A stretch of DNA of 64,000 bases from the NCBI GenBank assembly GCA_050010555.1, contig JBEKKV010000001.1, forward strand, positions 36,525 through 100,524, given 5' to 3'. The position numbers were made by a program, and so were the translations under genes. Below the pieces are notes generated by a model. That model had not been told where the DNA came from, did no database searches, and saw only the letters and a list, made by a program, of their open reading frames with translations. This document shows positions 1 to 64,000 of this stretch, piece by piece (positions within the stretch are counted from its first letter, which is position 1; every line of letters begins with the position of its first letter). This DNA comes from Dehalococcoidia bacterium (GTDB lineage: Bacteria > Chloroflexota > Dehalococcoidia > DSTF01 > JALHUB01).

Positions 1-453
1 CGGCTGGTACCCGGTTACGAGGCGCCGGTCAACCTGATCTACTCGGCACGCAACCGCAGCGCCGCCATCCGAATCCCCGTTTACACCGACAACCCGCGGA
101 CCAAGCGCATCGAATACCGGCCGCCGGACAACACTTGCAACCCGTACCTGGCGTTTGCGGCGATGCTCATGGCCGGCCTCGATGGGATGGAGAACAAGAT
201 CGACCCGGGTTCACCGCTGGACAAGAACACCTATGATCTGAGCCCGGAAGAGGCGGCCAAGATCCAGACGGTGCCCGGCTCGCTAGAAGAGGCGATCGAC
301 GCTCTGGAGAAGGACCACGCGTTCCTGCTGAAGGGCGGCGTGTTCACCCAGGACGTAATAGACGTGTGGATCGAATACAAGCGGGAGCGCGAGATCGACC
401 AGCTCCGGCTGCGGCCACACCCGTACGAGTACTACATGTACTTCGACGTCTAG
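1..453 (+). CDS. glnA: Glutamine synthetase type I (GSI-beta-like), 3' part; 5' end lies outside the window
   Basis: Frame 1 from base 1 reads [26 protein letters not shown]...[27 protein letters not shown]; DKNTYDL matches the adenylylation-site motif (E. coli NLYDL); ends [11 protein letters not shown]. Confidence 0.95.
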
Positions 454-481
454 GAGGCGTCGTTCACTCCGAACTGAACTC

Positions 482-510
482 TTGACAGCCACATTACGGC
501 CCATTAGGCT
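482..510 (+). promoter_or_regulatory. Sigma70-type promoter of the second glnA
   Basis: TTGACA (482-487), 17 nt spacer, TAGGCT (505-510); SD GAGAGGTG before ATG 572. Confidence 0.75.
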
Positions 511-571
511 TTAGCCAGTGGCCCGCCAGATGGCGGGCTGCTGGTTGCGAATCCCAATAGAGAGGTGAGAC

Positions 572-1903
572 ATGGCCGCAGAACGCGACAAAGACTACGT
601 TCTCCAGACCTGCAAGGCGCAGGGCATCAAGTTCATCCGCCTCTGGTTCACGGACATCCTGGGTTCTCTCAAGAGCTTCACGATAACGGTCGAGGAGCTT
701 GAGGGCGCGCTGCAGGAGGGCATGGGCTTCGACGGCTCGTCGATTGAAGGGTTCGCCCGCATCGACGAGAGCGACATGGTTGCGATGCCCGACCCGTCGA
801 CCTTCACCATCATACCCTGGCGGCCGCGCGAGCAGGGCGCTGCCAAGATGTTCTGTGACGTTATACGCCCGGACGGCACGCCCTTCGACGGCGACCCGCG
901 CTACGTGCTGAAGCGGAACATCAAGCGCGCCGCCGACCTGGGCTTCACCTACTACGTCGGACCGGAGCTGGAGTACTTCTATTTCAAGAGCGTCGATTCG
1001 CCGCAGCCGCTCGACCAGGGCGGGTATTTCGATCTCACGCCCCTGGACGTTGCCACCGACCTTCGCCGCGACACAATCCTGTACATGGAGGCGATGGGCA
1101 TCGGCGTCGAGTACTCTCACCACGAGGTGGCGCCCAGTCAGCACGAGATCGACCTTCGCTACACGGACGCCCTCTCCATGGCCGACGCGGCGATGACGTA
1201 TCGCCTCGTCGTCAAGGAGGTTGCGCTGGCGCACGGCGTTTATGCCACCTTCATGCCGAAGCCTGTCGCGGGACAAAACGGCTCCGGCATGCACGTGCAC
1301 CAGTCGCTGTTCAAGGGCAAGAGCAACGCGTTCTTCGAAGAGGGCGACAAGTACCACCTCTCGAAGCTCGCGAAGAACTACATCGCCGGGCTGCTGCATC
1401 ACGCGCGCGAGATCACGCTCATCACGAACCAGTGGGTTAACTCCTACAAGCGCCTGGTGCCCGGCTACGAGGCGCCATGTTACATCACGTGGGCGCGACG
1501 GAACCGATCGGACATGGTGCGGGTGCCGGAATACAAGCCGGGCAAGGAGATGGCGACGCGCATCGAGTACCGCTCGCCGGACCCGGCCTGCAACCCGTAC
1601 TTGTGCTTCGCGGTCATGCTGGCCGCCGGCCTGGAGGGGATCGAGAAGGAGTACCCGCTGGGAGAGCCGGTGGAGGAGAACGTTTTCCACCTGACGGCGG
1701 ACGAGCGCAAGGCCCGCGGGATCGGCGTGCTGCCGGGCAGCCTGGAGGAGGCGATAGAGGTGACGGAGGGAAGCGAGCTGGTGCGCCGGTGCCTTGGCGA
1801 CCACGTCTTCACTTCGCTCATCGCCAACAAGAAGATGGAGTGGGACGCCTGGCGGATGCAGGTGACGAACTACGAGCTGGAGCGCTACCTGCCCATCCTG
1901 TAG
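572..1903 (+). CDS. glnA: Glutamine synthetase type I (GSI-alpha-like), 443 aa
   Basis: [77 protein letters not shown]. Confidence 0.95.
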   Translation: MAAERDKDYVLQTCKAQGIKFIRLWFTDILGSLKSFTITVEELEGALQEGMGFDGSSIEGFARIDESDMVAMPDPSTFTIIPWRPREQGAAKMFCDVIRPDGTPFDGDPRYVLKRNIKRAADLGFTYYVGPELEYFYFKSVDSPQPLDQGGYFDLTPLDVATDLRRDTILYMEAMGIGVEYSHHEVAPSQHEIDLRYTDALSMADAAMTYRLVVKEVALAHGVYATFMPKPVAGQNGSGMHVHQSLFKGKSNAFFEEGDKYHLSKLAKNYIAGLLHHAREITLITNQWVNSYKRLVPGYEAPCYITWARRNRSDMVRVPEYKPGKEMATRIEYRSPDPACNPYLCFAVMLAAGLEGIEKEYPLGEPVEENVFHLTADERKARGIGVLPGSLEEAIEVTEGSELVRRCLGDHVFTSLIANKKMEWDAWRMQVTNYELERYLPIL

Positions 1904-1997
1904 CGGGAGTGCGCGCGGGCAAGATCCTCCTGAGGCGGACAAGTGCCCGCGCTACGCGGACTCAGGGAAGGTCTCGCGTTAACGATGAAATAATGGT

Positions 1998-2035
1998 GAG
2001 GCCGGGGACCCAAAAGGTCGCCGGCCTTCGTTTTT
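1998..2035 (+). terminator. Probable intrinsic terminator after the glnA pair
   Basis: Stem AGGCCGG-G-GACC/CAAAA/GGTC-G-CCGGCCT followed by TCGTTTTT. Confidence 0.65.
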
Positions 2036-2057
2036 GAAGCGAAATCGTCCGGGAGCT

Positions 2058-3557
2058 TCAGCGGTCGCCGAGGGAAACGGTGGACGCGGGGCCCCCGCCA
2101 CCGGGCTGCTGCGTCGTCGACGTCGGGAAGACGGCGTGCACGGCGCTGTCGGTCGCTTTGAACAGCGGCTGCGGGTACAGCCCGACTACGAACACGCCGA
2201 TGACGAGCGCCAGGATGACCGCATTGACGCCGGCCGGGACGCGCAGTCGCAGCTTGTCCTCCGCCTCGCCGACGTACATCTGCCGGATGACCAGCAGGTA
2301 GTAGTAGAGCGATATCAGGCTGTTCACGACGGCCAGCGCCGCCAACCAGAGGAAGCCTTCCTTGGCGACGGCCTGGAAGAGCAGGAACTTGGTCGCGAAG
2401 CCGGCGAACAGGGGCATGCCCGCCAGCGAGAACAGGGCGATGGTGAGGGAGAGGGCCAGGAAGGGCGCCCGCTCAGCCAAGCCGCGGAAGTCCTCGATTT
2501 CGTCCTTGCCGGTCGCGTTGTAGAAGGCGATGACCGCCGCGAAGGCCGCCAGGTTGGTGATGATGTAGCCCGTCATGTGCAGAACCAGCGTGCTCGCCGT
2601 CGCTTGCGAGAGGGCGGCGATGCCCATCAGCATGAAGCCGGCCTGCCCGATGCTGGAGTAGGCGAGAAGTCGCTTGATGTTGTGCTGCTGGATTGCGACG
2701 AGGTTGCCCAGCGTCATGCTTGCCGCAGCCAGCGCTGCGATCATCCACTGCCAGTCGCCGAGCACCGGCAGGAACGCCTCGGTAAAGAGGCGCAGCAGGA
2801 GCGCTATGCCCGCGGCCTTCGACGCCGCCGACAAGTAGGCGGTGATCGGCAGCGGCGCGCCTTCGTAGGCGTCCGGCGCCCACATGTGGAAGGGCACGGC
2901 CGACACTTTGAAGCCGATGCCGGCGATAACCAGCACGAGCCCCACGAGCATCGCCGGGCCGAAGCTGCTGACGCCGGCGCTGAACGCCGCGTTGATGTCG
3001 ACGTAGGAGGTCGAGCCGGCGACGCCGTAGATGAGGCTGAGGCCGTACAGGAACAGGGCTGAGGAGAAGGCGCCAAGCAGCATGTACTTCATGCCGCCTT
3101 CGTTCGACTTCGCGTCCAGCTTGGCGAAGGAGACGAGCACGTAGAGGCTGAAGCTCAATAGCTCCAACGAGACGTAGGCGGCGATGAGGTCGCGGGCGGC
3201 GGCCATATAGATAGCGCCGATGGTCGAAAGAATGAGGAGCCCGTAGTACTCGCCGGCGTTTCGCAGGTTGGCCCGCACGAAGTGCGCCGACGCCAGGCAG
3301 ACGACGGCGGTGATGGAAATGAAGAGGACGCGGAAAAACGTCGTATAGTTGTCGACCTGGACGAGGCCGGCGAAGTCCAGCGGCCCTTTGTTAACATAAA
3401 ACAGCGAGACGACGAGGATGCCGCCGAGACCCGCCGCCGAGACGTATGGTAGATAGGTACGGGCGCGTCGCGGGTCGTAGAGGCCGAGGGCGACGACGAC
3501 TGCCGCCAGCGCCGCCAGCAGGTATTCCGGGATCAGCAGCGAGTAGTCCAGGTTCAT
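2058..3557 (-). CDS. nuoN: NADH-quinone oxidoreductase subunit N
   Basis: Hydrophobic antiporter-like subunit, LELLSFSLYVL, EGGMKY, FKVSAVPFHMWAPDAYEGAP, KRLLAYSSI; ATG 3557 overlaps the nuoM stop (ATGA). Confidence 0.93.
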   Translation of the reverse strand: MNLDYSLLIPEYLLAALAAVVVALGLYDPRRARTYLPYVSAAGLGGILVVSLFYVNKGPLDFAGLVQVDNYTTFFRVLFISITAVVCLASAHFVRANLRNAGEYYGLLILSTIGAIYMAAARDLIAAYVSLELLSFSLYVLVSFAKLDAKSNEGGMKYMLLGAFSSALFLYGLSLIYGVAGSTSYVDINAAFSAGVSSFGPAMLVGLVLVIAGIGFKVSAVPFHMWAPDAYEGAPLPITAYLSAASKAAGIALLLRLFTEAFLPVLGDWQWMIAALAAASMTLGNLVAIQQHNIKRLLAYSSIGQAGFMLMGIAALSQATASTLVLHMTGYIITNLAAFAAVIAFYNATGKDEIEDFRGLAERAPFLALSLTIALFSLAGMPLFAGFATKFLLFQAVAKEGFLWLAALAVVNSLISLYYYLLVIRQMYVGEAEDKLRLRVPAGVNAVILALVIGVFVVGLYPQPLFKATDSAVHAVFPTSTTQQPGGGGPASTVSLGDR

Positions 3558-5062
3558 CGCACCGCCGGCATCGAGAGTACAGCATGGGAGATGCGGTCGA
3601 TGAACGGCGCCGGCCACGTCCCCATGAACAGCAGGAAGAAGATGAGCACGGCGCCCGCCGCCTGCTCAAGGCGCGTCATCTCGACCAGCTTATCCCAGCG
3701 CACGTTGAACGGGCCGAAGAAGGCCATGGCCAGCATGCGCAGGATGTAGGCCGCCGTTACCGCCGCGCCGAAGACCGCCAGGGCGCCGAATTCCGGATAG
3801 GTGCGGAACGTCCCGACAAATATGTGGAACTCCGCCACGAAGCCCGATAGCCCGGGCAACCCCAGCGACGCCAATCCGGCGATGGCGAAGAAGGCCGTGA
3901 AGCGCGGCATCTTGTTCGCCAGGCCGCCGAAGAGAGACATGTCGCGGACGTGCGCCTGGTCGTAGAGGGCGCCGACCATGGCGAACATGAGGGCCGTCAT
4001 GACGCCGTGGGAGAACATCTGGAGGACGGCGCCGTTCACGCCGATGGGGTTAAGCGTCGCGAGGCCCATCAGGACGTAGCCCATGTGGCTGACGCTGGAA
4101 TAGCCCACCATATACTTGAAGTCGCGCTGCGCCATCGCCGAGATCGAGCCGTAGATGACGTTCGTTGTCGCCAGGACCATGACGGCCGGCATCCAGAACT
4201 GCGCGCCCTCAGGCAGGAGCTGGATGCCGAGGCGGATGATCCCGAAGGCACCCAGCTTCATCAGGACGCCGGCGTGGAGCATGCTGACGGCGGTCGGGGC
4301 AGCGACATGGCCATCCGGCGACCAGGTGTGGAACGGCCACAAGCCGGCCAGCACGCCGCAGCCGATGACGAACACGGGGAAGACCGCCTTCTGGAAGCCC
4401 TCCGAGAAGTGGACGTTGTAGAGGGCCGGCAGGTCGAAGGTGCCGATGTTCGCCTTGACGAAGATGGCGAAGATGCCGATGAAGATTAGCACGCTGGCGG
4501 CCACGAGGTAGAGCGTCAGCTTCATCGCGCCGTATTCTTTCGTGCGGACGAAGGTCGGGAAGCGGCTGCTGGAGCCCCAGACGGCAATGAGCAGGAACAT
4601 CGGCAGGACGGCGAGCTCGTAGAAGAAGAAGAAGAAGAACAGGTCGAGCGAGATGAACGTGCCGAAGACGCCCGCCACCAGCGCGAAGAAGAGGACGAAG
4701 AAGTCCTTGTTGCGATAGTCGATCTTCCAAGAGATGAGAACTCCGGTGAACGCGACAATGCCGTTGAGGAGCACCATCGGCGCGGAGACGCCGTCGACGC
4801 CCAGGTGCAGCGTTATGCCGTTGGCGGCCAGGAAGCCGACATTCTCCAGCCAGGGCCAGCGGCCCTCGAACTGGATGACGCTGTCGCCGCTGCCGAACTG
4901 GTAGGCGAAGAAGACGTACAACGCCAGTCCAAGCGTCGCTGCCGCAGACGCCGCAGCGATGTAGCGCACGACGTTCTTGTGCTGCGCCGGCACCGCCAAC
5001 AGGACCAGCGACGTCGCCAGCGGGAGAACGATGAACGGCAGGAGGATGTAGTTATGCGGCAT
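3554..5062 (-). CDS. nuoM: NADH-quinone oxidoreductase subunit M
   Basis: GVDGVSAPM, FFFFYELAVLPM, WPFHTWSPDGHVAAPT, LMKLGAFG, KYMVGYSSVSHMG, MFSHG. Confidence 0.93.
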   Translation of the reverse strand: MPHNYILLPFIVLPLATSLVLLAVPAQHKNVVRYIAAASAAATLGLALYVFFAYQFGSGDSVIQFEGRWPWLENVGFLAANGITLHLGVDGVSAPMVLLNGIVAFTGVLISWKIDYRNKDFFVLFFALVAGVFGTFISLDLFFFFFFYELAVLPMFLLIAVWGSSSRFPTFVRTKEYGAMKLTLYLVAASVLIFIGIFAIFVKANIGTFDLPALYNVHFSEGFQKAVFPVFVIGCGVLAGLWPFHTWSPDGHVAAPTAVSMLHAGVLMKLGAFGIIRLGIQLLPEGAQFWMPAVMVLATTNVIYGSISAMAQRDFKYMVGYSSVSHMGYVLMGLATLNPIGVNGAVLQMFSHGVMTALMFAMVGALYDQAHVRDMSLFGGLANKMPRFTAFFAIAGLASLGLPGLSGFVAEFHIFVGTFRTYPEFGALAVFGAAVTAAYILRMLAMAFFGPFNVRWDKLVEMTRLEQAAGAVLIFFLLFMGTWPAPFIDRISHAVLSMPAVR

Positions 5063-6961
5063 CTACGTCCCCACTATGAGCGCAGCTATCGCGAGGACGA
5101 CCACGCCGGCGGCCATCAGCAGGGCGTAGTTCGGCATCTTGCCGGTCTCGTGGAATTTCAGCAGGAAGCCGCCGAAGCGCGTGACGTCGGCGGGCCCGTT
5201 GACACCGGTGTCGTTGACGACCGCGCGGTCGTACCAGGAAACGATGCCCGCGACGACCAGCACGACGTGATTAATGGCCCACTGGTAGGCGTCGTCCATG
5301 TAGTACTTGTTGCGGAAGAGCGTGTAGAGTTGCGGCGCGGCCTCGCCTGCCACCTTCGCGCGCTCCGCCGTGCCGCTCCAGATGTAATAGCCGCCGGCGA
5401 TTCCGAGGAGCACCAGGATGATGGACGAGGCGGTGACGCCGGCGTTGATCCGGAACGCCTCCGGCGCGGTCGTGAACAGGAACTGGCCGAAGCCGCCGGG
5501 GAAGCCCATCAGCTTTCCGACGCCCGTGAATACCACGAATCCGGCGAACACCGTCAGCACGCTCAGCAGGAGCAGCGGCAGACGCATAGCCAGGCCGGGC
5601 TCGTGCGCGTGCTCGTAGACATGCTCGTCGCGCGGCTTGCCCGTGAAGACCAGCAGGACCAGCCGCGTCATGTACAGCGCCGTGATGAGCACGCTTGCGA
5701 GGACCAGCAGGTATATGAAGAAGTTGTGGTTCTCGAAGGTCGTCAGAAGCAGCTCATCCTTGTTCCAGAAGCCGGCCAGCGGGAAGAGACCGGCCATCGA
5801 CATGGCGCCGAGCGTGAAGACCGTCGCTGTGACCGGCATCTTCCTCGCCAGCCCGCCCATCTTCGTCACCTCCAGCTCGTCGGTCGCGTGGTAGACCGAG
5901 CCCGAGGAGAGGAAGAGGAGCGCTTTGAAGAAGGCGTGCGTGAACACGTAGAGCAGCGCCACCGTCACCGAACCGGCGCCGAGGGCGATGAACATGAGCC
6001 CGAGGCTGTTCAGCGTGGAGTAGGCGACGACGCGCTTGATGTCCGTCATTACCAGGCCCATCGTCGCGGACATGAACGTCGTGATTAGGCCGACGCCGGT
6101 GACGGCGATGAGCGTGTTCGGCACCTCCTGGAAGAGGGGCATCGTGCGCGCCACCAGGTAGACGCCGGCGACGACCATCGTCGCGGCGTGGATGAGGGCG
6201 CTGACCGGCGTGGGGCCTTCCATGGCGTCGGGCAGCCAGACATGGAACGGGAACTGCGCCGACTTGCCCATCGCGCCGAGCAGAATGAGCAGGACGGAGG
6301 CGGTCAGATAAGCGTGGTCGATCTGGCCGTTGCGGGCGGCGTTGAAGATGGTCTGCATGTCAAAGGTGCCGACGGAACGATAGAGCAGGATGATGCCAAT
6401 GAGGAGGCCGACGTCGCCCAGGCGCGTCGTGATGAACGCCTTCTTGGCAGCCTCCGCCGCGGAGCGCCGCTCGTGGTAGTGGCCGATGAGCAGGAACGAG
6501 CAGAGGCCAACGCCTTCCCAGGCGAAGTAGAGCAGCAGGAAGTTGTCGGCGAGGACGAGCGTCAGCATGGCCGCCGCAAACAGCGATTGCACGGCGAAAT
6601 ACCAGCCGTAGCGCTTGTCGCCCTTCATGTAGCCGAGCGAGTAGACCTGCACCATCAGGCTGATGAAGCTGACGACCGCGACCATCACGGCCGCGAGCTG
6701 GTCGACCTGGAAGCCGATGCGCAGCTCGAAGCTGTCGAACTTCACCCACTGGTGGCCGGAGTGGACCGCCGAGAACTGGCCACCGCCGGCCAGCGCGCTC
6801 GTCAGGTCCTTGAGGACGAAGATGAACACGACGAACGAGGCGCTGATGGCTAGCACCGACAGCCAGTCGCCCTTGCGCGGCAGGTACTTGCCGAAGAGGA
6901 TGAGAATCGCGGCGGTAGCGGCCGGAATGGCGGGAATGAGCCATGCCTGCTCCATGCCCAT
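5063..6961 (-). CDS. nuoL: NADH-quinone oxidoreductase subunit L
   Basis: WEGVGLCSFLLIG, KKAFITTRLGD, GKSAQFPFHVWLPDAMEGPTPVSALIHAATMV, HAFFKALLFL. Confidence 0.95.
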   Translation of the reverse strand: MGMEQAWLIPAIPAATAAILILFGKYLPRKGDWLSVLAISASFVVFIFVLKDLTSALAGGGQFSAVHSGHQWVKFDSFELRIGFQVDQLAAVMVAVVSFISLMVQVYSLGYMKGDKRYGWYFAVQSLFAAAMLTLVLADNFLLLYFAWEGVGLCSFLLIGHYHERRSAAEAAKKAFITTRLGDVGLLIGIILLYRSVGTFDMQTIFNAARNGQIDHAYLTASVLLILLGAMGKSAQFPFHVWLPDAMEGPTPVSALIHAATMVVAGVYLVARTMPLFQEVPNTLIAVTGVGLITTFMSATMGLVMTDIKRVVAYSTLNSLGLMFIALGAGSVTVALLYVFTHAFFKALLFLSSGSVYHATDELEVTKMGGLARKMPVTATVFTLGAMSMAGLFPLAGFWNKDELLLTTFENHNFFIYLLVLASVLITALYMTRLVLLVFTGKPRDEHVYEHAHEPGLAMRLPLLLLSVLTVFAGFVVFTGVGKLMGFPGGFGQFLFTTAPEAFRINAGVTASSIILVLLGIAGGYYIWSGTAERAKVAGEAAPQLYTLFRNKYYMDDAYQWAINHVVLVVAGIVSWYDRAVVNDTGVNGPADVTRFGGFLLKFHETGKMPNYALLMAAGVVVLAIAALIVGT

Positions 6962-7001
6962 CGCTAGCTGCCCCTCTCGCTGGTCGAAACGGCCGTCGCT
7001 G

Positions 7002-7310
7002 CTACCATTTCAGGTCGTGCACCTCATCGACGTTCGCTGTCGTGCGGTTGCGGAAGATACGCAGGACTATCGCCAGCGCCAGCCCGACCTCGGCGGCGGC
7101 GATGGTGATGATGAAGATGGCGAAGATGATGCCGGCGAATCGCTGCGGCGACGTGTAGACGGCGAAGGCGACCATGTTGATGCTGGCGGCGTTCAGCATC
7201 AGCTCGACCGACATCAGGATCAGCACGGCGTGCCTTCGGACGAGGACGCCGTAGACGCCGAGCGAGAAGAGGATGGCGCTGAGAACGAGGAAGCTCTGCA
7301 GCGGGATCAC
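7002..7310 (-). CDS. nuoK: NADH-quinone oxidoreductase subunit K
   Basis: 102 aa, LMSVELMLNA, AAAEVGLALAIV; operon position. Confidence 0.92.
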   Translation of the reverse strand: MIPLQSFLVLSAILFSLGVYGVLVRRHAVLILMSVELMLNAASINMVAFAVYTSPQRFAGIIFAIFIITIAAAEVGLALAIVLRIFRNRTTANVDEVHDLKW

Positions 7311-7816
7311 ACGCCGTCCTCCTCCTCATCTTCCGAGCGCGCCAGCACTATCGCGCCGACGAGGGCGACCAGCAGGACCAGCGAGGAGACCTCGAAGGGA
7401 AGCGCGTACGTTCGGAACAGCGCGTCGCCGATGGCGTTGAAGTTGATCAGCGCTGGCGAATCAGCCTTGCGTGGCCAGGTCGTCAGGAAGATGGTCGCGA
7501 TGAGCACGCCCATCAGGCTCAGGCCGGCAACGACGGCGAACGGCTTCTGGGCGCCGTCCAGCTCCGGCACCAGCTCGCGGGCGCGCGTCAGCATGAGCGC
7601 GAACAGCAGCAGCACCGCGACGCCGCCGGCATAGAGCAGCACCTGAACTAGCGCCAGGAACTCGCTGGCGAGCAGGATGTACAGCGCCGCAACTGCCAGC
7701 AGGGTGAAGACGAGCGAGATGGCGGCGTACGCCACCTTGCCAGTCGCGACGACGCCCAGGGCGAAGAGCACGGTGAGCCCGGCGATGAAGTAGAACAGCA
7801 CTTCCGTTACGGTCAT
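7307..7816 (-). CDS. nuoJ: NADH-quinone oxidoreductase subunit J
   Basis: From ATG 7816 (MTVTEVLFY); FLALVQVLLYAGGVAVLLLFALML, YALPFEVSSLVLLVALVGAIVLAR. Confidence 0.92.
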   Translation of the reverse strand: MTVTEVLFYFIAGLTVLFALGVVATGKVAYAAISLVFTLLAVAALYILLASEFLALVQVLLYAGGVAVLLLFALMLTRARELVPELDGAQKPFAVVAGLSLMGVLIATIFLTTWPRKADSPALINFNAIGDALFRTYALPFEVSSLVLLVALVGAIVLARSEDEEEDGV

Positions 7817-8277
7817 GGCGCCACCCAGGGTGTGAATCCGCCATCGCGGGAGCGGGCCAGCAACTGCTCCAGGTCCATCACCAGCTCGCGGCGGTCGTAA
7901 CGCGACATCTCGTGGCCGGACCAGGTGTTGTTCATGGCGATCGCGCTGAAGTTGCACGTCTCGACGCAGATGCGGCAGCGGATGCAGCGCCCATAGTCGA
8001 GCAGGAACTGGTCGACTATCTTGCGCCGCTTGCTTTGCCCTTCAGCCGCCAGCGGGTTGTCCTTCATGATGACGGAGATGCACTCCGTCGGGCAGGCGCG
8101 CTCGCAGGCGTGGCAGCCGGTGCAGAACGGCTCGCCGACCTCGGCGTCCCAGAGGAGAAGGGGGTAGCCGCGCTCGCGCTCCGGTAGCTCGCGGTGCGCC
8201 GTAGGGTACTGGATGGTCACCGGCTTGCGGACCATCGTCCGGAAGGTTTCGGCCATGCCCCGCAGCACTCCAAGCAT
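7813..8277 (-). CDS. nuoI: NADH-quinone oxidoreductase subunit I (2x[4Fe-4S])
   Basis: From ATG 8277; VTIQYP, CTGCHACERACP and CIRCRICVETC cluster motifs; C-terminal part of the 7813..9069 ORF. Confidence 0.92.
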   Translation of the reverse strand: MLGVLRGMAETFRTMVRKPVTIQYPTAHRELPERERGYPLLLWDAEVGEPFCTGCHACERACPTECISVIMKDNPLAAEGQSKRRKIVDQFLLDYGRCIRCRICVETCNFSAIAMNNTWSGHEMSRYDRRELVMDLEQLLARSRDGGFTPWVAP

Positions 8278-9389
8278 CAGACGGCGCTCCTGGCGACGAT
8301 TCGGGACGGGGCGCCCAGCGGCAGCCGCGTGTAGACGACGTAGCCGGCGACAAGCAGCGTGACGCCGGAGGTCACGAGGAACGTCCAGTCCGGCCAGTGA
8401 TAGACCAGGACCAGGCCGTTGAGGAATATCTGCGCGAACGCCAGCGGCAACAGGAGCTTCCAGCAAAACGACATGAGCTGGTCGACGCGGACGCGCGGGA
8501 ACGTGGCGTTTATCCACATAATGACGAGAATCAGCGTCATCGTCTTCCCGAACATGAGGACGAGCTGCCAGGGCCAGCCCCACTTCAGTCCCAGCGGCCA
8601 GTCCCAGCCGCCGAGAAAGATGAGCGACGCGAGGACGCAGAGCGCGAACATGTTCGTGTACTCGGTGAGGGCGTAGAGGATGCTCCAGCGGATGCCGCTG
8701 TACTCGATCCAGGGCCCGCCGGCAACCTCCGACTCCGCGGCCGCGACGTCGAACGGGCGTCGCGTCAGGTCCGAGACCGCCGCCGCCATGAAGAGGAAGA
8801 AGCCCAGCGGCTGCCAGATGATGAACGGCACACGCCCCTGGTCGCGGACGATGGCGACGAGATTGAGAGAGCCGGCAAGCATCGACAGCGCCAGCACGGC
8901 GAGGACCAGCGGCACTTCGTAGCTGATGAGCTGCGCCGCCGTGCGCATGGCGCCGATGAGGGCGTATTTGCTGTCGGAGGCCCAGCCGGCGACGATATAG
9001 CCGAGTACGGTGAGGCCGGACACGGCGAGGAAATAGAGCAACCCAAGGTCGAGGACGCGGACGCTCCATCTGGCGGTGAAGGGGAGGACCAGCAGTGTCA
9101 GAAAGACGGGTACGAAGGCGAGGAAGGGCGCCAGCTCGAAGGCGAGGCGGTCGGCGCTGGCGGGACGGAGGTCTTCCTTCAGCAGGATCTTCATCATGTC
9201 GGCGATAGGCTGGAAGACGCCGTAGGGGCCCGTGCGCATGGGGCCGAGGCGCATCTGGATGCGGCCGATGAACTTCCGCTCGACATAAGTCAGCGCCAGG
9301 ACGACGAACACCATCAGGCCGAGGACGACCAGGAGGCGCCAGAAAGCGTCGACCCAGACGTTGTCGAAGAAGGCGCCTAGCTGGCTCAT
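8277..9389 (-). CDS. nuoH: NADH-quinone oxidoreductase subunit H
   Basis: From ATG 9389; YVERKFIGRIQMRLGP, QPIADMMKILLKE, GAMRTAAQLISYEVP, PFDVAAAESEVAGG, TFPRVRVDQLM. Confidence 0.93.
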   Translation of the reverse strand: MSQLGAFFDNVWVDAFWRLLVVLGLMVFVVLALTYVERKFIGRIQMRLGPMRTGPYGVFQPIADMMKILLKEDLRPASADRLAFELAPFLAFVPVFLTLLVLPFTARWSVRVLDLGLLYFLAVSGLTVLGYIVAGWASDSKYALIGAMRTAAQLISYEVPLVLAVLALSMLAGSLNLVAIVRDQGRVPFIIWQPLGFFLFMAAAVSDLTRRPFDVAAAESEVAGGPWIEYSGIRWSILYALTEYTNMFALCVLASLIFLGGWDWPLGLKWGWPWQLVLMFGKTMTLILVIMWINATFPRVRVDQLMSFCWKLLLPLAFAQIFLNGLVLVYHWPDWTFLVTSGVTLLVAGYVVYTRLPLGAPSRIVARSAV

Positions 9390-10510
9390 CTGTCCACCTC
9401 GCCGAGAACGATGTCCACGGAGCCGAGGATGACGACGGCGTCGGCGACGTAGTGCCCGACGATCATCTGCTTCAGCGCCGTCAGGTTGCTCAGGCAGGCG
9501 GAGCGGATCTTCAGCCGATAGGGCTTCTCGCCGCCCTTGGACACCAGGTAGATGCCGTACTCGCCGCGTGGGTTCTCCGTGCGCATGTAGACTTCGCCGG
9601 GGGGCAAGCGCAGCCGTCGCGGCGCCTTCTCCGGCATGATTGGCCCGTCCGGCATCTGCTCCAGAGCCTGCTCGACGATGCGCACGGACTGCCGCATCTC
9701 CTCCATTCGCACCAGATAGCGGTCGTACACGTCGCCGTGGGTGCCGGTTGGGATGTCGAATTCGAAGCGGTCGTAGATGGAGTAGGGGTCGTTGCGACGC
9801 AGGTCGAAGGGGAGGCCGCAGGCGCGCAGCATCGGGCCGGAGAGGCCGTAGTCGATGGCGTCCGGCCGCGAGATGACGCCGATGTCGCGGCAGCGCGTGA
9901 TGAATATCTCGTTCGTCGTCAGCAGCCGGTCGATGTCGTCGATGCCGACGCGCGTTTGGCCGCAGACCCAGCGGACGCGCTCCTTGAAGTCGGCGGGCAC
10001 GTCCCAGACGACGCCGCCGGGACGGAAATAGCCGTACATCATGCGGTCGCCGGTCAAGGCATCGAAGATCTCCTGGATGTACTCGCGCTCGCGGAAGGCG
10101 TAGGTGAACGCGGTGCCGTATACGCCGGTATCCGTGGCGAAGGCGCCGATGAACATGTAGTGGCTCGTGATGCGGTTCAGCTCCGAGAGGATGATGCGGA
10201 TGTACTGCGCGCGCTCCGGCGGCTCCAGGCCGGCCAGCCTCTCGACCGCCATGCAGTAGCACATCTCGGCGTTGAACTGCGCCAGGTACTCCGTGCGGTC
10301 CTGGTAGATGAGGCCCTGGCGGTAGTCGACGTTCTCGGAGAGCTTCTCGGCGCCGCGGTGCATGTAGCCGATGTGCGGCACGACGTCGACGACCCTTTCG
10401 CCGCTGACGGTGAGCACCATGCGGAAGACGCCGTGAGTCGCCGGGTGCTGCGGCCCGACGTTGACGTTGATATCGATCGTCTCAAGCTTGCGTTCCTGCT
10501 CCGTCACCAT
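9386..10510 (-). CDS. nuoD: NADH-quinone oxidoreductase subunit D
   Basis: From ATG 10510; NVGPQHPATHGVFR, GYMHRGAEK, DRTEY, ENPRGEYG, C-terminal DIVLGEVDR; lacks NiFe-hydrogenase CxxC pairs. Confidence 0.94.
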   Translation of the reverse strand: MVTEQERKLETIDINVNVGPQHPATHGVFRMVLTVSGERVVDVVPHIGYMHRGAEKLSENVDYRQGLIYQDRTEYLAQFNAEMCYCMAVERLAGLEPPERAQYIRIILSELNRITSHYMFIGAFATDTGVYGTAFTYAFREREYIQEIFDALTGDRMMYGYFRPGGVVWDVPADFKERVRWVCGQTRVGIDDIDRLLTTNEIFITRCRDIGVISRPDAIDYGLSGPMLRACGLPFDLRRNDPYSIYDRFEFDIPTGTHGDVYDRYLVRMEEMRQSVRIVEQALEQMPDGPIMPEKAPRRLRLPPGEVYMRTENPRGEYGIYLVSKGGEKPYRLKIRSACLSNLTALKQMIVGHYVADAVVILGSVDIVLGEVDR

Positions 10511-11133
10511 CAGCCGCCGCTCTCCCCAGACGGGCCTTCCGGCTCGCCGCCCTCGCCAGCGATGCTTTCGTAGCCGGCGGGTACATGCCCGACGTTCGCC
10601 GCCGCAGCGCCCAGACGCGATCCTTGCCACTCTTCCACCTGCGCCAGGGGGTTGTCCTTGCGCAGCGGGTGGTGGTCTGTCATGTCGTCCGGAAGCAAGA
10701 GCGGGACGGGATTCGGGTGCCCTTCGAAGACTATGCCGAACATCTCCGCCGTCTCCCGCTCCAGCCAGTCGGCGCCTTTCCAGACGGACGCGGCAGACGC
10801 CACGCGCGGGTCGTCCTGCGGCAGGCGCGTCTTCAGCGTTACGCCGTGACCGTGGGTGAACGAGTAGAGCTGGTAGACGACCTCGAGCCCCGCTTCTTCG
10901 TGGTCGACGCCGAGGAGGCAGCGCAGGTACTTCAGGTCGAGCTGCGGGTCGTCTTTGGCCGTGCGCAGGACTTGCAGGACGTCTTTTCGGTCGATGGTGA
11001 GCATGACGTCGACTGGGCCCTGCGACGCGACGAACTCGATGTCGGGCAGAGCTTCGCGGAACAGGTCGGCGATCGTGCCGGGCTCGGGCGGGACGATCGG
11101 GGCCTCCTGCGGCCCTTCGTGCGGAGCGGTCAT
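10510..11133 (-). CDS. nuoC: NADH-quinone oxidoreductase subunit C
   Basis: [27 protein letters not shown]; operon position. Confidence 0.9.
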
Positions 11134-11714
11134 CCGATGTTCCTCCGCTCACGCATGATCATGTCCTGGAGGCAGATCAGACCATCGATGAGCGCCTCGG
11201 GCCGCGGTGGGCAGCCGGGCACGTAGACATCGACGGGGACAAGCTTGTCAACGCCCTGCACCACGCGGTCGTAGCGCGTGTAGGGGCCGCCGTTGGTGGC
11301 GCAGGAGCCCATGGCAATCACCCACTTGGGGTTCGGCATCTGCTCGTACAGCAGCTTGACGGAAGGCGCCATCTTCTTCGTCACGGTGCCGGCGACGATC
11401 ATGACGTCGGACTGCCGCGGCGACGCCCAGGGCACGATGCCAAAGCGGTCGAGGTCATGGTGCGACATGTAGGCGGACATCATCTCGATGGCGCAGCAGG
11501 CGAGCCCGAACGTCATTGGCCAGAGGGAGGACTTGCGCGCCAGGGCGAGGACGTAGTCGGCAGGCGCCTGGACGATTCCGGGCAACACCTGCCGGTAGAA
11601 GGCGTGAGGGCGCTCGACCTGCACGGGGCGCAGGCGCTCGGCCTCGCGCTCCAGGCTTGTCAGCGGGTGTGGAGTCGTCGTCGTGTCGCCCCTGTCGATC
11701 TCTTCTACCGCCAC
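11130..11714 (-). CDS. nuoB: NADH-quinone oxidoreductase subunit B
   Basis: [45 protein letters not shown]. Confidence 0.95.
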
Positions 11715-12070
11715 TCCAGCGCTCCCTTCTTCCAGGCGTAGATCAGGCCGGCGCCCATGACGGCGAGGAAGAGGACCATCTCGAAGAAGGCGGCTTTGCC
11801 CACGCCGACGAAGCTAACGGCCCAGGGGAAGAGGAAGACGGCTTCCGCGTCGAAGACAAGGAAGAGGATAGCGTACAGGTAGTAGCGGATGCTCATCTGG
11901 GTGCGGACGCGGCCAATGGGGAGCATTCCGCACTCGTAAGGGGTTGATTTCGCCTTCGAGGAAGAGAACGGCGCTAGAATCCTGGCGGAGATGAGGGCGG
12001 CCAGGACCATTCCCACGCCAATTCCCACAGCCAGAAGGACGGCCGCGTAGTTATTCCAGAGGGTTTGCAA
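11705..12070 (-). CDS. nuoA: NADH-quinone oxidoreductase subunit A
   Basis: TTG start; [38 protein letters not shown]. Confidence 0.93.
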
Positions 12071-12112
12071 AAGATCACCGCTATGAGAAAAGTGCAGGCA
12101 ACCTACGCCGGA

Positions 12113-12141
12113 ATGCTATCAATGGGCGAATTTAGGGTCAA
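12113..12141 (-). promoter_or_regulatory. Sigma70-type promoter of the nuo operon
   Basis: Minus strand TTGACC, 17 nt spacer ending TGA, TAGCAT (extended -10). Confidence 0.7.
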
Positions 12142-12192
12142 TTATTCCGGAATCGCGGCTCTCCCCAGCGGGGAAGGTGGTTGCCCGACGGG

Positions 12193-14883
<2,691 letters not shown>

Positions 14884-14972
14884 GGCTCTCTCGCGGTGTG
14901 ACGGACGCGACGAAACGCCTCGGCGAAAGCGGGCTCACGAACGGGATCCCGGGCCGAGGACGTGGTAGGCAT

Positions 14973-15001
14973 AGGATACGGGGCGCCAATCGTAGGGGCA
15001 A
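14973..15001 (-). promoter_or_regulatory. Putative sigma70 promoter of valS
   Basis: Minus strand TTGCCC-N17-TATCCT. Confidence 0.55.
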
Positions 15002-15045
15002 GAGCGAGGGCCAGGCCGTGCGAAGCGCCCGCGAGTAGGGCTGGG

Positions 15046-15918
15046 CTAGTGGCCGATCGGCCAAGAGGCTGAGTCCTCTTGGCCTCGGGCATCACGCCAG
15101 TGGGTGTCAATTCGAAAGGCTGCGCTCGGGTGGCTAAAGTGACGGAGGCGGACACGGAATCTGTTGCCAGGGGGCATGATGTCCACCGGGAAAACGCCCT
15201 CATCCCTCAAGCAGATGTTGCCAGCGTTTAGGGTTTCATAGGTGACATTGAAGACGTCTGAATCCCCGTCGTTTTGAAATAGAAGGTAGTAATCATAGGC
15301 GCTTCTTCCCTGGGCTGGTTCGGATGTGAGGCTCACCTGGACGCGACCCGGCCGATCGGGCAAGAGATGGAACTCCTCAGCAAAGCCTGGTTGGCGCGCG
15401 AAGAGTTCGCCGATCTGGTGGCGGGTGAGCGGCGTCACGGTTCGTGAGGATCTACCCCAGGCGGTGCCTTTGTGGAAGTGAGGCGCACGGGGGCTCCTAG
15501 GGATTCTGACGATCACGAAACCTAGCGCAGCATCCGATGGCGACGTGACGGATGACGTCTGAACCGTCAAGGGACCGTCGAGGGCTTGCCGGGCAACGAG
15601 CTCAATTCGCTCTGGGGCGCCCGCAAGGGTAATAGGATGGAGAGCGGCGGCGCGCCCTTCGTCATCCTCTTCGATTCCGTAGATAAGGGTGCCACCGTCG
15701 GAATTTGCGAAGGAGGCTATCGCTTTGGCGATAGGATCACTGTGCCCAGCCTCAGGCAACTGCTGCTTGAATTCCAGGTGGTCGGACTCCTCAACGCGTT
15801 CGGCGACGAGAAGCTCAACGTGAGCGAACTTGGAAGGCGCTTGGGGGTCAGACGGATCCGGTTGTGGGGACTCGGGCGCGGGTCTGTCGTCGCTAGCACT
15901 ACTATCTTCGTCGTTCAA
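15046..15918 (-). CDS. Schlafen/AlbA_2-domain protein with a C-terminal Ig-like beta domain
   Basis: EESDHLEFK...IAKAIASFANSDGGTLIYGIEE and VRIPRSPRAPH match AlbA_2; C-terminus has YLLFQNDGDSDVFNV and HWRDARG; visibly more AT-rich than its neighbours; start codon uncertain (TTG). Confidence 0.8.
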   Translation of the reverse strand: MNDEDSSASDDRPAPESPQPDPSDPQAPSKFAHVELLVAERVEESDHLEFKQQLPEAGHSDPIAKAIASFANSDGGTLIYGIEEDDEGRAAALHPITLAGAPERIELVARQALDGPLTVQTSSVTSPSDAALGFVIVRIPRSPRAPHFHKGTAWGRSSRTVTPLTRHQIGELFARQPGFAEEFHLLPDRPGRVQVSLTSEPAQGRSAYDYYLLFQNDGDSDVFNVTYETLNAGNICLRDEGVFPVDIMPPGNRFRVRLRHFSHPSAAFRIDTHWRDARGQEDSASWPIGH

Positions 15919-15944
15919 GGTAGAATGGCCTCATTTCAAAGAGG

Positions 15945-15960
15945 GCCACGCCCCCGTGGC
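15945..15960 (-). terminator. Possible weak terminator hairpin after ferritin
   Basis: GCCACG/GGGG/CGTGGC on the minus strand followed by CCTCTTT. Confidence 0.35.
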
Positions 15961-15983
15961 GACTTAGGCGCGCCGCGTTGCCG

Positions 15984-16499
15984 TTATTGAGCTTGCGCGG
16001 GTGGCGGGACGAAGACCCGTAGGGCCAGCTCGCGGTCCAGCATCAGCAGACCGGCGCCGTCGCTGCCGATGAGCCTCAGGTTGCGCAGGACCCGGTTCGC
16101 CGACTCCTCTTCCTCCACCTGCTCGTTGACAAACCATTGCAAGAACGTGCCGGTCGCGTGGTCGGACTCGGCGGCGGCGGCGCTGGCGAGGGCGTTGATG
16201 AGCCCGGTCACCTTCTGCTCGTGGGCGTAGACGTCGGAGAAGGCGTGCTCCGGCGATTGCCATTCGGTCGCCGGACCGTCGATCGGCGCGAGGACGACGC
16301 GGCCGCCGCGACTGCTTATGAAGTCGAAGATCTTCAGGCCGTGCATCTGCTCTTCCTGGAACTGGACGCGCATCCAGTTGGCGAAGCCGTCGAGGTCCAG
16401 GGACTCGAAGTAGGCGCTCATGGAGAGATAGAGGTAGGCGGAGTAGAGCTCCGCGTTGAGCTGGGCGTTCAGCCTCTGCTGCATGTCGTCACTGAGCAT
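15984..16499 (-). CDS. ftnA: Non-heme ferritin
   Basis: From ATG 16499 (SD AAGGAGG); NAELYSAYLYLSM, EEQMH, HEQKVT, LQWFVNEQVEEE ferroxidase motifs. Confidence 0.93.
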   Translation of the reverse strand: MLSDDMQQRLNAQLNAELYSAYLYLSMSAYFESLDLDGFANWMRVQFQEEQMHGLKIFDFISSRGGRVVLAPIDGPATEWQSPEHAFSDVYAHEQKVTGLINALASAAAAESDHATGTFLQWFVNEQVEEEESANRVLRNLRLIGSDGAGLLMLDRELALRVFVPPPAQAQ

Positions 16500-16521
16500 A
16501 AGTCCCTCCTTGCCCGCGATT

Positions 16522-17442
16522 TTAGCTTGCCCGCGACTGACGCGCCTCGCCGGCGCTCCTGGCGAGCGGCAGCGCATGGTTGTTGGTCTCGCCGTTGCGA
16601 GCGCGGGCGACGAGGAAGAGCAGCGGAAAGGTCGCCCGCTCCAGCAGCATCTGCACGACGCGCGCCCGCCCGGGAGAGAGGCGCCCTTTCCAGGAGGCGA
16701 TGAGCAGGTCGCAGTCGGAATCGGCGGCGTAGCGGATGATCTCCTCACCCGGATCGCCGACGCGCAGGGCGACGACCATGTTAGCGTTTCGCGGCACGCC
16801 GGCAACGGCGAAGCTGCTGCGCAGGAACTCGTCCTGCCAGGCTTCGAGTTCGTGGCGCGGATCGTCGAGGAAGACGGGCGAAGCGGGGGCGCGCGCCGTC
16901 TCCGGGTTGGAGTCGACGACGTGGAGCATGAGCAGCCGCGCGTTGGAGCGCGAAGCGAGAATGGACGCCTCTTCGACCGACAGCGTCGACTCGAAGTTGC
17001 CGTCGAGCGGGATGAGGATGCGCCGCAGGTGCTGCAGGCGATGGACCTGGGTGCCGGCGTCGAGGGCGGAGCGCAGGACGAACACGGGACAGGGCGGGTT
17101 CTGGAGGACGTGCAGGGTGACGTGACCGGCCGGCTCGTCGAGGTTGCCGCCTTCGCCGTGGCTGGACATCAGTATCGCTCCGGCGTGGATCTCCCAGGCG
17201 ATGCGACGGATTGTCTCCGCAGGATCGCCGGTGGCGTTGATGAGAGTGATCTGCGTCTGCCATTCGTCACCGAGGTTCAGACGCGCCGCCGTTTCTTCCG
17301 CTGTGAGCGGCCGCGGCGATACGTAGAGCACCTGGATATCATTCTCCTGTAACTCGGCAATCGCCTCCGCTACCCGCAGCGCTTTCTCTGCCGGCATGGA
17401 CCCGTCGAGCGGGACCAGCAGCGGCGCAGTCTCAAGTAACAT
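16522..17442 (-). CDS. Tandem universal stress protein (two USP domains)
   Basis: From ATG 17442; LVPLDGS...ILMSSHG...CPVFVL and ILIPLDG...GDPGEEII...DLLIASWKG. Confidence 0.85.
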   Translation of the reverse strand: MLLETAPLLVPLDGSMPAEKALRVAEAIAELQENDIQVLYVSPRPLTAEETAARLNLGDEWQTQITLINATGDPAETIRRIAWEIHAGAILMSSHGEGGNLDEPAGHVTLHVLQNPPCPVFVLRSALDAGTQVHRLQHLRRILIPLDGNFESTLSVEEASILASRSNARLLMLHVVDSNPETARAPASPVFLDDPRHELEAWQDEFLRSSFAVAGVPRNANMVVALRVGDPGEEIIRYAADSDCDLLIASWKGRLSPGRARVVQMLLERATFPLLFLVARARNGETNNHALPLARSAGEARQSRAS

Positions 17443-19681
17443 CGGAGTCTCCCTTTCTGCCGATGGCCGACCAGAAGGTGACGGCGGGGTCGTAGCTGAA
17501 AGACTGCCAGTGGCCGGGTTCAACCAGGCGCTCCTCCATGTTCACGCGCACACGCGCCGGGGCCCCATCGATTCTCACCTCCATTACTGATTTGGCGCCG
17601 ATCCGAATGTCAACGCGGCGCTTCTGCCAGAGGAACGAGTATTCCAGATTGTCGGTGCCGCTGGGCAGGAAGGGGTCGAAGCTGATGCTTTCGGCGTTGA
17701 ACTTCAGCCCGGCCAGGCCGAATGCTACCGTCTGACGGAGCGCGCCCAGCGAGCCGATTCGCACGCCGCCGGCAGCGCCGCGGAAGGGGGGCACCATGTC
17801 GATGCCGATAGACTGGTCGAGGTACTTGCGGCAGAGGGCGTCGTCGCGGATCCAGGCAGCGATAAGGGCGTGGATCGGCGGGCTGAGGGAACTCGTGTGG
17901 GCTGTCATCGGCTCATAGTAGGCGACGTTCTTGCGCGCCGCAGCCTCTGTCCACAGCTCCGGCAGGAGGCGTATCGCCATCAGGACGTCGGCCTGCTTGA
18001 CGGCGCGCATCCGCTGCACTGCTTCGTGGCCGACGGCGATGTCGAGCGGGACGCCCGCCCGGAGATAGGACGCGACGTCGACCGGCTGCAGGCTGAAGAA
18101 GCCGTCGAACTGCTCCACCAGCTCGTCCTTGAGGAAGGTGCTGCGCTTGATCCGCTCGCCGACGCGCCGCCACTCCTGCGGATCGTTGGGTTTGATGTGA
18201 AGCCGTTTCATCAGCGACTCGGCCGCCTCGGGGTCCGACTCCCGCAGCTTCGTCGCGTAGGATTCTGCTTCGAGGAGCGTCCAGCGGGCCATCCCGTTGG
18301 TGTAGGCGTTGTTGTCGACGCCCTCGTGGTACTCGTCGGGGCCGATGACGCGTCGAATCGAATACAGGTGGTCGGAGGGCGAGACGCGGCTGTGCCAGAA
18401 GCGGGCGCATTCGAAGAGGATCTCGCCGCCGAAGTCGCGCATGAAGTCGTCGTCGCCGGTCGCGCGCCAGTACTCGATAACGGCGTAGGCGACGGCGGAG
18501 GTCACGTGGTTCTCCTGCTCGCCGTTCAGCACGCGCACCGCGGAGCCATCGGGAAGGGCGACGAAGTCCGGCGTGCGGTCCTCGCCGGTGTCGGTCGATT
18601 CCCAGGCGTACATGGCGCCGCGGTAGCCGAACGATTTCGCGCGATGACGGGCGGCATCGAGCGTGCGGTAGCGATAGAGAAGGCAGGAACGCGCCGCTTC
18701 CGGCCAGAGGAGCGAGAGGAAGGGCAGGATGAAGAGCTCTGTGTCCCAAAAGACGTGCCCGTGATAAGCGATGCCCGACAGGTCGCGCGGGCCGATGGAG
18801 CTGAGGCCGTCGTTCACGGTTGCAGAGGACATCAAGTGATAGCTGGCGAAACGGAGCGACTGCTGCAGAATGTCGTCCCCCTGGATCTTCGTATTCGCCA
18901 GCGACCAGCGGTCCCGCCACACCCGTTTGTGTTCGTCCGCCAGCTTCTCCCAGGAAAGGTCGTTTTTCTGATTGGGGCGCTGCTCACGCGCGATGACCTC
19001 GCTCACCAGGTCGAGGACCAGCGGCTGGTTGATGTTTACCTCCGCCGCTATCGAAGACTTCGTCAGCAGCGCCGGCTTTCCGTCAACGAAGAGCCACGTC
19101 TTTGCCCACGTCTGCGGCTCCGTCGTCGGTGGCTCTTCCTGGGCGGGCCAGTGCAGCGGCGACTTGTCGGCGACGTTCGGCAGAGCAACGACGATCTGTT
19201 GCGGCCCTTCGCCAGTCTCCAGCGACAGGACGAGCCGGTAGAGGTAGAGCTCCGGCCGGGAGGCGCAGGCCAGGCGTTGCGAGCGCCAGAGCCAGGAGCG
19301 GCCATGACGGTCGGTGAAGGACCAGGTCCGGTGGAGGGTAGCCTCACGCATGTCCAGTTTTCGGGAATGCGAGTTGGTGCGGACGCTGGACATGCTGAAG
19401 TTGAGCGTCTCCGCGCTGACGAAGAGCGTCGAAGGGTCGGGGAGGGTCAGCAGCGTCTGGCCGGCGGGCCCGGAGGTCGGGACGAAGACGCCGGCGACGA
19501 TGATCATGGGGTTGGACGCCGGGTTGCCCTCTTCCAGCGCCGCGCGAATGCCGAATTGGCCGTTGGCGACGGCGAAGACGGCCTCGGCGCCGCGCTCGTT
19601 GAGCGGGTCGAACCCTTCCGCGACGAGCGCCCAGGACTCTTCTTCGCCCGCCATCAGCTCACTGGTAGTGTCGACTGCCAC
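17432..19681 (-). CDS. Glycoside hydrolase family 65 protein (disaccharide phosphorylase)
   Basis: VANGQFGIR, YHGHVFWDTE, GAMYAWES, VIGPDEYHEGVDNNAYT (catalytic Glu), KQADV, SSLSPPIHA. Confidence 0.9.
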   Translation of the reverse strand: MAVDTTSELMAGEEESWALVAEGFDPLNERGAEAVFAVANGQFGIRAALEEGNPASNPMIIVAGVFVPTSGPAGQTLLTLPDPSTLFVSAETLNFSMSSVRTNSHSRKLDMREATLHRTWSFTDRHGRSWLWRSQRLACASRPELYLYRLVLSLETGEGPQQIVVALPNVADKSPLHWPAQEEPPTTEPQTWAKTWLFVDGKPALLTKSSIAAEVNINQPLVLDLVSEVIAREQRPNQKNDLSWEKLADEHKRVWRDRWSLANTKIQGDDILQQSLRFASYHLMSSATVNDGLSSIGPRDLSGIAYHGHVFWDTELFILPFLSLLWPEAARSCLLYRYRTLDAARHRAKSFGYRGAMYAWESTDTGEDRTPDFVALPDGSAVRVLNGEQENHVTSAVAYAVIEYWRATGDDDFMRDFGGEILFECARFWHSRVSPSDHLYSIRRVIGPDEYHEGVDNNAYTNGMARWTLLEAESYATKLRESDPEAAESLMKRLHIKPNDPQEWRRVGERIKRSTFLKDELVEQFDGFFSLQPVDVASYLRAGVPLDIAVGHEAVQRMRAVKQADVLMAIRLLPELWTEAAARKNVAYYEPMTAHTSSLSPPIHALIAAWIRDDALCRKYLDQSIGIDMVPPFRGAAGGVRIGSLGALRQTVAFGLAGLKFNAESISFDPFLPSGTDNLEYSFLWQKRRVDIRIGAKSVMEVRIDGAPARVRVNMEERLVEPGHWQSFSYDPAVTFWSAIGRKGDSDVT

Positions 19682-20574
19682 TGAAGTATCTCCGCAAACG
19701 TTCTTGGGCCGCCGGCGAGCTTGATGACCGGCTCCGGCACGCCGGCCGGCTCCGGCCCGACGGAGATGAAGGCGGCGTTTTGGGCCTCGGGGATGAGCAT
19801 GCGCGCGTCGCTGCCCGAGAACCCGCCGACGTCTCCGAACTCGTCGCCGGCGACTAGCACATCATCGTTTTCGATGGCGTTTTCCCGCGCCACGCTCTCG
19901 AACAGCCAGACAAGGGAATCGCCCTTGTCCGTCAAGCCCACTTCCACGTACTTGCCGTCGCTGGTTATGCGCGGCCGCGCCAGGCCTGCGCCGCGGGCAA
20001 GCTCGGCGGCAAGCTCTATCACGTCGCCGATCTCCGCGAAGCCGGCCGCGCGGACCCGATCCCTGGTCGCGGCGATGAGGTCGCTGATCTTCGCTTTCGG
20101 CGGGTCGGCCCATTCGGGGAGCGGGATCAGATCGACCTTGCGGCGATTCAGGCGCTGGTAGATGATCACCGTCTCCAGCCCTCTCGCCCGTAGCTCTCGC
20201 TGGAGCTCCTCGGCGGCGGCAGTCAGTTGCTGCTCTTCGACGGCGCTGGCCACGCGGCCGTAGACCTGGCGGCGAACGCCCGCCGCGTCGTAGGACCAGA
20301 CTTCGGAGCCGCGATTCGTGCAGACGACAAGGTTCTTCGCTCGCGCTTCCGGCGAGAGCAGCAGGAGCGACTGGTTCTCCAGGTTCTCGACCTTGGTGCC
20401 TGTTACCGGCGCTATCCAGACGCCGCGAAGGAGAAGCGCCTCCAGCGCGCGGTTCAAGTCGGGCACGGGCGTCTGGCGGTCGGGTACAGCCGTGCCGTCC
20501 CAGTCGAATATGATGAGCTCGAAGCGACGGTGCAGGGCTTGAGGCAGACTGTCCACTCTGCTTGGGCTGGTCAT
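19654..20574 (-). CDS. HAD-superfamily phosphatase (IIB-like)
   Basis: IIFDWDGT motif I, VTGT motif II, TDKGD, VAGDEFG...GSD motif IV. Confidence 0.75.
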   Translation of the reverse strand: MTSPSRVDSLPQALHRRFELIIFDWDGTAVPDRQTPVPDLNRALEALLLRGVWIAPVTGTKVENLENQSLLLLSPEARAKNLVVCTNRGSEVWSYDAAGVRRQVYGRVASAVEEQQLTAAAEELQRELRARGLETVIIYQRLNRRKVDLIPLPEWADPPKAKISDLIAATRDRVRAAGFAEIGDVIELAAELARGAGLARPRITSDGKYVEVGLTDKGDSLVWLFESVARENAIENDDVLVAGDEFGDVGGFSGSDARMLIPEAQNAAFISVGPEPAGVPEPVIKLAGGPRTFAEILQWQSTLPVS

Positions 20575-20647
20575 GGTCCCTCTCCTAAGGACCTCCCGGG
20601 CGCGCCTGCCGCCCCCGAGAAGGACATGGCCTTCGGCTATTTGCGCT

Positions 20648-20656
20648 ATGATACCA
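20648..20656 (-). promoter_or_regulatory. Extended -10 element for the HAD-GH65-USP-ferritin operon
   Basis: Minus strand TGG-TATCAT, flanked by a GCCTTCG/CGAAGGC inverted repeat. Confidence 0.5.
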
Positions 20657-20717
20657 CGAAGGCGAACGAAGGCGCTTCGGGGCCGTTTGATCTCGCGGCG
20701 GCCGTCGGCTAGGCTGG

Positions 20718-21524
20718 ATGGTAGAAGCGATAATGGAACGCAACGAAATCTCTTCGAAGCGCCCCAAGTACTCCTTTCCCAAGCGTCCGTTACTGCCCGT
20801 TGCCTTCGCTATGCTCCTGGGGCGCCATCGCTCCTTCGCGCACGATTCGGCGCTGGTGATGGCTAACAGCCCTTATCCGCGCCGCTTTGAGGGTTTCGAG
20901 CGTCTGCCGGAGGACTCCTCGTTCGTCCTCGTCATGAACCACTTCAACCGCGCCGGCCTGAACACGTATCACGCCGCCATGGCCGTGAGCGCGGAAGTTG
21001 CGGAGCGACGCCCCGGCCGCCGGGAGCTGAGCTGGCTGCTGACCAGCGAGTGGTACGGACGGCGCATCGGGCCGATTAAGATACCGGTCGCCGTCACTCG
21101 TTGGGTCTTTGGCCGCGGTGGGCTCATCTATGACCTTGTCATCTTGCCGCGACGCCCCGAGCTCGTCATGGCGCGGGCTTCGTCGCTACGGCGCGTGCTG
21201 GCGGCGCTCAAAGGCGGGCCGGTGGGCATCACGCCTGAAGCGGCGGGCTCCGGCGTTCTCATCGAGCCGCCGCCGGGCAACGGGCTTTTCCTAGCGACGC
21301 TGTCGCGGCACGGCTATCCGCTCTATCCGCTGGCCGTGTTCGAAGAGGGGTCGACGTTGGTCCTACGGATCGGCGAGCCGTTCCGGCTGACCCTCGATCA
21401 TGGGATGTCGCGCGAGGAAGCGGACCGCAGGGCACGGGAGGAGTCGATGACGGCGGTGGGGCGTTTGCTTCCGCGCGAGTACTGGGGCGTCTACGCCGGC
21501 GCCGTCGAGCGCTCTCTCGCCTGA
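20718..21524 (+). CDS. Divergent PlsC/LPLAT-like acyltransferase
   Basis: VLVMNHFN and ITPEAAG resemble LPLAT blocks I and III, but the HX4D Asp is absent. Confidence 0.5.
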   Translation: MVEAIMERNEISSKRPKYSFPKRPLLPVAFAMLLGRHRSFAHDSALVMANSPYPRRFEGFERLPEDSSFVLVMNHFNRAGLNTYHAAMAVSAEVAERRPGRRELSWLLTSEWYGRRIGPIKIPVAVTRWVFGRGGLIYDLVILPRRPELVMARASSLRRVLAALKGGPVGITPEAAGSGVLIEPPPGNGLFLATLSRHGYPLYPLAVFEEGSTLVLRIGEPFRLTLDHGMSREEADRRAREESMTAVGRLLPREYWGVYAGAVERSLA

Positions 21525-21528
21525 CCCG

Positions 21529-22827
21529 CTACCCGCTCGCTTCAGCACTCAAGCGCGGTCTTTCCTTCGGTAGAAGCGGTAGGCTGAGGACGAGCAAGGC
21601 CGAGGCGATGAGGATCAGCGCCCGGTAGCCGGCGATGTACTTCCAGCCGTTCAGTACGTCGATCATGACCCCGAAAATGCCCGCTCCCAGCGCACCCGCG
21701 CCCGCGGTCGCGTAATTGGCGATGCCGTAGAAGCGGGCGCTTTCGCCTTGGGGCATCTCGTCCGCCAGGAACGCCCAGGTCGACGCGGCGTACGCTCCGC
21801 CTGCCAGGCCAAGGATGGCGCCCAGGGCGAGCATTAGCCAGAGGCTCGGGAAGAGGCCGATGGGCACTAGATAGACAGCGGCAACCAGCGCCGCGAACAA
21901 CGCCACCTTCCGCCGTCCCAGCCGGTCGACCGCGCTTCCGGCCAGCAACGCGCCGACGATGCCCACTACAGTCGCCAGCACGAGGATGCCCGCTGCCCAG
22001 GCGCCCGGGCTGGACAGGTGGAAGACGTCGGAGAGGAAGTTGCGTAGGAAACGCTGAATGGACACGAAGCCGAGGAAGAAGAGGAAGCGGGCCGCTAGCA
22101 GTCGCGAGAAGCGGGAGTTAGCGCGAACGTCGTAGAAGAAGGCGCGATAGTTTGCATTCCGAATTCCTTCCCAGATCGGCCGCCCGACGCTCGCCGGCTC
22201 CGGCAGGCGGCGGAACACAGTGGCGGCGCCCGCCAGCAGCAGAAGGATCAGCACAGCGTAGGCGCCCCAGGGAGCGTTGATGCTCGTGAAGAGGCCGGCC
22301 GCCGCCAGGCCGACAACCGTTCCGCCGACCTCGACCGCCTGCTTGGCGCCGGATGCGACGCCGCGTTCCGACGGCGGCGCGAAGTCGGGCACGAGCGCCT
22401 GGTAGGCCGCCTGGCCGAAGTTCGAGGTGACCTGCAGGAGGGCGTAGGCGACGAACGCAAACCAGAAGTTGAACGCCAGCCCGAAAAGGATGATGAACAC
22501 GCCGTCGAGAGCGGCCGAGCCGAGGATGAAGGGCCGCCGGCGCCCGAAGCGCGAGCCGTAGCCGTCGCTGAGGGAGCCGGCGAACGGCTGCGTCACGACG
22601 GCAACGCCCAGGCCGAAGAAGAGGAGCAGCCCGAGATAGGTGTTTTTCTCGCCGGCGGGGACCAGCCTTTCGACCGCGTAGGGCGCGATTAGCGTGTTCA
22701 GGCCGGCCCATAGCGCGGAGAGCGGCAGGCCGTAGATGTTCAGGAGGACGTAGCGACGAAGCTGGTCGCGCGGCGGGAAGCGGATGTCCGACCAGAACCG
22801 CCGCCTGTCGCCCGTCTGTGTCGCCAT
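21529..22827 (-). CDS. MFS transporter (possibly sugar)
   Basis: About 12 hydrophobic segments, LSDGYGSRFGRRRPFI, AVDRLGRRK. Confidence 0.88.
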   Translation of the reverse strand: MATQTGDRRRFWSDIRFPPRDQLRRYVLLNIYGLPLSALWAGLNTLIAPYAVERLVPAGEKNTYLGLLLFFGLGVAVVTQPFAGSLSDGYGSRFGRRRPFILGSAALDGVFIILFGLAFNFWFAFVAYALLQVTSNFGQAAYQALVPDFAPPSERGVASGAKQAVEVGGTVVGLAAAGLFTSINAPWGAYAVLILLLLAGAATVFRRLPEPASVGRPIWEGIRNANYRAFFYDVRANSRFSRLLAARFLFFLGFVSIQRFLRNFLSDVFHLSSPGAWAAGILVLATVVGIVGALLAGSAVDRLGRRKVALFAALVAAVYLVPIGLFPSLWLMLALGAILGLAGGAYAASTWAFLADEMPQGESARFYGIANYATAGAGALGAGIFGVMIDVLNGWKYIAGYRALILIASALLVLSLPLLPKERPRLSAEASG

Positions 22828-22833
22828 GACGCG

Positions 22834-22839
22834 ATTCTA
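22834..22839 (-). promoter_or_regulatory. -10 element of a probable leaderless MFS transcript
   Basis: TAGAAT followed by 6 nt then ATG 22827; no SD. Confidence 0.5.
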
Positions 22840-22864
22840 CAGCATCGTTCGCAGCAGCGCCCGC

Positions 22865-22894
22865 TTGAGACGCGGCTCGGCGTCGTCGTACACT
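22865..22894 (+). promoter_or_regulatory. Putative promoter of the glutaredoxin-like gene
   Basis: TTGAGA-N18-TACACT; SD GGAGG downstream. Confidence 0.5.
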
Positions 22895-22914
22895 GGAATG
22901 GGAGGACTCAGACC

Positions 22915-23160
22915 ATGGAGCAACCGATAAAGGTCTACGGCGCGCTCTGGTGCCCCGATTGCCGCCGGACGCTTCGCTTCTTGAAGGAGCGCCAGATTCA
23001 GTTCGAGTTTGTCGACCTGGAGGAGCATCCGGAGGAGAAGGCGGTCGTGCGCCGTCGCAACGCGGGCATGGAGGTGATCCCCACCCTTTGTTTCGCCGAC
23101 GGCACATTCCTCGCTGAGCCGTCGAACGAGGCGCTCGCCCGCAAGCTGGGTATCGAATAG
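22915..23160 (+). CDS. Glutaredoxin/NrdH/mycoredoxin-like protein
   Basis: 81 aa, WCPDC, VIPTL cis-Pro motif, SD GGAGG. Confidence 0.85.
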   Translation: MEQPIKVYGALWCPDCRRTLRFLKERQIQFEFVDLEEHPEEKAVVRRRNAGMEVIPTLCFADGTFLAEPSNEALARKLGIE

Positions 23161-23169
23161 GCCGCGGCG

Positions 23170-23754
23170 CTACTTCAGGCTGAACGGCGGGTATTCGTCG
23201 TGCAGCAGGAGCGTGTAGGTCTCGACCCGCAGCTCCCAACGGAGGACCCCCTCGCCGAACTCCCACAGGCTGTCCGGGTAGTGGCCGGTAAACAGCGTCG
23301 CGAACCAGCCGATGACCGCAGTCACCAGCCAGGCGATTTCGACGACGGCCAGGACGATAATCTGCGGGATGATCAGGATGAACCGAAAGCCGACGGTCCA
23401 GCGGTTCCTATCCTCGAATACCGCCGGGAAATCCGCCTCCACCGGATACTCGCCGTCGCCGAACGGAGGGTATTCGTCTCGCAGCAGCGCCCAGTAGGCC
23501 AGGGCGCGGGCCCGCCAGCGCAGGAAGAACTGCTGAAGGCCGATCAGGTCCTTGTTCGCCTTGCCGGTGAAGACGATGATGAACCAGTTGATTACCGCGG
23601 AGATCGACGCGACCGCTCCTAGGACACCCGTCCGGCCGACGTCACCGACGATCAGGACGTGCGGTATCGCCAGGATGATGCGGAAGCCGACCGTCAGGCG
23701 ATTACGGGTTGGGGCTTGCGGCGCGACCGAGTAGGTGGCCTGCTGACCGTCCAT
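23170..23754 (-). CDS. DUF4389-type membrane protein
   Basis: From ATG 23754 (SD AAGGAGG); two repeats of NRxTVGFRxILxIP...DEYPPF. Confidence 0.8.
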   Translation of the reverse strand: MDGQQATYSVAPQAPTRNRLTVGFRIILAIPHVLIVGDVGRTGVLGAVASISAVINWFIIVFTGKANKDLIGLQQFFLRWRARALAYWALLRDEYPPFGDGEYPVEADFPAVFEDRNRWTVGFRFILIIPQIIVLAVVEIAWLVTAVIGWFATLFTGHYPDSLWEFGEGVLRWELRVETYTLLLHDEYPPFSLK

Positions 23755-23835
23755 CTTTCTCCTCCTTGAGTCGAGTCCGGCCGATGGGCCCATCTTACGG
23801 CGCGGTCAGGCGAATTACAACGTCGATTGCCGGCG

Positions 23836-24759
23836 TCAGTCTGCCGTGGCCTGGTTCCGACCGCCTCCGACGAGCGCCCGCAGCGCCACTTCGAGCCTGC
23901 CGCTCAACACCGCCACGCCGAGGATGATCAACGCCGCGCCGGCAAGGACGTTCACGCCCAGTGACTCGCCGAGGACGAGCCATCCCAGCAGAAGCCCGAT
24001 GACCGGCGGGAAGTAGGTGACAGCGGAGACGAGCACGCCGATGTTCACCATCAGCCAGTAGTAGGCGATGTAGGCGAATCCCGTTCCCAGGACGCCCAGC
24101 GTCAGCCAGGCCAGCCACGCCTTCAGGCCGACGTCGAGGTTCGGGCTTCCGCCGGCGACGGCGAACGCCAGCGGCCAGACGATGAGCGCGCCCAGCGCAA
24201 CCTGCAGCGTCGCCACGAGCACCGGGTCCTCGCGGGCGAGCGTCTTGCGGGCGAAGACCAGCGCCGAGCCGTAGGATAGCGCCGCCGTCAGGACCGCCAA
24301 CTGGCCGAGGAAGCTGCTGTCGGTCAGGTGCCGGAGGTCCGGGCTGCTGAGGACGAGCACGCCGCCGAAGCCGAGCGCCAGCCCCCACAGCGCGCTCCGC
24401 CCCAGGCGCTCGTGTGGGAGGAAGAACGCGGTGAAAACGGCTGTCCAGAGCGGCATCGTCGAGTTCAGGACCGCCGCGACGCCGCTGGCGATGTGCTGTT
24501 CGCCGCTGGCGATGAGGAAGAACGGCAGCGAGGTCGCGAAGACGGCGGTCACGAGCGCCTTCGGCAGGATTGTTCGGGGCGCGACAATCTTGGGCCGCCG
24601 GATCGCGACGACCAGCAGGAGGGGGATCGCACCGAACGTGAGGCGGCCGGCGACAAGGGTGAGCGGCGCCGTCTCCTCGACGATCACCTTGATGAAGAGG
24701 AAAGAGGCGCCCCAGACGACGCCGAGCGCGACTAGTATGGCAAGTGCTTTTGTGTTCAA
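23836..24759 (-). CDS. EamA/DMT family transporter
   Basis: WGASFLFIK, ASGVAAVLNSTMPLW, about 10 TM segments in two repeats; TTG start downstream of an extended -10 TGC-TATACT (24772-24780). Confidence 0.88.
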   Translation of the reverse strand: MNTKALAILVALGVVWGASFLFIKVIVEETAPLTLVAGRLTFGAIPLLLVVAIRRPKIVAPRTILPKALVTAVFATSLPFFLIASGEQHIASGVAAVLNSTMPLWTAVFTAFFLPHERLGRSALWGLALGFGGVLVLSSPDLRHLTDSSFLGQLAVLTAALSYGSALVFARKTLAREDPVLVATLQVALGALIVWPLAFAVAGGSPNLDVGLKAWLAWLTLGVLGTGFAYIAYYWLMVNIGVLVSAVTYFPPVIGLLLGWLVLGESLGVNVLAGAALIILGVAVLSGRLEVALRALVGGGRNQATAD

Positions 24760-24869
24760 GGGAGTGCTCTCAGTATAGCACCGCCGTCGCTTGCGGGCCG
24801 CCGTCTCTTGACCCTGCCGCCTGCCTCGATCCAACATGAGAATGCATTGAACAACAGAAAGGCGACGAT

Positions 24870-25973
24870 ATGAACTCCCTATTCGATCCCTCCGTCATCG
24901 GCGGCATCCGGCTGCGCAATCGCTTCATGCGCTCCGCTACGTGGGACGCCAGCGCAACCGACGGCGGTGATGTGACAGACGTCTCCGTCCGAATCTTCGA
25001 CGACCTGGCGCGCGGCGGCGTCGGCCTGATCATGACCGGCTACGCCTACATTTCAGAGCAGGGACGGGCCGCCGGCGGGCAGTACGGCATCGCCGAAGAC
25101 CGCCATATCGACGGGCTGCGACGCCTGGTGAAGGCGGCCCACGACGGCGGCGCCCGGATCGGCGCGCAGATCGCCCACGCGGGGAACAACCGGGTCCTCA
25201 TCAAGGGACAAGCGGGCGTCGGGCTAGCGCCGTCGCAGATCGAGGGCTTCCCGATAGCGCACCGCGCGATGACGGTTGGCGAGATCGAGGCGACGATTGG
25301 CGACTTTGCCTCCGCGGCACGTCGGGCGCAGACGGCCGGCTTCGACGTCGTTCAGCTTCATTTTGCCCACGGCTACCTGGGCAGCCAGTTCCTCTCGCCG
25401 CTGGCGAATCATCGCACGGACGAGTGGGGCGGCTCGCCGGAGAAACGACGCCGCTTCCACATCGAGGTGCTGCGGGCCGTTCGCAAGGCCGTCGGCGACG
25501 ACTTTCCCGTCTGGGCGAAGCTCGGGCTGGTGGAGGGCGAGGGCGGCCTCACTCTTGCCGAGGGACTCGACGCGTTGAAGGCGATGGAAGGCGAAGGGCT
25601 GTCGGCGGTGGAGATAAGCGCCGGGCAAGGAGCGGTCGGGGTCCGTACAGAGCGGCCCGAGGACGAGGAAAGCCTCTTCTTCCGCGTCGAGAGCGCGGCG
25701 GCGAAACGGGCGGTCGATATCCCCGTCGCGGTCGTCGGCGGCATCCGTGAGCTGGCGACGGCGGAAGACATCGTCGCAAGCGGCGACGCCGACCTGATAT
25801 CCTTCGCGCGACCGCTCATCCGCGAGCCCGATCTCATCGCCCGCTGGCAGCGCGGCGACACCGCGCGAGCGAAGTGCATCCGCGACAACAAGTGCCTGGC
25901 GGCGGTGTACGCTACGGGCGTCTTCGAATGCCAGGAGGAGGTGCTGCTCCGGCAGCAGGGGTCGAGCACCTAG
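24870..25973 (+). CDS. NADH:flavin oxidoreductase (Old Yellow Enzyme family)
   Basis: NRFMRSAT, GGVGLIMTG, QLHFAHGYLGSQFLSP, RTDEWGGS, ARPLIREPDL. Confidence 0.9.
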   Translation: MNSLFDPSVIGGIRLRNRFMRSATWDASATDGGDVTDVSVRIFDDLARGGVGLIMTGYAYISEQGRAAGGQYGIAEDRHIDGLRRLVKAAHDGGARIGAQIAHAGNNRVLIKGQAGVGLAPSQIEGFPIAHRAMTVGEIEATIGDFASAARRAQTAGFDVVQLHFAHGYLGSQFLSPLANHRTDEWGGSPEKRRRFHIEVLRAVRKAVGDDFPVWAKLGLVEGEGGLTLAEGLDALKAMEGEGLSAVEISAGQGAVGVRTERPEDEESLFFRVESAAAKRAVDIPVAVVGGIRELATAEDIVASGDADLISFARPLIREPDLIARWQRGDTARAKCIRDNKCLAAVYATGVFECQEEVLLRQQGSST

Positions 25974-26087
25974 ACGTCGACCACGCGCACCGCCCGGCCC
26001 ACGCAGCGGTCCGACCATGTTGGATTCTGCCCTGTCGCCGTGCTACTGTATTCGCGGCCTCTGTCGATGATACCTGCGGAGAAACAA

Positions 26088-26768
<681 letters not shown>

Positions 26769-26783
26769 AAGGAAGACTGAAAG

Positions 26784-28175
26784 ATGCGACTGACTTCTCA
26801 CGGCGCGGCGCGTGAAGTAACCGGCTCCTGCCATCTGCTCGAGGCGGGCGGAAAGCGCATCCTCATCGACTGCGGTCAGTTCCAGGGCGGCGACCACTCC
26901 TACGCTCGCAGCGCTGAGCCGTTCACGTTCGACCCGCGCAGCATCGACGCTGTGGTGCTGACGCATTGTCACCTGGACCACATCGGCCGCCTGCCGCTGC
27001 TGGTGAAGGCGGGCTTTCACGGACCCATCTACGCGACGACGGAATCGCGGGAGATAGGGCGTCTGATCCTGATGGACGCGGCTCACGTGATGTACGAGGA
27101 GTACGGCGCCAGGCGGCGAAGAGCGGCGCGCCAGGGACAGGAGATTCCGCCGCCACCCTACGCTGTCGATGATGCGCTGCTCGCCGTCGACAAGTTCGCG
27201 CCGCCGGTGGCCTACGAGACGCTGTTATCCCTCGGCGACGGCCTGACGCTGACGCTGCACAACGCCGGCCACATCCTCGGCTCGGCCTTCGCCGAGATCG
27301 AGGAGCGACGCAACGGCAGCTCGAAGTGCGTGATTTTCAGTGGCGACCTGGGCTATCGCGGCCGTGAGGTCATGCCCGACCCGGCGCAGTGTGGTCCCTG
27401 CGACGCCGTCGTCAGCGAGGCCACCTACGGCGATCGTTTGCACCGCCCGGTTGAGGAGTCGCGGCTGGAGTTCATCGCCGCCGTCAAGCAGTCGATGGAG
27501 CGCGGCGGAAACGTGGTAATCCCGTCCTTCGCCCTGGAGCGGTCGCAGGACGTGTTGTTCTACCTGCACCAGATGTGGGACGCTGGCGAGATCGGCCCCA
27601 ATGGCCGCATCTTCCTCGACAGCCCGCTGGCGATAAGCATCACCGAGGCCTATGAGCGGCACCTGCGGGCGCTCAACCCGGAACTCCTGACCGGACTGGG
27701 CCGGGGAGAAGACCCCTTCGAGTTCCCGGGCGTGGAGTTCACGCCCAGCGCCGAGGACTCGCGGGCAATCAATCGCTTTCAGTCGGGGAGCATCATCGTC
27801 GCCGGCAGCGGGATGGCGAACGGCGGGCGAATCATCCACCATCTGCGCCACAACCTCTGGCGACCGGACTGCTCGGTCATCTTCGTCGGCTACCAGGCCA
27901 TCGGCACGCCGGGGCGGGCCATCGTCGACGGCGCGCATTCGGTGAAGATATTCGGCGAGGAAGTGGCGGTGCGCGCCCGCGTGTACACGATAAACGGCCT
28001 GAGCGCGCACGCCGACCAGCGCGGCATCGTCGACTGGCTGCGCACGAGCGGCAACGCGCAGGTGCTGCTAGTACACGGCGAGCCGAAGTCGCTCGACACG
28101 CTGGCGGGCGTCGTCCACGAGGAGCTGGGGCGGAAGGTGACGGTGGTGGACCCGGAGACTCCCTACGACCTCTAG
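26784..28175 (+). CDS. Metallo-beta-lactamase/beta-CASP ribonuclease
   Basis: GAAREVTGSCH, LTHCHLDHIG, AGHILGS, FSGDLG, EATYGDR, SGMANGGRI, SAHADQ. Confidence 0.9.
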   Translation: MRLTSHGAAREVTGSCHLLEAGGKRILIDCGQFQGGDHSYARSAEPFTFDPRSIDAVVLTHCHLDHIGRLPLLVKAGFHGPIYATTESREIGRLILMDAAHVMYEEYGARRRRAARQGQEIPPPPYAVDDALLAVDKFAPPVAYETLLSLGDGLTLTLHNAGHILGSAFAEIEERRNGSSKCVIFSGDLGYRGREVMPDPAQCGPCDAVVSEATYGDRLHRPVEESRLEFIAAVKQSMERGGNVVIPSFALERSQDVLFYLHQMWDAGEIGPNGRIFLDSPLAISITEAYERHLRALNPELLTGLGRGEDPFEFPGVEFTPSAEDSRAINRFQSGSIIVAGSGMANGGRIIHHLRHNLWRPDCSVIFVGYQAIGTPGRAIVDGAHSVKIFGEEVAVRARVYTINGLSAHADQRGIVDWLRTSGNAQVLLVHGEPKSLDTLAGVVHEELGRKVTVVDPETPYDL

Positions 28176-28858
28176 GCGTCGCCGAGGGTGATGTGCTCGC
28201 CGCTGCGGAAGACGCGCGACGCGCCACCTCGTATGACCGTCACGACGCCGGGCCCCCTCACTTCCCAGTCGCGGCCCCGGCCGACGCAGCCGGTCGCGCC
28301 GTCGATGCCGAGCAGCGTCAGCCCCCGTTCGCTTGACCGCTTCTCGAGCCTGGGCAGCGCCTCGCGGCCCCATTCCTGGAAATGCGGCAGGGCGCAGATG
28401 CCCGGCAGCAGGCCTAATGCCTCTGTCCACTTCCCCTGGTAGCCCATCGTCTGGCCGAGTACCATGGCGCCGGCGCTGGAGCCGGCAATGGCGCACCCTT
28501 CGGGCAGGGCGCTCGTCAGGCGCCGCCAGAGGAGGGAATCGCGCAGCGTCTCGAGGAGAAAGAGCGGGTCGCCGCCGGCCAGGTAAGCGAGATCGACGCC
28601 GTCCAGCTCCGCCACCAGCCGCTCGTCGTCAGCGGACCGCTTGTCGACGGCCATGACGGCGATTGCGTCGGCACCGAGGGTCTGGAAGTGACGGACGCCG
28701 TGCTCTGCGGCAAGTCGGGGGGCATCGCGGGCGGCGGTGGGCAGTATGGCGACGCGCGGGACATCGCGTCCCAGCCGCTCGAGCAGGTACCTGTCGAGAT
28801 CGTCGTCCGGGGGTCGAAACTCGTCGCCGCCGACGAGAGCAATCAGGGGTTGAGCCAT
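28172..28858 (-). CDS. Peptidase S51 / cyanophycinase-like (class I GATase fold)
   Basis: LVGGDEF, ILPTAA, YLAGGDP, GSSAGAM nucleophile elbow, LPHF. Confidence 0.8.
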   Translation of the reverse strand: MAQPLIALVGGDEFRPPDDDLDRYLLERLGRDVPRVAILPTAARDAPRLAAEHGVRHFQTLGADAIAVMAVDKRSADDERLVAELDGVDLAYLAGGDPLFLLETLRDSLLWRRLTSALPEGCAIAGSSAGAMVLGQTMGYQGKWTEALGLLPGICALPHFQEWGREALPRLEKRSSERGLTLLGIDGATGCVGRGRDWEVRGPGVVTVIRGGASRVFRSGEHITLGDA

Positions 28859-28983
28859 CCCTTGTTCCTTCCGTGCTCATTATCGCACGTCGGGGGGATG
28901 CAAGGGGCTGGCAGGTGCGATCAAATAGGGGCGCATCGCGATGCGCCCCTACACGCTGTCATCGTCGCGTCGAATTGAAATCC

Positions 28984-30198
28984 CTACGGTGTTCTTTCGA
29001 AGACCGCCGCCATTCCCTGGCCGCCGCCGCAGCACATCGTCTCCAGGCCGTATCGAGCGCCGCGGCGCTCCATCTCGTAGAGCAGCGTAGCGGTTATCCG
29101 CACGCCGGTCGCCGCGATGGGGTGGCCGATGGAAATGCCGGAGCCGTTCACATTCGTGCGGTCGAAGTCGCGCTCCGTGAAGCCCCACTCGCGCGTTACC
29201 GCGAGCACCTGGGCGGCGAACGCCTCGTTCAGCTCGATGAGGTCCATGTCCTTCAGCTCCAGCCCGGCGTGCGCCAGCGCCTTCTTGGAGGCTGGCACCG
29301 GACCGATGCCCATGTACGCCGGGTGTACGCCGGCCGACGCCCAGGACAGGAGCTTCGCCATCGGCTTGAGGCCCAGCTCCGCGGCCTTCTCCGGCGTCGT
29401 GACGAGGCAGGCCGCCGCCGCGTCGTTCTCGCCGCTGGCGTTGCCGGCCGTTACCGTCGACTCCGGGTCGAACTTGAGGCGGATGGGCCGCAGCGACGCC
29501 AGCTTCTCCAGCGTAGTGTCCGCGCGGGGGTGCTCGTCGCGGGCGAAGAGCACCGGGTCGCCCCTCCGCTGCGGTACCGACACCGGCACCGTCTCGGCGT
29601 CGAAGCGTCCCGCGTCCCAGGCGGCGCAGGCCCGCTGATGCGAGCGCAGGGCATACTCGTCCTGCTCCTGGCGGGGGATGTTGTACTGCTTGCGCAGGTT
29701 CTCCGCCGTCTCGATCATCCCGCCGTCCACCGGATAGCGGAAAGTACCGGCGGTCACGCGGCCCCTGTCCAGCCGGTCGAGGAGCTGCTGATGGCCGCGA
29801 TTGGGCCCGAAGCGAATGCCGGTGATGTAGAACTCCGCCTGGCTCATGCTCTCCACGCCGCCGGCAAGCACGACGTCGGCGACGCCAGTTTGCACCTCCA
29901 TAGCCGCGAGGCAGACCGCGAGCAGGCCGGAGCCGCAGCGCCTGTCGAGCTGGAAGCCCGGCACTTCGACGGGAAGGCCTGCGTGCAGCACGGCGAGGCG
30001 TCCCATGGCCGGCGTCTCACCGTTGGGATAGCTGTGGCCGAAGACGCTGTCGCCGATCACCGCCGGGTCGATCTTCGTCCGCGCCAGCACCTCTTCGACG
30101 ACCAGCGCCGCCAGCGTCTCCGGGTCGATGTCCTTCAGAGCGCCGCCGTAGCGACCGACGGGGGTACGCACGGGGCTGCAGATTACCGCATCTCGCAT
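28984..30198 (-). CDS. Acetyl-CoA C-acyltransferase (thiolase)
   Basis: From ATG 30198 (SD AGGAGG); RRCGSGL, GGVESMS, IELNEAFAAQ, GHPIAATG, MCCGGGQG. Confidence 0.93.
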   Translation of the reverse strand: MRDAVICSPVRTPVGRYGGALKDIDPETLAALVVEEVLARTKIDPAVIGDSVFGHSYPNGETPAMGRLAVLHAGLPVEVPGFQLDRRCGSGLLAVCLAAMEVQTGVADVVLAGGVESMSQAEFYITGIRFGPNRGHQQLLDRLDRGRVTAGTFRYPVDGGMIETAENLRKQYNIPRQEQDEYALRSHQRACAAWDAGRFDAETVPVSVPQRRGDPVLFARDEHPRADTTLEKLASLRPIRLKFDPESTVTAGNASGENDAAAACLVTTPEKAAELGLKPMAKLLSWASAGVHPAYMGIGPVPASKKALAHAGLELKDMDLIELNEAFAAQVLAVTREWGFTERDFDRTNVNGSGISIGHPIAATGVRITATLLYEMERRGARYGLETMCCGGGQGMAAVFERTP

Positions 30199-30238
30199 TT
30201 CTCTCCTCCTGTTGCGCAATTACGAATGCAGGGACATC

Positions 30239-30267
30239 ATAGTACAGAGTCCGTTTTGGCGCCTCAA
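30239..30267 (-). promoter_or_regulatory. Putative thiolase promoter
   Basis: Minus strand TTGAGG-N17-TACTAT. Confidence 0.55.
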
Positions 30268-30303
30268 GTCGACTGGGGGCGGCATAGCGAGCCGCCTTTT
30301 GCC

Positions 30304-30333
30304 TTGACAGCGGGCCGGTGCAAACGGTATGCT
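30304..30333 (+). promoter_or_regulatory. Sigma70-type promoter of the glutamate synthase cluster
   Basis: TTGACA-N18-TATGCT; SD AGGAG 6 nt before TTG 30417. Confidence 0.65.
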
Positions 30334-30416
30334 AGCTTTGTTCAAAACGTTGGCAGGCGGCAACCGGTGGCCGCTTGCCGCTGGGCCAGGCAGCAGTCAG
30401 AAAGCAGGAGAAAGTC

Positions 30417-31793
30417 TTGCCGGAACGCTACCACGTCCCGGTAGCGCCAATCGCGGCGCGTTTCCCCCGGATCGGCAAGTACAGCATTGTCGACTGGCGA
30501 GAAGACTGCGCCCGCTGCCGTAACTGCGTTAAGAACGCCTGCGTCAGCGGCATCTGGCCCCTGGAGCGCGCCCACGACCTCGACCCGCTGGCGTCCCTGG
30601 AGCCGGCCTTCGACTGCCGTGCCTGCCTGTCCTGCGTCCAGAACTGCACCAAGGGTATTCTTGCCCTGTCCGTCAATCCCTATTACCTGACGCTCGGCGG
30701 CCGCTACTGGAGCCGCAAGATGATCCTGACCACCTGGGACCAGGCCGACACGGGCCGCATCCCTGTTTCCGGCGCGGGCTATCGTGGCGCCTTCTGCGGT
30801 CCCGGCTTCGACTCTATGTGGACTGACATGTCGGAGATCGTCCGCCCAACACGCGACGGCATTCACGGCCGCGAGTACATCAGCACGTCCGTCGACATCG
30901 GCCCGAAGCCGCTGCGGGTGCGCTTCGAAGCGAACGGCGGCTCCGAGAGCGAAGAGCAAATCATCGAGCTGCCGCTGCCGCTCATCCTCGACGTCCCGCC
31001 CTGGGGACGCGACGGCGAGAACCTTCTGGCCGCCAGGACGAGCGCCGCCGGAACGCTGGGAACGCTCAACGTTGCCCGCGCCTCGCAGATCGACGACGCC
31101 GACGATCTCGATCACCTGGCACCGCTCCTGGAAGGCGAAGAGGTGCGCTCTCGAGGCGAGCTGCTGCGTCGCGCCCGCTTCGTCGAGATCAGCGATTGCG
31201 ATGGCGTCGGCGAGCTCGTCGGGCAGGCGCGTGAGGCGAATTCGCGTCTCGTTGTCGCCGTCCGAGCGCCTTTCAGCCGCGACGCCGGGGAACGGCTGCT
31301 GCAACTGCACCAGGCCGGCGTCCGCGTTGTCCACCTCTGCGCCGACGAGCTCAGTCGTGAGGTCGAGACCGAGGAGCCGCGCTATATGCGCGACGCCCTC
31401 CGCGAGGCGCACGGCCGTTTGGTGCAGGAGGGCATTCGCGACGAGATGACAATCATCGTCAGCGGCGGCATCGCGCTGCCGGAGCACATGGCAAAGGCGA
31501 TAATCTGCGGCGCCGACCTGGTGGCCGTGGGGGCGCCCCTGCTCGTGGCCCTGGGTTGCCAGGTCTGCGACGAGGGCGACCACGACGCGAACTGCCCGGT
31601 GAAGATCCAGCAGGTCGAAGCCGACTACGCCGCTCAGCGCATGGTGAACCTTATGGGCGCCTGGCACTCGCAGCTAATCGAGGTGCTCGGCGCGATGGGC
31701 ATCCGCGAAGTCCGCCGTCTGCGCGGCGAGACCGGCCGGGCGATGTTCCTGGAAGACCTGGATAGGGAGGCTTTCGGTGACATCGGTTATTGA
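30417..31793 (+). CDS. Glutamate synthase-related FMN-domain protein with N-terminal Fe-S motifs; degenerate active site
   Basis: CARCRNCVKNAC, CRACLSCVQNC, IIVSGGIALPEHMAKAIICGADLV, EVLGAMGIREVRRLRG; lacks the KxxQGAKPGxGG loop. Confidence 0.75.
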   Translation: MPERYHVPVAPIAARFPRIGKYSIVDWREDCARCRNCVKNACVSGIWPLERAHDLDPLASLEPAFDCRACLSCVQNCTKGILALSVNPYYLTLGGRYWSRKMILTTWDQADTGRIPVSGAGYRGAFCGPGFDSMWTDMSEIVRPTRDGIHGREYISTSVDIGPKPLRVRFEANGGSESEEQIIELPLPLILDVPPWGRDGENLLAARTSAAGTLGTLNVARASQIDDADDLDHLAPLLEGEEVRSRGELLRRARFVEISDCDGVGELVGQAREANSRLVVAVRAPFSRDAGERLLQLHQAGVRVVHLCADELSREVETEEPRYMRDALREAHGRLVQEGIRDEMTIIVSGGIALPEHMAKAIICGADLVAVGAPLLVALGCQVCDEGDHDANCPVKIQQVEADYAAQRMVNLMGAWHSQLIEVLGAMGIREVRRLRGETGRAMFLEDLDREAFGDIGY

Positions 31794-33333
31794 CCCTGTC
31801 CTGGCGCCCGGCGTCGACCGCCCCAACGGCCCCGCGCTAATCGACGTTGAACGCGTCGTTCAGCCGGCGCCCGACCGCTATCGGAATCCGATAGGTCGCT
31901 TCAAGGTGCGACGCAGCGCCGATTGCAAGGGCTGCGCCGTCTGCGTCGAGATATGCCCTTACGGCGTCCACGTCAAACCCGACGGCTATAATCGGCCGCT
32001 GCGTCCGCGCGATTTCCTCTGCATCGGCCCGAAGTGCGCCGAGACGGACCACTATTGCGTTGAGCATTGCCCCAACAAGGCGCTCTCCGTTGGTCCGAAC
32101 CCGACCGCCGACGCCATCGGCGATCCGCGCTGGACGTCGGACCTCCTCCTCGCGACCTGGCGGCAGGCGGAGACCGGCCACGTGGCCGACGTTGGCGACC
32201 TGGAGTTCCGGCACGGCGCTTCAGGCGGCGGCTTCGATGCCCTCCGCTTCCGCTTCCCGCAAGTGACGGCTCTGGTCTCGCCCGACGAGGTCGACACGAG
32301 CCTGGAGCTGAACCATCGCAACGACGGCCGCCCAAAGATCAGCATCGATCTGCCGTTCTACGGCGGCGGCATGTCTTTCGGCGCCGTAAGCATTCACGTC
32401 ATGGTTGCGCGGGCCCGCGCCGCCGTGGCCTGGAACACGTTCACCTGCACCGGCGAGGGTGGCTACCCGGAACGCCTGCAGCCTTACGATCACCACGTCA
32501 TCACGCAGGTGGCGACGGGGCTCTTCGGCGTGCGCGAAGAGACGATCCAGCGAGTCCGCATCGTCGAGTTCAAGTACGCGCAGGGCGCCAAGCCCGGCCT
32601 GGGCGGCCACCTTCTTGGCGACAAGAACACGGCGGACGTGGCCCGGATGCGGCAGGCCGTCGCCGGCAACGCGCTGTTCTCGCCGTTCCCGTTCCACAGC
32701 GTCTATTCGGTCGAGGACCACAAGAAGCACCTCGACTGGATCAAGGAGATCAACGCGCGTGCTCTGATGGCCGTGAAGGTCTCGACGCCAACCGACGTCG
32801 ACATGGTCGCGGTCGGCAGCTATCACGCCGGCGCTCACATCATCCACATCGATGGCAGCTACGGCGGGACCGGCGCAGCACCCGACATCGCCAAGAAGAA
32901 CATCGCCATGCCGGTCGAGTACGCCATCCCGAAGGTTCACCGCTTCCTCGTCGAGGAGGGCGTGCGGGACGAGGTCGTCCTCATCGCCAGCGGCGGCATT
33001 CGGACGGCGGACGACGTGCTGAAGGCGATCGCGCTCGGAGCGGACGGCGCGGTCATCGCTACATCGGAACTCGTCGCGCTTGGCTGCATCCGCTGCGGCA
33101 ACTGCGAGAGCGGTCGCGGCTGCGCCCGCGGCATCGCCACAACCGACCGAGAGCTGATGCAGCAAGTGCAGATAGACTGGGCGACCCAGCGCCTCATTAA
33201 CCTCTATTCGGCCTGGCGTGAGCGGATGGTCGACGTGGTGGCCCGCCTCGGCATGAGAAGCGTCTCCGAACTGCGCGGTCGCCACGACTGCCTGCGTCGC
33301 GTCCGCTGGGGAGAGGACGACCGCGATGACTGA
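31777..33333 (+). CDS. Archaeal-type glutamate synthase FMN-binding subunit (GltB2-like) with a 4Fe-4S domain
   Basis: CKGCAVCVEICP, GMSFGAVS, TGEGG, QVATGLFG, KYAQGAKPGLGGHL, SGGIRTADD, CIRCGNCESGRGC. Confidence 0.9.
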   Translation: MTSVIDPVLAPGVDRPNGPALIDVERVVQPAPDRYRNPIGRFKVRRSADCKGCAVCVEICPYGVHVKPDGYNRPLRPRDFLCIGPKCAETDHYCVEHCPNKALSVGPNPTADAIGDPRWTSDLLLATWRQAETGHVADVGDLEFRHGASGGGFDALRFRFPQVTALVSPDEVDTSLELNHRNDGRPKISIDLPFYGGGMSFGAVSIHVMVARARAAVAWNTFTCTGEGGYPERLQPYDHHVITQVATGLFGVREETIQRVRIVEFKYAQGAKPGLGGHLLGDKNTADVARMRQAVAGNALFSPFPFHSVYSVEDHKKHLDWIKEINARALMAVKVSTPTDVDMVAVGSYHAGAHIIHIDGSYGGTGAAPDIAKKNIAMPVEYAIPKVHRFLVEEGVRDEVVLIASGGIRTADDVLKAIALGADGAVIATSELVALGCIRCGNCESGRGCARGIATTDRELMQQVQIDWATQRLINLYSAWRERMVDVVARLGMRSVSELRGRHDCLRRVRWGEDDRDD

Positions 33334-35947
33334 CGCCGCCGACAGGATCATCGAGTCGCGGGCGGAGCTTCTGGAAGGGAAGCCCCGCACGGTGGAGCGT
33401 CGCGCCGCCGACGAGGGCGGCTGCGGCGTAACGGGCTTCGCCTGCTCGATCCCGATCCGCGGGCAGCACATCTACGAGCCGTCTGTCCAGATGCACAACC
33501 GCGGCAACGGCAAGGGCGGCGGCATCGCGGCGGCGGGGCTGGTGGCGGAGGACGTGGGCGTTACGCAGGACGTGCTCAACTCGCATTACCTGCTCCAGGT
33601 CGCCCTTCTCGATCCCAAGGCGCGCGGTGAGGTCGAAGAGGCTTGCATCGCGCCCTATTTCGACGTCGCCCTCTCGTCGCATATGCAGACGGTCGACGAC
33701 TACCGCGACGTGCCGGGGATGGAGATAAAGCCGCCGGACGTCCAGCGCTACCTGGCCCGCGTCAAGCCGGGCGTCCTGACCGAGTTTGCCGAGCGCCAGG
33801 GCCTGGCCGACCTGCCCTCGCGCGACGTGGAGGACGAGTTCGTCTATCGCAACTCCGTCCGCCTGAACGAGAAGTTCTACGCCTCGCTCGGAGAGCAGCG
33901 GGCGTTCGTCCTCTCGCACGGGCGGAACCTGGTCGTGTTCAAGATTGTCGGCTACGCCGAGCAGATCGTCCAGTACTATCGCCTGGAGGACTTTCGGGCG
34001 CACGTGTGGATCGCCCACCAGCGCTACCCGACTAAGGGGCGCGTGTGGCATCCGGGCGGCGCGCACCCGTTCGTCGGCCTGAACGAGGCGCTGGTACATA
34101 ACGGCGACTTCGCCAACTATCACTCGGTCGCCGAGTATTTGCTGCAGCGCAACATTCGGCCGCAGTTCCTTACGGACACCGAAGTCTCGGCGCTGCTGTT
34201 TGACCTGTGGTCGCGCGTCTATAAGTACCCGCTGGAGTACGTCATCGAGGCGCTGGCCCCGACGACGGAGCGCGACTTCGACCAGCTTCCGGAGGAGAAG
34301 CAGCTTCTATATCGCCGCCTGCAGGCCGCCCACATCCACGGCTCGCCCGACGGTCCCTGGTTCTTTATCATCGCCCGCAGCCTGCCGGACGAAGGGCGCT
34401 ATCAGCTCCTGGGCATCACCGACACGGCGATGCTGCGGCCCCAGGTCTTCGCCCTCGGCGACGGCGACGTCCAGATCGGGCTCATTTGCTCGGAGAAGCA
34501 GGCCATCGACGCCACGCTGCACAGCCTGGCCGCCGAAGACGCCCGCTTCTGCCCCGTCGCTGACAAGTATTGGAACGCACGCGGCGGCAGTCACACCGAC
34601 GGCGGCGCTTTTCTCTTCAACGTCGAGGGGAACGGCCACAAGACGCTCACCTGCACCGACAAGTTCGGCCGGCCGGTGACCGCTGGCAGCGCTTCCGTCC
34701 GCTGCGACGTCCCGGCGCCGGAAAAGGCCGCACCGTCGGTCCGCGAAGCCATCAGGGACTACCTTGCCCGCGACGACGCGGCCGCGCTCTACGAGTATGC
34801 CTCGGAAGCGCTTCCCACCTGGCAACCGGACGGCCTGCGCTCCTTCTGCGACGCCCTCATCGAAGAGGCGGCGGAAGGCGAAGGCGCCGCCGCAACAGCC
34901 ATCGAGGCGCTCACGCTGCTGCGCGACCGCCGCTACGACACGGGAGACAAGCGCCGAAGCTCGGTGCTACGCGTCGTCGAAGAGGCGCTCACGGCGCTGT
35001 TCGAGGCCGCGCAGCCGTTCGGAGCCGCCAACAAGACTGCCTATCGCAAGATCGGCTGGCTGACGCGCGAGCTGCTGGCGCCGCCGCAGCCGGGGGAGGA
35101 AACGCTTATCGTCAACGCCGAAGGCTTCCCGCCGGAGGGCGACGACTGCGACGCTGTACTGGTGCGGCGTGCCTATGAAATGGGATGGCGCCGCTTCATC
35201 TGCCACGGCTACCGAGGACAACGCTTCGCCGGCTGCGGCCTGGGAGCCGAAACGCAGGACGTCCGCATCGACGTGTACGGCAGCTCCGGCGACTACCTGG
35301 CCTCCGGCGTCGACGGCCTCTCGATCTTCGTGCACGGCAACGGGCAGGACCAACTCGGGCAGATCATGAACCGCGGCAAGCTCGTCGTTCACGGCGACGT
35401 CGGCCAGACGTTCCTCTACGGTGCCAAGGGGGGCGAGGTGTACGTGCTTGGCAACGCGGCAGGACGGCCGCTGATCAACGCTGTCGGGAGGCCGCGCGTC
35501 GTCATCAACGGCACCTGCCTCGATTTCCTCGCGGAGTCGTTCATGGCCGGCGACCCGCTAAACGGCGGCGGCTTCGCCATCATCAACGGCATGGAGTTCG
35601 ACGAGCGTCAGAACCTGGTGCCGCAGCCCGCGCCGTATCCCGGCGGCAACCTCTTCTCTCTCGCTTCAGGCGGCGCCATTTACGTGCGTGACCCGAAGGG
35701 GCAGGTCGACGAGTCGCAGCTAAACGGCGGCGAGCTCGGTCCGCTGTCGGACGACGATTGGCTGCTGATCCGTCCCTACCTGGAGGAGAACGAGCGTCTC
35801 TTCGGCATCGGCGTCGACGCGCTGCTGACCGTCGACGGCGTCCCGCGGGAGCCGAAGGACGTCTACCGAAAGGTGGGCGCTGTCCGGCTCGGCGTGCTGA
35901 CGGGCAAAGCGGCTGAAGTGGAAGACGACGACGTCGGCGGCGAATAG
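33326..35947 (+). CDS. Glutamate synthase glutamine amidotransferase (GltB1-like) plus GXGXG (GltB3-like) fusion
   Basis: EGGCGVTG (Ntn Cys), HNRGNGKGGG, AHQRYPT, GGAHPF, HNGDFAN; C-terminal GSSGDYLASG, GDVGQTFLYGAKGG repeats. Confidence 0.88.
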   Translation: MTDAADRIIESRAELLEGKPRTVERRAADEGGCGVTGFACSIPIRGQHIYEPSVQMHNRGNGKGGGIAAAGLVAEDVGVTQDVLNSHYLLQVALLDPKARGEVEEACIAPYFDVALSSHMQTVDDYRDVPGMEIKPPDVQRYLARVKPGVLTEFAERQGLADLPSRDVEDEFVYRNSVRLNEKFYASLGEQRAFVLSHGRNLVVFKIVGYAEQIVQYYRLEDFRAHVWIAHQRYPTKGRVWHPGGAHPFVGLNEALVHNGDFANYHSVAEYLLQRNIRPQFLTDTEVSALLFDLWSRVYKYPLEYVIEALAPTTERDFDQLPEEKQLLYRRLQAAHIHGSPDGPWFFIIARSLPDEGRYQLLGITDTAMLRPQVFALGDGDVQIGLICSEKQAIDATLHSLAAEDARFCPVADKYWNARGGSHTDGGAFLFNVEGNGHKTLTCTDKFGRPVTAGSASVRCDVPAPEKAAPSVREAIRDYLARDDAAALYEYASEALPTWQPDGLRSFCDALIEEAAEGEGAAATAIEALTLLRDRRYDTGDKRRSSVLRVVEEALTALFEAAQPFGAANKTAYRKIGWLTRELLAPPQPGEETLIVNAEGFPPEGDDCDAVLVRRAYEMGWRRFICHGYRGQRFAGCGLGAETQDVRIDVYGSSGDYLASGVDGLSIFVHGNGQDQLGQIMNRGKLVVHGDVGQTFLYGAKGGEVYVLGNAAGRPLINAVGRPRVVINGTCLDFLAESFMAGDPLNGGGFAIINGMEFDERQNLVPQPAPYPGGNLFSLASGGAIYVRDPKGQVDESQLNGGELGPLSDDDWLLIRPYLEENERLFGIGVDALLTVDGVPREPKDVYRKVGAVRLGVLTGKAAEVEDDDVGGE

Positions 35948-35992
35948 CGTCGCGCTCTGCCATCATCCCATCGCCCACACCCTACGTTGTTC

Positions 35993-36001
35993 TGATAGAA
36001 T
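35993..36001 (+). promoter_or_regulatory. Extended -10 of a probable leaderless aldo/keto reductase transcript
   Basis: TGA-TAGAAT, then 6 nt, then ATG 36008; no SD. Confidence 0.6.
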
Positions 36002-36007
36002 GAGCCT

Positions 36008-36967
36008 ATGGAGCGACGAAAGTTCGGCGTCACCGACCTTGAGGTCTCGGCCCTCTGCCTGGGGACGATGCAGTTCGGCTGGACCGCCGACGAAGCCGCG
36101 GCGATCGAGGTCATGGACGCGTTCGTCGCTGCCGGCGGCAACTTCATCGACACCGCGGACGTCTACAGCCGCTGGGCTCAGGGCAACCCGGGCGGCGTCG
36201 CGGAAAGCATCATCGGCCGCTGGCTGAAGAAGCGCGGCAACCGCGACAAGCTGGTCATCGCGACGAAGGTCGCCATGCCGGTTTGGGACGGGCCCGACGG
36301 CAAGGGCCTTGGTCGCAACCACATCGTACAGGCCGTCGAGAAGAGCTTGAGCCGCCTGCAAATCGAGACGATTGACCTCTACCAGTCGCACGCACCCGAC
36401 CTGGAGACGCCCATCGAGGAGACGCTGCGCGCCTTCGACGACCTCATTCAGTCGGGGAAGGTGCGCTACATCGGCGCTTCGAACTACACGGCGCCGCAGT
36501 TAGAGGAGGCGCTGGCCGTTGCGGGTGAGAGATCGCTGGCCCGCTACATCTCTCTGCAGCCGAACTACAGCCTCGTGAACCGGCATGAGTTCGAGGACGC
36601 CCTCGCCGCCCTCTGCCTGCGCGAGAGAATCGCCGTCATCCCTTATAGTCCGTTGGCCGGCGGCTTCCTTACCGGCAAGTACCGCCCAGACCGCCCGCAG
36701 CCGAAAAGCGCTCGGACCTATCAGACGCGGCGCTACGAGAACGAGGCCGGCTGGCGGGTCATCGAGGCGTTGGAAGTGATCGCGCGGGCGCGTGAGACGA
36801 CGCTGGCGGCGGTGGCCGTGGCGTGGCTGCTTGCCAAGCCCGTGATAACGTCGCCTATCTTAGGCGCCAACAGCGAGGAGCAACTCGCGGCGATCCTGCC
36901 GGCGGTCGACCTGCACCTCTCGCCCGAGGGGGTCGCGGCGCTCGACGAGATAAGCGCCGGCGTCTAG
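36008..36967 (+). CDS. Aldo/keto reductase
   Basis: LCLGTMQFG, FIDTADVY, IATKV, IDLYQSH, GKVRYIGASN, PYSPLAGGFLTGKY. Confidence 0.93.
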   Translation: MERRKFGVTDLEVSALCLGTMQFGWTADEAAAIEVMDAFVAAGGNFIDTADVYSRWAQGNPGGVAESIIGRWLKKRGNRDKLVIATKVAMPVWDGPDGKGLGRNHIVQAVEKSLSRLQIETIDLYQSHAPDLETPIEETLRAFDDLIQSGKVRYIGASNYTAPQLEEALAVAGERSLARYISLQPNYSLVNRHEFEDALAALCLRERIAVIPYSPLAGGFLTGKYRPDRPQPKSARTYQTRRYENEAGWRVIEALEVIARARETTLAAVAVAWLLAKPVITSPILGANSEEQLAAILPAVDLHLSPEGVAALDEISAGV

Positions 36968-37053
36968 AACGTCCTGGTCTCGACGGGCGGCTTGATTCAA
37001 GGAAGAGCGGTTGGCCCCCGAAGACACGACGGTCCTGCGCACCGGATGTTCGT

Positions 37054-37083
37054 TTGCCCTGTATAGTAGGTTAGCGCTATAAT
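37054..37083 (+). promoter_or_regulatory. Promoter of a probable leaderless tetR transcript
   Basis: TTGCCC-N18-TATAAT, then 6 nt, then ATG 37090. Confidence 0.65.
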
Positions 37084-37089
37084 TGGAAC

Positions 37090-37680
37090 ATGACTGACCA
37101 GTCACCCACCCGCGTCACCGGCACCGACCCAACCAAGCACCAGCGCCTCCTGGAGACGGCAGCCGAGGAGTTTGCTCGCGTTGGCTTTGAGCGGGCCGCC
37201 GTAGATACGATTGCCGAGCGGGCGGGGGTTGCCAAAGGGACGGTTTACCTCTATTTCGAGAGCAAGGCGGCGCTGTTCCGCGCGGTCCTGGGGGAGTTGC
37301 ATAGACGTTTGGCGGAGATTTGGCTTGGAGGAGCTGCGGCTTCGGACCCGGTCGAGGGTCTCCAGCGCTTGATCCGGAGCCAGCTAGCGCTGGCCGACGA
37401 GGCGCCAGAACTGTTTCGCTGCTATACAAGCGCTCTGTTCGGGGTGAACCGCGACTTCCAGCAGGACGCGTCGGCGATTCTCGCCTGGCAGCAGTCGCTT
37501 TTGCGGCCGTTGCTGGCCGAGGCAGGAGCCAACCACGACCTCGACGTGAAGGCGGCTCTGCTGGGAGCGGCGGTGCTGTCCGCAGGCCTCGTGCGCGGTC
37601 TGGACAGTTCCCGCGAAGAGCGCAGGACGGCGCTCGAAGAGAGCGTCCTCCTTAAAGGATTCCTGGAACCAACGCCATGA
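37090..37680 (+). CDS. TetR/AcrR-family transcriptional regulator
   Basis: LLETAAEEFARVGFERAAVDTIAERAGVAKGTVYLYFESK helix-turn-helix. Confidence 0.92.
   Translation: MTDQSPTRVTGTDPTKHQRLLETAAEEFARVGFERAAVDTIAERAGVAKGTVYLYFESKAALFRAVLGELHRRLAEIWLGGAAASDPVEGLQRLIRSQLALADEAPELFRCYTSALFGVNRDFQQDASAILAWQQSLLRPLLAEAGANHDLDVKAALLGAAVLSAGLVRGLDSSREERRTALEESVLLKGFLEPTP
37091..37104. promoter_or_regulatory. Candidate TetR-family operator
   Basis: Palindrome TGACTG-AC-CAGTCA overlapping the start codon and first codons of tetR. Confidence 0.55.
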
Positions 37681-39509
37681 CAGCAAGGATGAATCTTCTA
37701 CGATCACGGCTTCTCGGCGGCCAACGAGATTGGCGGGCCTGGGTGCTCGCGGGCTACCTGCGTAAATGGGTGATCCTCGGGGTCCTTATCGGCGTTGTCG
37801 CCGGCCTTGGAGCTATCGCATTCTTCTCGGCCATCCAGTGGTCGACAAAGCTGTTCCTGGGCGGGATCGTCGGCCTGACACCGCCGCTGCCATTGGGAGA
37901 GGGAAATCCGATCGTCACCGCGGCGAGTCGCCGCTGGCTGATCCCGGTCGTGACAACGTTGGGCGGGCTGTTGGCCGGCATCATCGTGTTTTCGCTGGCG
38001 CCGGAAGCCGAAGGCCACGGCACTGATGCCGCCATCGAAGCCTTCCACGAGCGGGGCGGCAGGATCCGCGCCCGCATCCCGCCGATCAAACTCGTCGCCT
38101 CCGCGATCACTATCGGCTCCGGTGGCAGCGCTGGACGAGAGGGGCCCACCGCCCAGATAGCCGCCGGTTTCGGCTCCTGGCTGGGAGACGTCTTCCGCTT
38201 ATCTCCGCAGGACCGACGCATCGCCGTCGCAGCCGGCGTCGGGGCCGGCATTGGCGCCATCTTCAAGGCGCCCCTCGGCGGCGCAGTCCTGAGCGCGGAG
38301 ATCCTGTATATCCGCGACTTCGAGGTGGAGGCGCTTGTCCCCGGATTCATCGCGTCGGTCATCGGCTATAGCATCTTCGGCGCGTGGTCGGGGTGGACGC
38401 CGGTCTTCGGCAACGGGATCGCCTTCCAGTTCGACCAGCCGTCGTCGCTGGTCTGGTATGCGGTGCTGGGAATCCTTGCCGGTCTCGGCGGGATTGCCTA
38501 CGCGAAGGTGTTCTATGGCACTCGCGACGCGTTTCGCCGAATTCGCATTCCGCCACATTTCAAGCCGGCCATCGGCGGTCTCGGCGTAGGGCTGATCGCG
38601 CTGGCGTTTCCGCAGGTGCTCTCCATGGGATACGGCTGGATACAGCTTGCAATTGACGGAAACACCGCCCAACTGGCGGTTGGAACCATGCTCGCGCTGG
38701 TAGTGCTCAAGATTCTGGCCACCTCGCTAAGTGTCGGCTCGGGCGGCAGCGGCGGCGTTTTCGCACCGGGACTGGTAATTGGCGCCATGTTGGGCGGCGG
38801 TATGTGGGGACTGCTGCACGGTCACGTGGCCTGGATGCCGCCCGAATCGGGGCCGTTCGTCATCGTCGGCATGATGGCGCTCTTTGGCGGCGTTGCCAAG
38901 GCGCCCATCGCGGTGATCCTGATGGTGGCCGAGATGACGAACGAATTCTCGATGATCGTGCCGGCGATGCTGGCCGTGACCATCGCTTATCTCGTGTCGG
39001 GCAACATCAGAATCTATGAGAATCAGGTGAGGACGCGCGCCGATTCGCCCGCGCACAAAGGTGAATATGGGATCCCGCTCGTTCAAACGATTACCGTAGC
39101 CGAAGCGATGCGGACAGACGTCATCACGGCGTCACCGGAGGAATCGATCATCGAAGCGGAGGAGCGCATCTACCATAACGACAGGCGGGGCCTTCCGGTA
39201 GTTGAGGACGGGCGGTTAGTGGGCATGTTCACGTCCAGCGACGCTTTGCGCGCCCGCCATCAGGGATTCCTGAGGGTGAGAGAGGCAATGAGCCACGACC
39301 CTATCATCGCCTATCCCTCCGACAGCCTGTACACGGCGCTTCTGCGGATGACCAAGTCGGGAATCTCGCGGCTTCCGGTCGTGGAACGCGAGGCGCCGGA
39401 CCGAATCGTCGGCATCATTAGCACTCGCGACCTGGCAGCGGGGCTCGAAGTTCGGGTGGGCGCCGTCGCCGCCGAAATCGACCGCGGGACGGCCGAAGAG
39501 AAGTCCTGA
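37677..39509 (+). CDS. ClC-family chloride channel/antiporter with a CBS pair
   Basis: GHGTD, GGSAGREGP, FKAPLGG, GGSGGVFAPG, MVAEMT; two C-terminal CBS domains; ATGA overlap with tetR. Confidence 0.92.
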   Translation: MTARMNLLRSRLLGGQRDWRAWVLAGYLRKWVILGVLIGVVAGLGAIAFFSAIQWSTKLFLGGIVGLTPPLPLGEGNPIVTAASRRWLIPVVTTLGGLLAGIIVFSLAPEAEGHGTDAAIEAFHERGGRIRARIPPIKLVASAITIGSGGSAGREGPTAQIAAGFGSWLGDVFRLSPQDRRIAVAAGVGAGIGAIFKAPLGGAVLSAEILYIRDFEVEALVPGFIASVIGYSIFGAWSGWTPVFGNGIAFQFDQPSSLVWYAVLGILAGLGGIAYAKVFYGTRDAFRRIRIPPHFKPAIGGLGVGLIALAFPQVLSMGYGWIQLAIDGNTAQLAVGTMLALVVLKILATSLSVGSGGSGGVFAPGLVIGAMLGGGMWGLLHGHVAWMPPESGPFVIVGMMALFGGVAKAPIAVILMVAEMTNEFSMIVPAMLAVTIAYLVSGNIRIYENQVRTRADSPAHKGEYGIPLVQTITVAEAMRTDVITASPEESIIEAEERIYHNDRRGLPVVEDGRLVGMFTSSDALRARHQGFLRVREAMSHDPIIAYPSDSLYTALLRMTKSGISRLPVVEREAPDRIVGIISTRDLAAGLEVRVGAVAAEIDRGTAEEKS

Positions 39510-39523
39510 AAGGTGGAGTTACT

Positions 39524-39706
39524 ATGCCCGTTGTGCCACGGTTCCATTCGGTCAAAGAGATCAATAAGCCGCCAGCGGATCGAGTTCACCACAACAACAC
39601 CGCTTGCCCTTCGGGGCGGGATATCCCGCCGGACGAGCGGCTTGCTGGCAACGGAGGGTATCGGCTTTGCGATGACTGCATCAAGCTGAAGAAGCAGGGC
39701 CGATAA
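39524..39706 (+). CDS. Small His/Cys protein, putative metal-binding (60 aa)
   Basis: SD GGTGGAG; FHS...VHHNNTACPSG...LCDDC. Confidence 0.65.
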   Translation: MPVVPRFHSVKEINKPPADRVHHNNTACPSGRDIPPDERLAGNGGYRLCDDCIKLKKQGR

Positions 39707-39760
39707 GGCTTCGACTTTGGCGGGTCTTGGTGGACGCTAGGCCGCTCGCGGAACGCCTGA

Positions 39761-40798
39761 TCAGCGCGTCAAGACGACTTTGCCGATCACGCGCCCCTCT
39801 TCAATCGTTTTCTGCGCCAGGCCCGCCTCCTGAAGCGGCAGGGCGATGAAGACCGCCGGCTTGATGTCGCCGCTCTCCACCCAGCGCCAGGCATCGAGGA
39901 ACTCCGCCTTGTTCGCCATGTGCGAGCCGAGGAAGTTGAGTTGCTTGTTCCAGAGCAGGCGGATGTCGGTCTTGGCGTCGTAGCCGCTGGTGGCGCCGCA
40001 GGTCACGAGCGTTCCGCCCCACTTGAGGGAACGGACGCTCGTCTCCCACGTCGCTTCGCCCACGTGCTCGAAGGCGATGTCGACGCCGCGGCGTTCGGTG
40101 ATCTTGCGCACCTCTTCGTTCACGTCTTGCTTGCTGCGATTGATCACGTATGCGGCGCCGAGCTCGCTGGCGATCTGGAGCTTGTCGTCGCTGTTCGCCA
40201 CGGCGATTGCCCGAGCGTTATGGAGCTTGCAGATCTGGACCGCCATGGTCCCCAGGCCGCCAGCGCCGCCCCAGATGAGGACGAAATCGCCGGCCTTCAC
40301 CTTCGCCCGCGTGACCAGCATTCGCCAGGCGGTGAAGAGCACGAGCGGCATCGAGGCCGCCTGCTCCCAGCCCAGGTTCTTCGGCTTTGGCACGACGTTG
40401 AAGGCGGGTACTTTGGCGTATTCGGCGTGAGCGCCGTCGAGGGGGCCGGTCTGGAAGCCCCAGATCTTGAACTGACGGCAGAAGAAGACCTCGCCGCGGG
40501 CGCAGGCGTCGCAGGTCCCACAACTGAAGCTACTGAAGACGACGACTTCGTCGCCGACCTTGACGTTCTTGACCTCGCTGCCAATGTCGACGACCTCGCC
40601 GGCTGCGTCGCTGCCGGAGATGTGCGGCATGACTATCGACACGCCCGGCAGGCCGCGGCGCGCCCAGATGTCGTTATAGTTGCAGCCGGACGCCTTTATC
40701 TTGATCAGCACCTCGTTCGGCGAGATCTGCGGCTCCGGCACGTCCATGTACTTGAGGACGTCGATGTCCCCATGCTCGTTGAACACCACTGCCTTCAT
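39761..40798 (-). CDS. Zinc-binding MDR-family dehydrogenase/reductase
   Basis: GCNYNDIW, HISGSDAAG, CGTCDACARGEVFFC, IWGGAGGLG, CGATSG. Confidence 0.9.
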   Translation of the reverse strand: MKAVVFNEHGDIDVLKYMDVPEPQISPNEVLIKIKASGCNYNDIWARRGLPGVSIVMPHISGSDAAGEVVDIGSEVKNVKVGDEVVVFSSFSCGTCDACARGEVFFCRQFKIWGFQTGPLDGAHAEYAKVPAFNVVPKPKNLGWEQAASMPLVLFTAWRMLVTRAKVKAGDFVLIWGGAGGLGTMAVQICKLHNARAIAVANSDDKLQIASELGAAYVINRSKQDVNEEVRKITERRGVDIAFEHVGEATWETSVRSLKWGGTLVTCGATSGYDAKTDIRLLWNKQLNFLGSHMANKAEFLDAWRWVESGDIKPAVFIALPLQEAGLAQKTIEEGRVIGKVVLTR

Positions 40799-40865
40799 TT
40801 CGGCGCGTCCTTTCTGCTCCCGCGATGGGGCACGGATTCAAGGCGATGTTACCGGAAGCTATCGC

Positions 40866-40874
40866 TGGTAGTCT
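40866..40874 (+). promoter_or_regulatory. Extended -10 for the hypothetical-GGDEF operon
   Basis: TGG-TAGTCT upstream of SD GGAGG (40893-40897). Confidence 0.4.
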
Positions 40875-40907
40875 ACTGCGGGACCGGCGTGCGGAGGTTG
40901 GCCCGAC

Positions 40908-40964
40908 ATGCCGATCAATACATGGAAGACGTTTTCGCCCGAGCGGCAAGGCTGCGGGCGATGA
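40908..40964 (+). CDS. Candidate 18-aa upstream ORF (MPINTWKTFSPERQGCGR)
   Basis: GGAGG 10 nt upstream; its TGA overlaps ATG 40961 (ATGA). Confidence 0.3.
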   Translation: MPINTWKTFSPERQGCGR

Positions 40965-41845
40965 CCCGTTGGGAAATGGACTTAACGACAGACGCGCTGT
41001 TGAGCGACGGCTCAGATAGCGAGGCGGACGAGGCGCCGCCGGAAGAAACTCCGGAGGTAGCGCCGGCGGCCTCGGAAGAAACCGTATCCGCCGCGCGGCC
41101 GTCTGAAGCCGGCTCGCCCGCACGCGGCGACGACCTGGCGCCCGCGCTGGCCGCCTGGACCGACGCCCTTCGCTCCGTCGAGCGCAGCATCAACGAGGCC
41201 GCGGAGTCGATTCGCTTCCTGCGCGCGACGCTGCAGCAGATGGCGCCCCTCCTGCGCAGCCTGGGCGGCCTGGAGGAGGCTCTGGGCGCCTTCATTGACC
41301 AGCCGCGTCCAGCCGAAACGCCGCCTGTCGCAAAAGCGCGCGCTCCTCTTCGATTCCCGGACGGCGGCGTGGAAGCAGAGATGGCAAGTCCAACGGCCAT
41401 TCCGCAGGCCGTCGACGGCGGGCGCTTCGGCCGTGAGCGGGAGGCGATGAGGCGCAAGCCCGACCTGAGAGAGAGGGTGCAGCAGCCGCAAGAGGCGGAA
41501 GGCGCCTGGGCGATGCCGGCGGGCCCGCCGCGGCCGGCGCCGAGGCCGATAACCCTCGTGCCTGACGACACGCCGGCACCCTATGCATATCGCGTCACCG
41601 TCGAGGACCGCAAGAACTCGGTCGAGCTGATGCAGCTTCACCAGGCGCTGACCAGCATCGCGGTGGTGCGGAACTTGGCGCTGCTCAACTATGTGAACGG
41701 AATAGCTTCGATTTCGCTGGAAAGTACGGACGAGCTCCAGCCGGTTGAGCTGGAGAACGCCCTGCACAAGGTCATGAAACGGGACTGCACGATCGTACTG
41801 CACGATTCGAATACGTTCCTAGTGCAGCTTGGAGACAAGTCTTGA
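40961..41845 (+). CDS. Hypothetical protein: acidic disordered N-terminus, coiled coil, Pro-rich linker, C-terminal alpha/beta domain
   Basis: 3' part of the 39920..41845 ORF; start uncertain (40922, 40961 or 40976); 18 bp gap to the next gene. Confidence 0.7.
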   Translation: MTRWEMDLTTDALLSDGSDSEADEAPPEETPEVAPAASEETVSAARPSEAGSPARGDDLAPALAAWTDALRSVERSINEAAESIRFLRATLQQMAPLLRSLGGLEEALGAFIDQPRPAETPPVAKARAPLRFPDGGVEAEMASPTAIPQAVDGGRFGREREAMRRKPDLRERVQQPQEAEGAWAMPAGPPRPAPRPITLVPDDTPAPYAYRVTVEDRKNSVELMQLHQALTSIAVVRNLALLNYVNGIASISLESTDELQPVELENALHKVMKRDCTIVLHDSNTFLVQLGDKS

Positions 41846-41863
41846 TATCCGGGGAGGCGTCAG

Positions 41864-43078
41864 TTGGAGGAAGAAGGCAAGGGTCAGCTAAGGGCGGGAA
41901 TCAGCAAATGGTTGCTCGGGGAGTCGCCGAAGCCCAAGGGAGAGCACGGCATTAGCCATCCGAGGGACCAGCAAGCGGACGAGAATCCGGACGCCGCTGC
42001 TCTTCGACGGCAGGTAGAGCGCCTGCGCGATCTGGGCATCCTGGCGCTGCTCCTGCACAGCGCCGGCACGAGCACGGAGATACTGACTCTCTTTCTGGAC
42101 AGGGCGCCCCAGATCAGCGGCGCCAAGGTCGTCTATCCGCTCCTGCTGGACAAGCGACGCGGTGTCCTCCACGCCAAGCCGCTGGAGGGCACGAATGATG
42201 CGCGCCTCGACCAGGCGGCGCTCGCCTTCGAGGCGGAGATGACGCAACTGGAGTTCCCGCTGTACCTGCGCAGCACTCGCCGCATCATCCTGGAAGCGGG
42301 CGAGGTCGTCGTTGCGCCGTCGGTGCGCGACCTGGCGGAGGACGTGCTGGGGCGCCAGAGCTGCGAGAACGGACAGAAGCGCCTGGACGTCAAGAAGCTG
42401 GCGATGGTCCCGCTGGTGATGAACGGCGACCCCATCGGCCTGGTGACGTTCATGTTCGACCATGAGGACGTCGACGTCGAGATCCTCGAGCTGCTGGCCG
42501 GCCATTGCACGCTGGCCCTCAAGGAAAGCCTGGACCAGGAGGAAGCGGGCCGCTTCAGCGAGGTGGATGAGGTGACCTGGCTGCGCAACCGTCGCTTCTT
42601 CAAGGATACGTTGGCGCAGGAGATAGTGCGGGCGAACCGCTACAACCGACCTCTAACGGTTGTCCTTCTGGATATCGACGGGTTCACGGCGTTCAACGAG
42701 GGGTATGGCCCGTCGATGGGCGACAAGCTGCTGCGCTCCGTCGGCATGATGCTGGTGACGTCGCTCGCCGAGCCGGAGGTCGCCGTCCGATACGGCAGCG
42801 ATGAGTTTGGGCTCATCCTGCCGGAGAGCAATCGCGCCGTTGCCGTCGCCATGACGAGCAAGTTGCTTGCCCAGATTGGCCAGGTGACGGTTTTCGGAGG
42901 CGACGGCCCGCCCGAGCCCGTGACCGCCAGCGTCGCCATCGTCGCCTATCCCGAAGACGGCACCACTCGCGACGAACTGATCGACGCCGCGGAGGCCGGC
43001 CTCGCGGAGGCCAAGCGCGACAAGGACGTCGGGATGGAACCAAACCGATCTCTCGGCTGGAGCGCGCGCGCCAGCTAG
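41864..43078 (+). CDS. GAF-like plus degenerate GGDEF (GSDEF) domain protein
   Basis: DEVTWLRNRRFF, VVLLDIDGF, GDKLL, RYGSDEFGLILP, VTASVAIVAYP; SD GGGGAGG. Confidence 0.85.
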   Translation: MEEEGKGQLRAGISKWLLGESPKPKGEHGISHPRDQQADENPDAAALRRQVERLRDLGILALLLHSAGTSTEILTLFLDRAPQISGAKVVYPLLLDKRRGVLHAKPLEGTNDARLDQAALAFEAEMTQLEFPLYLRSTRRIILEAGEVVVAPSVRDLAEDVLGRQSCENGQKRLDVKKLAMVPLVMNGDPIGLVTFMFDHEDVDVEILELLAGHCTLALKESLDQEEAGRFSEVDEVTWLRNRRFFKDTLAQEIVRANRYNRPLTVVLLDIDGFTAFNEGYGPSMGDKLLRSVGMMLVTSLAEPEVAVRYGSDEFGLILPESNRAVAVAMTSKLLAQIGQVTVFGGDGPPEPVTASVAIVAYPEDGTTRDELIDAAEAGLAEAKRDKDVGMEPNRSLGWSARAS

Positions 43079-43118
43079 CGAAACTCCGTTTCCCTGCTTT
43101 CGAATCGTTGCGACCGCG

Positions 43119-43127
43119 TGATATGCT
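43119..43127 (+). promoter_or_regulatory. Extended -10 for the lipoprotein gene
   Basis: TGA-TATGCT. Confidence 0.45.
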
Positions 43128-43167
43128 GGTTATCGCGTTCTTAAGACGGTCCGACGGTGGTGAAACG

Positions 43168-43899
43168 GTGACGTTGTCCAGATTGTGCGCACTGGTTCTG
43201 GTCGGGTTGGTTGTGACCGGCTGCGGCGGCAAATCAGGCGGCTCACCGAAATCAGGCGCCTCGCCGCAAGCTACGGGCAATCTCCTGCAGAATCCCGGCT
43301 TCGAGCAGGGGGCGGACCCCTGGCATACGATGGAGACGGCCGGCTGGTCGCGTGATTTCGACGTGACCGACGTCCTTGCTCACTCCGGCGCCCACAGCCT
43401 CCACGTCGCTCTCGTGCCGCCGCCGCAGCCGGAACAGGACTGGGTGTTCGGCGTCGCCCAGGACATAACTACGAACGAGGTGCCGGAGTACGTCTCCGGC
43501 TATTACCGCGTCGAGAACTGGCAGAAAGCGACGCCCAGCCAGTACCTACAGTTCGTCGTCATCGTATTCTCCAAGGACCCGTCGACGGGTACGACGACGA
43601 ACACGCAGCTCCGCTACCTTCTCGCCGGCGCCTCGACTGAGCCGTTCCGGATCGACAACGCGAAGTTCATCTTCGTCAACAGGTCGGAGCCGGCGACGGG
43701 GCAGTGGGTGCACTTCAGCGGCAATGTGAGGGAGGACTTCCAGAAGGAATGGGGCAGCCTGCCGCAGAATATCACGTCGGTGCGGATCTTCTTCGAAGCG
43801 CGGTACGATTCGTCGACCGCTATTCAGCCGCAGATCGGCGGCGACGTTTACTACGACGACGTGTACGCGGGCTCGAAGGCGGGCGCGCCGGACCAATAG
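43168..43899 (+). CDS. Putative lipoprotein with a carbohydrate-binding-like (CBM4/9-type) jelly-roll domain
   Basis: Signal peptide ending VTG-C; NLLQNPGFEQG; C-terminal VYYDDV. Confidence 0.65.
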   Translation: MTLSRLCALVLVGLVVTGCGGKSGGSPKSGASPQATGNLLQNPGFEQGADPWHTMETAGWSRDFDVTDVLAHSGAHSLHVALVPPPQPEQDWVFGVAQDITTNEVPEYVSGYYRVENWQKATPSQYLQFVVIVFSKDPSTGTTTNTQLRYLLAGASTEPFRIDNAKFIFVNRSEPATGQWVHFSGNVREDFQKEWGSLPQNITSVRIFFEARYDSSTAIQPQIGGDVYYDDVYAGSKAGAPDQ

Positions 43900-44358
43900 C
43901 TAGCTGATCGGGGGTGGGGCCAGCCAGTCGTAGCCGATGCGCGGGTCGTCGTGCGGCAAACGCCCCTCTTCCGCGACGTTGTAGGTGCTGGACGTCAGGT
44001 ACACGAGGTGCGCCTGTCCGCCTATCGCCTTGCAGCCGTGGGCGACGCCCGCCGGTATCTTGAGCAGCCGCGCCGGGTAGCGGTCGCCGAGAAAGACTTC
44101 CTGCAGCTCCCCGCGCGTCGCTGAGCCGTCCCGCAGGTCATACAGCGCCACCTTCAGGTCGCCGGCCACCACGTACCACCAGTCGACCTGATGCGGATGG
44201 ACGTGCCAGGCCTTGATCACGCCGGGGAACATCAGGGAATGGCTGACCTGCGCGAAGCCCTCGCCGGCAGTCGCGTCGGTGGCACGCACCATCTCGCGAA
44301 AGAAGCCGCGTTCGTCGCTGTGCGTGACCAGGTCCTTGAGCTCGACGCCTTCGATCAT
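43900..44358 (-). CDS. rfbC: dTDP-4-dehydrorhamnose 3,5-epimerase-like cupin (RmlC family)
   Basis: From ATG 44358; HSDERGFFRE, KAWHVH, LYDLRDGSATRG, IPAGVAHG, HDDPRIGYDW. Confidence 0.8.
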   Translation of the reverse strand: MIEGVELKDLVTHSDERGFFREMVRATDATAGEGFAQVSHSLMFPGVIKAWHVHPHQVDWWYVVAGDLKVALYDLRDGSATRGELQEVFLGDRYPARLLKIPAGVAHGCKAIGGQAHLVYLTSSTYNVAEEGRLPHDDPRIGYDWLAPPPIS

Positions 44359-44388
44359 TGCTCGTCCCCTCGCTGCGATGTCAGGCGC

Positions 44389-44416
44389 AGTATAGCGCAA
44401 TCGCAGCCGGCGGCAA
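44389..44416 (-). promoter_or_regulatory. Putative promoter of the rmlC-like gene
   Basis: Minus strand TTGCCG-N16-TATACT. Confidence 0.5.
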
Positions 44417-44434
44417 TATGAGGGTTTCCCCCGA

Positions 44435-44463
44435 TTGCCCGGGCAACCGGCGAAAGGTAATTT
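44435..44463 (+). promoter_or_regulatory. Putative promoter of the O-antigen-ligase/GT operon with a 12-bp palindrome over the -35
   Basis: TTGCCC-N17-TAATTT; perfect palindrome TTGCCCGGGCAA at 44435-44446. Confidence 0.5.
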
Positions 44464-44508
44464 GGATTCGCAGGTCCCCGCCTGCCCCCTTCCGGGTCGT
44501 TTGCTGGA

Positions 44509-46014
44509 ATGGAGTCCGTAGCGACTGCAATGTCCCTTTCGCAACTGGCTGCCCGGGCTGACCCTTTCAGACGCCGGCTACCCGAGCTGAGCCCGACGCT
44601 GGCCGCCCTTATACTCGTCTTCCTGACGGCGGCGGCGTACGGCCTCCTCGCGCCGGGTTTAGACGCCGGGTTGTACGTTCCCGCGGCGGCGCTGGCACTC
44701 GTCCTCGCGGCGGTCATCCTCCTACGGCCGGAAATCGGCCTTATGCTGATGTTCCTTACGGCGCCCCTCGAGACGACCTACGTCGATGTCGCGGGCTTCA
44801 GGATCAAGCCGTCGCAGGTTATCGGGCTGCTCACGCTGGCCGGCTGGGCGCTTCAGCTCGCCGTGGGGCGGCGAAAGGCCATACGGTCGAGCGGCCTGAC
44901 AAAACCGCTTGCGCTCCTGATGCTGACCTTCCTGCTGGCTTTCGTGCTGCACTTCCAGTATCTGTCGTATGGCATCTCGTTGTTCGGGCTGCAACTGTGG
45001 TTCGTCGCCATGATTATCGTCCTTGCCAATTTCGTCGACGAGCCCGGCGTGCTGCGGCGCTGCTTCTGGATGTTCATCATCGCCGGTACGCTGGAAGCGG
45101 CGCTGGCGATAGTCCAGGCCGCCGGCTTCTACGACAAGGTGACGACCACCACCGCTTACGGGTCGATCCTGAACCAGGCCAGACCGGCGGGCACTTTCAG
45201 CGAGCCCGACTTCCTGGCGCCATTCCTCGTAGGCGCCTTCCTACTGATCCTTCCGTTCTGGGGCAGCAAGCGGACCGGCTCCTGGATGCCAGCGGTCGGC
45301 GTGGTCGTTCTCCTGCTGCTGGCTGCCAGCATTCTGGCAATGGTTCGCGCCTCCTGGCTGGGGATGATTGCCGGACTGGCGGTCTTCGGCTGGCTGAAGC
45401 TGCGCGAGCGAGGTGATGGGCTTGATTTCGCTGCCCTGTTCAAGCGAATGACGAGCATCCTCGCCGCTCTGGCGGTCATCCTCGTCGCTCTCGCCGTCGT
45501 CTGGCCGACAGCTCTCCAGACCGTGAGCGTTCGCGCCAAGAACTTGGTCGCCATCGTCGAGCCAGAGAACCCGGCGCCGACGCGCGCTCAAGAGATGCAA
45601 CAGGCCTGGGCCGTCATCAAGCAGAACCCTCTTCTCGGGCATGGTGTCGGGACCATAGCGATCACGACCGAATATGGGCGAACTGTCGCCGCTTCGGCGA
45701 ATAGCGGCCGGTCCGGAGTCGTTGGCGCTGGCATAGAGCTGGGCCTTCTCCACGACCAGGGGATCGGCGGGCTGTTGGCGTTCGCCCTTCTGATGGGCGT
45801 GTTGCTGTGGCGCTTGTTGCGAGCTTTGAAGAAGGCGGGCACGTCGCTTCCATACGTCCAAGGCGCCATTGCCTGCGTCGTCGGGCTGACAATCTCCGCG
45901 TGCTTCAACAATCTCTATTACTTCGCCTACTACTGGCTGATCATAGCCCTGGCGGCTGCGTTTTCCGACCTGCTCTTGTCGAAGAGCCCGACAGCCCAGG
46001 ACGCCACCGTCTGA
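44509..46014 (+). CDS. O-antigen ligase/Wzy_C family membrane protein
   Basis: About 12 TM segments, RPAGTFSEPDFLA, MVRASWLG, periplasmic loop with NPLLGHGVGT. Confidence 0.82.
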   Translation: MESVATAMSLSQLAARADPFRRRLPELSPTLAALILVFLTAAAYGLLAPGLDAGLYVPAAALALVLAAVILLRPEIGLMLMFLTAPLETTYVDVAGFRIKPSQVIGLLTLAGWALQLAVGRRKAIRSSGLTKPLALLMLTFLLAFVLHFQYLSYGISLFGLQLWFVAMIIVLANFVDEPGVLRRCFWMFIIAGTLEAALAIVQAAGFYDKVTTTTAYGSILNQARPAGTFSEPDFLAPFLVGAFLLILPFWGSKRTGSWMPAVGVVVLLLLAASILAMVRASWLGMIAGLAVFGWLKLRERGDGLDFAALFKRMTSILAALAVILVALAVVWPTALQTVSVRAKNLVAIVEPENPAPTRAQEMQQAWAVIKQNPLLGHGVGTIAITTEYGRTVAASANSGRSGVVGAGIELGLLHDQGIGGLLAFALLMGVLLWRLLRALKKAGTSLPYVQGAIACVVGLTISACFNNLYYFAYYWLIIALAAAFSDLLLSKSPTAQDATV

Positions 46015-46024
46015 CGGTAACGAA

Positions 46025-47179
46025 ATGCGCATCGGGATGCATGTCGCCGGGCTGCTGCCGTATCGGACGGGTCGGGAAACCTACGCTCAGGCTCTCCTGG
46101 GGGCGCTGGCCGGCCTCGATCACGACAATGAGTACCTCGTCTTTGTGAGCCCCCAGAACCGTCATCTCTTCGATCGACCGGAGCGCAACTTCCACACGGT
46201 TGAAGTGAAGCTGCCGCGCTTCCCTTCGCGACGCTTGTGGGAGATCGCACGCCTGCATCTGGCGCCGGCTGTCAGGCGACTGGACCTTGTCCACTTGCTG
46301 GAGTCGCCGCTGCCCGTCTATCAGCCGGCGAAGGCGCTGGCGACAATACATGACATAATCCCGCTTCTCCGGCCTGACCTGTTCCCGCTGAAAGGGCGCG
46401 TCTTCTATCGCCAGGCGCTCGTACGTGGCACCCGACGCCTGCGCACCGTCATCGCGAGTTCCGAGCAGACGAAACGCGACCTTGTGGCGCGTCTGCGTCT
46501 CGATCCGCAACGGATTCGCGTTATCTATCCGTCCGTGGAGCCCCGCTTCGCACCGCTGTCTGACGAATGGACACTCAGCGCTGTAAGGCAGAAGTACGCT
46601 CTGCCGGAGCGGTTCCTCCTCTACGTGGGGACGCTGGAGCCGCGCAAGAACCTGCTGCGGCTTATCGGCGCGTGTCGAGGCCTGCGGAAAAGCGGCTTCG
46701 ACATGCCGCTCGTGCTTGCCGGCGGCCGAGGCTGGCTTTGCGACGACGTAATCGCCACAGCCGAGGCGATGCCGGATTGCGTGCGCCTCACCGGCTTTGT
46801 CGATGACGCCGATCTGCCTGCGCTCTATAACGCTGCCACGACCTTCGTCTACCCGTCGCTTTATGAGGGCTTCGGCACGCCGCCCCTGGAGGCGATGGCC
46901 TGTGGCCTTCCCGTCGTGTGTTCGAGCCGCTCGTCGCTGCCGGAGGTCGTCGGCGACGCGGCGCTGCTGGTCGATCCAGAGGACGAAGAGGGAATCGGCT
47001 CAGCGATTCTTGACGCGACACGGGACGACAAGCTGCGCCGCCGATTGCGCGAGGCCGGCCTTGCCCGCGCTCGCCTCTTCTCCTGGGACGACACGGCGCG
47101 CCATATGCTCGGCGCCTACGAGGCGCTAGCCCGCGGCCTCCCGATTCCGGAGAAGGAGAGGGCAGAAGATGCAGCCTGA
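46025..47179 (+). CDS. Glycosyltransferase family 4 (GT-B)
   Basis: TIHDIIP, YVGTLEPRKN, YPSLYEGFGTPPLEAMACG. Confidence 0.92.
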   Translation: MRIGMHVAGLLPYRTGRETYAQALLGALAGLDHDNEYLVFVSPQNRHLFDRPERNFHTVEVKLPRFPSRRLWEIARLHLAPAVRRLDLVHLLESPLPVYQPAKALATIHDIIPLLRPDLFPLKGRVFYRQALVRGTRRLRTVIASSEQTKRDLVARLRLDPQRIRVIYPSVEPRFAPLSDEWTLSAVRQKYALPERFLLYVGTLEPRKNLLRLIGACRGLRKSGFDMPLVLAGGRGWLCDDVIATAEAMPDCVRLTGFVDDADLPALYNAATTFVYPSLYEGFGTPPLEAMACGLPVVCSSRSSLPEVVGDAALLVDPEDEEGIGSAILDATRDDKLRRRLREAGLARARLFSWDDTARHMLGAYEALARGLPIPEKERAEDAA

Positions 47180-48365
47180 GCGACGGCTCAAGGCGGCGAT
47201 GGTCGTTCCAGTTGATCGCGGCGGCTACCTCTGGCTGGCGCTCAACTTGTGCGAGGCGCTGGCCGAGAACGGCGCCGACATGACGCTTGTGACCTCTCGC
47301 TCCTGCAAAGAGCTCCCGGCGCACGAGAGCGGATTTCGGATTATGGCGGTGCTTGGGGGGATGGAGCCGGAGCGGCCGAAGCTGCTTCGCGGCGTCAGCT
47401 ACGGCGCCACTATGCTGGGTCTGCGCGCGTATCTTCGCCGAGGCGGATTCGACATCGTCCATTTCCAGGACAGCATCGTGCCCCACGTCGATGCCGCGTT
47501 CTTTATGCTGAGGGGAAGCGGTCGCCCGAAAGCCGTGCTGACATCGCATGATCCTGACCAGGATGCCATAACGGCGACACGGCGCTCGCTGTTGCGTCGA
47601 AAGGCGCTCGCGGGTGTCTACCGCGGCGTCGACGGCATCATCGTGATGTCTGACAGCGCCCGCGACGAGTTGGTCAGCGCATTCGACGTGCCCGCTTCGA
47701 AGGTGGCGCGGATCGCTCACGGGAATTATCGATCGTATGGCGCCGATCGCGCTCCGTCGAAGGCGGACGCGAGGCAGCGGCTTGGCCTGACCGCGGAAGG
47801 GAAGCTGGTCTTATTCTTCGGCTCGTTGAAGCCCAGTAAGGGGCTGGAGTGCCTTCTGCGCGCCTTTGCCCGCGTGCGAGAGGCGGAGCCGACAGCGCGT
47901 CTCCTCGTGGCCGGCGAGCCGCGCGGGGTTGAGGTACCGGCGCTCGAAGCGCTGGCAGAGAGCCTCCATCTTGGGGAAAGCGCGATCCTGCGACCTGGGT
48001 ACGTCCCATCGGAAGCCGTGCCGGACTACTTGGCTGCCGCCGACCTGGTTGCGCTGCCGTACCTGCGAATCTTTCAAAGCGGCGTCCTTCATCTAGCCTA
48101 TAGCTTCGGTCGCCCGGTGGTGGCTACGCGGGTCGGCGCCCTGGCCGAAGACGTGCAGGATGGGAAAAGCGGTCTGCTGGTGCCCCCGGGGGACGAGGAG
48201 GCGCTGGCGGACGCTATCCTGGAGCTGCTTGGCTCCCCCGAGCGGCTGGCGACGATAGGTGCGTACGCAACGGAGCTGTCGCAAACGGTCTACGATTGGA
48301 AGGCGATTGCCCGCCAGACTCTCGATTTCTACGAGTCGCTTCTGGTAAGAGGTAGAGCCGCTTGA
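47169..48365 (+). CDS. Glycosyltransferase family 4 (GT-B)
   Basis: LFFGSLKPSKG, ALPYLRIFQSGVLHLAYSFGRPVV. Confidence 0.9.
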   Translation: MQPERRLKAAMVVPVDRGGYLWLALNLCEALAENGADMTLVTSRSCKELPAHESGFRIMAVLGGMEPERPKLLRGVSYGATMLGLRAYLRRGGFDIVHFQDSIVPHVDAAFFMLRGSGRPKAVLTSHDPDQDAITATRRSLLRRKALAGVYRGVDGIIVMSDSARDELVSAFDVPASKVARIAHGNYRSYGADRAPSKADARQRLGLTAEGKLVLFFGSLKPSKGLECLLRAFARVREAEPTARLLVAGEPRGVEVPALEALAESLHLGESAILRPGYVPSEAVPDYLAAADLVALPYLRIFQSGVLHLAYSFGRPVVATRVGALAEDVQDGKSGLLVPPGDEEALADAILELLGSPERLATIGAYATELSQTVYDWKAIARQTLDFYESLLVRGRAA

Positions 48366-48366
48366 C

Positions 48367-49476
48367 CTACGCGGCCTTCCTGAGCACGCCCGCCGACTCC
48401 ATCACGCCCTGAGCTGCGGCGAACGTGTCGCTGAGGTCGGGTTGCTTGGACGCCCACTCCAGGTACTCGCGCACGGTCTCCGTCTCGCTCACCCCGGGCT
48501 CCCAGCCGAGGGCGCGGAGCCGCGCAACGTCGGAGAAGATGTGGCGCGTGTCGCCGAGGCGATAGAGCGTGCAGCATTCCGGGACCGTGTCGACGCCCGC
48601 GGCGTGGCAGACCATCCAGGCAAGGCCGAGGACTGTGATACGCCGGTCGCCGCCGACGTTGAACACCTGGTAGTCGGCGCGGCTGTCCTCCAGCGCGAGC
48701 AGGTTGGCGGCCACAACATCGTGAATCGAGACGTAGTCGCGCAGTTGGCGACCGTCCTCGTAGATGACCGGCGGCGCGCCCGTCAGCACCCGAACGGCGA
48801 ACGACCGCAGCGCTCCTGAGTAGGCGTTGCGGAACGACTGTCGCGGCCCCTGGACGATGGAGTAGCGCAGCGCGACGCTCGGGATGTCGTAGCGACGGCC
48901 GAGCTGAATCGCCAGGTCTTCCTGGTCGCGCTTCGACAGGCCATAGCTGTTGTGCGGCGCGGTCACGCTTTCATCGGTCCAGACAGGCTCCATCGGCTGG
49001 CCGCAGTTTGGGCAGCGGTGCTCCCAGTCGCCGTGACGGAGCTGCTGGCGCGTCCGCTGGCCGGGATAGCGGCTGCCGTGCAGTATGCACAGGTGCTTGC
49101 CTTCGCCGTAGACGGCCTGCGACGAGGCGACGACGACCCTGGCGATCGGTAGGCGCTCGTTGACGATGATCTGGTAAAGCAAAGCGGTTCCGACGCTGTT
49201 GGTGGCGAAGAAACGCGAGAAGTCGGGCAGGTAGTCCTGATAGGCGGCGAAGTGGAAGACGGCATCGACGCCCTTGAGCGCGCGGCGAAAGGCTTTCGGA
49301 TCGGTCACGCTGCCGCGGATGAACTCGGCTTCGGGCGGCAGGTAGTCGGGCGGCTCGCCGTTGTGGACGGGCGGTTCGAGCGAGTCCAGGATGCGCACGT
49401 CATGACCGCGTTCCAGCAGCGCATCGACGGTGTGCGAGCCGATAAAGCCGCAGCCGCCGGTAACCAGTATCTTCAA
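48367..49476 (-). CDS. NAD-dependent epimerase/dehydratase (extended SDR) with a Cys-containing insertion
   Basis: VTGGCGFIG, ASSQAVYGEG, YGLSK, LRDYVSIHD; insertion CILH...CPNC. Confidence 0.88.
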   Translation of the reverse strand: MKILVTGGCGFIGSHTVDALLERGHDVRILDSLEPPVHNGEPPDYLPPEAEFIRGSVTDPKAFRRALKGVDAVFHFAAYQDYLPDFSRFFATNSVGTALLYQIIVNERLPIARVVVASSQAVYGEGKHLCILHGSRYPGQRTRQQLRHGDWEHRCPNCGQPMEPVWTDESVTAPHNSYGLSKRDQEDLAIQLGRRYDIPSVALRYSIVQGPRQSFRNAYSGALRSFAVRVLTGAPPVIYEDGRQLRDYVSIHDVVAANLLALEDSRADYQVFNVGGDRRITVLGLAWMVCHAAGVDTVPECCTLYRLGDTRHIFSDVARLRALGWEPGVSETETVREYLEWASKQPDLSDTFAAAQGVMESAGVLRKAA

Positions 49477-49495
49477 GTCGACACCGTCCTTTCAC

Positions 49496-50197
49496 TCAGG
49501 ACGCGCCGCGCCCCGAGACCACCGCCAGAGCCGTCCGTAGCAGTATCGTCACGTCCAGCCAAAGCGACCAGTCTCTTATGTACTCCAAGTCCAGCCGCAC
49601 CCAGTCGTCGAAATCGCTTATGTCGTTGCGGCCGGAGACCTGCCAGAGGCACGTGATGCCCGGCTTGACCGCCAGCTTCTGTCGCTGCCAGGCATTGAAG
49701 CGCTCGTATTCCTCCTGGAGGGGAGGACGCGGTCCGACCAGACTCATGTCGCCCTTGAGAACGCTCCAGAGCTGCGGCACCTCGTCGAGGGAGAAGCGGC
49801 GCAGGAACCGGCCGGCGGGCGTGACGCGCGGATCGCGCTCCATCTTGAAGACGGGGCCGCGCATCTGATTGCTCGCGATGAGCCCCTCCTTCAGCCTGTC
49901 CGCGTTTTCGACCATCGTGCGGAACTTGTAGCCGGTGAAATAGCGACCGTTCTTTCCGACGACCGGCCAGCGATAGAACAGCGGCCCGCTGGACGACAGC
50001 TTGACGATGAGGGCGACCGCCGCCAGCAGGGGCGAGAGCAGCAAGAGGAGCAGCGCCGCGGCTACGACGTCCATGGCGCGCTTGAGCGCCGACTGCACGG
50101 CGAACGCGCGTCCGATACGCCTTCGCGCTATCGGGGGCGGTACGCTTGCGAATGCTGGATCCTCGCGCCAAGCCGACCGGACCGCGCTCCGTTTCAT
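49496..50197 (-). CDS. Small monotopic phosphoglycosyl transferase (Bac_transf, PglC-like), intact
   Basis: KRAMDV, YKFRTM, DPRVT, SLDEVPQ, MSLVGPRP, KPGITCLWQVSGR. Confidence 0.92.
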   Translation of the reverse strand: MKRSAVRSAWREDPAFASVPPPIARRRIGRAFAVQSALKRAMDVVAAALLLLLLSPLLAAVALIVKLSSSGPLFYRWPVVGKNGRYFTGYKFRTMVENADRLKEGLIASNQMRGPVFKMERDPRVTPAGRFLRRFSLDEVPQLWSVLKGDMSLVGPRPPLQEEYERFNAWQRQKLAVKPGITCLWQVSGRNDISDFDDWVRLDLEYIRDWSLWLDVTILLRTALAVVSGRGAS

Positions 50198-50209
50198 CGA
50201 TCTCTCGCT

Positions 50210-51337
50210 TCAGGCCGCCACCTGGCGGAAGAACCGATCGTAATCATCCGCGACGTCCTCCCAGGAGAATTGCGTCCGTACGCGCTCCCTGGCCGCCGCT
50301 CGCAGCCAATCGCTGCGGTTGGGATCGGCCAGAAGGTCGCTGAGGACGCGGGCCAGGTCATTTGGGTCCTTTCGCCAGTAGACCGCCGCATCGCCGCCGA
50401 CCTCGCGGTTGAACGGCACGTCGAAAGCGGCGACGCAGCAGCCGCAGCCCATCGCGTGAAGGAGCGCCGGATTCGTGCCGCCGACCTCGTGGCCGTGCAG
50501 GTAGACATAAGAACCGGCGTAGACCTCCTCGATATGGCCGGGCTCGTAAATGCCGCCGAGGAAGCGGACGCGGGGCCCGGCCGCTTGCTTCAGCTCTTCG
50601 AAGTAGCGGCTGCGGTAGTTCGCCGCGCCAACCACCACAAGTTCTTTGTCCGTCTCGAGCCGCGCGAAGGACCGCACGATGACGTCCGTGTTGTTCTCGG
50701 GCTCGATGCGGGCAACGACAAGCGCGTACTCGCCGGCTCGGAGGCCGTATTGCTGGAGGACGGCCGGGTCGCGCGGCTCGAACAGGTTGGCGCCATAGCC
50801 GATGTAAGTGCTGTCGCGGCGGTGCGTCGAGCGGAAGTAGGGCTGGAGCGCCCGCGAGTCGCAGATGAGGCGCGAGGCGGTCCAGCGGGCACCGATCCTT
50901 TCGACGAGGCGGAGGTATAGCTTGGCGAGCGATCCCCACTTGCGCCGCTGCCAGTCGAAGCCGTCGGTGTTCATTACGATAGGCTTTCCCGCGAGCTTCG
51001 CCGGCAGGTAAAGGGCGCTGGCGCGAAAGCCGAGGACGTAGAGCACGTCGAAGCCAGCGAAGAGCGCGTGGGCGGCGCTGAGCGTCTCGTGGCTCAGCGT
51101 CTCCAGCGACTTCGTGTACAACGCCGGCAGGTAGCGCAGCTTCACGCCTTGGTAGGTGTCCGGACGAGTCGGGAGGGAGTAGCGAGGCCGGCAGTAGACC
51201 GTGACCTCGTGGCCGCGGGTGACCAGGCGCGGCGCCAGCTCCGACGCCACCGTCTCGAAGCCGCCCCAGCGGGCCGGGATGCCGCGCGCTCCGATGATAG
51301 CGATCTTCAGCGGCGCATTGCCGTTTCTTGCTTTCAT
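50210..51337 (-). CDS. Glycosyltransferase family 4 (DUF1972-type N-terminus)
   Basis: IGARGIPARWGGFET, NTDGFDWQRRKWG, ARIEPENN, HGHEVGGTNPALL. Confidence 0.88.
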   Translation of the reverse strand: MKARNGNAPLKIAIIGARGIPARWGGFETVASELAPRLVTRGHEVTVYCRPRYSLPTRPDTYQGVKLRYLPALYTKSLETLSHETLSAAHALFAGFDVLYVLGFRASALYLPAKLAGKPIVMNTDGFDWQRRKWGSLAKLYLRLVERIGARWTASRLICDSRALQPYFRSTHRRDSTYIGYGANLFEPRDPAVLQQYGLRAGEYALVVARIEPENNTDVIVRSFARLETDKELVVVGAANYRSRYFEELKQAAGPRVRFLGGIYEPGHIEEVYAGSYVYLHGHEVGGTNPALLHAMGCGCCVAAFDVPFNREVGGDAAVYWRKDPNDLARVLSDLLADPNRSDWLRAAARERVRTQFSWEDVADDYDRFFRQVAA

Positions 51338-52602
51338 CTCCCCTGCCCCTGCAGCGCCTTCGAAGCGCCGACCGATACGAGCGGCGACTCCGCCGCTTCC
51401 TCCTCAGCCAGGCTCTCCTGGAAGACGGCGAGCATGCTGCGCGCGTAACGCCGCCACGACATCGCCTCGTTCACATAGCGGCGGCCGCGCTCCCCGATCG
51501 CGCGCGCAAGCGCCGGGTCTTCGACGAGGCGGATGATGGCTGCGGCGATTGCTTCGGGGTCGCGCGGCGGCACGAAGAGGGCCGTCTGGTGGTCCGTCAG
51601 CGCCTCGGTAATAGCCGCGCCCGTCGACACGACTACGGGGCGCCCGCAGGCCATCGCCTCCGACACCGCCAGCGCCCACGTCTGGTTCTCGTTGGGGAAC
51701 ACGAACGCGTCGCAGGCGTGGTAGTAGAGCTTCAACTCGTTCTCAGGCACGGCGCCCGCGAATGTCACTCGCCCGTCGAGCCCCATGGGCGTGACCAGGC
51801 GACGCAGCGACTCCGCGTAGTCGGGGTGCTGCTCCGGCGTCCCGGCGATCAGGAAGCGGATGTCGTGACCGGTGGCGACGGCCCGGGCGACGCCCTGGAT
51901 CGCGTCCTCCAGGCGTCGATGCGGCATAAGGATGCCGAGCGAAAGCAGGAGGAAAGCGTCTTCGGGAATCGAATAGCGGCGGCGCAACGCCCCGACGGCC
52001 GAAGGGTCCTCTTCCGCGAGCGCTGCGCCGTCGACGCCGCTCCTGACGACCGCGCAGTCGATGCCGAAGCTGGCGTCGATCAGCCGCTTCGCGTAGTCAG
52101 AAAGGACGACGGTGCGGGAGATCCGTCGGACGAGGTGGCGGTCCAGGCGGAAGAAGAGCAGTCGCGAGAGGAGGCGCGCCGGCCAGAGCAGGCGACGCCA
52201 TTCGGCGACGGGCGCGAGCGGGGGCCACGGTGGATCGTTGCACATCCAAACGACCGCCGGCGCCGGTGACATGACTCGCGCCGCCCAGACAGCCGCCCAG
52301 TGCGGCGGCCAGTGATGAGGATTGATGACTTCGAGCGGCTCGCGGATGCTGCGCGCCAGTTGCAGCATGTCCAGGAACGCCCGCAGACGTCCCGGAACTA
52401 GCGGCAGGCGGGCCAGGGCATGCCGTCCGGTGACTACGATTCGCAATTGCGAGCAGACAGCCGGGTAGCAGCGTTGGTCGAAGGCGGGCGTGAAGACCGT
52501 GACGTCATGCCCCATCTCTTGCAGCTCACGCGCCAGGTAGACCGCCTGACGGTCGCCACCGCCCTCCGCGACAAGCTCCGGCAGAAGGATAGCTATTCTC
52601 AA
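51334..52602 (-). CDS. Glycosyltransferase family 4 (GT-B)
   Basis: GGGDRQAVYLA, VFPNENQTWALAVSEAMACGRPVV. Confidence 0.88.
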   Translation of the reverse strand: MRIAILLPELVAEGGGDRQAVYLARELQEMGHDVTVFTPAFDQRCYPAVCSQLRIVVTGRHALARLPLVPGRLRAFLDMLQLARSIREPLEVINPHHWPPHWAAVWAARVMSPAPAVVWMCNDPPWPPLAPVAEWRRLLWPARLLSRLLFFRLDRHLVRRISRTVVLSDYAKRLIDASFGIDCAVVRSGVDGAALAEEDPSAVGALRRRYSIPEDAFLLLSLGILMPHRRLEDAIQGVARAVATGHDIRFLIAGTPEQHPDYAESLRRLVTPMGLDGRVTFAGAVPENELKLYYHACDAFVFPNENQTWALAVSEAMACGRPVVVSTGAAITEALTDHQTALFVPPRDPEAIAAAIIRLVEDPALARAIGERGRRYVNEAMSWRRYARSMLAVFQESLAEEEAAESPLVSVGASKALQGQGR

Positions 52603-53768
52603 CTTCGCGCCTCCAGTGCAACCGGGTCGCTCTCGATAGCCGCTTCGGGGCAGCCGGCCAGTCGCGCGGCCATGAGAGCGCAGGCCCGCGCTTTCGCCCG
52701 CAGCGGCTCGACGCGCTGTCGCAGCTCCAGCGACGCTTGCTCGCGGTTGTCCAGCAGGGCGGCGACCCGCGCCGCAACGTCGGCGGGCTCCAGGGACTGA
52801 AGGTCAACGACGCGGTCCTCGTGCCCGAGCTGGTGCATGAACTCTCGTATTTTCGGACCACTCGCCAAGGCGAGGCCGGGCGTGCCGGCCGCAGCGCCGA
52901 GAATGTTGGCATGCAATCGCATTCCGAGCATGATATCGCAGCGACGAAAGGCGGCCAGGACGTCGTCGGGACGCTGGTAGGCGGCCATCTCGACCGGCAC
53001 GGGACGCGTCATAGCGTGGACCACAAGGTCGTCGAAGAGGCCGTCGTCGTCCGGCTTGCCGAAGTGCATTGGGATGAAGAGCAGGCGGGCGTTTGTCCTA
53101 TCGACGATCGCGTCGAGGCATGCCGCGAGCTTCGTCACGAGTTCCGGAGTGGTGAGACGCAACAAAGGGTCGTGGTGCATCGGCCGCATCGAGATTCCAA
53201 TGAGGGGTCGAGAATCTTGGTCTGCCTCTGTGCCAGCCTCGGCCGGCGGCGAGAGAGTGATGGCCGGGTCCGCCGTCACCTTTACCGGACGTCTCACGCC
53301 GGCAGCCCTGATGCTCCTCGCCGAGAACTGGTCTCGCGCCGTTACCGCAGCGGCCCGGCCCAGCGCGAGGCGCGTCAACAGCCGGTACAGCAGCGTCGAG
53401 GGCGGGTAGGCGCCGACCGCGTAGAACATCACCGGCTTCCCCAGGAGCTCCGCCGCCAGCGCCAGCAAGACGTAAGGGCGGTAGAAGTGCAGCCTGTCGG
53501 ACAGCAGGCCGCCGCCGCCGATGAGAACGGCATCGGCGCTGCGTACGAGCGTCAGCAGCTTCGCGGTCCGCAGCGGAGAACGCCAGCTAAGGTAGCGTCC
53601 CTCCTGTTCTGTCGCCAGTCGCAATCGCGCGGGGTTGCCGCCGAGGAGGACGATTCGCACATCCGGCGCGGCCTCACGGAGCAGGCGGCACATGGCGAGA
53701 CCGATCGCGTCGTCCCCGACGTTGCCGTGCCCGTAGGCGCCGGCCATCAGGATCAGCGGGCCCTTCAA
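52599..53768 (-). CDS. Polysaccharide pyruvyl transferase (CsaB/WcaK-like)
   Basis: From TTG 53768 (SD AAGGAG); GAYGHGNVGDDAI, LIGGGGLLSD, TARDQFS, TADPA, GMRLHANI. Confidence 0.85.
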   Translation of the reverse strand: MKGPLILMAGAYGHGNVGDDAIGLAMCRLLREAAPDVRIVLLGGNPARLRLATEQEGRYLSWRSPLRTAKLLTLVRSADAVLIGGGGLLSDRLHFYRPYVLLALAAELLGKPVMFYAVGAYPPSTLLYRLLTRLALGRAAAVTARDQFSARSIRAAGVRRPVKVTADPAITLSPPAEAGTEADQDSRPLIGISMRPMHHDPLLRLTTPELVTKLAACLDAIVDRTNARLLFIPMHFGKPDDDGLFDDLVVHAMTRPVPVEMAAYQRPDDVLAAFRRCDIMLGMRLHANILGAAAGTPGLALASGPKIREFMHQLGHEDRVVDLQSLEPADVAARVAALLDNREQASLELRQRVEPLRAKARACALMAARLAGCPEAAIESDPVALEARS

Positions 53769-54586
53769 GCCGCCGCTTCTCCTTTCTGCGCGCCCTCGGT
53801 GGCCGCGAGCCGACGCCGCGACGCACTGTTTGGCTTGGTAGCACAGGCAAAATAGTAGAGGCCGAGCAGTTCCGCCGCCTTCGTGCCGTCGAATACGCGC
53901 GCCGGTCGCCCGAACGTGGTCAATGTCTTGTCCTGTATTCGGGCGAGGAGTCGTGAGCGCCCCACAAGCGGGAGCATCGGCGGGAAGATTCCCGCGGCGA
54001 ATACCGTCCGGACCGAGAGCCCCGACTGCTCCAGGAGCTCCGCAATCTGCTGTCTGGTAAACGGCCGCTCCCAGGCTCCCCTGCGCAGGCGAAGGGCTTT
54101 GAAGGACCGCATGAGGGCGAACTTCTTCGGCACGATGTCGGAGTAGAAGACGCCGCCGGGCCGCAGGACGCGCGTCATCTCGGCGACGATGGATGACGGG
54201 TCCGCGAAGTGCTCGAGCAGACCCGTCGACAGGACGACATCGAAGCTGCCGGTGGCGAAGGGCAGCGCGAACGCGTCGCCCAGCAAGAGGGCCATTTCGA
54301 CGCCGTCGTCTCTGCTGCGGCCAGTTGCCAGACGGATAGCCGCGGGCTCGTAGTCGATGCCGACTGCCTGGAAGCCGAGACGGGCCAGAAATCGCGACAG
54401 ACGGGCGGAGCCGCAGCCCACCTCCAGGCATCTCCCCGATTCCGGCAGATAAGGCTTCAGGTAGCTCAACTTCGTTTCGTCGATGGCGTACCAGGTGTCA
54501 TGCGGCTCGTTGCCCCGGGCGGCCGACCACAGGTCGCCCCAGTACGCCCTGGATTCGCGTCGAGATTCGTCACTCTTGAGAGTCAA
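53765..54586 (-). CDS. Class I SAM-dependent methyltransferase
   Basis: From TTG 54586 (SD AGGAGG); LEVGCGSA, GDAFALPFATGSFDVV, LRPGG. Confidence 0.88.
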   Translation of the reverse strand: MTLKSDESRRESRAYWGDLWSAARGNEPHDTWYAIDETKLSYLKPYLPESGRCLEVGCGSARLSRFLARLGFQAVGIDYEPAAIRLATGRSRDDGVEMALLLGDAFALPFATGSFDVVLSTGLLEHFADPSSIVAEMTRVLRPGGVFYSDIVPKKFALMRSFKALRLRRGAWERPFTRQQIAELLEQSGLSVRTVFAAGIFPPMLPLVGRSRLLARIQDKTLTTFGRPARVFDGTKAAELLGLYYFACATKPNSASRRRLAATEGAQKGEAAA

Positions 54587-56151
54587 GCCGCCTCCTGTGT
54601 AACGGCGCGTCGCGATCGGACGCTCGGCACGGCTCGCCAGAGCACGCGCACCTCTTCGATTCCCAGCAGGGACGCCACGACGACGTACACGCCGCCGCTG
54701 GCCAGAAGGAGCGTTATCTGCTCCGCCGCCGTCAGCAGGTACGAGGGCGACGAATGCGCCCGGTCGACCACCAGGAACGCTGCGTAGTAGACGGCGACAG
54801 CGACGCCCGCCGCGAGAAGCGGTCGCAGGGCGAAGGCTACCAGCCGCCGCGGCGACGGCACACCCGAGGCATGCCTCACCAACCAGTAGGTTACGAGCAT
54901 TGTCGCGACGTAGTCGCCGGCTCGAGCCAGGGCAAGGCCGGTCACCGACCAGACGTGGCTCAGGCCCACGGCCGCGCCTGCGTAGAGGCCGATTGTGGCC
55001 AGTTCCGCCTTCAGCGGCGTAACGAAGTCGCCGGCCGCGAATATTCCCTTTTGCAACAGCAATGTCATTCCGACAGCGCTTATGCCCAAAACGTACGCGG
55101 CAAGCACGTGGCCGCCAATGCGAACATCCTCGGGCGCCACCTTCCCGGGCCCGTACGCCAGCCGCGTGAGCGGCACCGAGGCGGCTATTATCAGCAGCGT
55201 TGCCGGTATGAGGACGACAAGTGTTAGACGCGCTGCTTGCATCATGGCCGGCGCCAGCTCCGCGCGGGCAGTGGCGGCAAGACGGACGAATCGGGGGTAG
55301 ATGATTACTCCCAGCGAGCCGTTGAAGACCGTCGTAGGCAGAGTACAGATCGTAACCGCGATCGCCATCATCGATACCGCGCCTGTGCCCTTCGTCGACG
55401 CTATCAAGCGCTCGATGAGCGGCGCGCAGTAGGCGACGCCCATGTAGATGGCAACAGGCGCCGACTGGGCCAGGACGCGCCGGACGCCCGGGTGCCGGAG
55501 ATGGATCGTCGGCGCGTAGGTGATGCCCTTCCGCCTCAGAAAGACCATAAGCAGCGCCACGTGCGCGACGCCACCGACCAGGAGGCCCGCGCCCGCGGCC
55601 GTGATGCCGATGGTCTTCCCGCCGACGATGACGAAAGCGATGGCGAAGACGTTCATCACGACCGAGTTCAGCGCCGGCGTCAGAAAGTGCTCTTTGGTAT
55701 TGAGGATGGGTCCCAGCAGCGACGCGAGGCATATGAACAGGAGCAGCGGTAGAGTGAAGTACATGAGGTGGGCCGCAGCGGTTGCACTCTGCTCCGACAA
55801 CCCTGGCGCGATGACACTCACGAGCGCCCGGCTGAAGATCATACCGATGAGCACGAGCGCCGCGATAGAAATCGTCGCTAGGTTGACGACGGAGCTCAGC
55901 GTAATGCGGGCGTCTTCCGGCTTCCCCTGCTCGACGTAGTTCACATAGACGTGCACTAGCGCCGGCGCCAGTGCCCCCAGCACCAGGATCGCCTGCAGCG
56001 TGGTCGGGATGAAGACGGCAACGAAATAGGCGTCGGAATCGCCCGAGAGGCCGAACACCGACGTTATCGACGCGTTTCGGGCATAGCCCAGCATCGCGCC
56101 CATGAGCGTCAGCGCCCCAACGAGACCGATAAGCTGGTAGAGCCGCTTCAT
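54583..56151 (-). CDS. MurJ/MviN-like (MOP superfamily) flippase
   Basis: GYARNASITSVFG...DAYFVAVFIP, about 14 TM segments, IIYPRF, DFVTPL. Confidence 0.8.
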   Translation of the reverse strand: MKRLYQLIGLVGALTLMGAMLGYARNASITSVFGLSGDSDAYFVAVFIPTTLQAILVLGALAPALVHVYVNYVEQGKPEDARITLSSVVNLATISIAALVLIGMIFSRALVSVIAPGLSEQSATAAAHLMYFTLPLLLFICLASLLGPILNTKEHFLTPALNSVVMNVFAIAFVIVGGKTIGITAAGAGLLVGGVAHVALLMVFLRRKGITYAPTIHLRHPGVRRVLAQSAPVAIYMGVAYCAPLIERLIASTKGTGAVSMMAIAVTICTLPTTVFNGSLGVIIYPRFVRLAATARAELAPAMMQAARLTLVVLIPATLLIIAASVPLTRLAYGPGKVAPEDVRIGGHVLAAYVLGISAVGMTLLLQKGIFAAGDFVTPLKAELATIGLYAGAAVGLSHVWSVTGLALARAGDYVATMLVTYWLVRHASGVPSPRRLVAFALRPLLAAGVAVAVYYAAFLVVDRAHSSPSYLLTAAEQITLLLASGGVYVVVASLLGIEEVRVLWRAVPSVRSRRAVTQEAA

Positions 56152-56177
56152 CTTCCTTCAGCCAAGAAATCGCGTAT

Positions 56178-56873
56178 CTAAATCGCCGATGCTTCCGCCG
56201 CGCTCTCGTTCGCCTCGCCTTCGTCCGTCGCCGCCGCCGTTTGCCGCAGCGCGACGGTGAGCGCGTGCACCAGCGCCATGTGGACATCCTCTATCAGTCC
56301 CTGCTGGTCGGCGGAAACGACGACGCTGATGTCGACGAGGCCGGCAAGCGCGCCGCCTTGGAACCCCGAGAAGCCGATAGTCACGGCGCCGCACCGTCGC
56401 GCCGCCTCGATCGCGCGAAGCACGTTGGGCGAATTGCCGCTACCGGACACGGCGATCACGACGTCGCCGGCCACCAGTGATGACTGCAGTTGGTTGGCGA
56501 AGGCGTCCTCAAACGACGTGTCGTTGGCCCACGCCGTGAGCAGCGCGACGTTGTCAGTGAGCGAGACTGCCTTTACGCCGCCTCGGCTGTCGTCGTGGTT
56601 CGGCTTATGCCAGTCGGTCACGGCGTGGCTTGCAGTCGCGGCGCTGCCGCCGTTCCCGAGGACGTATACTGTCTTGTCTTCCGCCCTCGCGCGGATCATC
56701 TCCTCGGCAACTCGGGCAACCTCTCGAATCGGCAGGGCGCGGAGCGCCTCGCTGAGACTGCGCGCGTAGGAATCCAGGAGCCGGATGAGCTCCGGCCGCG
56801 GCGGCGAGCCCGCCATGCCACCCGCCGTCTGACGCCTTTTCGCACGCCGGTCTTGGAGATAGATCGGCTTCAT
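56178..56873 (-). CDS. gmhA: Phosphoheptose isomerase (SIS domain)
   Basis: From ATG 56873; GNGGSAATASH, TAWANDTSFE, SGSGNSPNV, IEDVHM. Confidence 0.88.
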   Translation of the reverse strand: MKPIYLQDRRAKRRQTAGGMAGSPPRPELIRLLDSYARSLSEALRALPIREVARVAEEMIRARAEDKTVYVLGNGGSAATASHAVTDWHKPNHDDSRGGVKAVSLTDNVALLTAWANDTSFEDAFANQLQSSLVAGDVVIAVSGSGNSPNVLRAIEAARRCGAVTIGFSGFQGGALAGLVDISVVVSADQQGLIEDVHMALVHALTVALRQTAAATDEGEANESAAEASAI

Positions 56874-58312
56874 GGCTGTCTCTCCGCAACCGTTTGCGTG
56901 GCCGGCTGTCGCTTCTCCTTCTCCTCGATGCGCAGCGGCCGGTACGAGGGCGGCAGACTCCTCTGTCGCCCCAGCACGCGCTTCAGGGAGGCGAAGAGCA
57001 GTCGCAGGTCCAGCCAGACCGAGTAGTCGCGAACGTAGGCAATGTCCATCAGCGCTTGTTCCTCCGCTTCCTCTCCTCGCGACGTGTCGGCCGCGGGCCC
57101 GGTGAGCCCGGGGCGAACTCGCATCAGATTGCGCAGCCACGGCTCGTCGGCCGCACCGTCCTGCTCGACCAGGGCGCGAGGCCCGACGAGGCTCATGTGC
57201 CCGGCGATGACGTTGACGACGTTCGGAAGCTTGCCCAACCGGCCTGCCGCGATCAGCCTGCGGAAGCGCCAGGCGAGACGCGGCACCAGCCCGGGCGGTT
57301 GACGGCCCGCCGGCTCGGCGAACATAAGCAAAGAGAAGCGTTCCTGCTGTCTGCCCAACACCGGCTCGCGCGCGAAGAACGGCCCATCGCCGTCGATGCG
57401 GCTGGCCAGCCAGCAGAGCGCAACGCACGGCGCGAGTAGTAGCAGCAGCGCCAGCGACCCCAGGTAGTCCAGCACGCGCTTCATCAGAGCGTCGGGGCCG
57501 GTGATTCGCAGCGGCTGTACGCTTACCAGGGGAAGGAACCCGCTGTCCGTCATTTCGGCGCCGGTGGTCACGAGGTGCTGCAACCCCGGCGCCAGCTTCA
57601 ACCGAATGCCTTCGCGGCTCGACGCAAGCTCAAGCAGGTCGCGGTAGCTCTCCCAGCTAACGGCGTTGGGGAGCACCACGACGGTCGAGACGCCGTACTT
57701 TCGCGCAACCTCGCGAACGGCCCGCGGATCACCGAGGACGCGCAGGCCGTCGGCAACGTGGCTGCCAACGGCGCGATAGTCGTCGAGGAAGCCGACGACT
57801 ATCACTCCAGCCGAAGGCGGCCAGTTCAGCTGCCTTGCCACCGCGACGCCGTGCGCGCCGGCGCCGACGACCAGGCAGCGGCGCACGAAGTGGCCCGACT
57901 CGCGCAGGCGGAAGATGACGCGCCGAACGAGAAAGCGCGCGCCGCCGACGAACGGAATAGCCAGGAACCAGGCGAGGACGAGCGCCCCGCGGGAGATCGG
58001 CTCGTTCGCCAGGAAGGCGAGGATGAGGATGCCGCCGGTGCCATAGGTGATGGCCTTGAACGTGGCGGCGTACTCGCGGTGGCCGCTGAAGAGCGCTTCC
58101 GGATCGTAGAGGCGGTTGCCGACGAAGAGCAGCAGTATAGTCACGACCATCAGCCCACCGAAGAACACAGTGTAGTCGGTGGGGCGTGACGCCTGGTCGT
58201 TCAGGAAGCGGCCGCCGTACCGACAGGCGAACGCCGACGCCAGTGCGGCGACTAGCATTGTAAGGTCGACGGCGAACAGCACCAGGGCCGCAGTCTTGTC
58301 TTGCCTAGACAT
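56870..58312 (-). CDS. Large WcaJ-like sugar transferase with a degenerate catalytic domain
   Basis: 4 N-terminal TMs, CoA-binding-like domain (VVGAG...VGFLDD), C-terminal MSLVGPRA and VRPGLTG; SLDELPQ replaced by RLGKLPN. Confidence 0.8.
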   Translation of the reverse strand: MSRQDKTAALVLFAVDLTMLVAALASAFACRYGGRFLNDQASRPTDYTVFFGGLMVVTILLLFVGNRLYDPEALFSGHREYAATFKAITYGTGGILILAFLANEPISRGALVLAWFLAIPFVGGARFLVRRVIFRLRESGHFVRRCLVVGAGAHGVAVARQLNWPPSAGVIVVGFLDDYRAVGSHVADGLRVLGDPRAVREVARKYGVSTVVVLPNAVSWESYRDLLELASSREGIRLKLAPGLQHLVTTGAEMTDSGFLPLVSVQPLRITGPDALMKRVLDYLGSLALLLLLAPCVALCWLASRIDGDGPFFAREPVLGRQQERFSLLMFAEPAGRQPPGLVPRLAWRFRRLIAAGRLGKLPNVVNVIAGHMSLVGPRALVEQDGAADEPWLRNLMRVRPGLTGPAADTSRGEEAEEQALMDIAYVRDYSVWLDLRLLFASLKRVLGRQRSLPPSYRPLRIEEKEKRQPATQTVAERQP

Positions 58313-59366
58313 AGGCGCTAGCTCGCAATCCGGTTGGCAGATCCGCGTACTGCCCGTGCGACACGGAGTTCACCAGCACTTTTGCGCCGCCCATATCGAA
58401 CTGGAAGTCCATGCGATAGAGGCCAAGGCGCTCCATCTCGGCGCAGACGGCCGCCCGCCGATCCGGTTCGCAGTAGATCAGAAGGAAGCCGCCGCCGCCG
58501 GCGCCCGTCACCTTGCCGCCGATCGCGCCCTGGGCAATCGCCCGCTCGTAGACGCTGTCGATGCGCGCGTTCGTGACGCCGCCGGCCAGCCGCTTCTTCT
58601 GCTCCCAGGTGTCGCGCAGGATGCGACCGACTCGCGGCAGGTCGGCCTGCTCCAGCGATTGCTTGACCTCCTGCGCAGCCTCCTTCAGGTAGTGCAGCGC
58701 CTCGATAACCTCGGCGTTCTTCTCCCGCGTCGCCCGGCGCTGATCGTTGCCGATATTGCCGGCACTGCGGGCGGAGCCGAGGAAGAAAAGCAGCAGCCTC
58801 TCTCGCAGGCGCTGGCGAACATCGCTGTCCAGCTCCAATGGCGCTACCTCGACGCCAGCGTCGTCGAAATAGATGCAGTTCAGGCCTCCGAAAGCCGCCG
58901 CGTACTGGTCTTGCTTGCCGCATGGCCGCCCAAGCTTCTCGCTTTCGATGCGATAGGCCATGTCTGCTACTTGCTTCGGCCCCAAGCGCTGCCCGACGAG
59001 TGTGCTGAACGCCTTGATCAGCGCCACGGCTACCGAGCTTGAGGAGCCGAGCCCCGTACCGGGCGGAATCTCCGACGCCAGGAAGACTGAAAAGCCCTGG
59101 TTTACTCCGAACTCGTGCAGGACGGCCCGCGGCAGGCGCAGGTCGCCGTCCCAGATGGGCTTCTCATGACTTAGCCAGCGATTGAAGCAGCGGTAGTCGG
59201 ATGAGCTTATGTGGACGCCTTCTCCCTCGTTGGGGTGAACGAACGCATAGAAGTACTTGTCGATAGCGGCGCTAACGACCATCCCTCCATACGGGCCGTA
59301 GTACTCCTCCAGGTCGGTGCCGCCACCGGCCAGGCTGATCCGCACGGGTGCTCGTACAAGCAGCAT
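58305..59366 (-). CDS. hddA: GHMP kinase, D-glycero-alpha-D-manno-heptose-7-phosphate kinase type
   Basis: RAPVRISLAGGGTD, IPPGTGLGSSSS, GKQDQYAAAFGG, GGKVTGAGGGGF; start 59366 or 59381. Confidence 0.85.
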   Translation of the reverse strand: MLLVRAPVRISLAGGGTDLEEYYGPYGGMVVSAAIDKYFYAFVHPNEGEGVHISSSDYRCFNRWLSHEKPIWDGDLRLPRAVLHEFGVNQGFSVFLASEIPPGTGLGSSSSVAVALIKAFSTLVGQRLGPKQVADMAYRIESEKLGRPCGKQDQYAAAFGGLNCIYFDDAGVEVAPLELDSDVRQRLRERLLLFFLGSARSAGNIGNDQRRATREKNAEVIEALHYLKEAAQEVKQSLEQADLPRVGRILRDTWEQKKRLAGGVTNARIDSVYERAIAQGAIGGKVTGAGGGGFLLIYCEPDRRAAVCAEMERLGLYRMDFQFDMGGAKVLVNSVSHGQYADLPTGLRASAYV

Positions 59367-60141
59367 CTTCGTTGTCTCCATCAAACTCAGGTGGGCGGGA
59401 ACTCTCGCTGCCGGATGAAAGATGTGCGACTTCGACTCTCCCGGACCCCAGGTCGCGCTCGGCCTGGACATAGCGTTCTGGAGAGCCGATGTCGAGGAAA
59501 TAGCTATCGCTCAGGTAGGCGAGGACCGATTCGCTCCGCTCCAGCAGGAGAGGGATGAGCTGATCGCCGAAATCGAAGAATGAGTCCGGTGGTATGAAGC
59601 GCAGGACCGACGGCTCGACCGCGTACACGCCGGTATTCGCCCAGTGCGATGCGGTCTCTCCAGGTGCCGGTTTCTCGCGGAAGCGCCGCACTATGCCGTC
59701 GCCGTCCACCTCCGCGATGCCGCAGCGTTCCGGCTCGTCGGTCGGGTACAGCGCCATCGTCAGGGCCGCGCCGCCGCTGCGATGAGACTCCGCGAGTGCG
59801 GAGAGATCGATGTCGGTCAGCACGTCGCCGTAGAGGACAAAGAAGGTTTCGTCGAAGAAGCGCTCCAGCTTCTTGACGGCGCCGGCCGAGCCCAGCAGCG
59901 TTTCCTCTTGCGAGTAGGAGATGCGCACGCCGAGCTTGGAGCCGTCGCCCAGGTGCCGCCGGATTGCCCCTGGCCGGTGGTGCAGATTGACGGCGATCTC
60001 TGTGACACCGTGCCGGGCGAGCAGGGCTACCAGGCGATCGATGAGCGGCCGTCCGCCTAGCGGCAGCAACGGCTTCGGCACGCGCTCCGTGAGGGGGCGC
60101 AAGCGCCTGCCTTCGCCGGCCGCCAGGATGATCGCCTTCAT
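59272..60141 (-). CDS. hddC: NDP-sugar nucleotidyltransferase (HddC-like heptose-1-phosphate guanylyltransferase)
   Basis: ILAAGEGRRLRPLT, PKPLL, LLGSAGAV, LYGDVL, FREKP, DIGSPE; adjacent to hddA, gmhA and gmhB. Confidence 0.7.
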   Translation of the reverse strand: MKAIILAAGEGRRLRPLTERVPKPLLPLGGRPLIDRLVALLARHGVTEIAVNLHHRPGAIRRHLGDGSKLGVRISYSQEETLLGSAGAVKKLERFFDETFFVLYGDVLTDIDLSALAESHRSGGAALTMALYPTDEPERCGIAEVDGDGIVRRFREKPAPGETASHWANTGVYAVEPSVLRFIPPDSFFDFGDQLIPLLLERSESVLAYLSDSYFLDIGSPERYVQAERDLGSGRVEVAHLSSGSESSRPPEFDGDNEDAACTSTRADQPGRWRHRPGGVLRPVWRDGR

Positions 60142-60734
60142 GCCGCCCTTTCCTCTTCCCAGCCGCTGTTACGCAGAAACCAGCGCGCCGCCGCCTCCAG
60201 ATCGGGCGCAACCCATCGGAGCGGATGGCTCCCGCCAGCACGTCGCAACGAGGGCCGCGTGCGCTTGCCGGTCAGCACCATGACGAAGGGAATGCCCGCC
60301 GCCTGCGCCGCCTTCATGTCGCTGGGGCTGTCGCCGACGAAGCAGGTGGACTCCGGGTCGATACGGAAGCGGCGCATCGCCTCGACGATGAGGCCGGGCC
60401 GCGGTTTGCGACAGCCGCAGCCGGCTGTGGGGGTGTGCGGGCAGCAAAGGATGGCGTCGATGCGGCCGCCGTGCGCTTCCACTTCCGCCGTCATGCGCCG
60501 GTGGATCGCGTCCAGCGTCTGGCTGCTGATGATCCCGCGTCCGACGGGCGACTGGTTGGTGACGATGACGACGCGCACGTCGCGCTTCGCCAGCAGACGC
60601 AGGGCGTCGAGGGAGCCGGGCAGGAACTCGAACTCCTGCCAGCACTTCACATAATCGTCGCGATTGCGGTTGACGACGCCATCGCGGTCGAGAAAGATCG
60701 TCGGCCGCGTCGGCTCGCTTTCCGCCTTCTGCAT
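60138..60734 (-). CDS. gmhB: D-glycero-D-manno-heptose 1,7-bisphosphate phosphatase
   Basis: FLDRDGVVN, VTNQS, CPHTPTAGCGCRKPRPG, FVGDSPSD. Confidence 0.9.
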   Translation of the reverse strand: MQKAESEPTRPTIFLDRDGVVNRNRDDYVKCWQEFEFLPGSLDALRLLAKRDVRVVIVTNQSPVGRGIISSQTLDAIHRRMTAEVEAHGGRIDAILCCPHTPTAGCGCRKPRPGLIVEAMRRFRIDPESTCFVGDSPSDMKAAQAAGIPFVMVLTGKRTRPSLRRAGGSHPLRWVAPDLEAAARWFLRNSGWEEERAA

Positions 60735-60751
60735 CGATTCTCTCAAATGCG

Positions 60752-62680
60752 TTACCCCGCTGTCTGGTACGTCAGCACGATCTCGCGGTCGCGCGAGAGG
60801 TCCGTTTGCACTTCCAAGCCGTCGCCGCTCACCGGCTTGCCGTCGAGCTGCAGCGAGAGCGGCTTCGCGCCTTCCGGCAGCGACAGGCTGAGCGAGAGCG
60901 GAATGTCGCCCGTCCCGGGCTGCTTCTGGATGAACAGGCTGTACCGGGCCGTCTTTCCGCCGAGGTCCGCCACTGCCGGTGTGACGTACTGGAACGCCAC
61001 CTCCCGCTTCGCGTCTTTCGGCAGGCCGAAGAAGCGCCCGAAGACGCTCTTGCCGTCCTCCTGCGTCACTTCCTGCGCGCCGGCGCTTGTGCCGTCAACG
61101 GCGATGTCCACCAGCCGGCTCGACCCTTTCGTGAACAGGCGCAGGTAGCCGCCGTAGAGGCCTTGCAGCATCAGCCGGTAGACGAGCTGCGGGTCGCGGC
61201 CCTGCTCCCAGGCGGCGAGCTGATTCTGGTAGTCGAAAGTGACGGTGCTGTGCGCGTCGCCCAGCTCGTCCAGCGCGACCTGCACCTGCATCCGCTTGTC
61301 GATGGCGATGTTCAGCTTCGTGCTGTTCACGCTGGCCTCCACCGGCATCAGGTAGTCGCCGGGCGGGTCCTGGAGCGAGCCGTCCAGCCCCATGTCATGC
61401 GCCAGCGATTGGAGCTCCGGGTTGAACGAGTAGAAGAGCGCCGTTTTGCTGTCGCGCAGCTTCTGCATCGTGTCCAGCAGCGGACTCCACTGGGAGGACG
61501 GCAGGCTCATGAGGCGCTGCAGCATGTCCTCAGCGAGAAAGGCCGTGAAGGCCTTGCGGTCGCTGCCGGGCTCCAGCGGCGTTCGCGTGAGCGCTTCCGT
61601 CGTATCGAGCACGTTCGACGGGTCCACTGTGACTCCGTACTCGCTCACGTCAATGGGGCCGGTAATGTCCAGGAGTTGCTGCAGCGTTGTCACGTTGATG
61701 CCGATGACGCCGTCGACGGGACCGCCGCCGCCCTTCTCGTAGAAGACCTGCGCCTGTTGCGCGGCCGTCGGGAAGTCGGGCGACCAGTTGGCAAGGTCTA
61801 GACCCCAACTCCAGTCCTTGAGCAGGTAGTCCTTCAGCGGCGTCGGCGGCTCCACGTACTCGTGCGAGGTCGCCTGCCACCGCTCGTTGAAGGCGATGGC
61901 GTCGGAAAACGACATCTGCTGGACGTGGCCCTGATCCAGGGTCACAACGCCGAAGACAGAGATGAGGCCGCCTGTAGGCAGAAGCTCCGCGTTGTTTTGC
62001 GCCAGCACCAGGTAGGTGCGCGGGCCCTGGAAGCCGAGGAAGTCGGGGAGGAAGGCCGATGCCTGGTCATACGTTTTCACCAGGTTCGCGATCTCGCCGC
62101 TGTGCTCGTCGACCTGGCTGACGGCGTGCCCAAGCGGCGACACGAGGCCGCCGCCGTCGATGCTCTGACGGACGGCGAGCAAGGCGTCGAGCCCGGCGCT
62201 GACCTGTTGCATGTGCGGCCTCACCCTGTCGAGAAGAGTCATCGTCTTCTCGCTCGTATCCCCGGCGGGCATCTCCCGCACCGCCCTGTACTCTTCGGCA
62301 ACGGCAACGCCGGCCAGGCCGATGTCGCTGGCATCCCTGCCCATGGCGAGCACGTCCTCAGCCGTCGAAGCCTGCCGGCCCAGCCACGGCACGTGCTCCG
62401 CGAGGCGAACCAGCGGGTCGTGGCGGAGAGCGCTCTGGCAGGAGGTGAACTCCGATTCCGCCGCCTCCAGGTGGCGCTTGGTCGTCGCCAGCTCGTCTTC
62501 GGTCGCGTCCAACCGCTGTTGTTGCAGCGTGTCCTGGGCCTGGAGCAACTGCTCCCTGGCGTTGGCCGCGTCCTGGTAGAGCGGGCGGTAGTGCCACCAG
62601 CCCAGGGCAGCCACGACTGCCAGCGTGAGGACTGCTCCGAGAACCAGCTTCAAACCGAGCCGTGGCTTCCTGAGTCTCAC
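60752..62680 (-). CDS. DUF4012-domain membrane-anchored extracytoplasmic protein
   Basis: N-terminal TM, helical region, YLVLAQNNAELLPTGG, NWSPDFPTAA, DGVIGIN, QKQPG; GTG 62680 start inferred. Confidence 0.8.
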   Translation of the reverse strand: MRLRKPRLGLKLVLGAVLTLAVVAALGWWHYRPLYQDAANAREQLLQAQDTLQQQRLDATEDELATTKRHLEAAESEFTSCQSALRHDPLVRLAEHVPWLGRQASTAEDVLAMGRDASDIGLAGVAVAEEYRAVREMPAGDTSEKTMTLLDRVRPHMQQVSAGLDALLAVRQSIDGGGLVSPLGHAVSQVDEHSGEIANLVKTYDQASAFLPDFLGFQGPRTYLVLAQNNAELLPTGGLISVFGVVTLDQGHVQQMSFSDAIAFNERWQATSHEYVEPPTPLKDYLLKDWSWGLDLANWSPDFPTAAQQAQVFYEKGGGGPVDGVIGINVTTLQQLLDITGPIDVSEYGVTVDPSNVLDTTEALTRTPLEPGSDRKAFTAFLAEDMLQRLMSLPSSQWSPLLDTMQKLRDSKTALFYSFNPELQSLAHDMGLDGSLQDPPGDYLMPVEASVNSTKLNIAIDKRMQVQVALDELGDAHSTVTFDYQNQLAAWEQGRDPQLVYRLMLQGLYGGYLRLFTKGSSRLVDIAVDGTSAGAQEVTQEDGKSVFGRFFGLPKDAKREVAFQYVTPAVADLGGKTARYSLFIQKQPGTGDIPLSLSLSLPEGAKPLSLQLDGKPVSGDGLEVQTDLSRDREIVLTYQTAG

Positions 62681-62728
62681 GTTCTCTCTATTCGATTTTG
62701 TGTACCCGCCCTGCGGGCAGCCAGGCTT

Positions 62729-62762
62729 GCCGGTCGCGCGCGTTGAGACGTTCGCGACCGGC
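62729..62762 (-). other. Strong RNA hairpin between the sortase substrate and DUF4012 genes
   Basis: Perfect 10-bp stem GCCGGTCGCG/CGCGACCGGC; no U-tract. Confidence 0.55.
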
Positions 62763-62774
62763 GTCGCCTTCTTG

Positions 62775-63335
62775 TTACGAGCCGCGCTTTGTGGCGATCC
62801 GTATCGCCGAACCGGAAACGAACAGAAGCAGGCCGCCGGCAAGCAGGGTCAGGAGCAGGCCGGAAGGCGTCGTGTCGGCGGGACCGGTGCCGGTCGAAGG
62901 CACTGTGACGTTCGCGGGCGCTGCCGCGGGCGCTGCCGCCGGCGCCGCTACTTCTACCAACACCTGGCTCGTAAGGTCGCCGCAGTTTGCGCCAACGACC
63001 ACCGTTCCCGGCGTGGAGCCGACGGCCAGCGACGTCGTCGCGATTCCGTTGGCGTCCGTCATCTTCGGCGCCGCGTCAACGGTTGCGCCCGTGCCCGGTT
63101 GCGATACGACCTGGAACGTGCACTCCAACCCGGACTGGGCCACGCCCGCCTGGTTGACCACCGTGGCGGAGATCGACACCGTGGCTCCCGTCGCCGGTGC
63201 GCTGTTGGACAGCGTCATGGTCACGCTGCCCGTGGGCGGCGGGTAGGCCAACGCTGTGCCGCCGCCAACCACCCCGACCAGCAGGAGGCCGGCGAACAGC
63301 GCCGCCAACTTGCATCCAAAGCTAGACCACTTCAT
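62775..63335 (-). CDS. Sortase-sorted surface protein (Big_1-like Ig domain, VPSTG sorting signal)
   Basis: Signal peptide, TDANGIATTSL Ig motif, (APAA)n linker, VPSTGTG, hydrophobic helix, basic tail KRGS; SD AAGGAG. Confidence 0.8.
   Translation of the reverse strand: MKWSSFGCKLAALFAGLLLVGVVGGGTALAYPPPTGSVTMTLSNSAPATGATVSISATVVNQAGVAQSGLECTFQVVSQPGTGATVDAAPKMTDANGIATTSLAVGSTPGTVVVGANCGDLTSQVLVEVAAPAAAPAAAPANVTVPSTGTGPADTTPSGLLLTLLAGGLLLFVSGSAIRIATKRGS
62915..62949 (+). repeat. 12-bp tandem repeat encoding the APAA linker
   Basis: GCGGGCGCTGCC twice, then a degenerate third copy. Confidence 0.6.
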
Positions 63336-63377
63336 TTCTCTTCTCCTTTTCTCCCGCGTCCCACCAGAAACGCGGGG

Positions 63378-64000
63378 CTAACCCGTTCGTAACCCGCTAG
63401 CGTGCGTTCCGTCGCCGGTGGGCAAGGCCCGCACGACTAATCGGTCACTGTATTGCCGCGACGCGGCGTCGAACGTGCCGGCGCAGGTTATCAGCGTGAT
63501 CATCTCGCTGCTTGTTGCTCCGACGATCTCCGGGGTGGGCGCCGTGGCGGCCGGATAGGTGACGCTGAGAACGACCTCGTAGTCGTGGACGCTGCCGTCG
63601 GCCAGGCGGACCTCGACGGCGTCTCCCTTCTTCAGGTCTTTTAGCCGTGCGAAGACCGCCGGCCCGTAATCGTGGTAGTCAACGTGGGCGGAGAAGACGG
63701 CGTTGCCGCCGCCGCCGGGCCTGGCCGAGAAGTCGTACCAGGCGACGTCCTCCGGCCCGTTGGGTGGCTGCATCACGCCGTCCGGGCCGATCGTCTTCAC
63801 GCTCACGGGCGCGTCGACGCCGATGCTGGGAATGACGACGCGCACGGGCAGCGCCTGCTCGACCGGAGCCTGCGGCGGTCTGGGCGCCGGTGTCGGCGAG
63901 GAGGCTACAGCGGACTGCAAGCCCAGCGAGTCGCTCTTAGTGCCGTCGCTGCCGAAAATGACCCAGGCCGACCAGGCGACCGCGGCCAGCGCCACGGACG
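63378..64000 (-). CDS. Class F sortase; 5' end lies outside the window
   Basis: N-terminal TM, IPSIGVDAPV, VAWY, GNAVFSAHVD (His), LITCAG (Cys), DRLVVRA (Arg). Confidence 0.9.
   Translation of the reverse strand, partial: SVALAAVAWSAWVIFGSDGTKSDSLGLQSAVASSPTPAPRPPQAPVEQALPVRVVIPSIGVDAPVSVKTIGPDGVMQPPNGPEDVAWYDFSARPGGGGNAVFSAHVDYHDYGPAVFARLKDLKKGDAVEVRLADGSVHDYEVVLSVTYPAATAPTPEIVGATSSEMITLITCAGTFDAASRQYSDRLVVRALPTGDGTHASGLRTG

What the first reader, a model, noticed from the sequence alone, without database searches (positions are those of the whole stretch)
15046..15918. Stand-alone Schlafen nuclease fused to an Ig-like domain: candidate anti-phage tRNase
Seen: an AlbA_2/Schlafen core with the ExxxxEFK acidic residues intact. 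It is followed by about 105 aa of beta-strand-rich sequence with an LxFxNxGxxxxxNV motif and a WxDxxG end, typical of Ig/CARDB-like sandwiches. The gene is more AT-rich than its neighbours and sits between ferritin and valS. Established: Schlafen domains cleave tRNA, and some prokaryotic Schlafen fusions with sensor domains have been reported as phage defence. Inference: a single-gene defence system whose Ig domain senses a phage protein. Its position immediately upstream of valS on the same strand is curious.
Basis: partly seen in the sequence, partly recalled or inferred. Interest (0 to 1): 0.7.

Follow-up and report, generated by a model that had tools for sequence, protein, structure and literature searches.

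The report
Compact Schlafen–Ig candidate phage-defence tRNase
This is an intact, horizontally acquired gene in a peat Chloroflexota genome that joins a Schlafen RNA-cutting domain to a small immunoglobulin-like domain, the layout shown in 2026 to defend enterobacteria by sensing a phage protein and cutting tRNA, so it is a new member of a known kind rather than a new system.

Summary
Window 15046-15918 (minus strand) is an intact 290-aa ORF between ferritin and valS. GC3 is 0.65 against 0.84±0.045 for 35 other window genes (z=-4.4).

The family is small: 15 clusters at 90% identity and about 47 at 50%, all metagenomic and unnamed. It has no conserved neighbour across at least 15 contexts, so it is a stand-alone accessory gene. 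Adjacency to valS is not conserved.

Slfn+Ig-like fusions ("pSlfn5", RorSlfn5) are Mn2+-dependent tRNases switched on when the Ig domain binds a phage tail assembly chaperone (PMC13056530). This protein is smaller than RorSlfn5 (31.9 vs 43.1 kDa). I could not test whether the two Ig domains are related.

One new lead: the same Ig-like domain is also fused to an HNH nuclease of the type found in CBASS and Shedu effectors, to DUF4062, and to TM/coiled-coil proteins. That pattern suggests a portable sensor. Function is inferred, not shown.

The parts
15046..15918 (-). Whole ORF (290 aa, 31.9 kDa, pI 5.1; stop codon at 15046-15048): Schlafen nuclease plus Ig-like domain
15929..15932 (-). GAGG, a Shine-Dalgarno-like site 10 nt upstream of the TTG start
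   Evidence: read directly from the sequence
15814..15918 (-). N-terminal acidic, Pro/Ser-rich tail (aa 1-35). It is predicted disordered (pLDDT below 60) and is present only in the window's subclade (P0001-P0005).
15394..15813 (-). Schlafen/AlbA_2 nuclease domain (aa 36-175; the Pfam match covers aa 44-164)
   Evidence: Foldseek matches to SLFN12/13/5/11/14, DIP2311 and the SAMD9 tRNase domain; PDB profile hits including CbCash
15766..15789 (-). Catalytic motif E44-S-D-H-L-E49-F-K51 (Ex4(E/D)xK)
   Evidence: The motif is defined as catalytic in PMC13056530 and in CbCash as E17/D22/K24.
15343..15393 (-). Conserved linker (aa 176-192, 'QPGFAEEFHL...'; G178, F179, E182 and F183 are invariant)
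15049..15342 (-). Ig-like beta-sandwich domain (aa 193-290), the putative sensor
   Evidence: AF2 models; Foldseek; profile search
15244..15285 (-). CARDB-like strand motif L212-x-F-x-N216-x-G218-x5-N224-V225
   Evidence: also conserved where the domain is fused to other partners
15082..15099 (-). W274-x-D276-x-x-G279 motif near the C-terminus
15059..15084 (.). Perfect 10-bp hairpin with a 6-nt loop inside the last codons of the ORF. Its significance is unknown.
   Evidence: z=-2.45; unique in the window
14884..15045 (-). 162-nt spacer to valS. It contains no Rfam family (so no T-box) and no predicted terminator or sigma-70 promoter.
15984..16499 (-). Context only: ferritin gene, 65 nt upstream
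12193..14883 (-). Context only: valS (896 aa), followed by the nuo operon

Best explanation
This is a single-gene, cytoplasmic sensor-effector immune protein with the Slfn+Ig-like ('pSlfn5') layout.

Proposed mechanism:
1. The N-terminal Schlafen domain is a metal-dependent endoribonuclease with catalytic residues E44, E49 and K51. In the resting, probably oligomeric, state it is inactive.
2. The C-terminal Ig-like beta-sandwich binds a protein made by an infecting phage.
3. Binding rearranges the oligomer and switches on cleavage of tRNA loops or arms. Translation stops and phage yield falls.

Shown here:
- the domain architecture, the intact and conserved catalytic motif, and the Ig-like fold;
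- faster divergence of the Ig domain than of the nuclease domain;
- a stand-alone, sporadically distributed, compositionally foreign gene;
- the same Ig-like module on other immune-type effectors.

Inferred by analogy with RorSlfn5 and CbCash: tRNA as the substrate, a phage protein as the trigger, oligomerisation, and protection.
For: 1. **Nuclease.** PF04326 matches at E=7e-13. Ex4(E/D)xK is kept in 15/15 close members and 41/43 representatives. The fold matches SLFN12/13/5/11/14 and the SAMD9 tRNase domain at Foldseek probability 1.0. A profile of the family hits the SLFN proteins and CbCash in the PDB.
2. **Ig-like domain.** The domain-only model has pLDDT 86.6 and pTM 0.78. Its best PDB matches are the peptide-binding Ig-like adaptin ear/GAE domains: TM 0.55-0.61 and, for the best-fitting matches, rmsd about 3.4 A over about 100-105 columns.
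3. **Published precedent.** Slfn+Ig-like RorSlfn5 is a Mn2+-dependent tRNase activated by direct binding of the T5 tail assembly chaperone. Specificity transfers with the Ig domain.
4. **Same evolutionary signature as pSlfn5.** Mean pairwise identity is 0.53 for the nuclease domain and 0.33 for the Ig domain. Against the closest homologue the values are 0.81 and 0.53.
5. **Accessory gene.** GC3 is at z=-4.4. The gene is lower in GC than its neighbours in most homologous loci. No neighbour is conserved across at least 15 contexts. The gene is absent upstream of valS in 80 relatives. The closest genome has DUF4389->valS->nuo without it.
6. **Some homologues sit beside defence genes.** These are a retron type XI RT-protease (L099), a PD-T4-6/mad6-like kinase (L097), and MazE-PIN plus an N6_N4 methyltransferase (L001).
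7. **The Ig-like module recurs on other effectors.**
   - An HNH nuclease of the type found in CBASS and Shedu effectors (P0098), next to DruA, NurA-like and DUF87 genes.
   - DUF4062.
   - TM plus coiled-coil proteins that match PHROG 6723.
Against: - No known defence gene lies within about 10 kb in this window. The neighbours are ferritin, Usp, GH65, valS and nuo.
- PADLOC-DB 2023 and NCBIfam give no hit.
- About 30% of prokaryotic Schlafens are not defence-associated, and only one of the three pSlfn5 homologues tested in PMC13056530 (RorSlfn5) protected against the phages tried.
- Homology to RorSlfn5's Ig domain is untested. The size differs (31.9 vs 43.1 kDa), and no Slfn protein of comparable size (all 43 full-length hits are 256-317 aa) appeared among the hits to the Ig profile.
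- No expression data exist; no RNA run holds the gene.
- No empty-site variant was seen in four peat metagenomes.
Confidence: 0.65

Rival explanations
1. It is a Schlafen RNase whose Ig-like domain is not a phage-protein sensor. The domain would instead be an oligomerisation or autoinhibition module. The enzyme would then be activated by another cue (stress, a nucleic acid, loss of a labile host factor), as an abortive-infection or addiction-type toxin of mobile DNA.
For: - Prokaryotic Schlafens need higher-order assembly to form or expose their active sites: the CbCash dodecamer converts to a filament, and RorSlfn5 is a hexamer of unknown driver.
- Foreign composition and sporadic distribution fit any selfish or accessory toxin.
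- TM-Ig relatives occur in phage or plasmid-like contexts.
Against: - No conserved antitoxin-like neighbour exists.
- The Ig domain evolves faster than the nuclease domain. That is expected for a domain tracking a variable ligand, less so for a self-assembly module.
- In the one studied Slfn-Ig system the Ig domain binds the trigger directly and carries the specificity.
Confidence: 0.17
2. It is a non-immune cellular protein: a nucleic-acid-binding or tRNA-processing factor functionally linked to its neighbours (valS, ferritin, Usp), for example in stress-regulated tRNA turnover.
For: - It lies on the same strand as ferritin and valS, with spacers of 65 and 162 nt and no predicted terminator.
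- All neighbours are housekeeping or stress genes.
- One homologue lies next to the tRNA-modification gene tsaD.
- 30.4% of pSlfn genes are not near defence genes.
Against: - The valS/ferritin adjacency is seen only in identical copies of this genome and in no other family member.
- GC3 is 4.4 sd below the genome's genes, including the other genes of the same 8-kb block.
- The family is tiny and patchy, with 15 clusters among 5.8 billion proteins.
- There is no T-box or other RNA element.
Confidence: 0.12
3. It is an inactive remnant or a mis-called ORF.
For: The start codon is TTG, and the N-terminal 35 aa are low-complexity and poorly conserved.
Against: - The ORF is intact and its catalytic motif is complete.
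- The ORF translates to the identical 290-aa protein in contigs from three public assemblies. Contigs from four peat metagenomes dated 2018-2020 match the locus with no differences listed.
- The model is confident in both domains.
- GC3 exceeds GC2 as in real genes.
- 47 clusters of homologues share the same architecture.
Confidence: 0.03

Closest known systems
pSlfn5 / RorSlfn5 (Raoultella ornithinolytica Schlafen-Ig-like defence protein; Perez Taboada et al., Nat Microbiol 2026, PMC13056530)
   Same: - Single gene.
- N-terminal Schlafen nuclease with Ex4(E/D)xK.
- C-terminal Ig-like beta-sandwich.
- Nuclease domain more conserved than the Ig domain.
- No obligatory partner gene.
   Different: - 31.9 kDa here against 43.1 kDa, so the region C-terminal to the nuclease domain is much shorter here, about 115 aa (my inference from the masses).
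- A 35-aa disordered N-terminal tail here, whereas RorSlfn5's catalytic E is residue 15.
- Chloroflexota and peat rather than Enterobacterales.
- The best structural neighbours of the Ig domain are adaptin ear/GAE domains, whereas integrin ectodomains were reported for RorSlfn5.
- Sequence relatedness of the two Ig domains was not tested.
- Trigger, substrate and protection are unknown here.
CbCash (CRISPR-associated Schlafen-Csx15, Chloroflexi bacterium; PMC13462974; PDB 9ylu)
   Same: - Single-lobe prokaryotic Schlafen tRNase with an E-D-K triad (E17/D22/K24), equivalent to E44/E49/K51 here.
- Weak profile-level sequence match (E=0.016).
- Activation by sensor-driven re-arrangement of an oligomer is a plausible shared principle.
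   Different: - Its sensor is a Rossmann-like Csx15 domain that binds cA4, and it depends on type III CRISPR.
- Here the sensor is an Ig-like domain and there is no CRISPR context.
Mammalian SLFN11/12/13/14 and the SAMD9 tRNase domain
   Same: Same nuclease fold and catalytic acidic residues; antiviral tRNA cleavage.
   Different: The eukaryotic proteins have a two-lobed pseudo-dimeric N-domain plus linker and helicase or other large domains. The window protein has one lobe and an Ig-like domain.
AlbA_2-ATPase(-wHTH) proteins (DIP2311, PDB 3lmm; the 'ATP-binding protein' annotations on actinobacterial plasmids; pSlfn HisKinase/HTH classes)
   Same: Homologous AlbA_2/Schlafen domain (30-40% identity over aa 42-176; Foldseek).
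   Different: Those carry GHKL/HisKinase-like ATPase and HTH domains. None has the Ig-like C-terminus, and none covers more than 60% of the query.
Modular single-gene systems with a shared core and swapped partners (Shedu; Avs)
   Same: The logic is the same. One module, here the Ig-like domain, appears with alternative partners: Slfn, HNH, DUF4062 and TM/coiled-coil.
   Different: Here the shared part is the putative sensor and the effector varies. There is no sequence relationship to SduA or Avs, except that P0098's HNH domain resembles the SduA and CBASS HNH effectors.

Membership tests
Schlafen / AlbA_2 nuclease superfamily (PF04326) | Significant match to the PF04326 profile above the gathering score | tested here: met
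   49.6 bits against 25.3, E=7.1e-13, aa 44-164
Schlafen / AlbA_2 nuclease superfamily (PF04326) | Catalytic Ex4(E/D)xK motif | tested here: met
   E44-x4-E49-x-K51. Kept in 15/15 close homologues and 41/43 representatives. Aligns to SLFN5 E191/E196.
Schlafen / AlbA_2 nuclease superfamily (PF04326) | Schlafen nuclease fold | tested here: met
   The AF2 model (pLDDT 86) matches 5yd0, 7lre, 7cux, 7zep, 9o0d and 3lmm at Foldseek probability 1.0. Whole-protein TM scores are low because the query has two domains.
Schlafen / AlbA_2 nuclease superfamily (PF04326) | Metal-dependent cleavage of tRNA | not testable with these tools
   Needs biochemistry
pSlfn5 (Slfn + Ig-like; defined by domain composition in PMC13056530) | Slfn domain fused to a domain with an Ig-like fold, in one polypeptide | tested here: met
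   Eight-strand beta-sandwich at aa 193-288. Best PDB matches are Ig-like adaptin ear/GAE, ApaG and pilus-chaperone domains.
pSlfn5 (Slfn + Ig-like; defined by domain composition in PMC13056530) | Sequence or structural homology to RorSlfn5/PagSlfn5/SfoSlfn5, including their Ig domain | not testable with these tools
   The sequences are in supplementary tables that are not held. Indirect evidence: all 43 full-length Slfn proteins found with the Ig profile are 256-317 aa, so none is of a size comparable to RorSlfn5, and the masses differ at 43.1 vs 31.9 kDa.
pSlfn5 (Slfn + Ig-like; defined by domain composition in PMC13056530) | Nuclease domain conserved, sensor domain divergent among orthologues | tested here: met
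   Mean pairwise identity 0.53 against 0.33
pSlfn5 (Slfn + Ig-like; defined by domain composition in PMC13056530) | Association with defence islands | tested here: inconclusive
   None within about 10 kb in the window. Three to four of about 15 other contexts have retron, kinase, TA or methyltransferase neighbours.
pSlfn5 (Slfn + Ig-like; defined by domain composition in PMC13056530) | Activation by a phage protein bound by the Ig domain; protection against phage | not testable with these tools
   Needs a phage challenge or trigger screen
CARDB / DUF11-type Ig-like repeats (E-set) | Match to a Pfam CARDB/DUF11 model | tested here: inconclusive
   The window protein's C-terminus has no Pfam hit at E<=1. 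A profile of the domain does hit a DUF7507/DUF11/CARDB repeat protein (P0055) at E=2e-8, and a related DUF4062-Ig protein gives CARDB at E=0.06.
Cash (Schlafen-Csx15, type III CRISPR-associated) | Rossmann-like Csx15 cA4-binding domain; CRISPR neighbourhood | tested here: not met
   The C-terminus is all-beta and Ig-like. No cas genes were seen nearby.
AlbA_2-HATPase-wHTH regulators (DIP2311 type) | C-terminal GHKL-type ATPase and/or HTH domain | tested here: not met
   No such domain. Plasmid homologues with 'ATP-binding protein' annotation match only aa 42-176.
Type II toxin-antitoxin pair | Conserved adjacent small partner gene | tested here: not met
   An all-against-all comparison of neighbours in 11 loci found none shared, except between two near-identical loci.

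The most novel reading that the evidence does not exclude
The compact CARDB-like Ig domain of this protein (NxG ... P..L.P ... WxDxxG) may be a portable, fast-evolving phage-protein sensor. Bacteria and their mobile elements would have plugged it onto at least four different killing or arrest modules:
- a Schlafen tRNase;
- an HNH DNase of the type found in CBASS and Shedu effectors;
- DUF4062;
- TM plus coiled-coil membrane proteins (PHROG 6723, in at least two cases paired with a homologous ~88-aa zinc-ribbon protein).

That would define a sensor-centred superfamily of one- and two-gene defence systems that no current defence catalogue lists.
Probability: 0.3. Interest if true: 0.65.

Novelty: new member of a known kind. 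Interest (0 to 1): 0.4.

Why it matters
If it is active, it extends the newly described Schlafen-Ig tRNase immunity from Enterobacterales to uncultured peat Chloroflexota.

It is also a minimal version, about 255 structured residues, which would suit structural work on how an Ig-like sensor gates a single-lobe Schlafen nuclease.

The recurrence of the same small Ig-like module on HNH, DUF4062 and membrane-protein partners gives a concrete handle for finding further systems. It also offers a way to ask what conserved phage protein these domains recognise.

In itself the gene is not surprising to a specialist after the 2026 papers.

Tried and rejected
1. **valS link.** I looked for a T-box or other regulatory RNA, a terminator and a promoter between the gene and valS. 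Rfam at E<=1 found nothing, and the consensus scans found no promoter and only one terminator-like site, which lies inside valS on the opposite strand. The valS adjacency is absent from every other family member. I rejected a functional link to valS.
2. **Insertion scars.** The only flanking repeat is a 12-nt, 11/12 match (15006-15017 and 15941-15952). That is too short to distinguish from chance in GC-rich DNA. No tRNA or integrase is adjacent.
3. **Empty-site variants.** Contigs from four peat metagenomes laid on 13800-17200 showed no joint skipping the gene. The listed joints are short cross-matches inside valS and ferritin.
4. **Transcription.** No RNA run holds the gene.
5. **Catalogues and plasmids.** PADLOC, NCBIfam and plasmid tblastn gave no full-length relative. 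Plasmids carry only Slfn-ATPase fusions.
6. **RorSlfn5 sequence.** I tried to obtain it for a direct comparison. Supplements of both paper versions are not held.
7. **Synteny through ValRS relatives.** No relative's valS locus carries the gene. The closest is only 64-66% identical, so this is a weak presence/absence test. It did reveal DUF4389->valS->nuo in L009.
8. **dN/dS.** I did not attempt this on the Ig domain because the closest pairs (65-77% aa identity) are likely saturated at synonymous sites.
Full report
**1. The observation**

The ORF is real. It runs 15046..15918 on the minus strand and encodes 290 aa (31.9 kDa, pI 5.1) from a TTG start. A GAGG lies 10 nt upstream. No other in-frame start codon lies before the catalytic motif, so the low-complexity N-terminus must be translated.

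Pfam assigns aa 44-164 to SLFN_AlbA_2 at E=7.1e-13, 49.6 bits against a cut-off of 25.3. 'ESDHLEFK' is E44-x4-E49-x-K51. In a phmmer alignment to human SLFN5 these two glutamates fall on E191 and E196, and E84 falls opposite D233.

The gene has GC 0.597 and GC3 0.646. Thirty-five other genes of the window average GC 0.657±0.018 and GC3 0.841±0.045, so z is -3.4 and -4.4. Ferritin (15984-16499) lies 65 nt upstream and valS (12193-14883) 162 nt downstream, all on the minus strand.

**2. Structure**

An AlphaFold2 model built on the 15-sequence family alignment has mean pLDDT 86.4. It shows three parts:
- a disordered tail, aa 1-35;
- an alpha/beta domain, aa 36-175;
- after a short conserved linker (QPGFAEEF), eight beta-strands between aa 193 and 288.

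Foldseek against the PDB matches the first domain to SLFN12, SLFN13, SLFN5, SLFN11, SLFN14, the AlbA_2 protein DIP2311 and the SAMD9 tRNase domain, all at probability 1.0. Whole-protein TM scores are low because the query has two domains.

The C-terminal domain modelled alone has pLDDT 86.6 and pTM 0.78. It matches Ig-like beta-sandwiches. The alpha- and gamma-adaptin ear/GAE domains come first, at TM 0.55-0.61 and, for the best-fitting matches, rmsd about 3.4 A over about 100-105 columns. ApaG and pilus-chaperone domains follow.

At sequence level the window protein's C-terminus hits no Pfam model. A profile of the domain does reach a DUF7507/DUF11/CARDB repeat protein at E=2e-8, so 'CARDB-like' is a fair description.

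**3. The family**

A search of 5.8 billion protein clusters found only 15 full-length relatives (39-65% identity). All come from metagenomes or metagenome-derived assemblies, and none is named beyond 'hypothetical protein'. An exhaustive HMM search with the Ig-domain profile over 1.84 billion representatives found 224 hits. Classing those hits together with the 15 proteins, 47 proteins are Slfn+Ig; the 43 full-length ones span 256-317 aa with a median of 270.

- Ex4(E/D)xK is kept in 15/15 close relatives and 41/43 full-length representatives.
- N216, G218, P244 and W274 of the Ig domain are invariant. D276 and G279 are at least 90% conserved.
- The nuclease domain is much better conserved than the Ig domain. 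Mean pairwise identity is 0.53 against 0.33. Against the nearest homologue the values are 0.81 and 0.53.

**4. Genomic behaviour**

The window is from a Chloroflexota (Dehalococcoidia-like) genome. The best ValRS matches are 64-66% identical. The locus occurs in peat metagenomes. The ferritin-gene-valS arrangement is seen only in identical copies of this genome.

The nearest homologue (P0002, 65% identity) lies between an aminotransferase gene and an unrelated gene. Flanks of P0002-P0004 share nothing with the window. An all-against-all comparison of neighbours in 11 further loci found no shared neighbour, except between two near-identical loci. Even those two differ in the small gene next to the Schlafen gene.

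In most loci the gene is lower in GC than its surroundings. None of 80 valS loci from relatives has the gene. In the closest one (L009) the order is DUF4389->valS->nuoA..L. In the window the orthologous DUF4389 gene (59% identity) lies 8.3 kb away. MFS, HAD, GH65, Usp, ferritin and the Schlafen gene lie in between. The Schlafen gene is the only one of that block with foreign codon composition.

The gene is therefore accessory, mobile on evolutionary time scales, and stand-alone.

Some homologues lie beside defence genes:
- a retron type XI RT-protease (E=5e-169 to the PADLOC model);
- a PD-T4-6/mad6-like kinase;
- MazE-PIN plus an N6_N4 methyltransferase.

In the window itself nothing within about 10 kb matches PADLOC.

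**5. What is known**

Perez Taboada et al. (Nat Microbiol 2026, PMC13056530) catalogued 5,930 prokaryotic Schlafens in 55 domain compositions. Fusions to Ig-like domains (3.9%) are 'pSlfn5'. For RorSlfn5 they reported the following:
- It is a single gene and gives a 22-fold reduction in efficiency of plating for T5.
- The Ig-like domain directly binds the T5 tail assembly chaperone and carries the trigger specificity in domain swaps.
- The activated enzyme is a Mn2+-dependent tRNase that cuts the anticodon arm.
- E15A/D20A mutations kill its activity.
- The protein is a hexamer.
- The nuclease domain is more conserved than the sensor domain.

Weickert et al. (PMC13462974) solved CbCash, a Chloroflexi Schlafen-Csx15 fusion. 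E17/D22/K24 plus a metal ion form the active site. Ligand binding converts an inactive dodecamer into a filament that exposes the catalytic pockets. CbCash appears as a weak hit to the family profile (E=0.016). A third paper shows defence by an Enterococcus Schlafen with an unannotated C-terminus.

**6. Mechanism proposed**

By architecture, motif, fold, evolutionary signature and genomic behaviour, the window protein is best read as a pSlfn5-type sensor-effector. The resting oligomer would be inactive. A phage protein binds the Ig-like domain. The Schlafen domains rearrange, tRNA is cleaved and translation is arrested.

The architecture, motif, fold and evolutionary pattern are shown here. 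Substrate, trigger, oligomerisation and protection are inferred by analogy.

I put this at 0.65. The main rivals are:
- an RNase whose Ig domain serves assembly or autoinhibition rather than phage-protein sensing (0.17);
- a non-immune cellular role (0.12).

The valS adjacency is not conserved, and there is no T-box or other RNA element in the spacer. I regard it as coincidence.

**7. Membership versus resemblance**

Membership in the Schlafen nuclease superfamily is met on profile, motif and fold. Membership in 'pSlfn5' as defined (a domain composition) is met.

Whether this is the same sequence family as RorSlfn5 could not be tested, because the sequences are not in the held texts. It is probably a separate, more compact lineage:
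- the mass is 31.9 against 43.1 kDa;
- there is a 35-aa N-terminal tail here, against a catalytic E at residue 15 in RorSlfn5;
- no Slfn protein of a size comparable to RorSlfn5 is among the Ig-profile hits (all 43 full-length ones are 256-317 aa);
- the best structural neighbours of the Ig domain differ.

**8. A lead beyond the finding**

The Ig-domain profile also finds the same module at the C-terminus of other proteins, with the NxG and W..G motifs conserved across them.

(a) A 393-aa protein has an N-terminus that matches the HNH endonuclease domain found in CBASS, SAVED-HNH and Shedu effectors (E=1e-29 to 2e-17). It is encoded next to DruA, NurA-like and DUF87/HerA-like genes.

(b) Two proteins carry DUF4062. 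The match is borderline, 24.2 bits against a cut-off of 24.7.

(c) Sixty-seven of the 161 proteins classed are TM plus coiled-coil plus Ig proteins, nearly all of 133-197 aa.
- They correspond to PHROG 6723, of unknown function.
- In two unrelated contigs they follow a homologous ~88-aa zinc-ribbon gene.

One sensor-like module on several effector types is the pattern seen in modular immune systems. It supports, but does not prove, a sensor role.

**9. Verdict**

This is a new, divergent and compact member of a known kind. Interest is moderate, at 0.4.

Noticed in passing
window 14884-23793, compared with L009 5229-8706: The closest available genome has DUF4389->valS->nuoA..L. In the window an ~8.3-kb block (small ORF, MFS transporter, hypothetical, HAD-like, GH65 phosphorylase, Usp, ferritin, Schlafen-Ig) lies between the orthologous DUF4389 gene (23170-23793, 59% identity) and valS. 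Only the Schlafen-Ig gene in the block has atypical GC3.
   Followed up: partly
P0098 / L174 171-1352 and neighbours 1551-5570: A 393-aa protein joins an HNH endonuclease domain of the type found in CBASS, SAVED-HNH and Shedu effectors to the same Ig-like C-terminal domain. It is followed by DruA, NurA-like and DUF87 (HerA-like) genes, which looks like a defence island.
   Followed up: partly
P0058 (L175 4478-4951), P0060 (L178 1369-1857), P0063 (L177 6001-6519) and about 60 more representatives: A family of proteins, nearly all 133-197 aa, has an N-terminal TM helix, a coiled coil and the same Ig-like domain. It matches PHROG 6723 (unknown function). In L175 and L178 the gene is immediately preceded by a homologous ~88-aa CxxC...CxxC zinc-ribbon gene (40% identity), which suggests a two-gene module. 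L175 also carries an XRE-type HTH and a Rep-like gene. L177 has an N6_N4 methyltransferase nearby.
   Followed up: partly
P0129 and P0157 (L176 331-1209): Two 292-aa proteins combine a DUF4062 N-terminal domain (borderline Pfam score) with the same Ig-like C-terminal domain.
   Followed up: no
L099 179-1978: A retron type XI RT-protease (RVT_1 plus trypsin-like domain; PADLOC E=5e-169) lies directly upstream of, and slightly overlaps, a Schlafen-Ig family member.
   Followed up: no
L001/L003 (10792-12591 / 6248-8047): In the P0007 loci a 586-599-aa N6_N4 methyltransferase with a weak NA-iREase1 hit follows the Schlafen-Ig gene directly (overlapping it by 19 nt in two of the assemblies), and a MazE-PIN pair precedes it. 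This partner is not conserved elsewhere.
   Followed up: partly
L089 1001-1426 versus L100 1602-1856: Two closely related loci (neighbour genes 89-93% identical) carry Schlafen-Ig genes that are only 77% identical. They have different small genes (an HNH-like 141-aa ORF against an 84-aa ORF) between the Schlafen gene and the aldehyde dehydrogenase gene. This looks like a local variable hotspot.
   Followed up: no
window 15059-15084: A perfect 10-bp inverted repeat with a 6-nt loop (GGCCAAGAGG/CCTCTTGGCC) sits inside the last codons of the ORF. It is unique in the window. The RNA fold of the surrounding 81 nt is -38.4 kcal/mol, z=-2.45. No T-run follows it.
   Followed up: partly
window 15006-15017 and 15941-15952: A 12-nt near-identical direct repeat (GAGGGCCAGGCC / GAGGGCCACGCC) brackets the gene. 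It is probably chance in GC-rich DNA.
   Followed up: partly
window 26040-26768: A LOG/SLOG-family protein (Lysine_decarbox, LDcluster4) has a weak PADLOC PsyrA match (E=6e-7). It is most likely an ordinary LOG enzyme.
   Followed up: no
L005 7586-9676: A radical SAM protein with weak intein (Intein_splicing) and faint LAGLIDADG hits lies just upstream of the P0015 family member.
   Followed up: no
P0072 and P0056 (representatives): Two of 43 full-length Schlafen-Ig representatives lack the second acidic residue or the whole motif. P0072 reads ERTDLVFK, and P0056 has a garbled N-terminus. They may be inactivated or mis-called copies.
   Followed up: no
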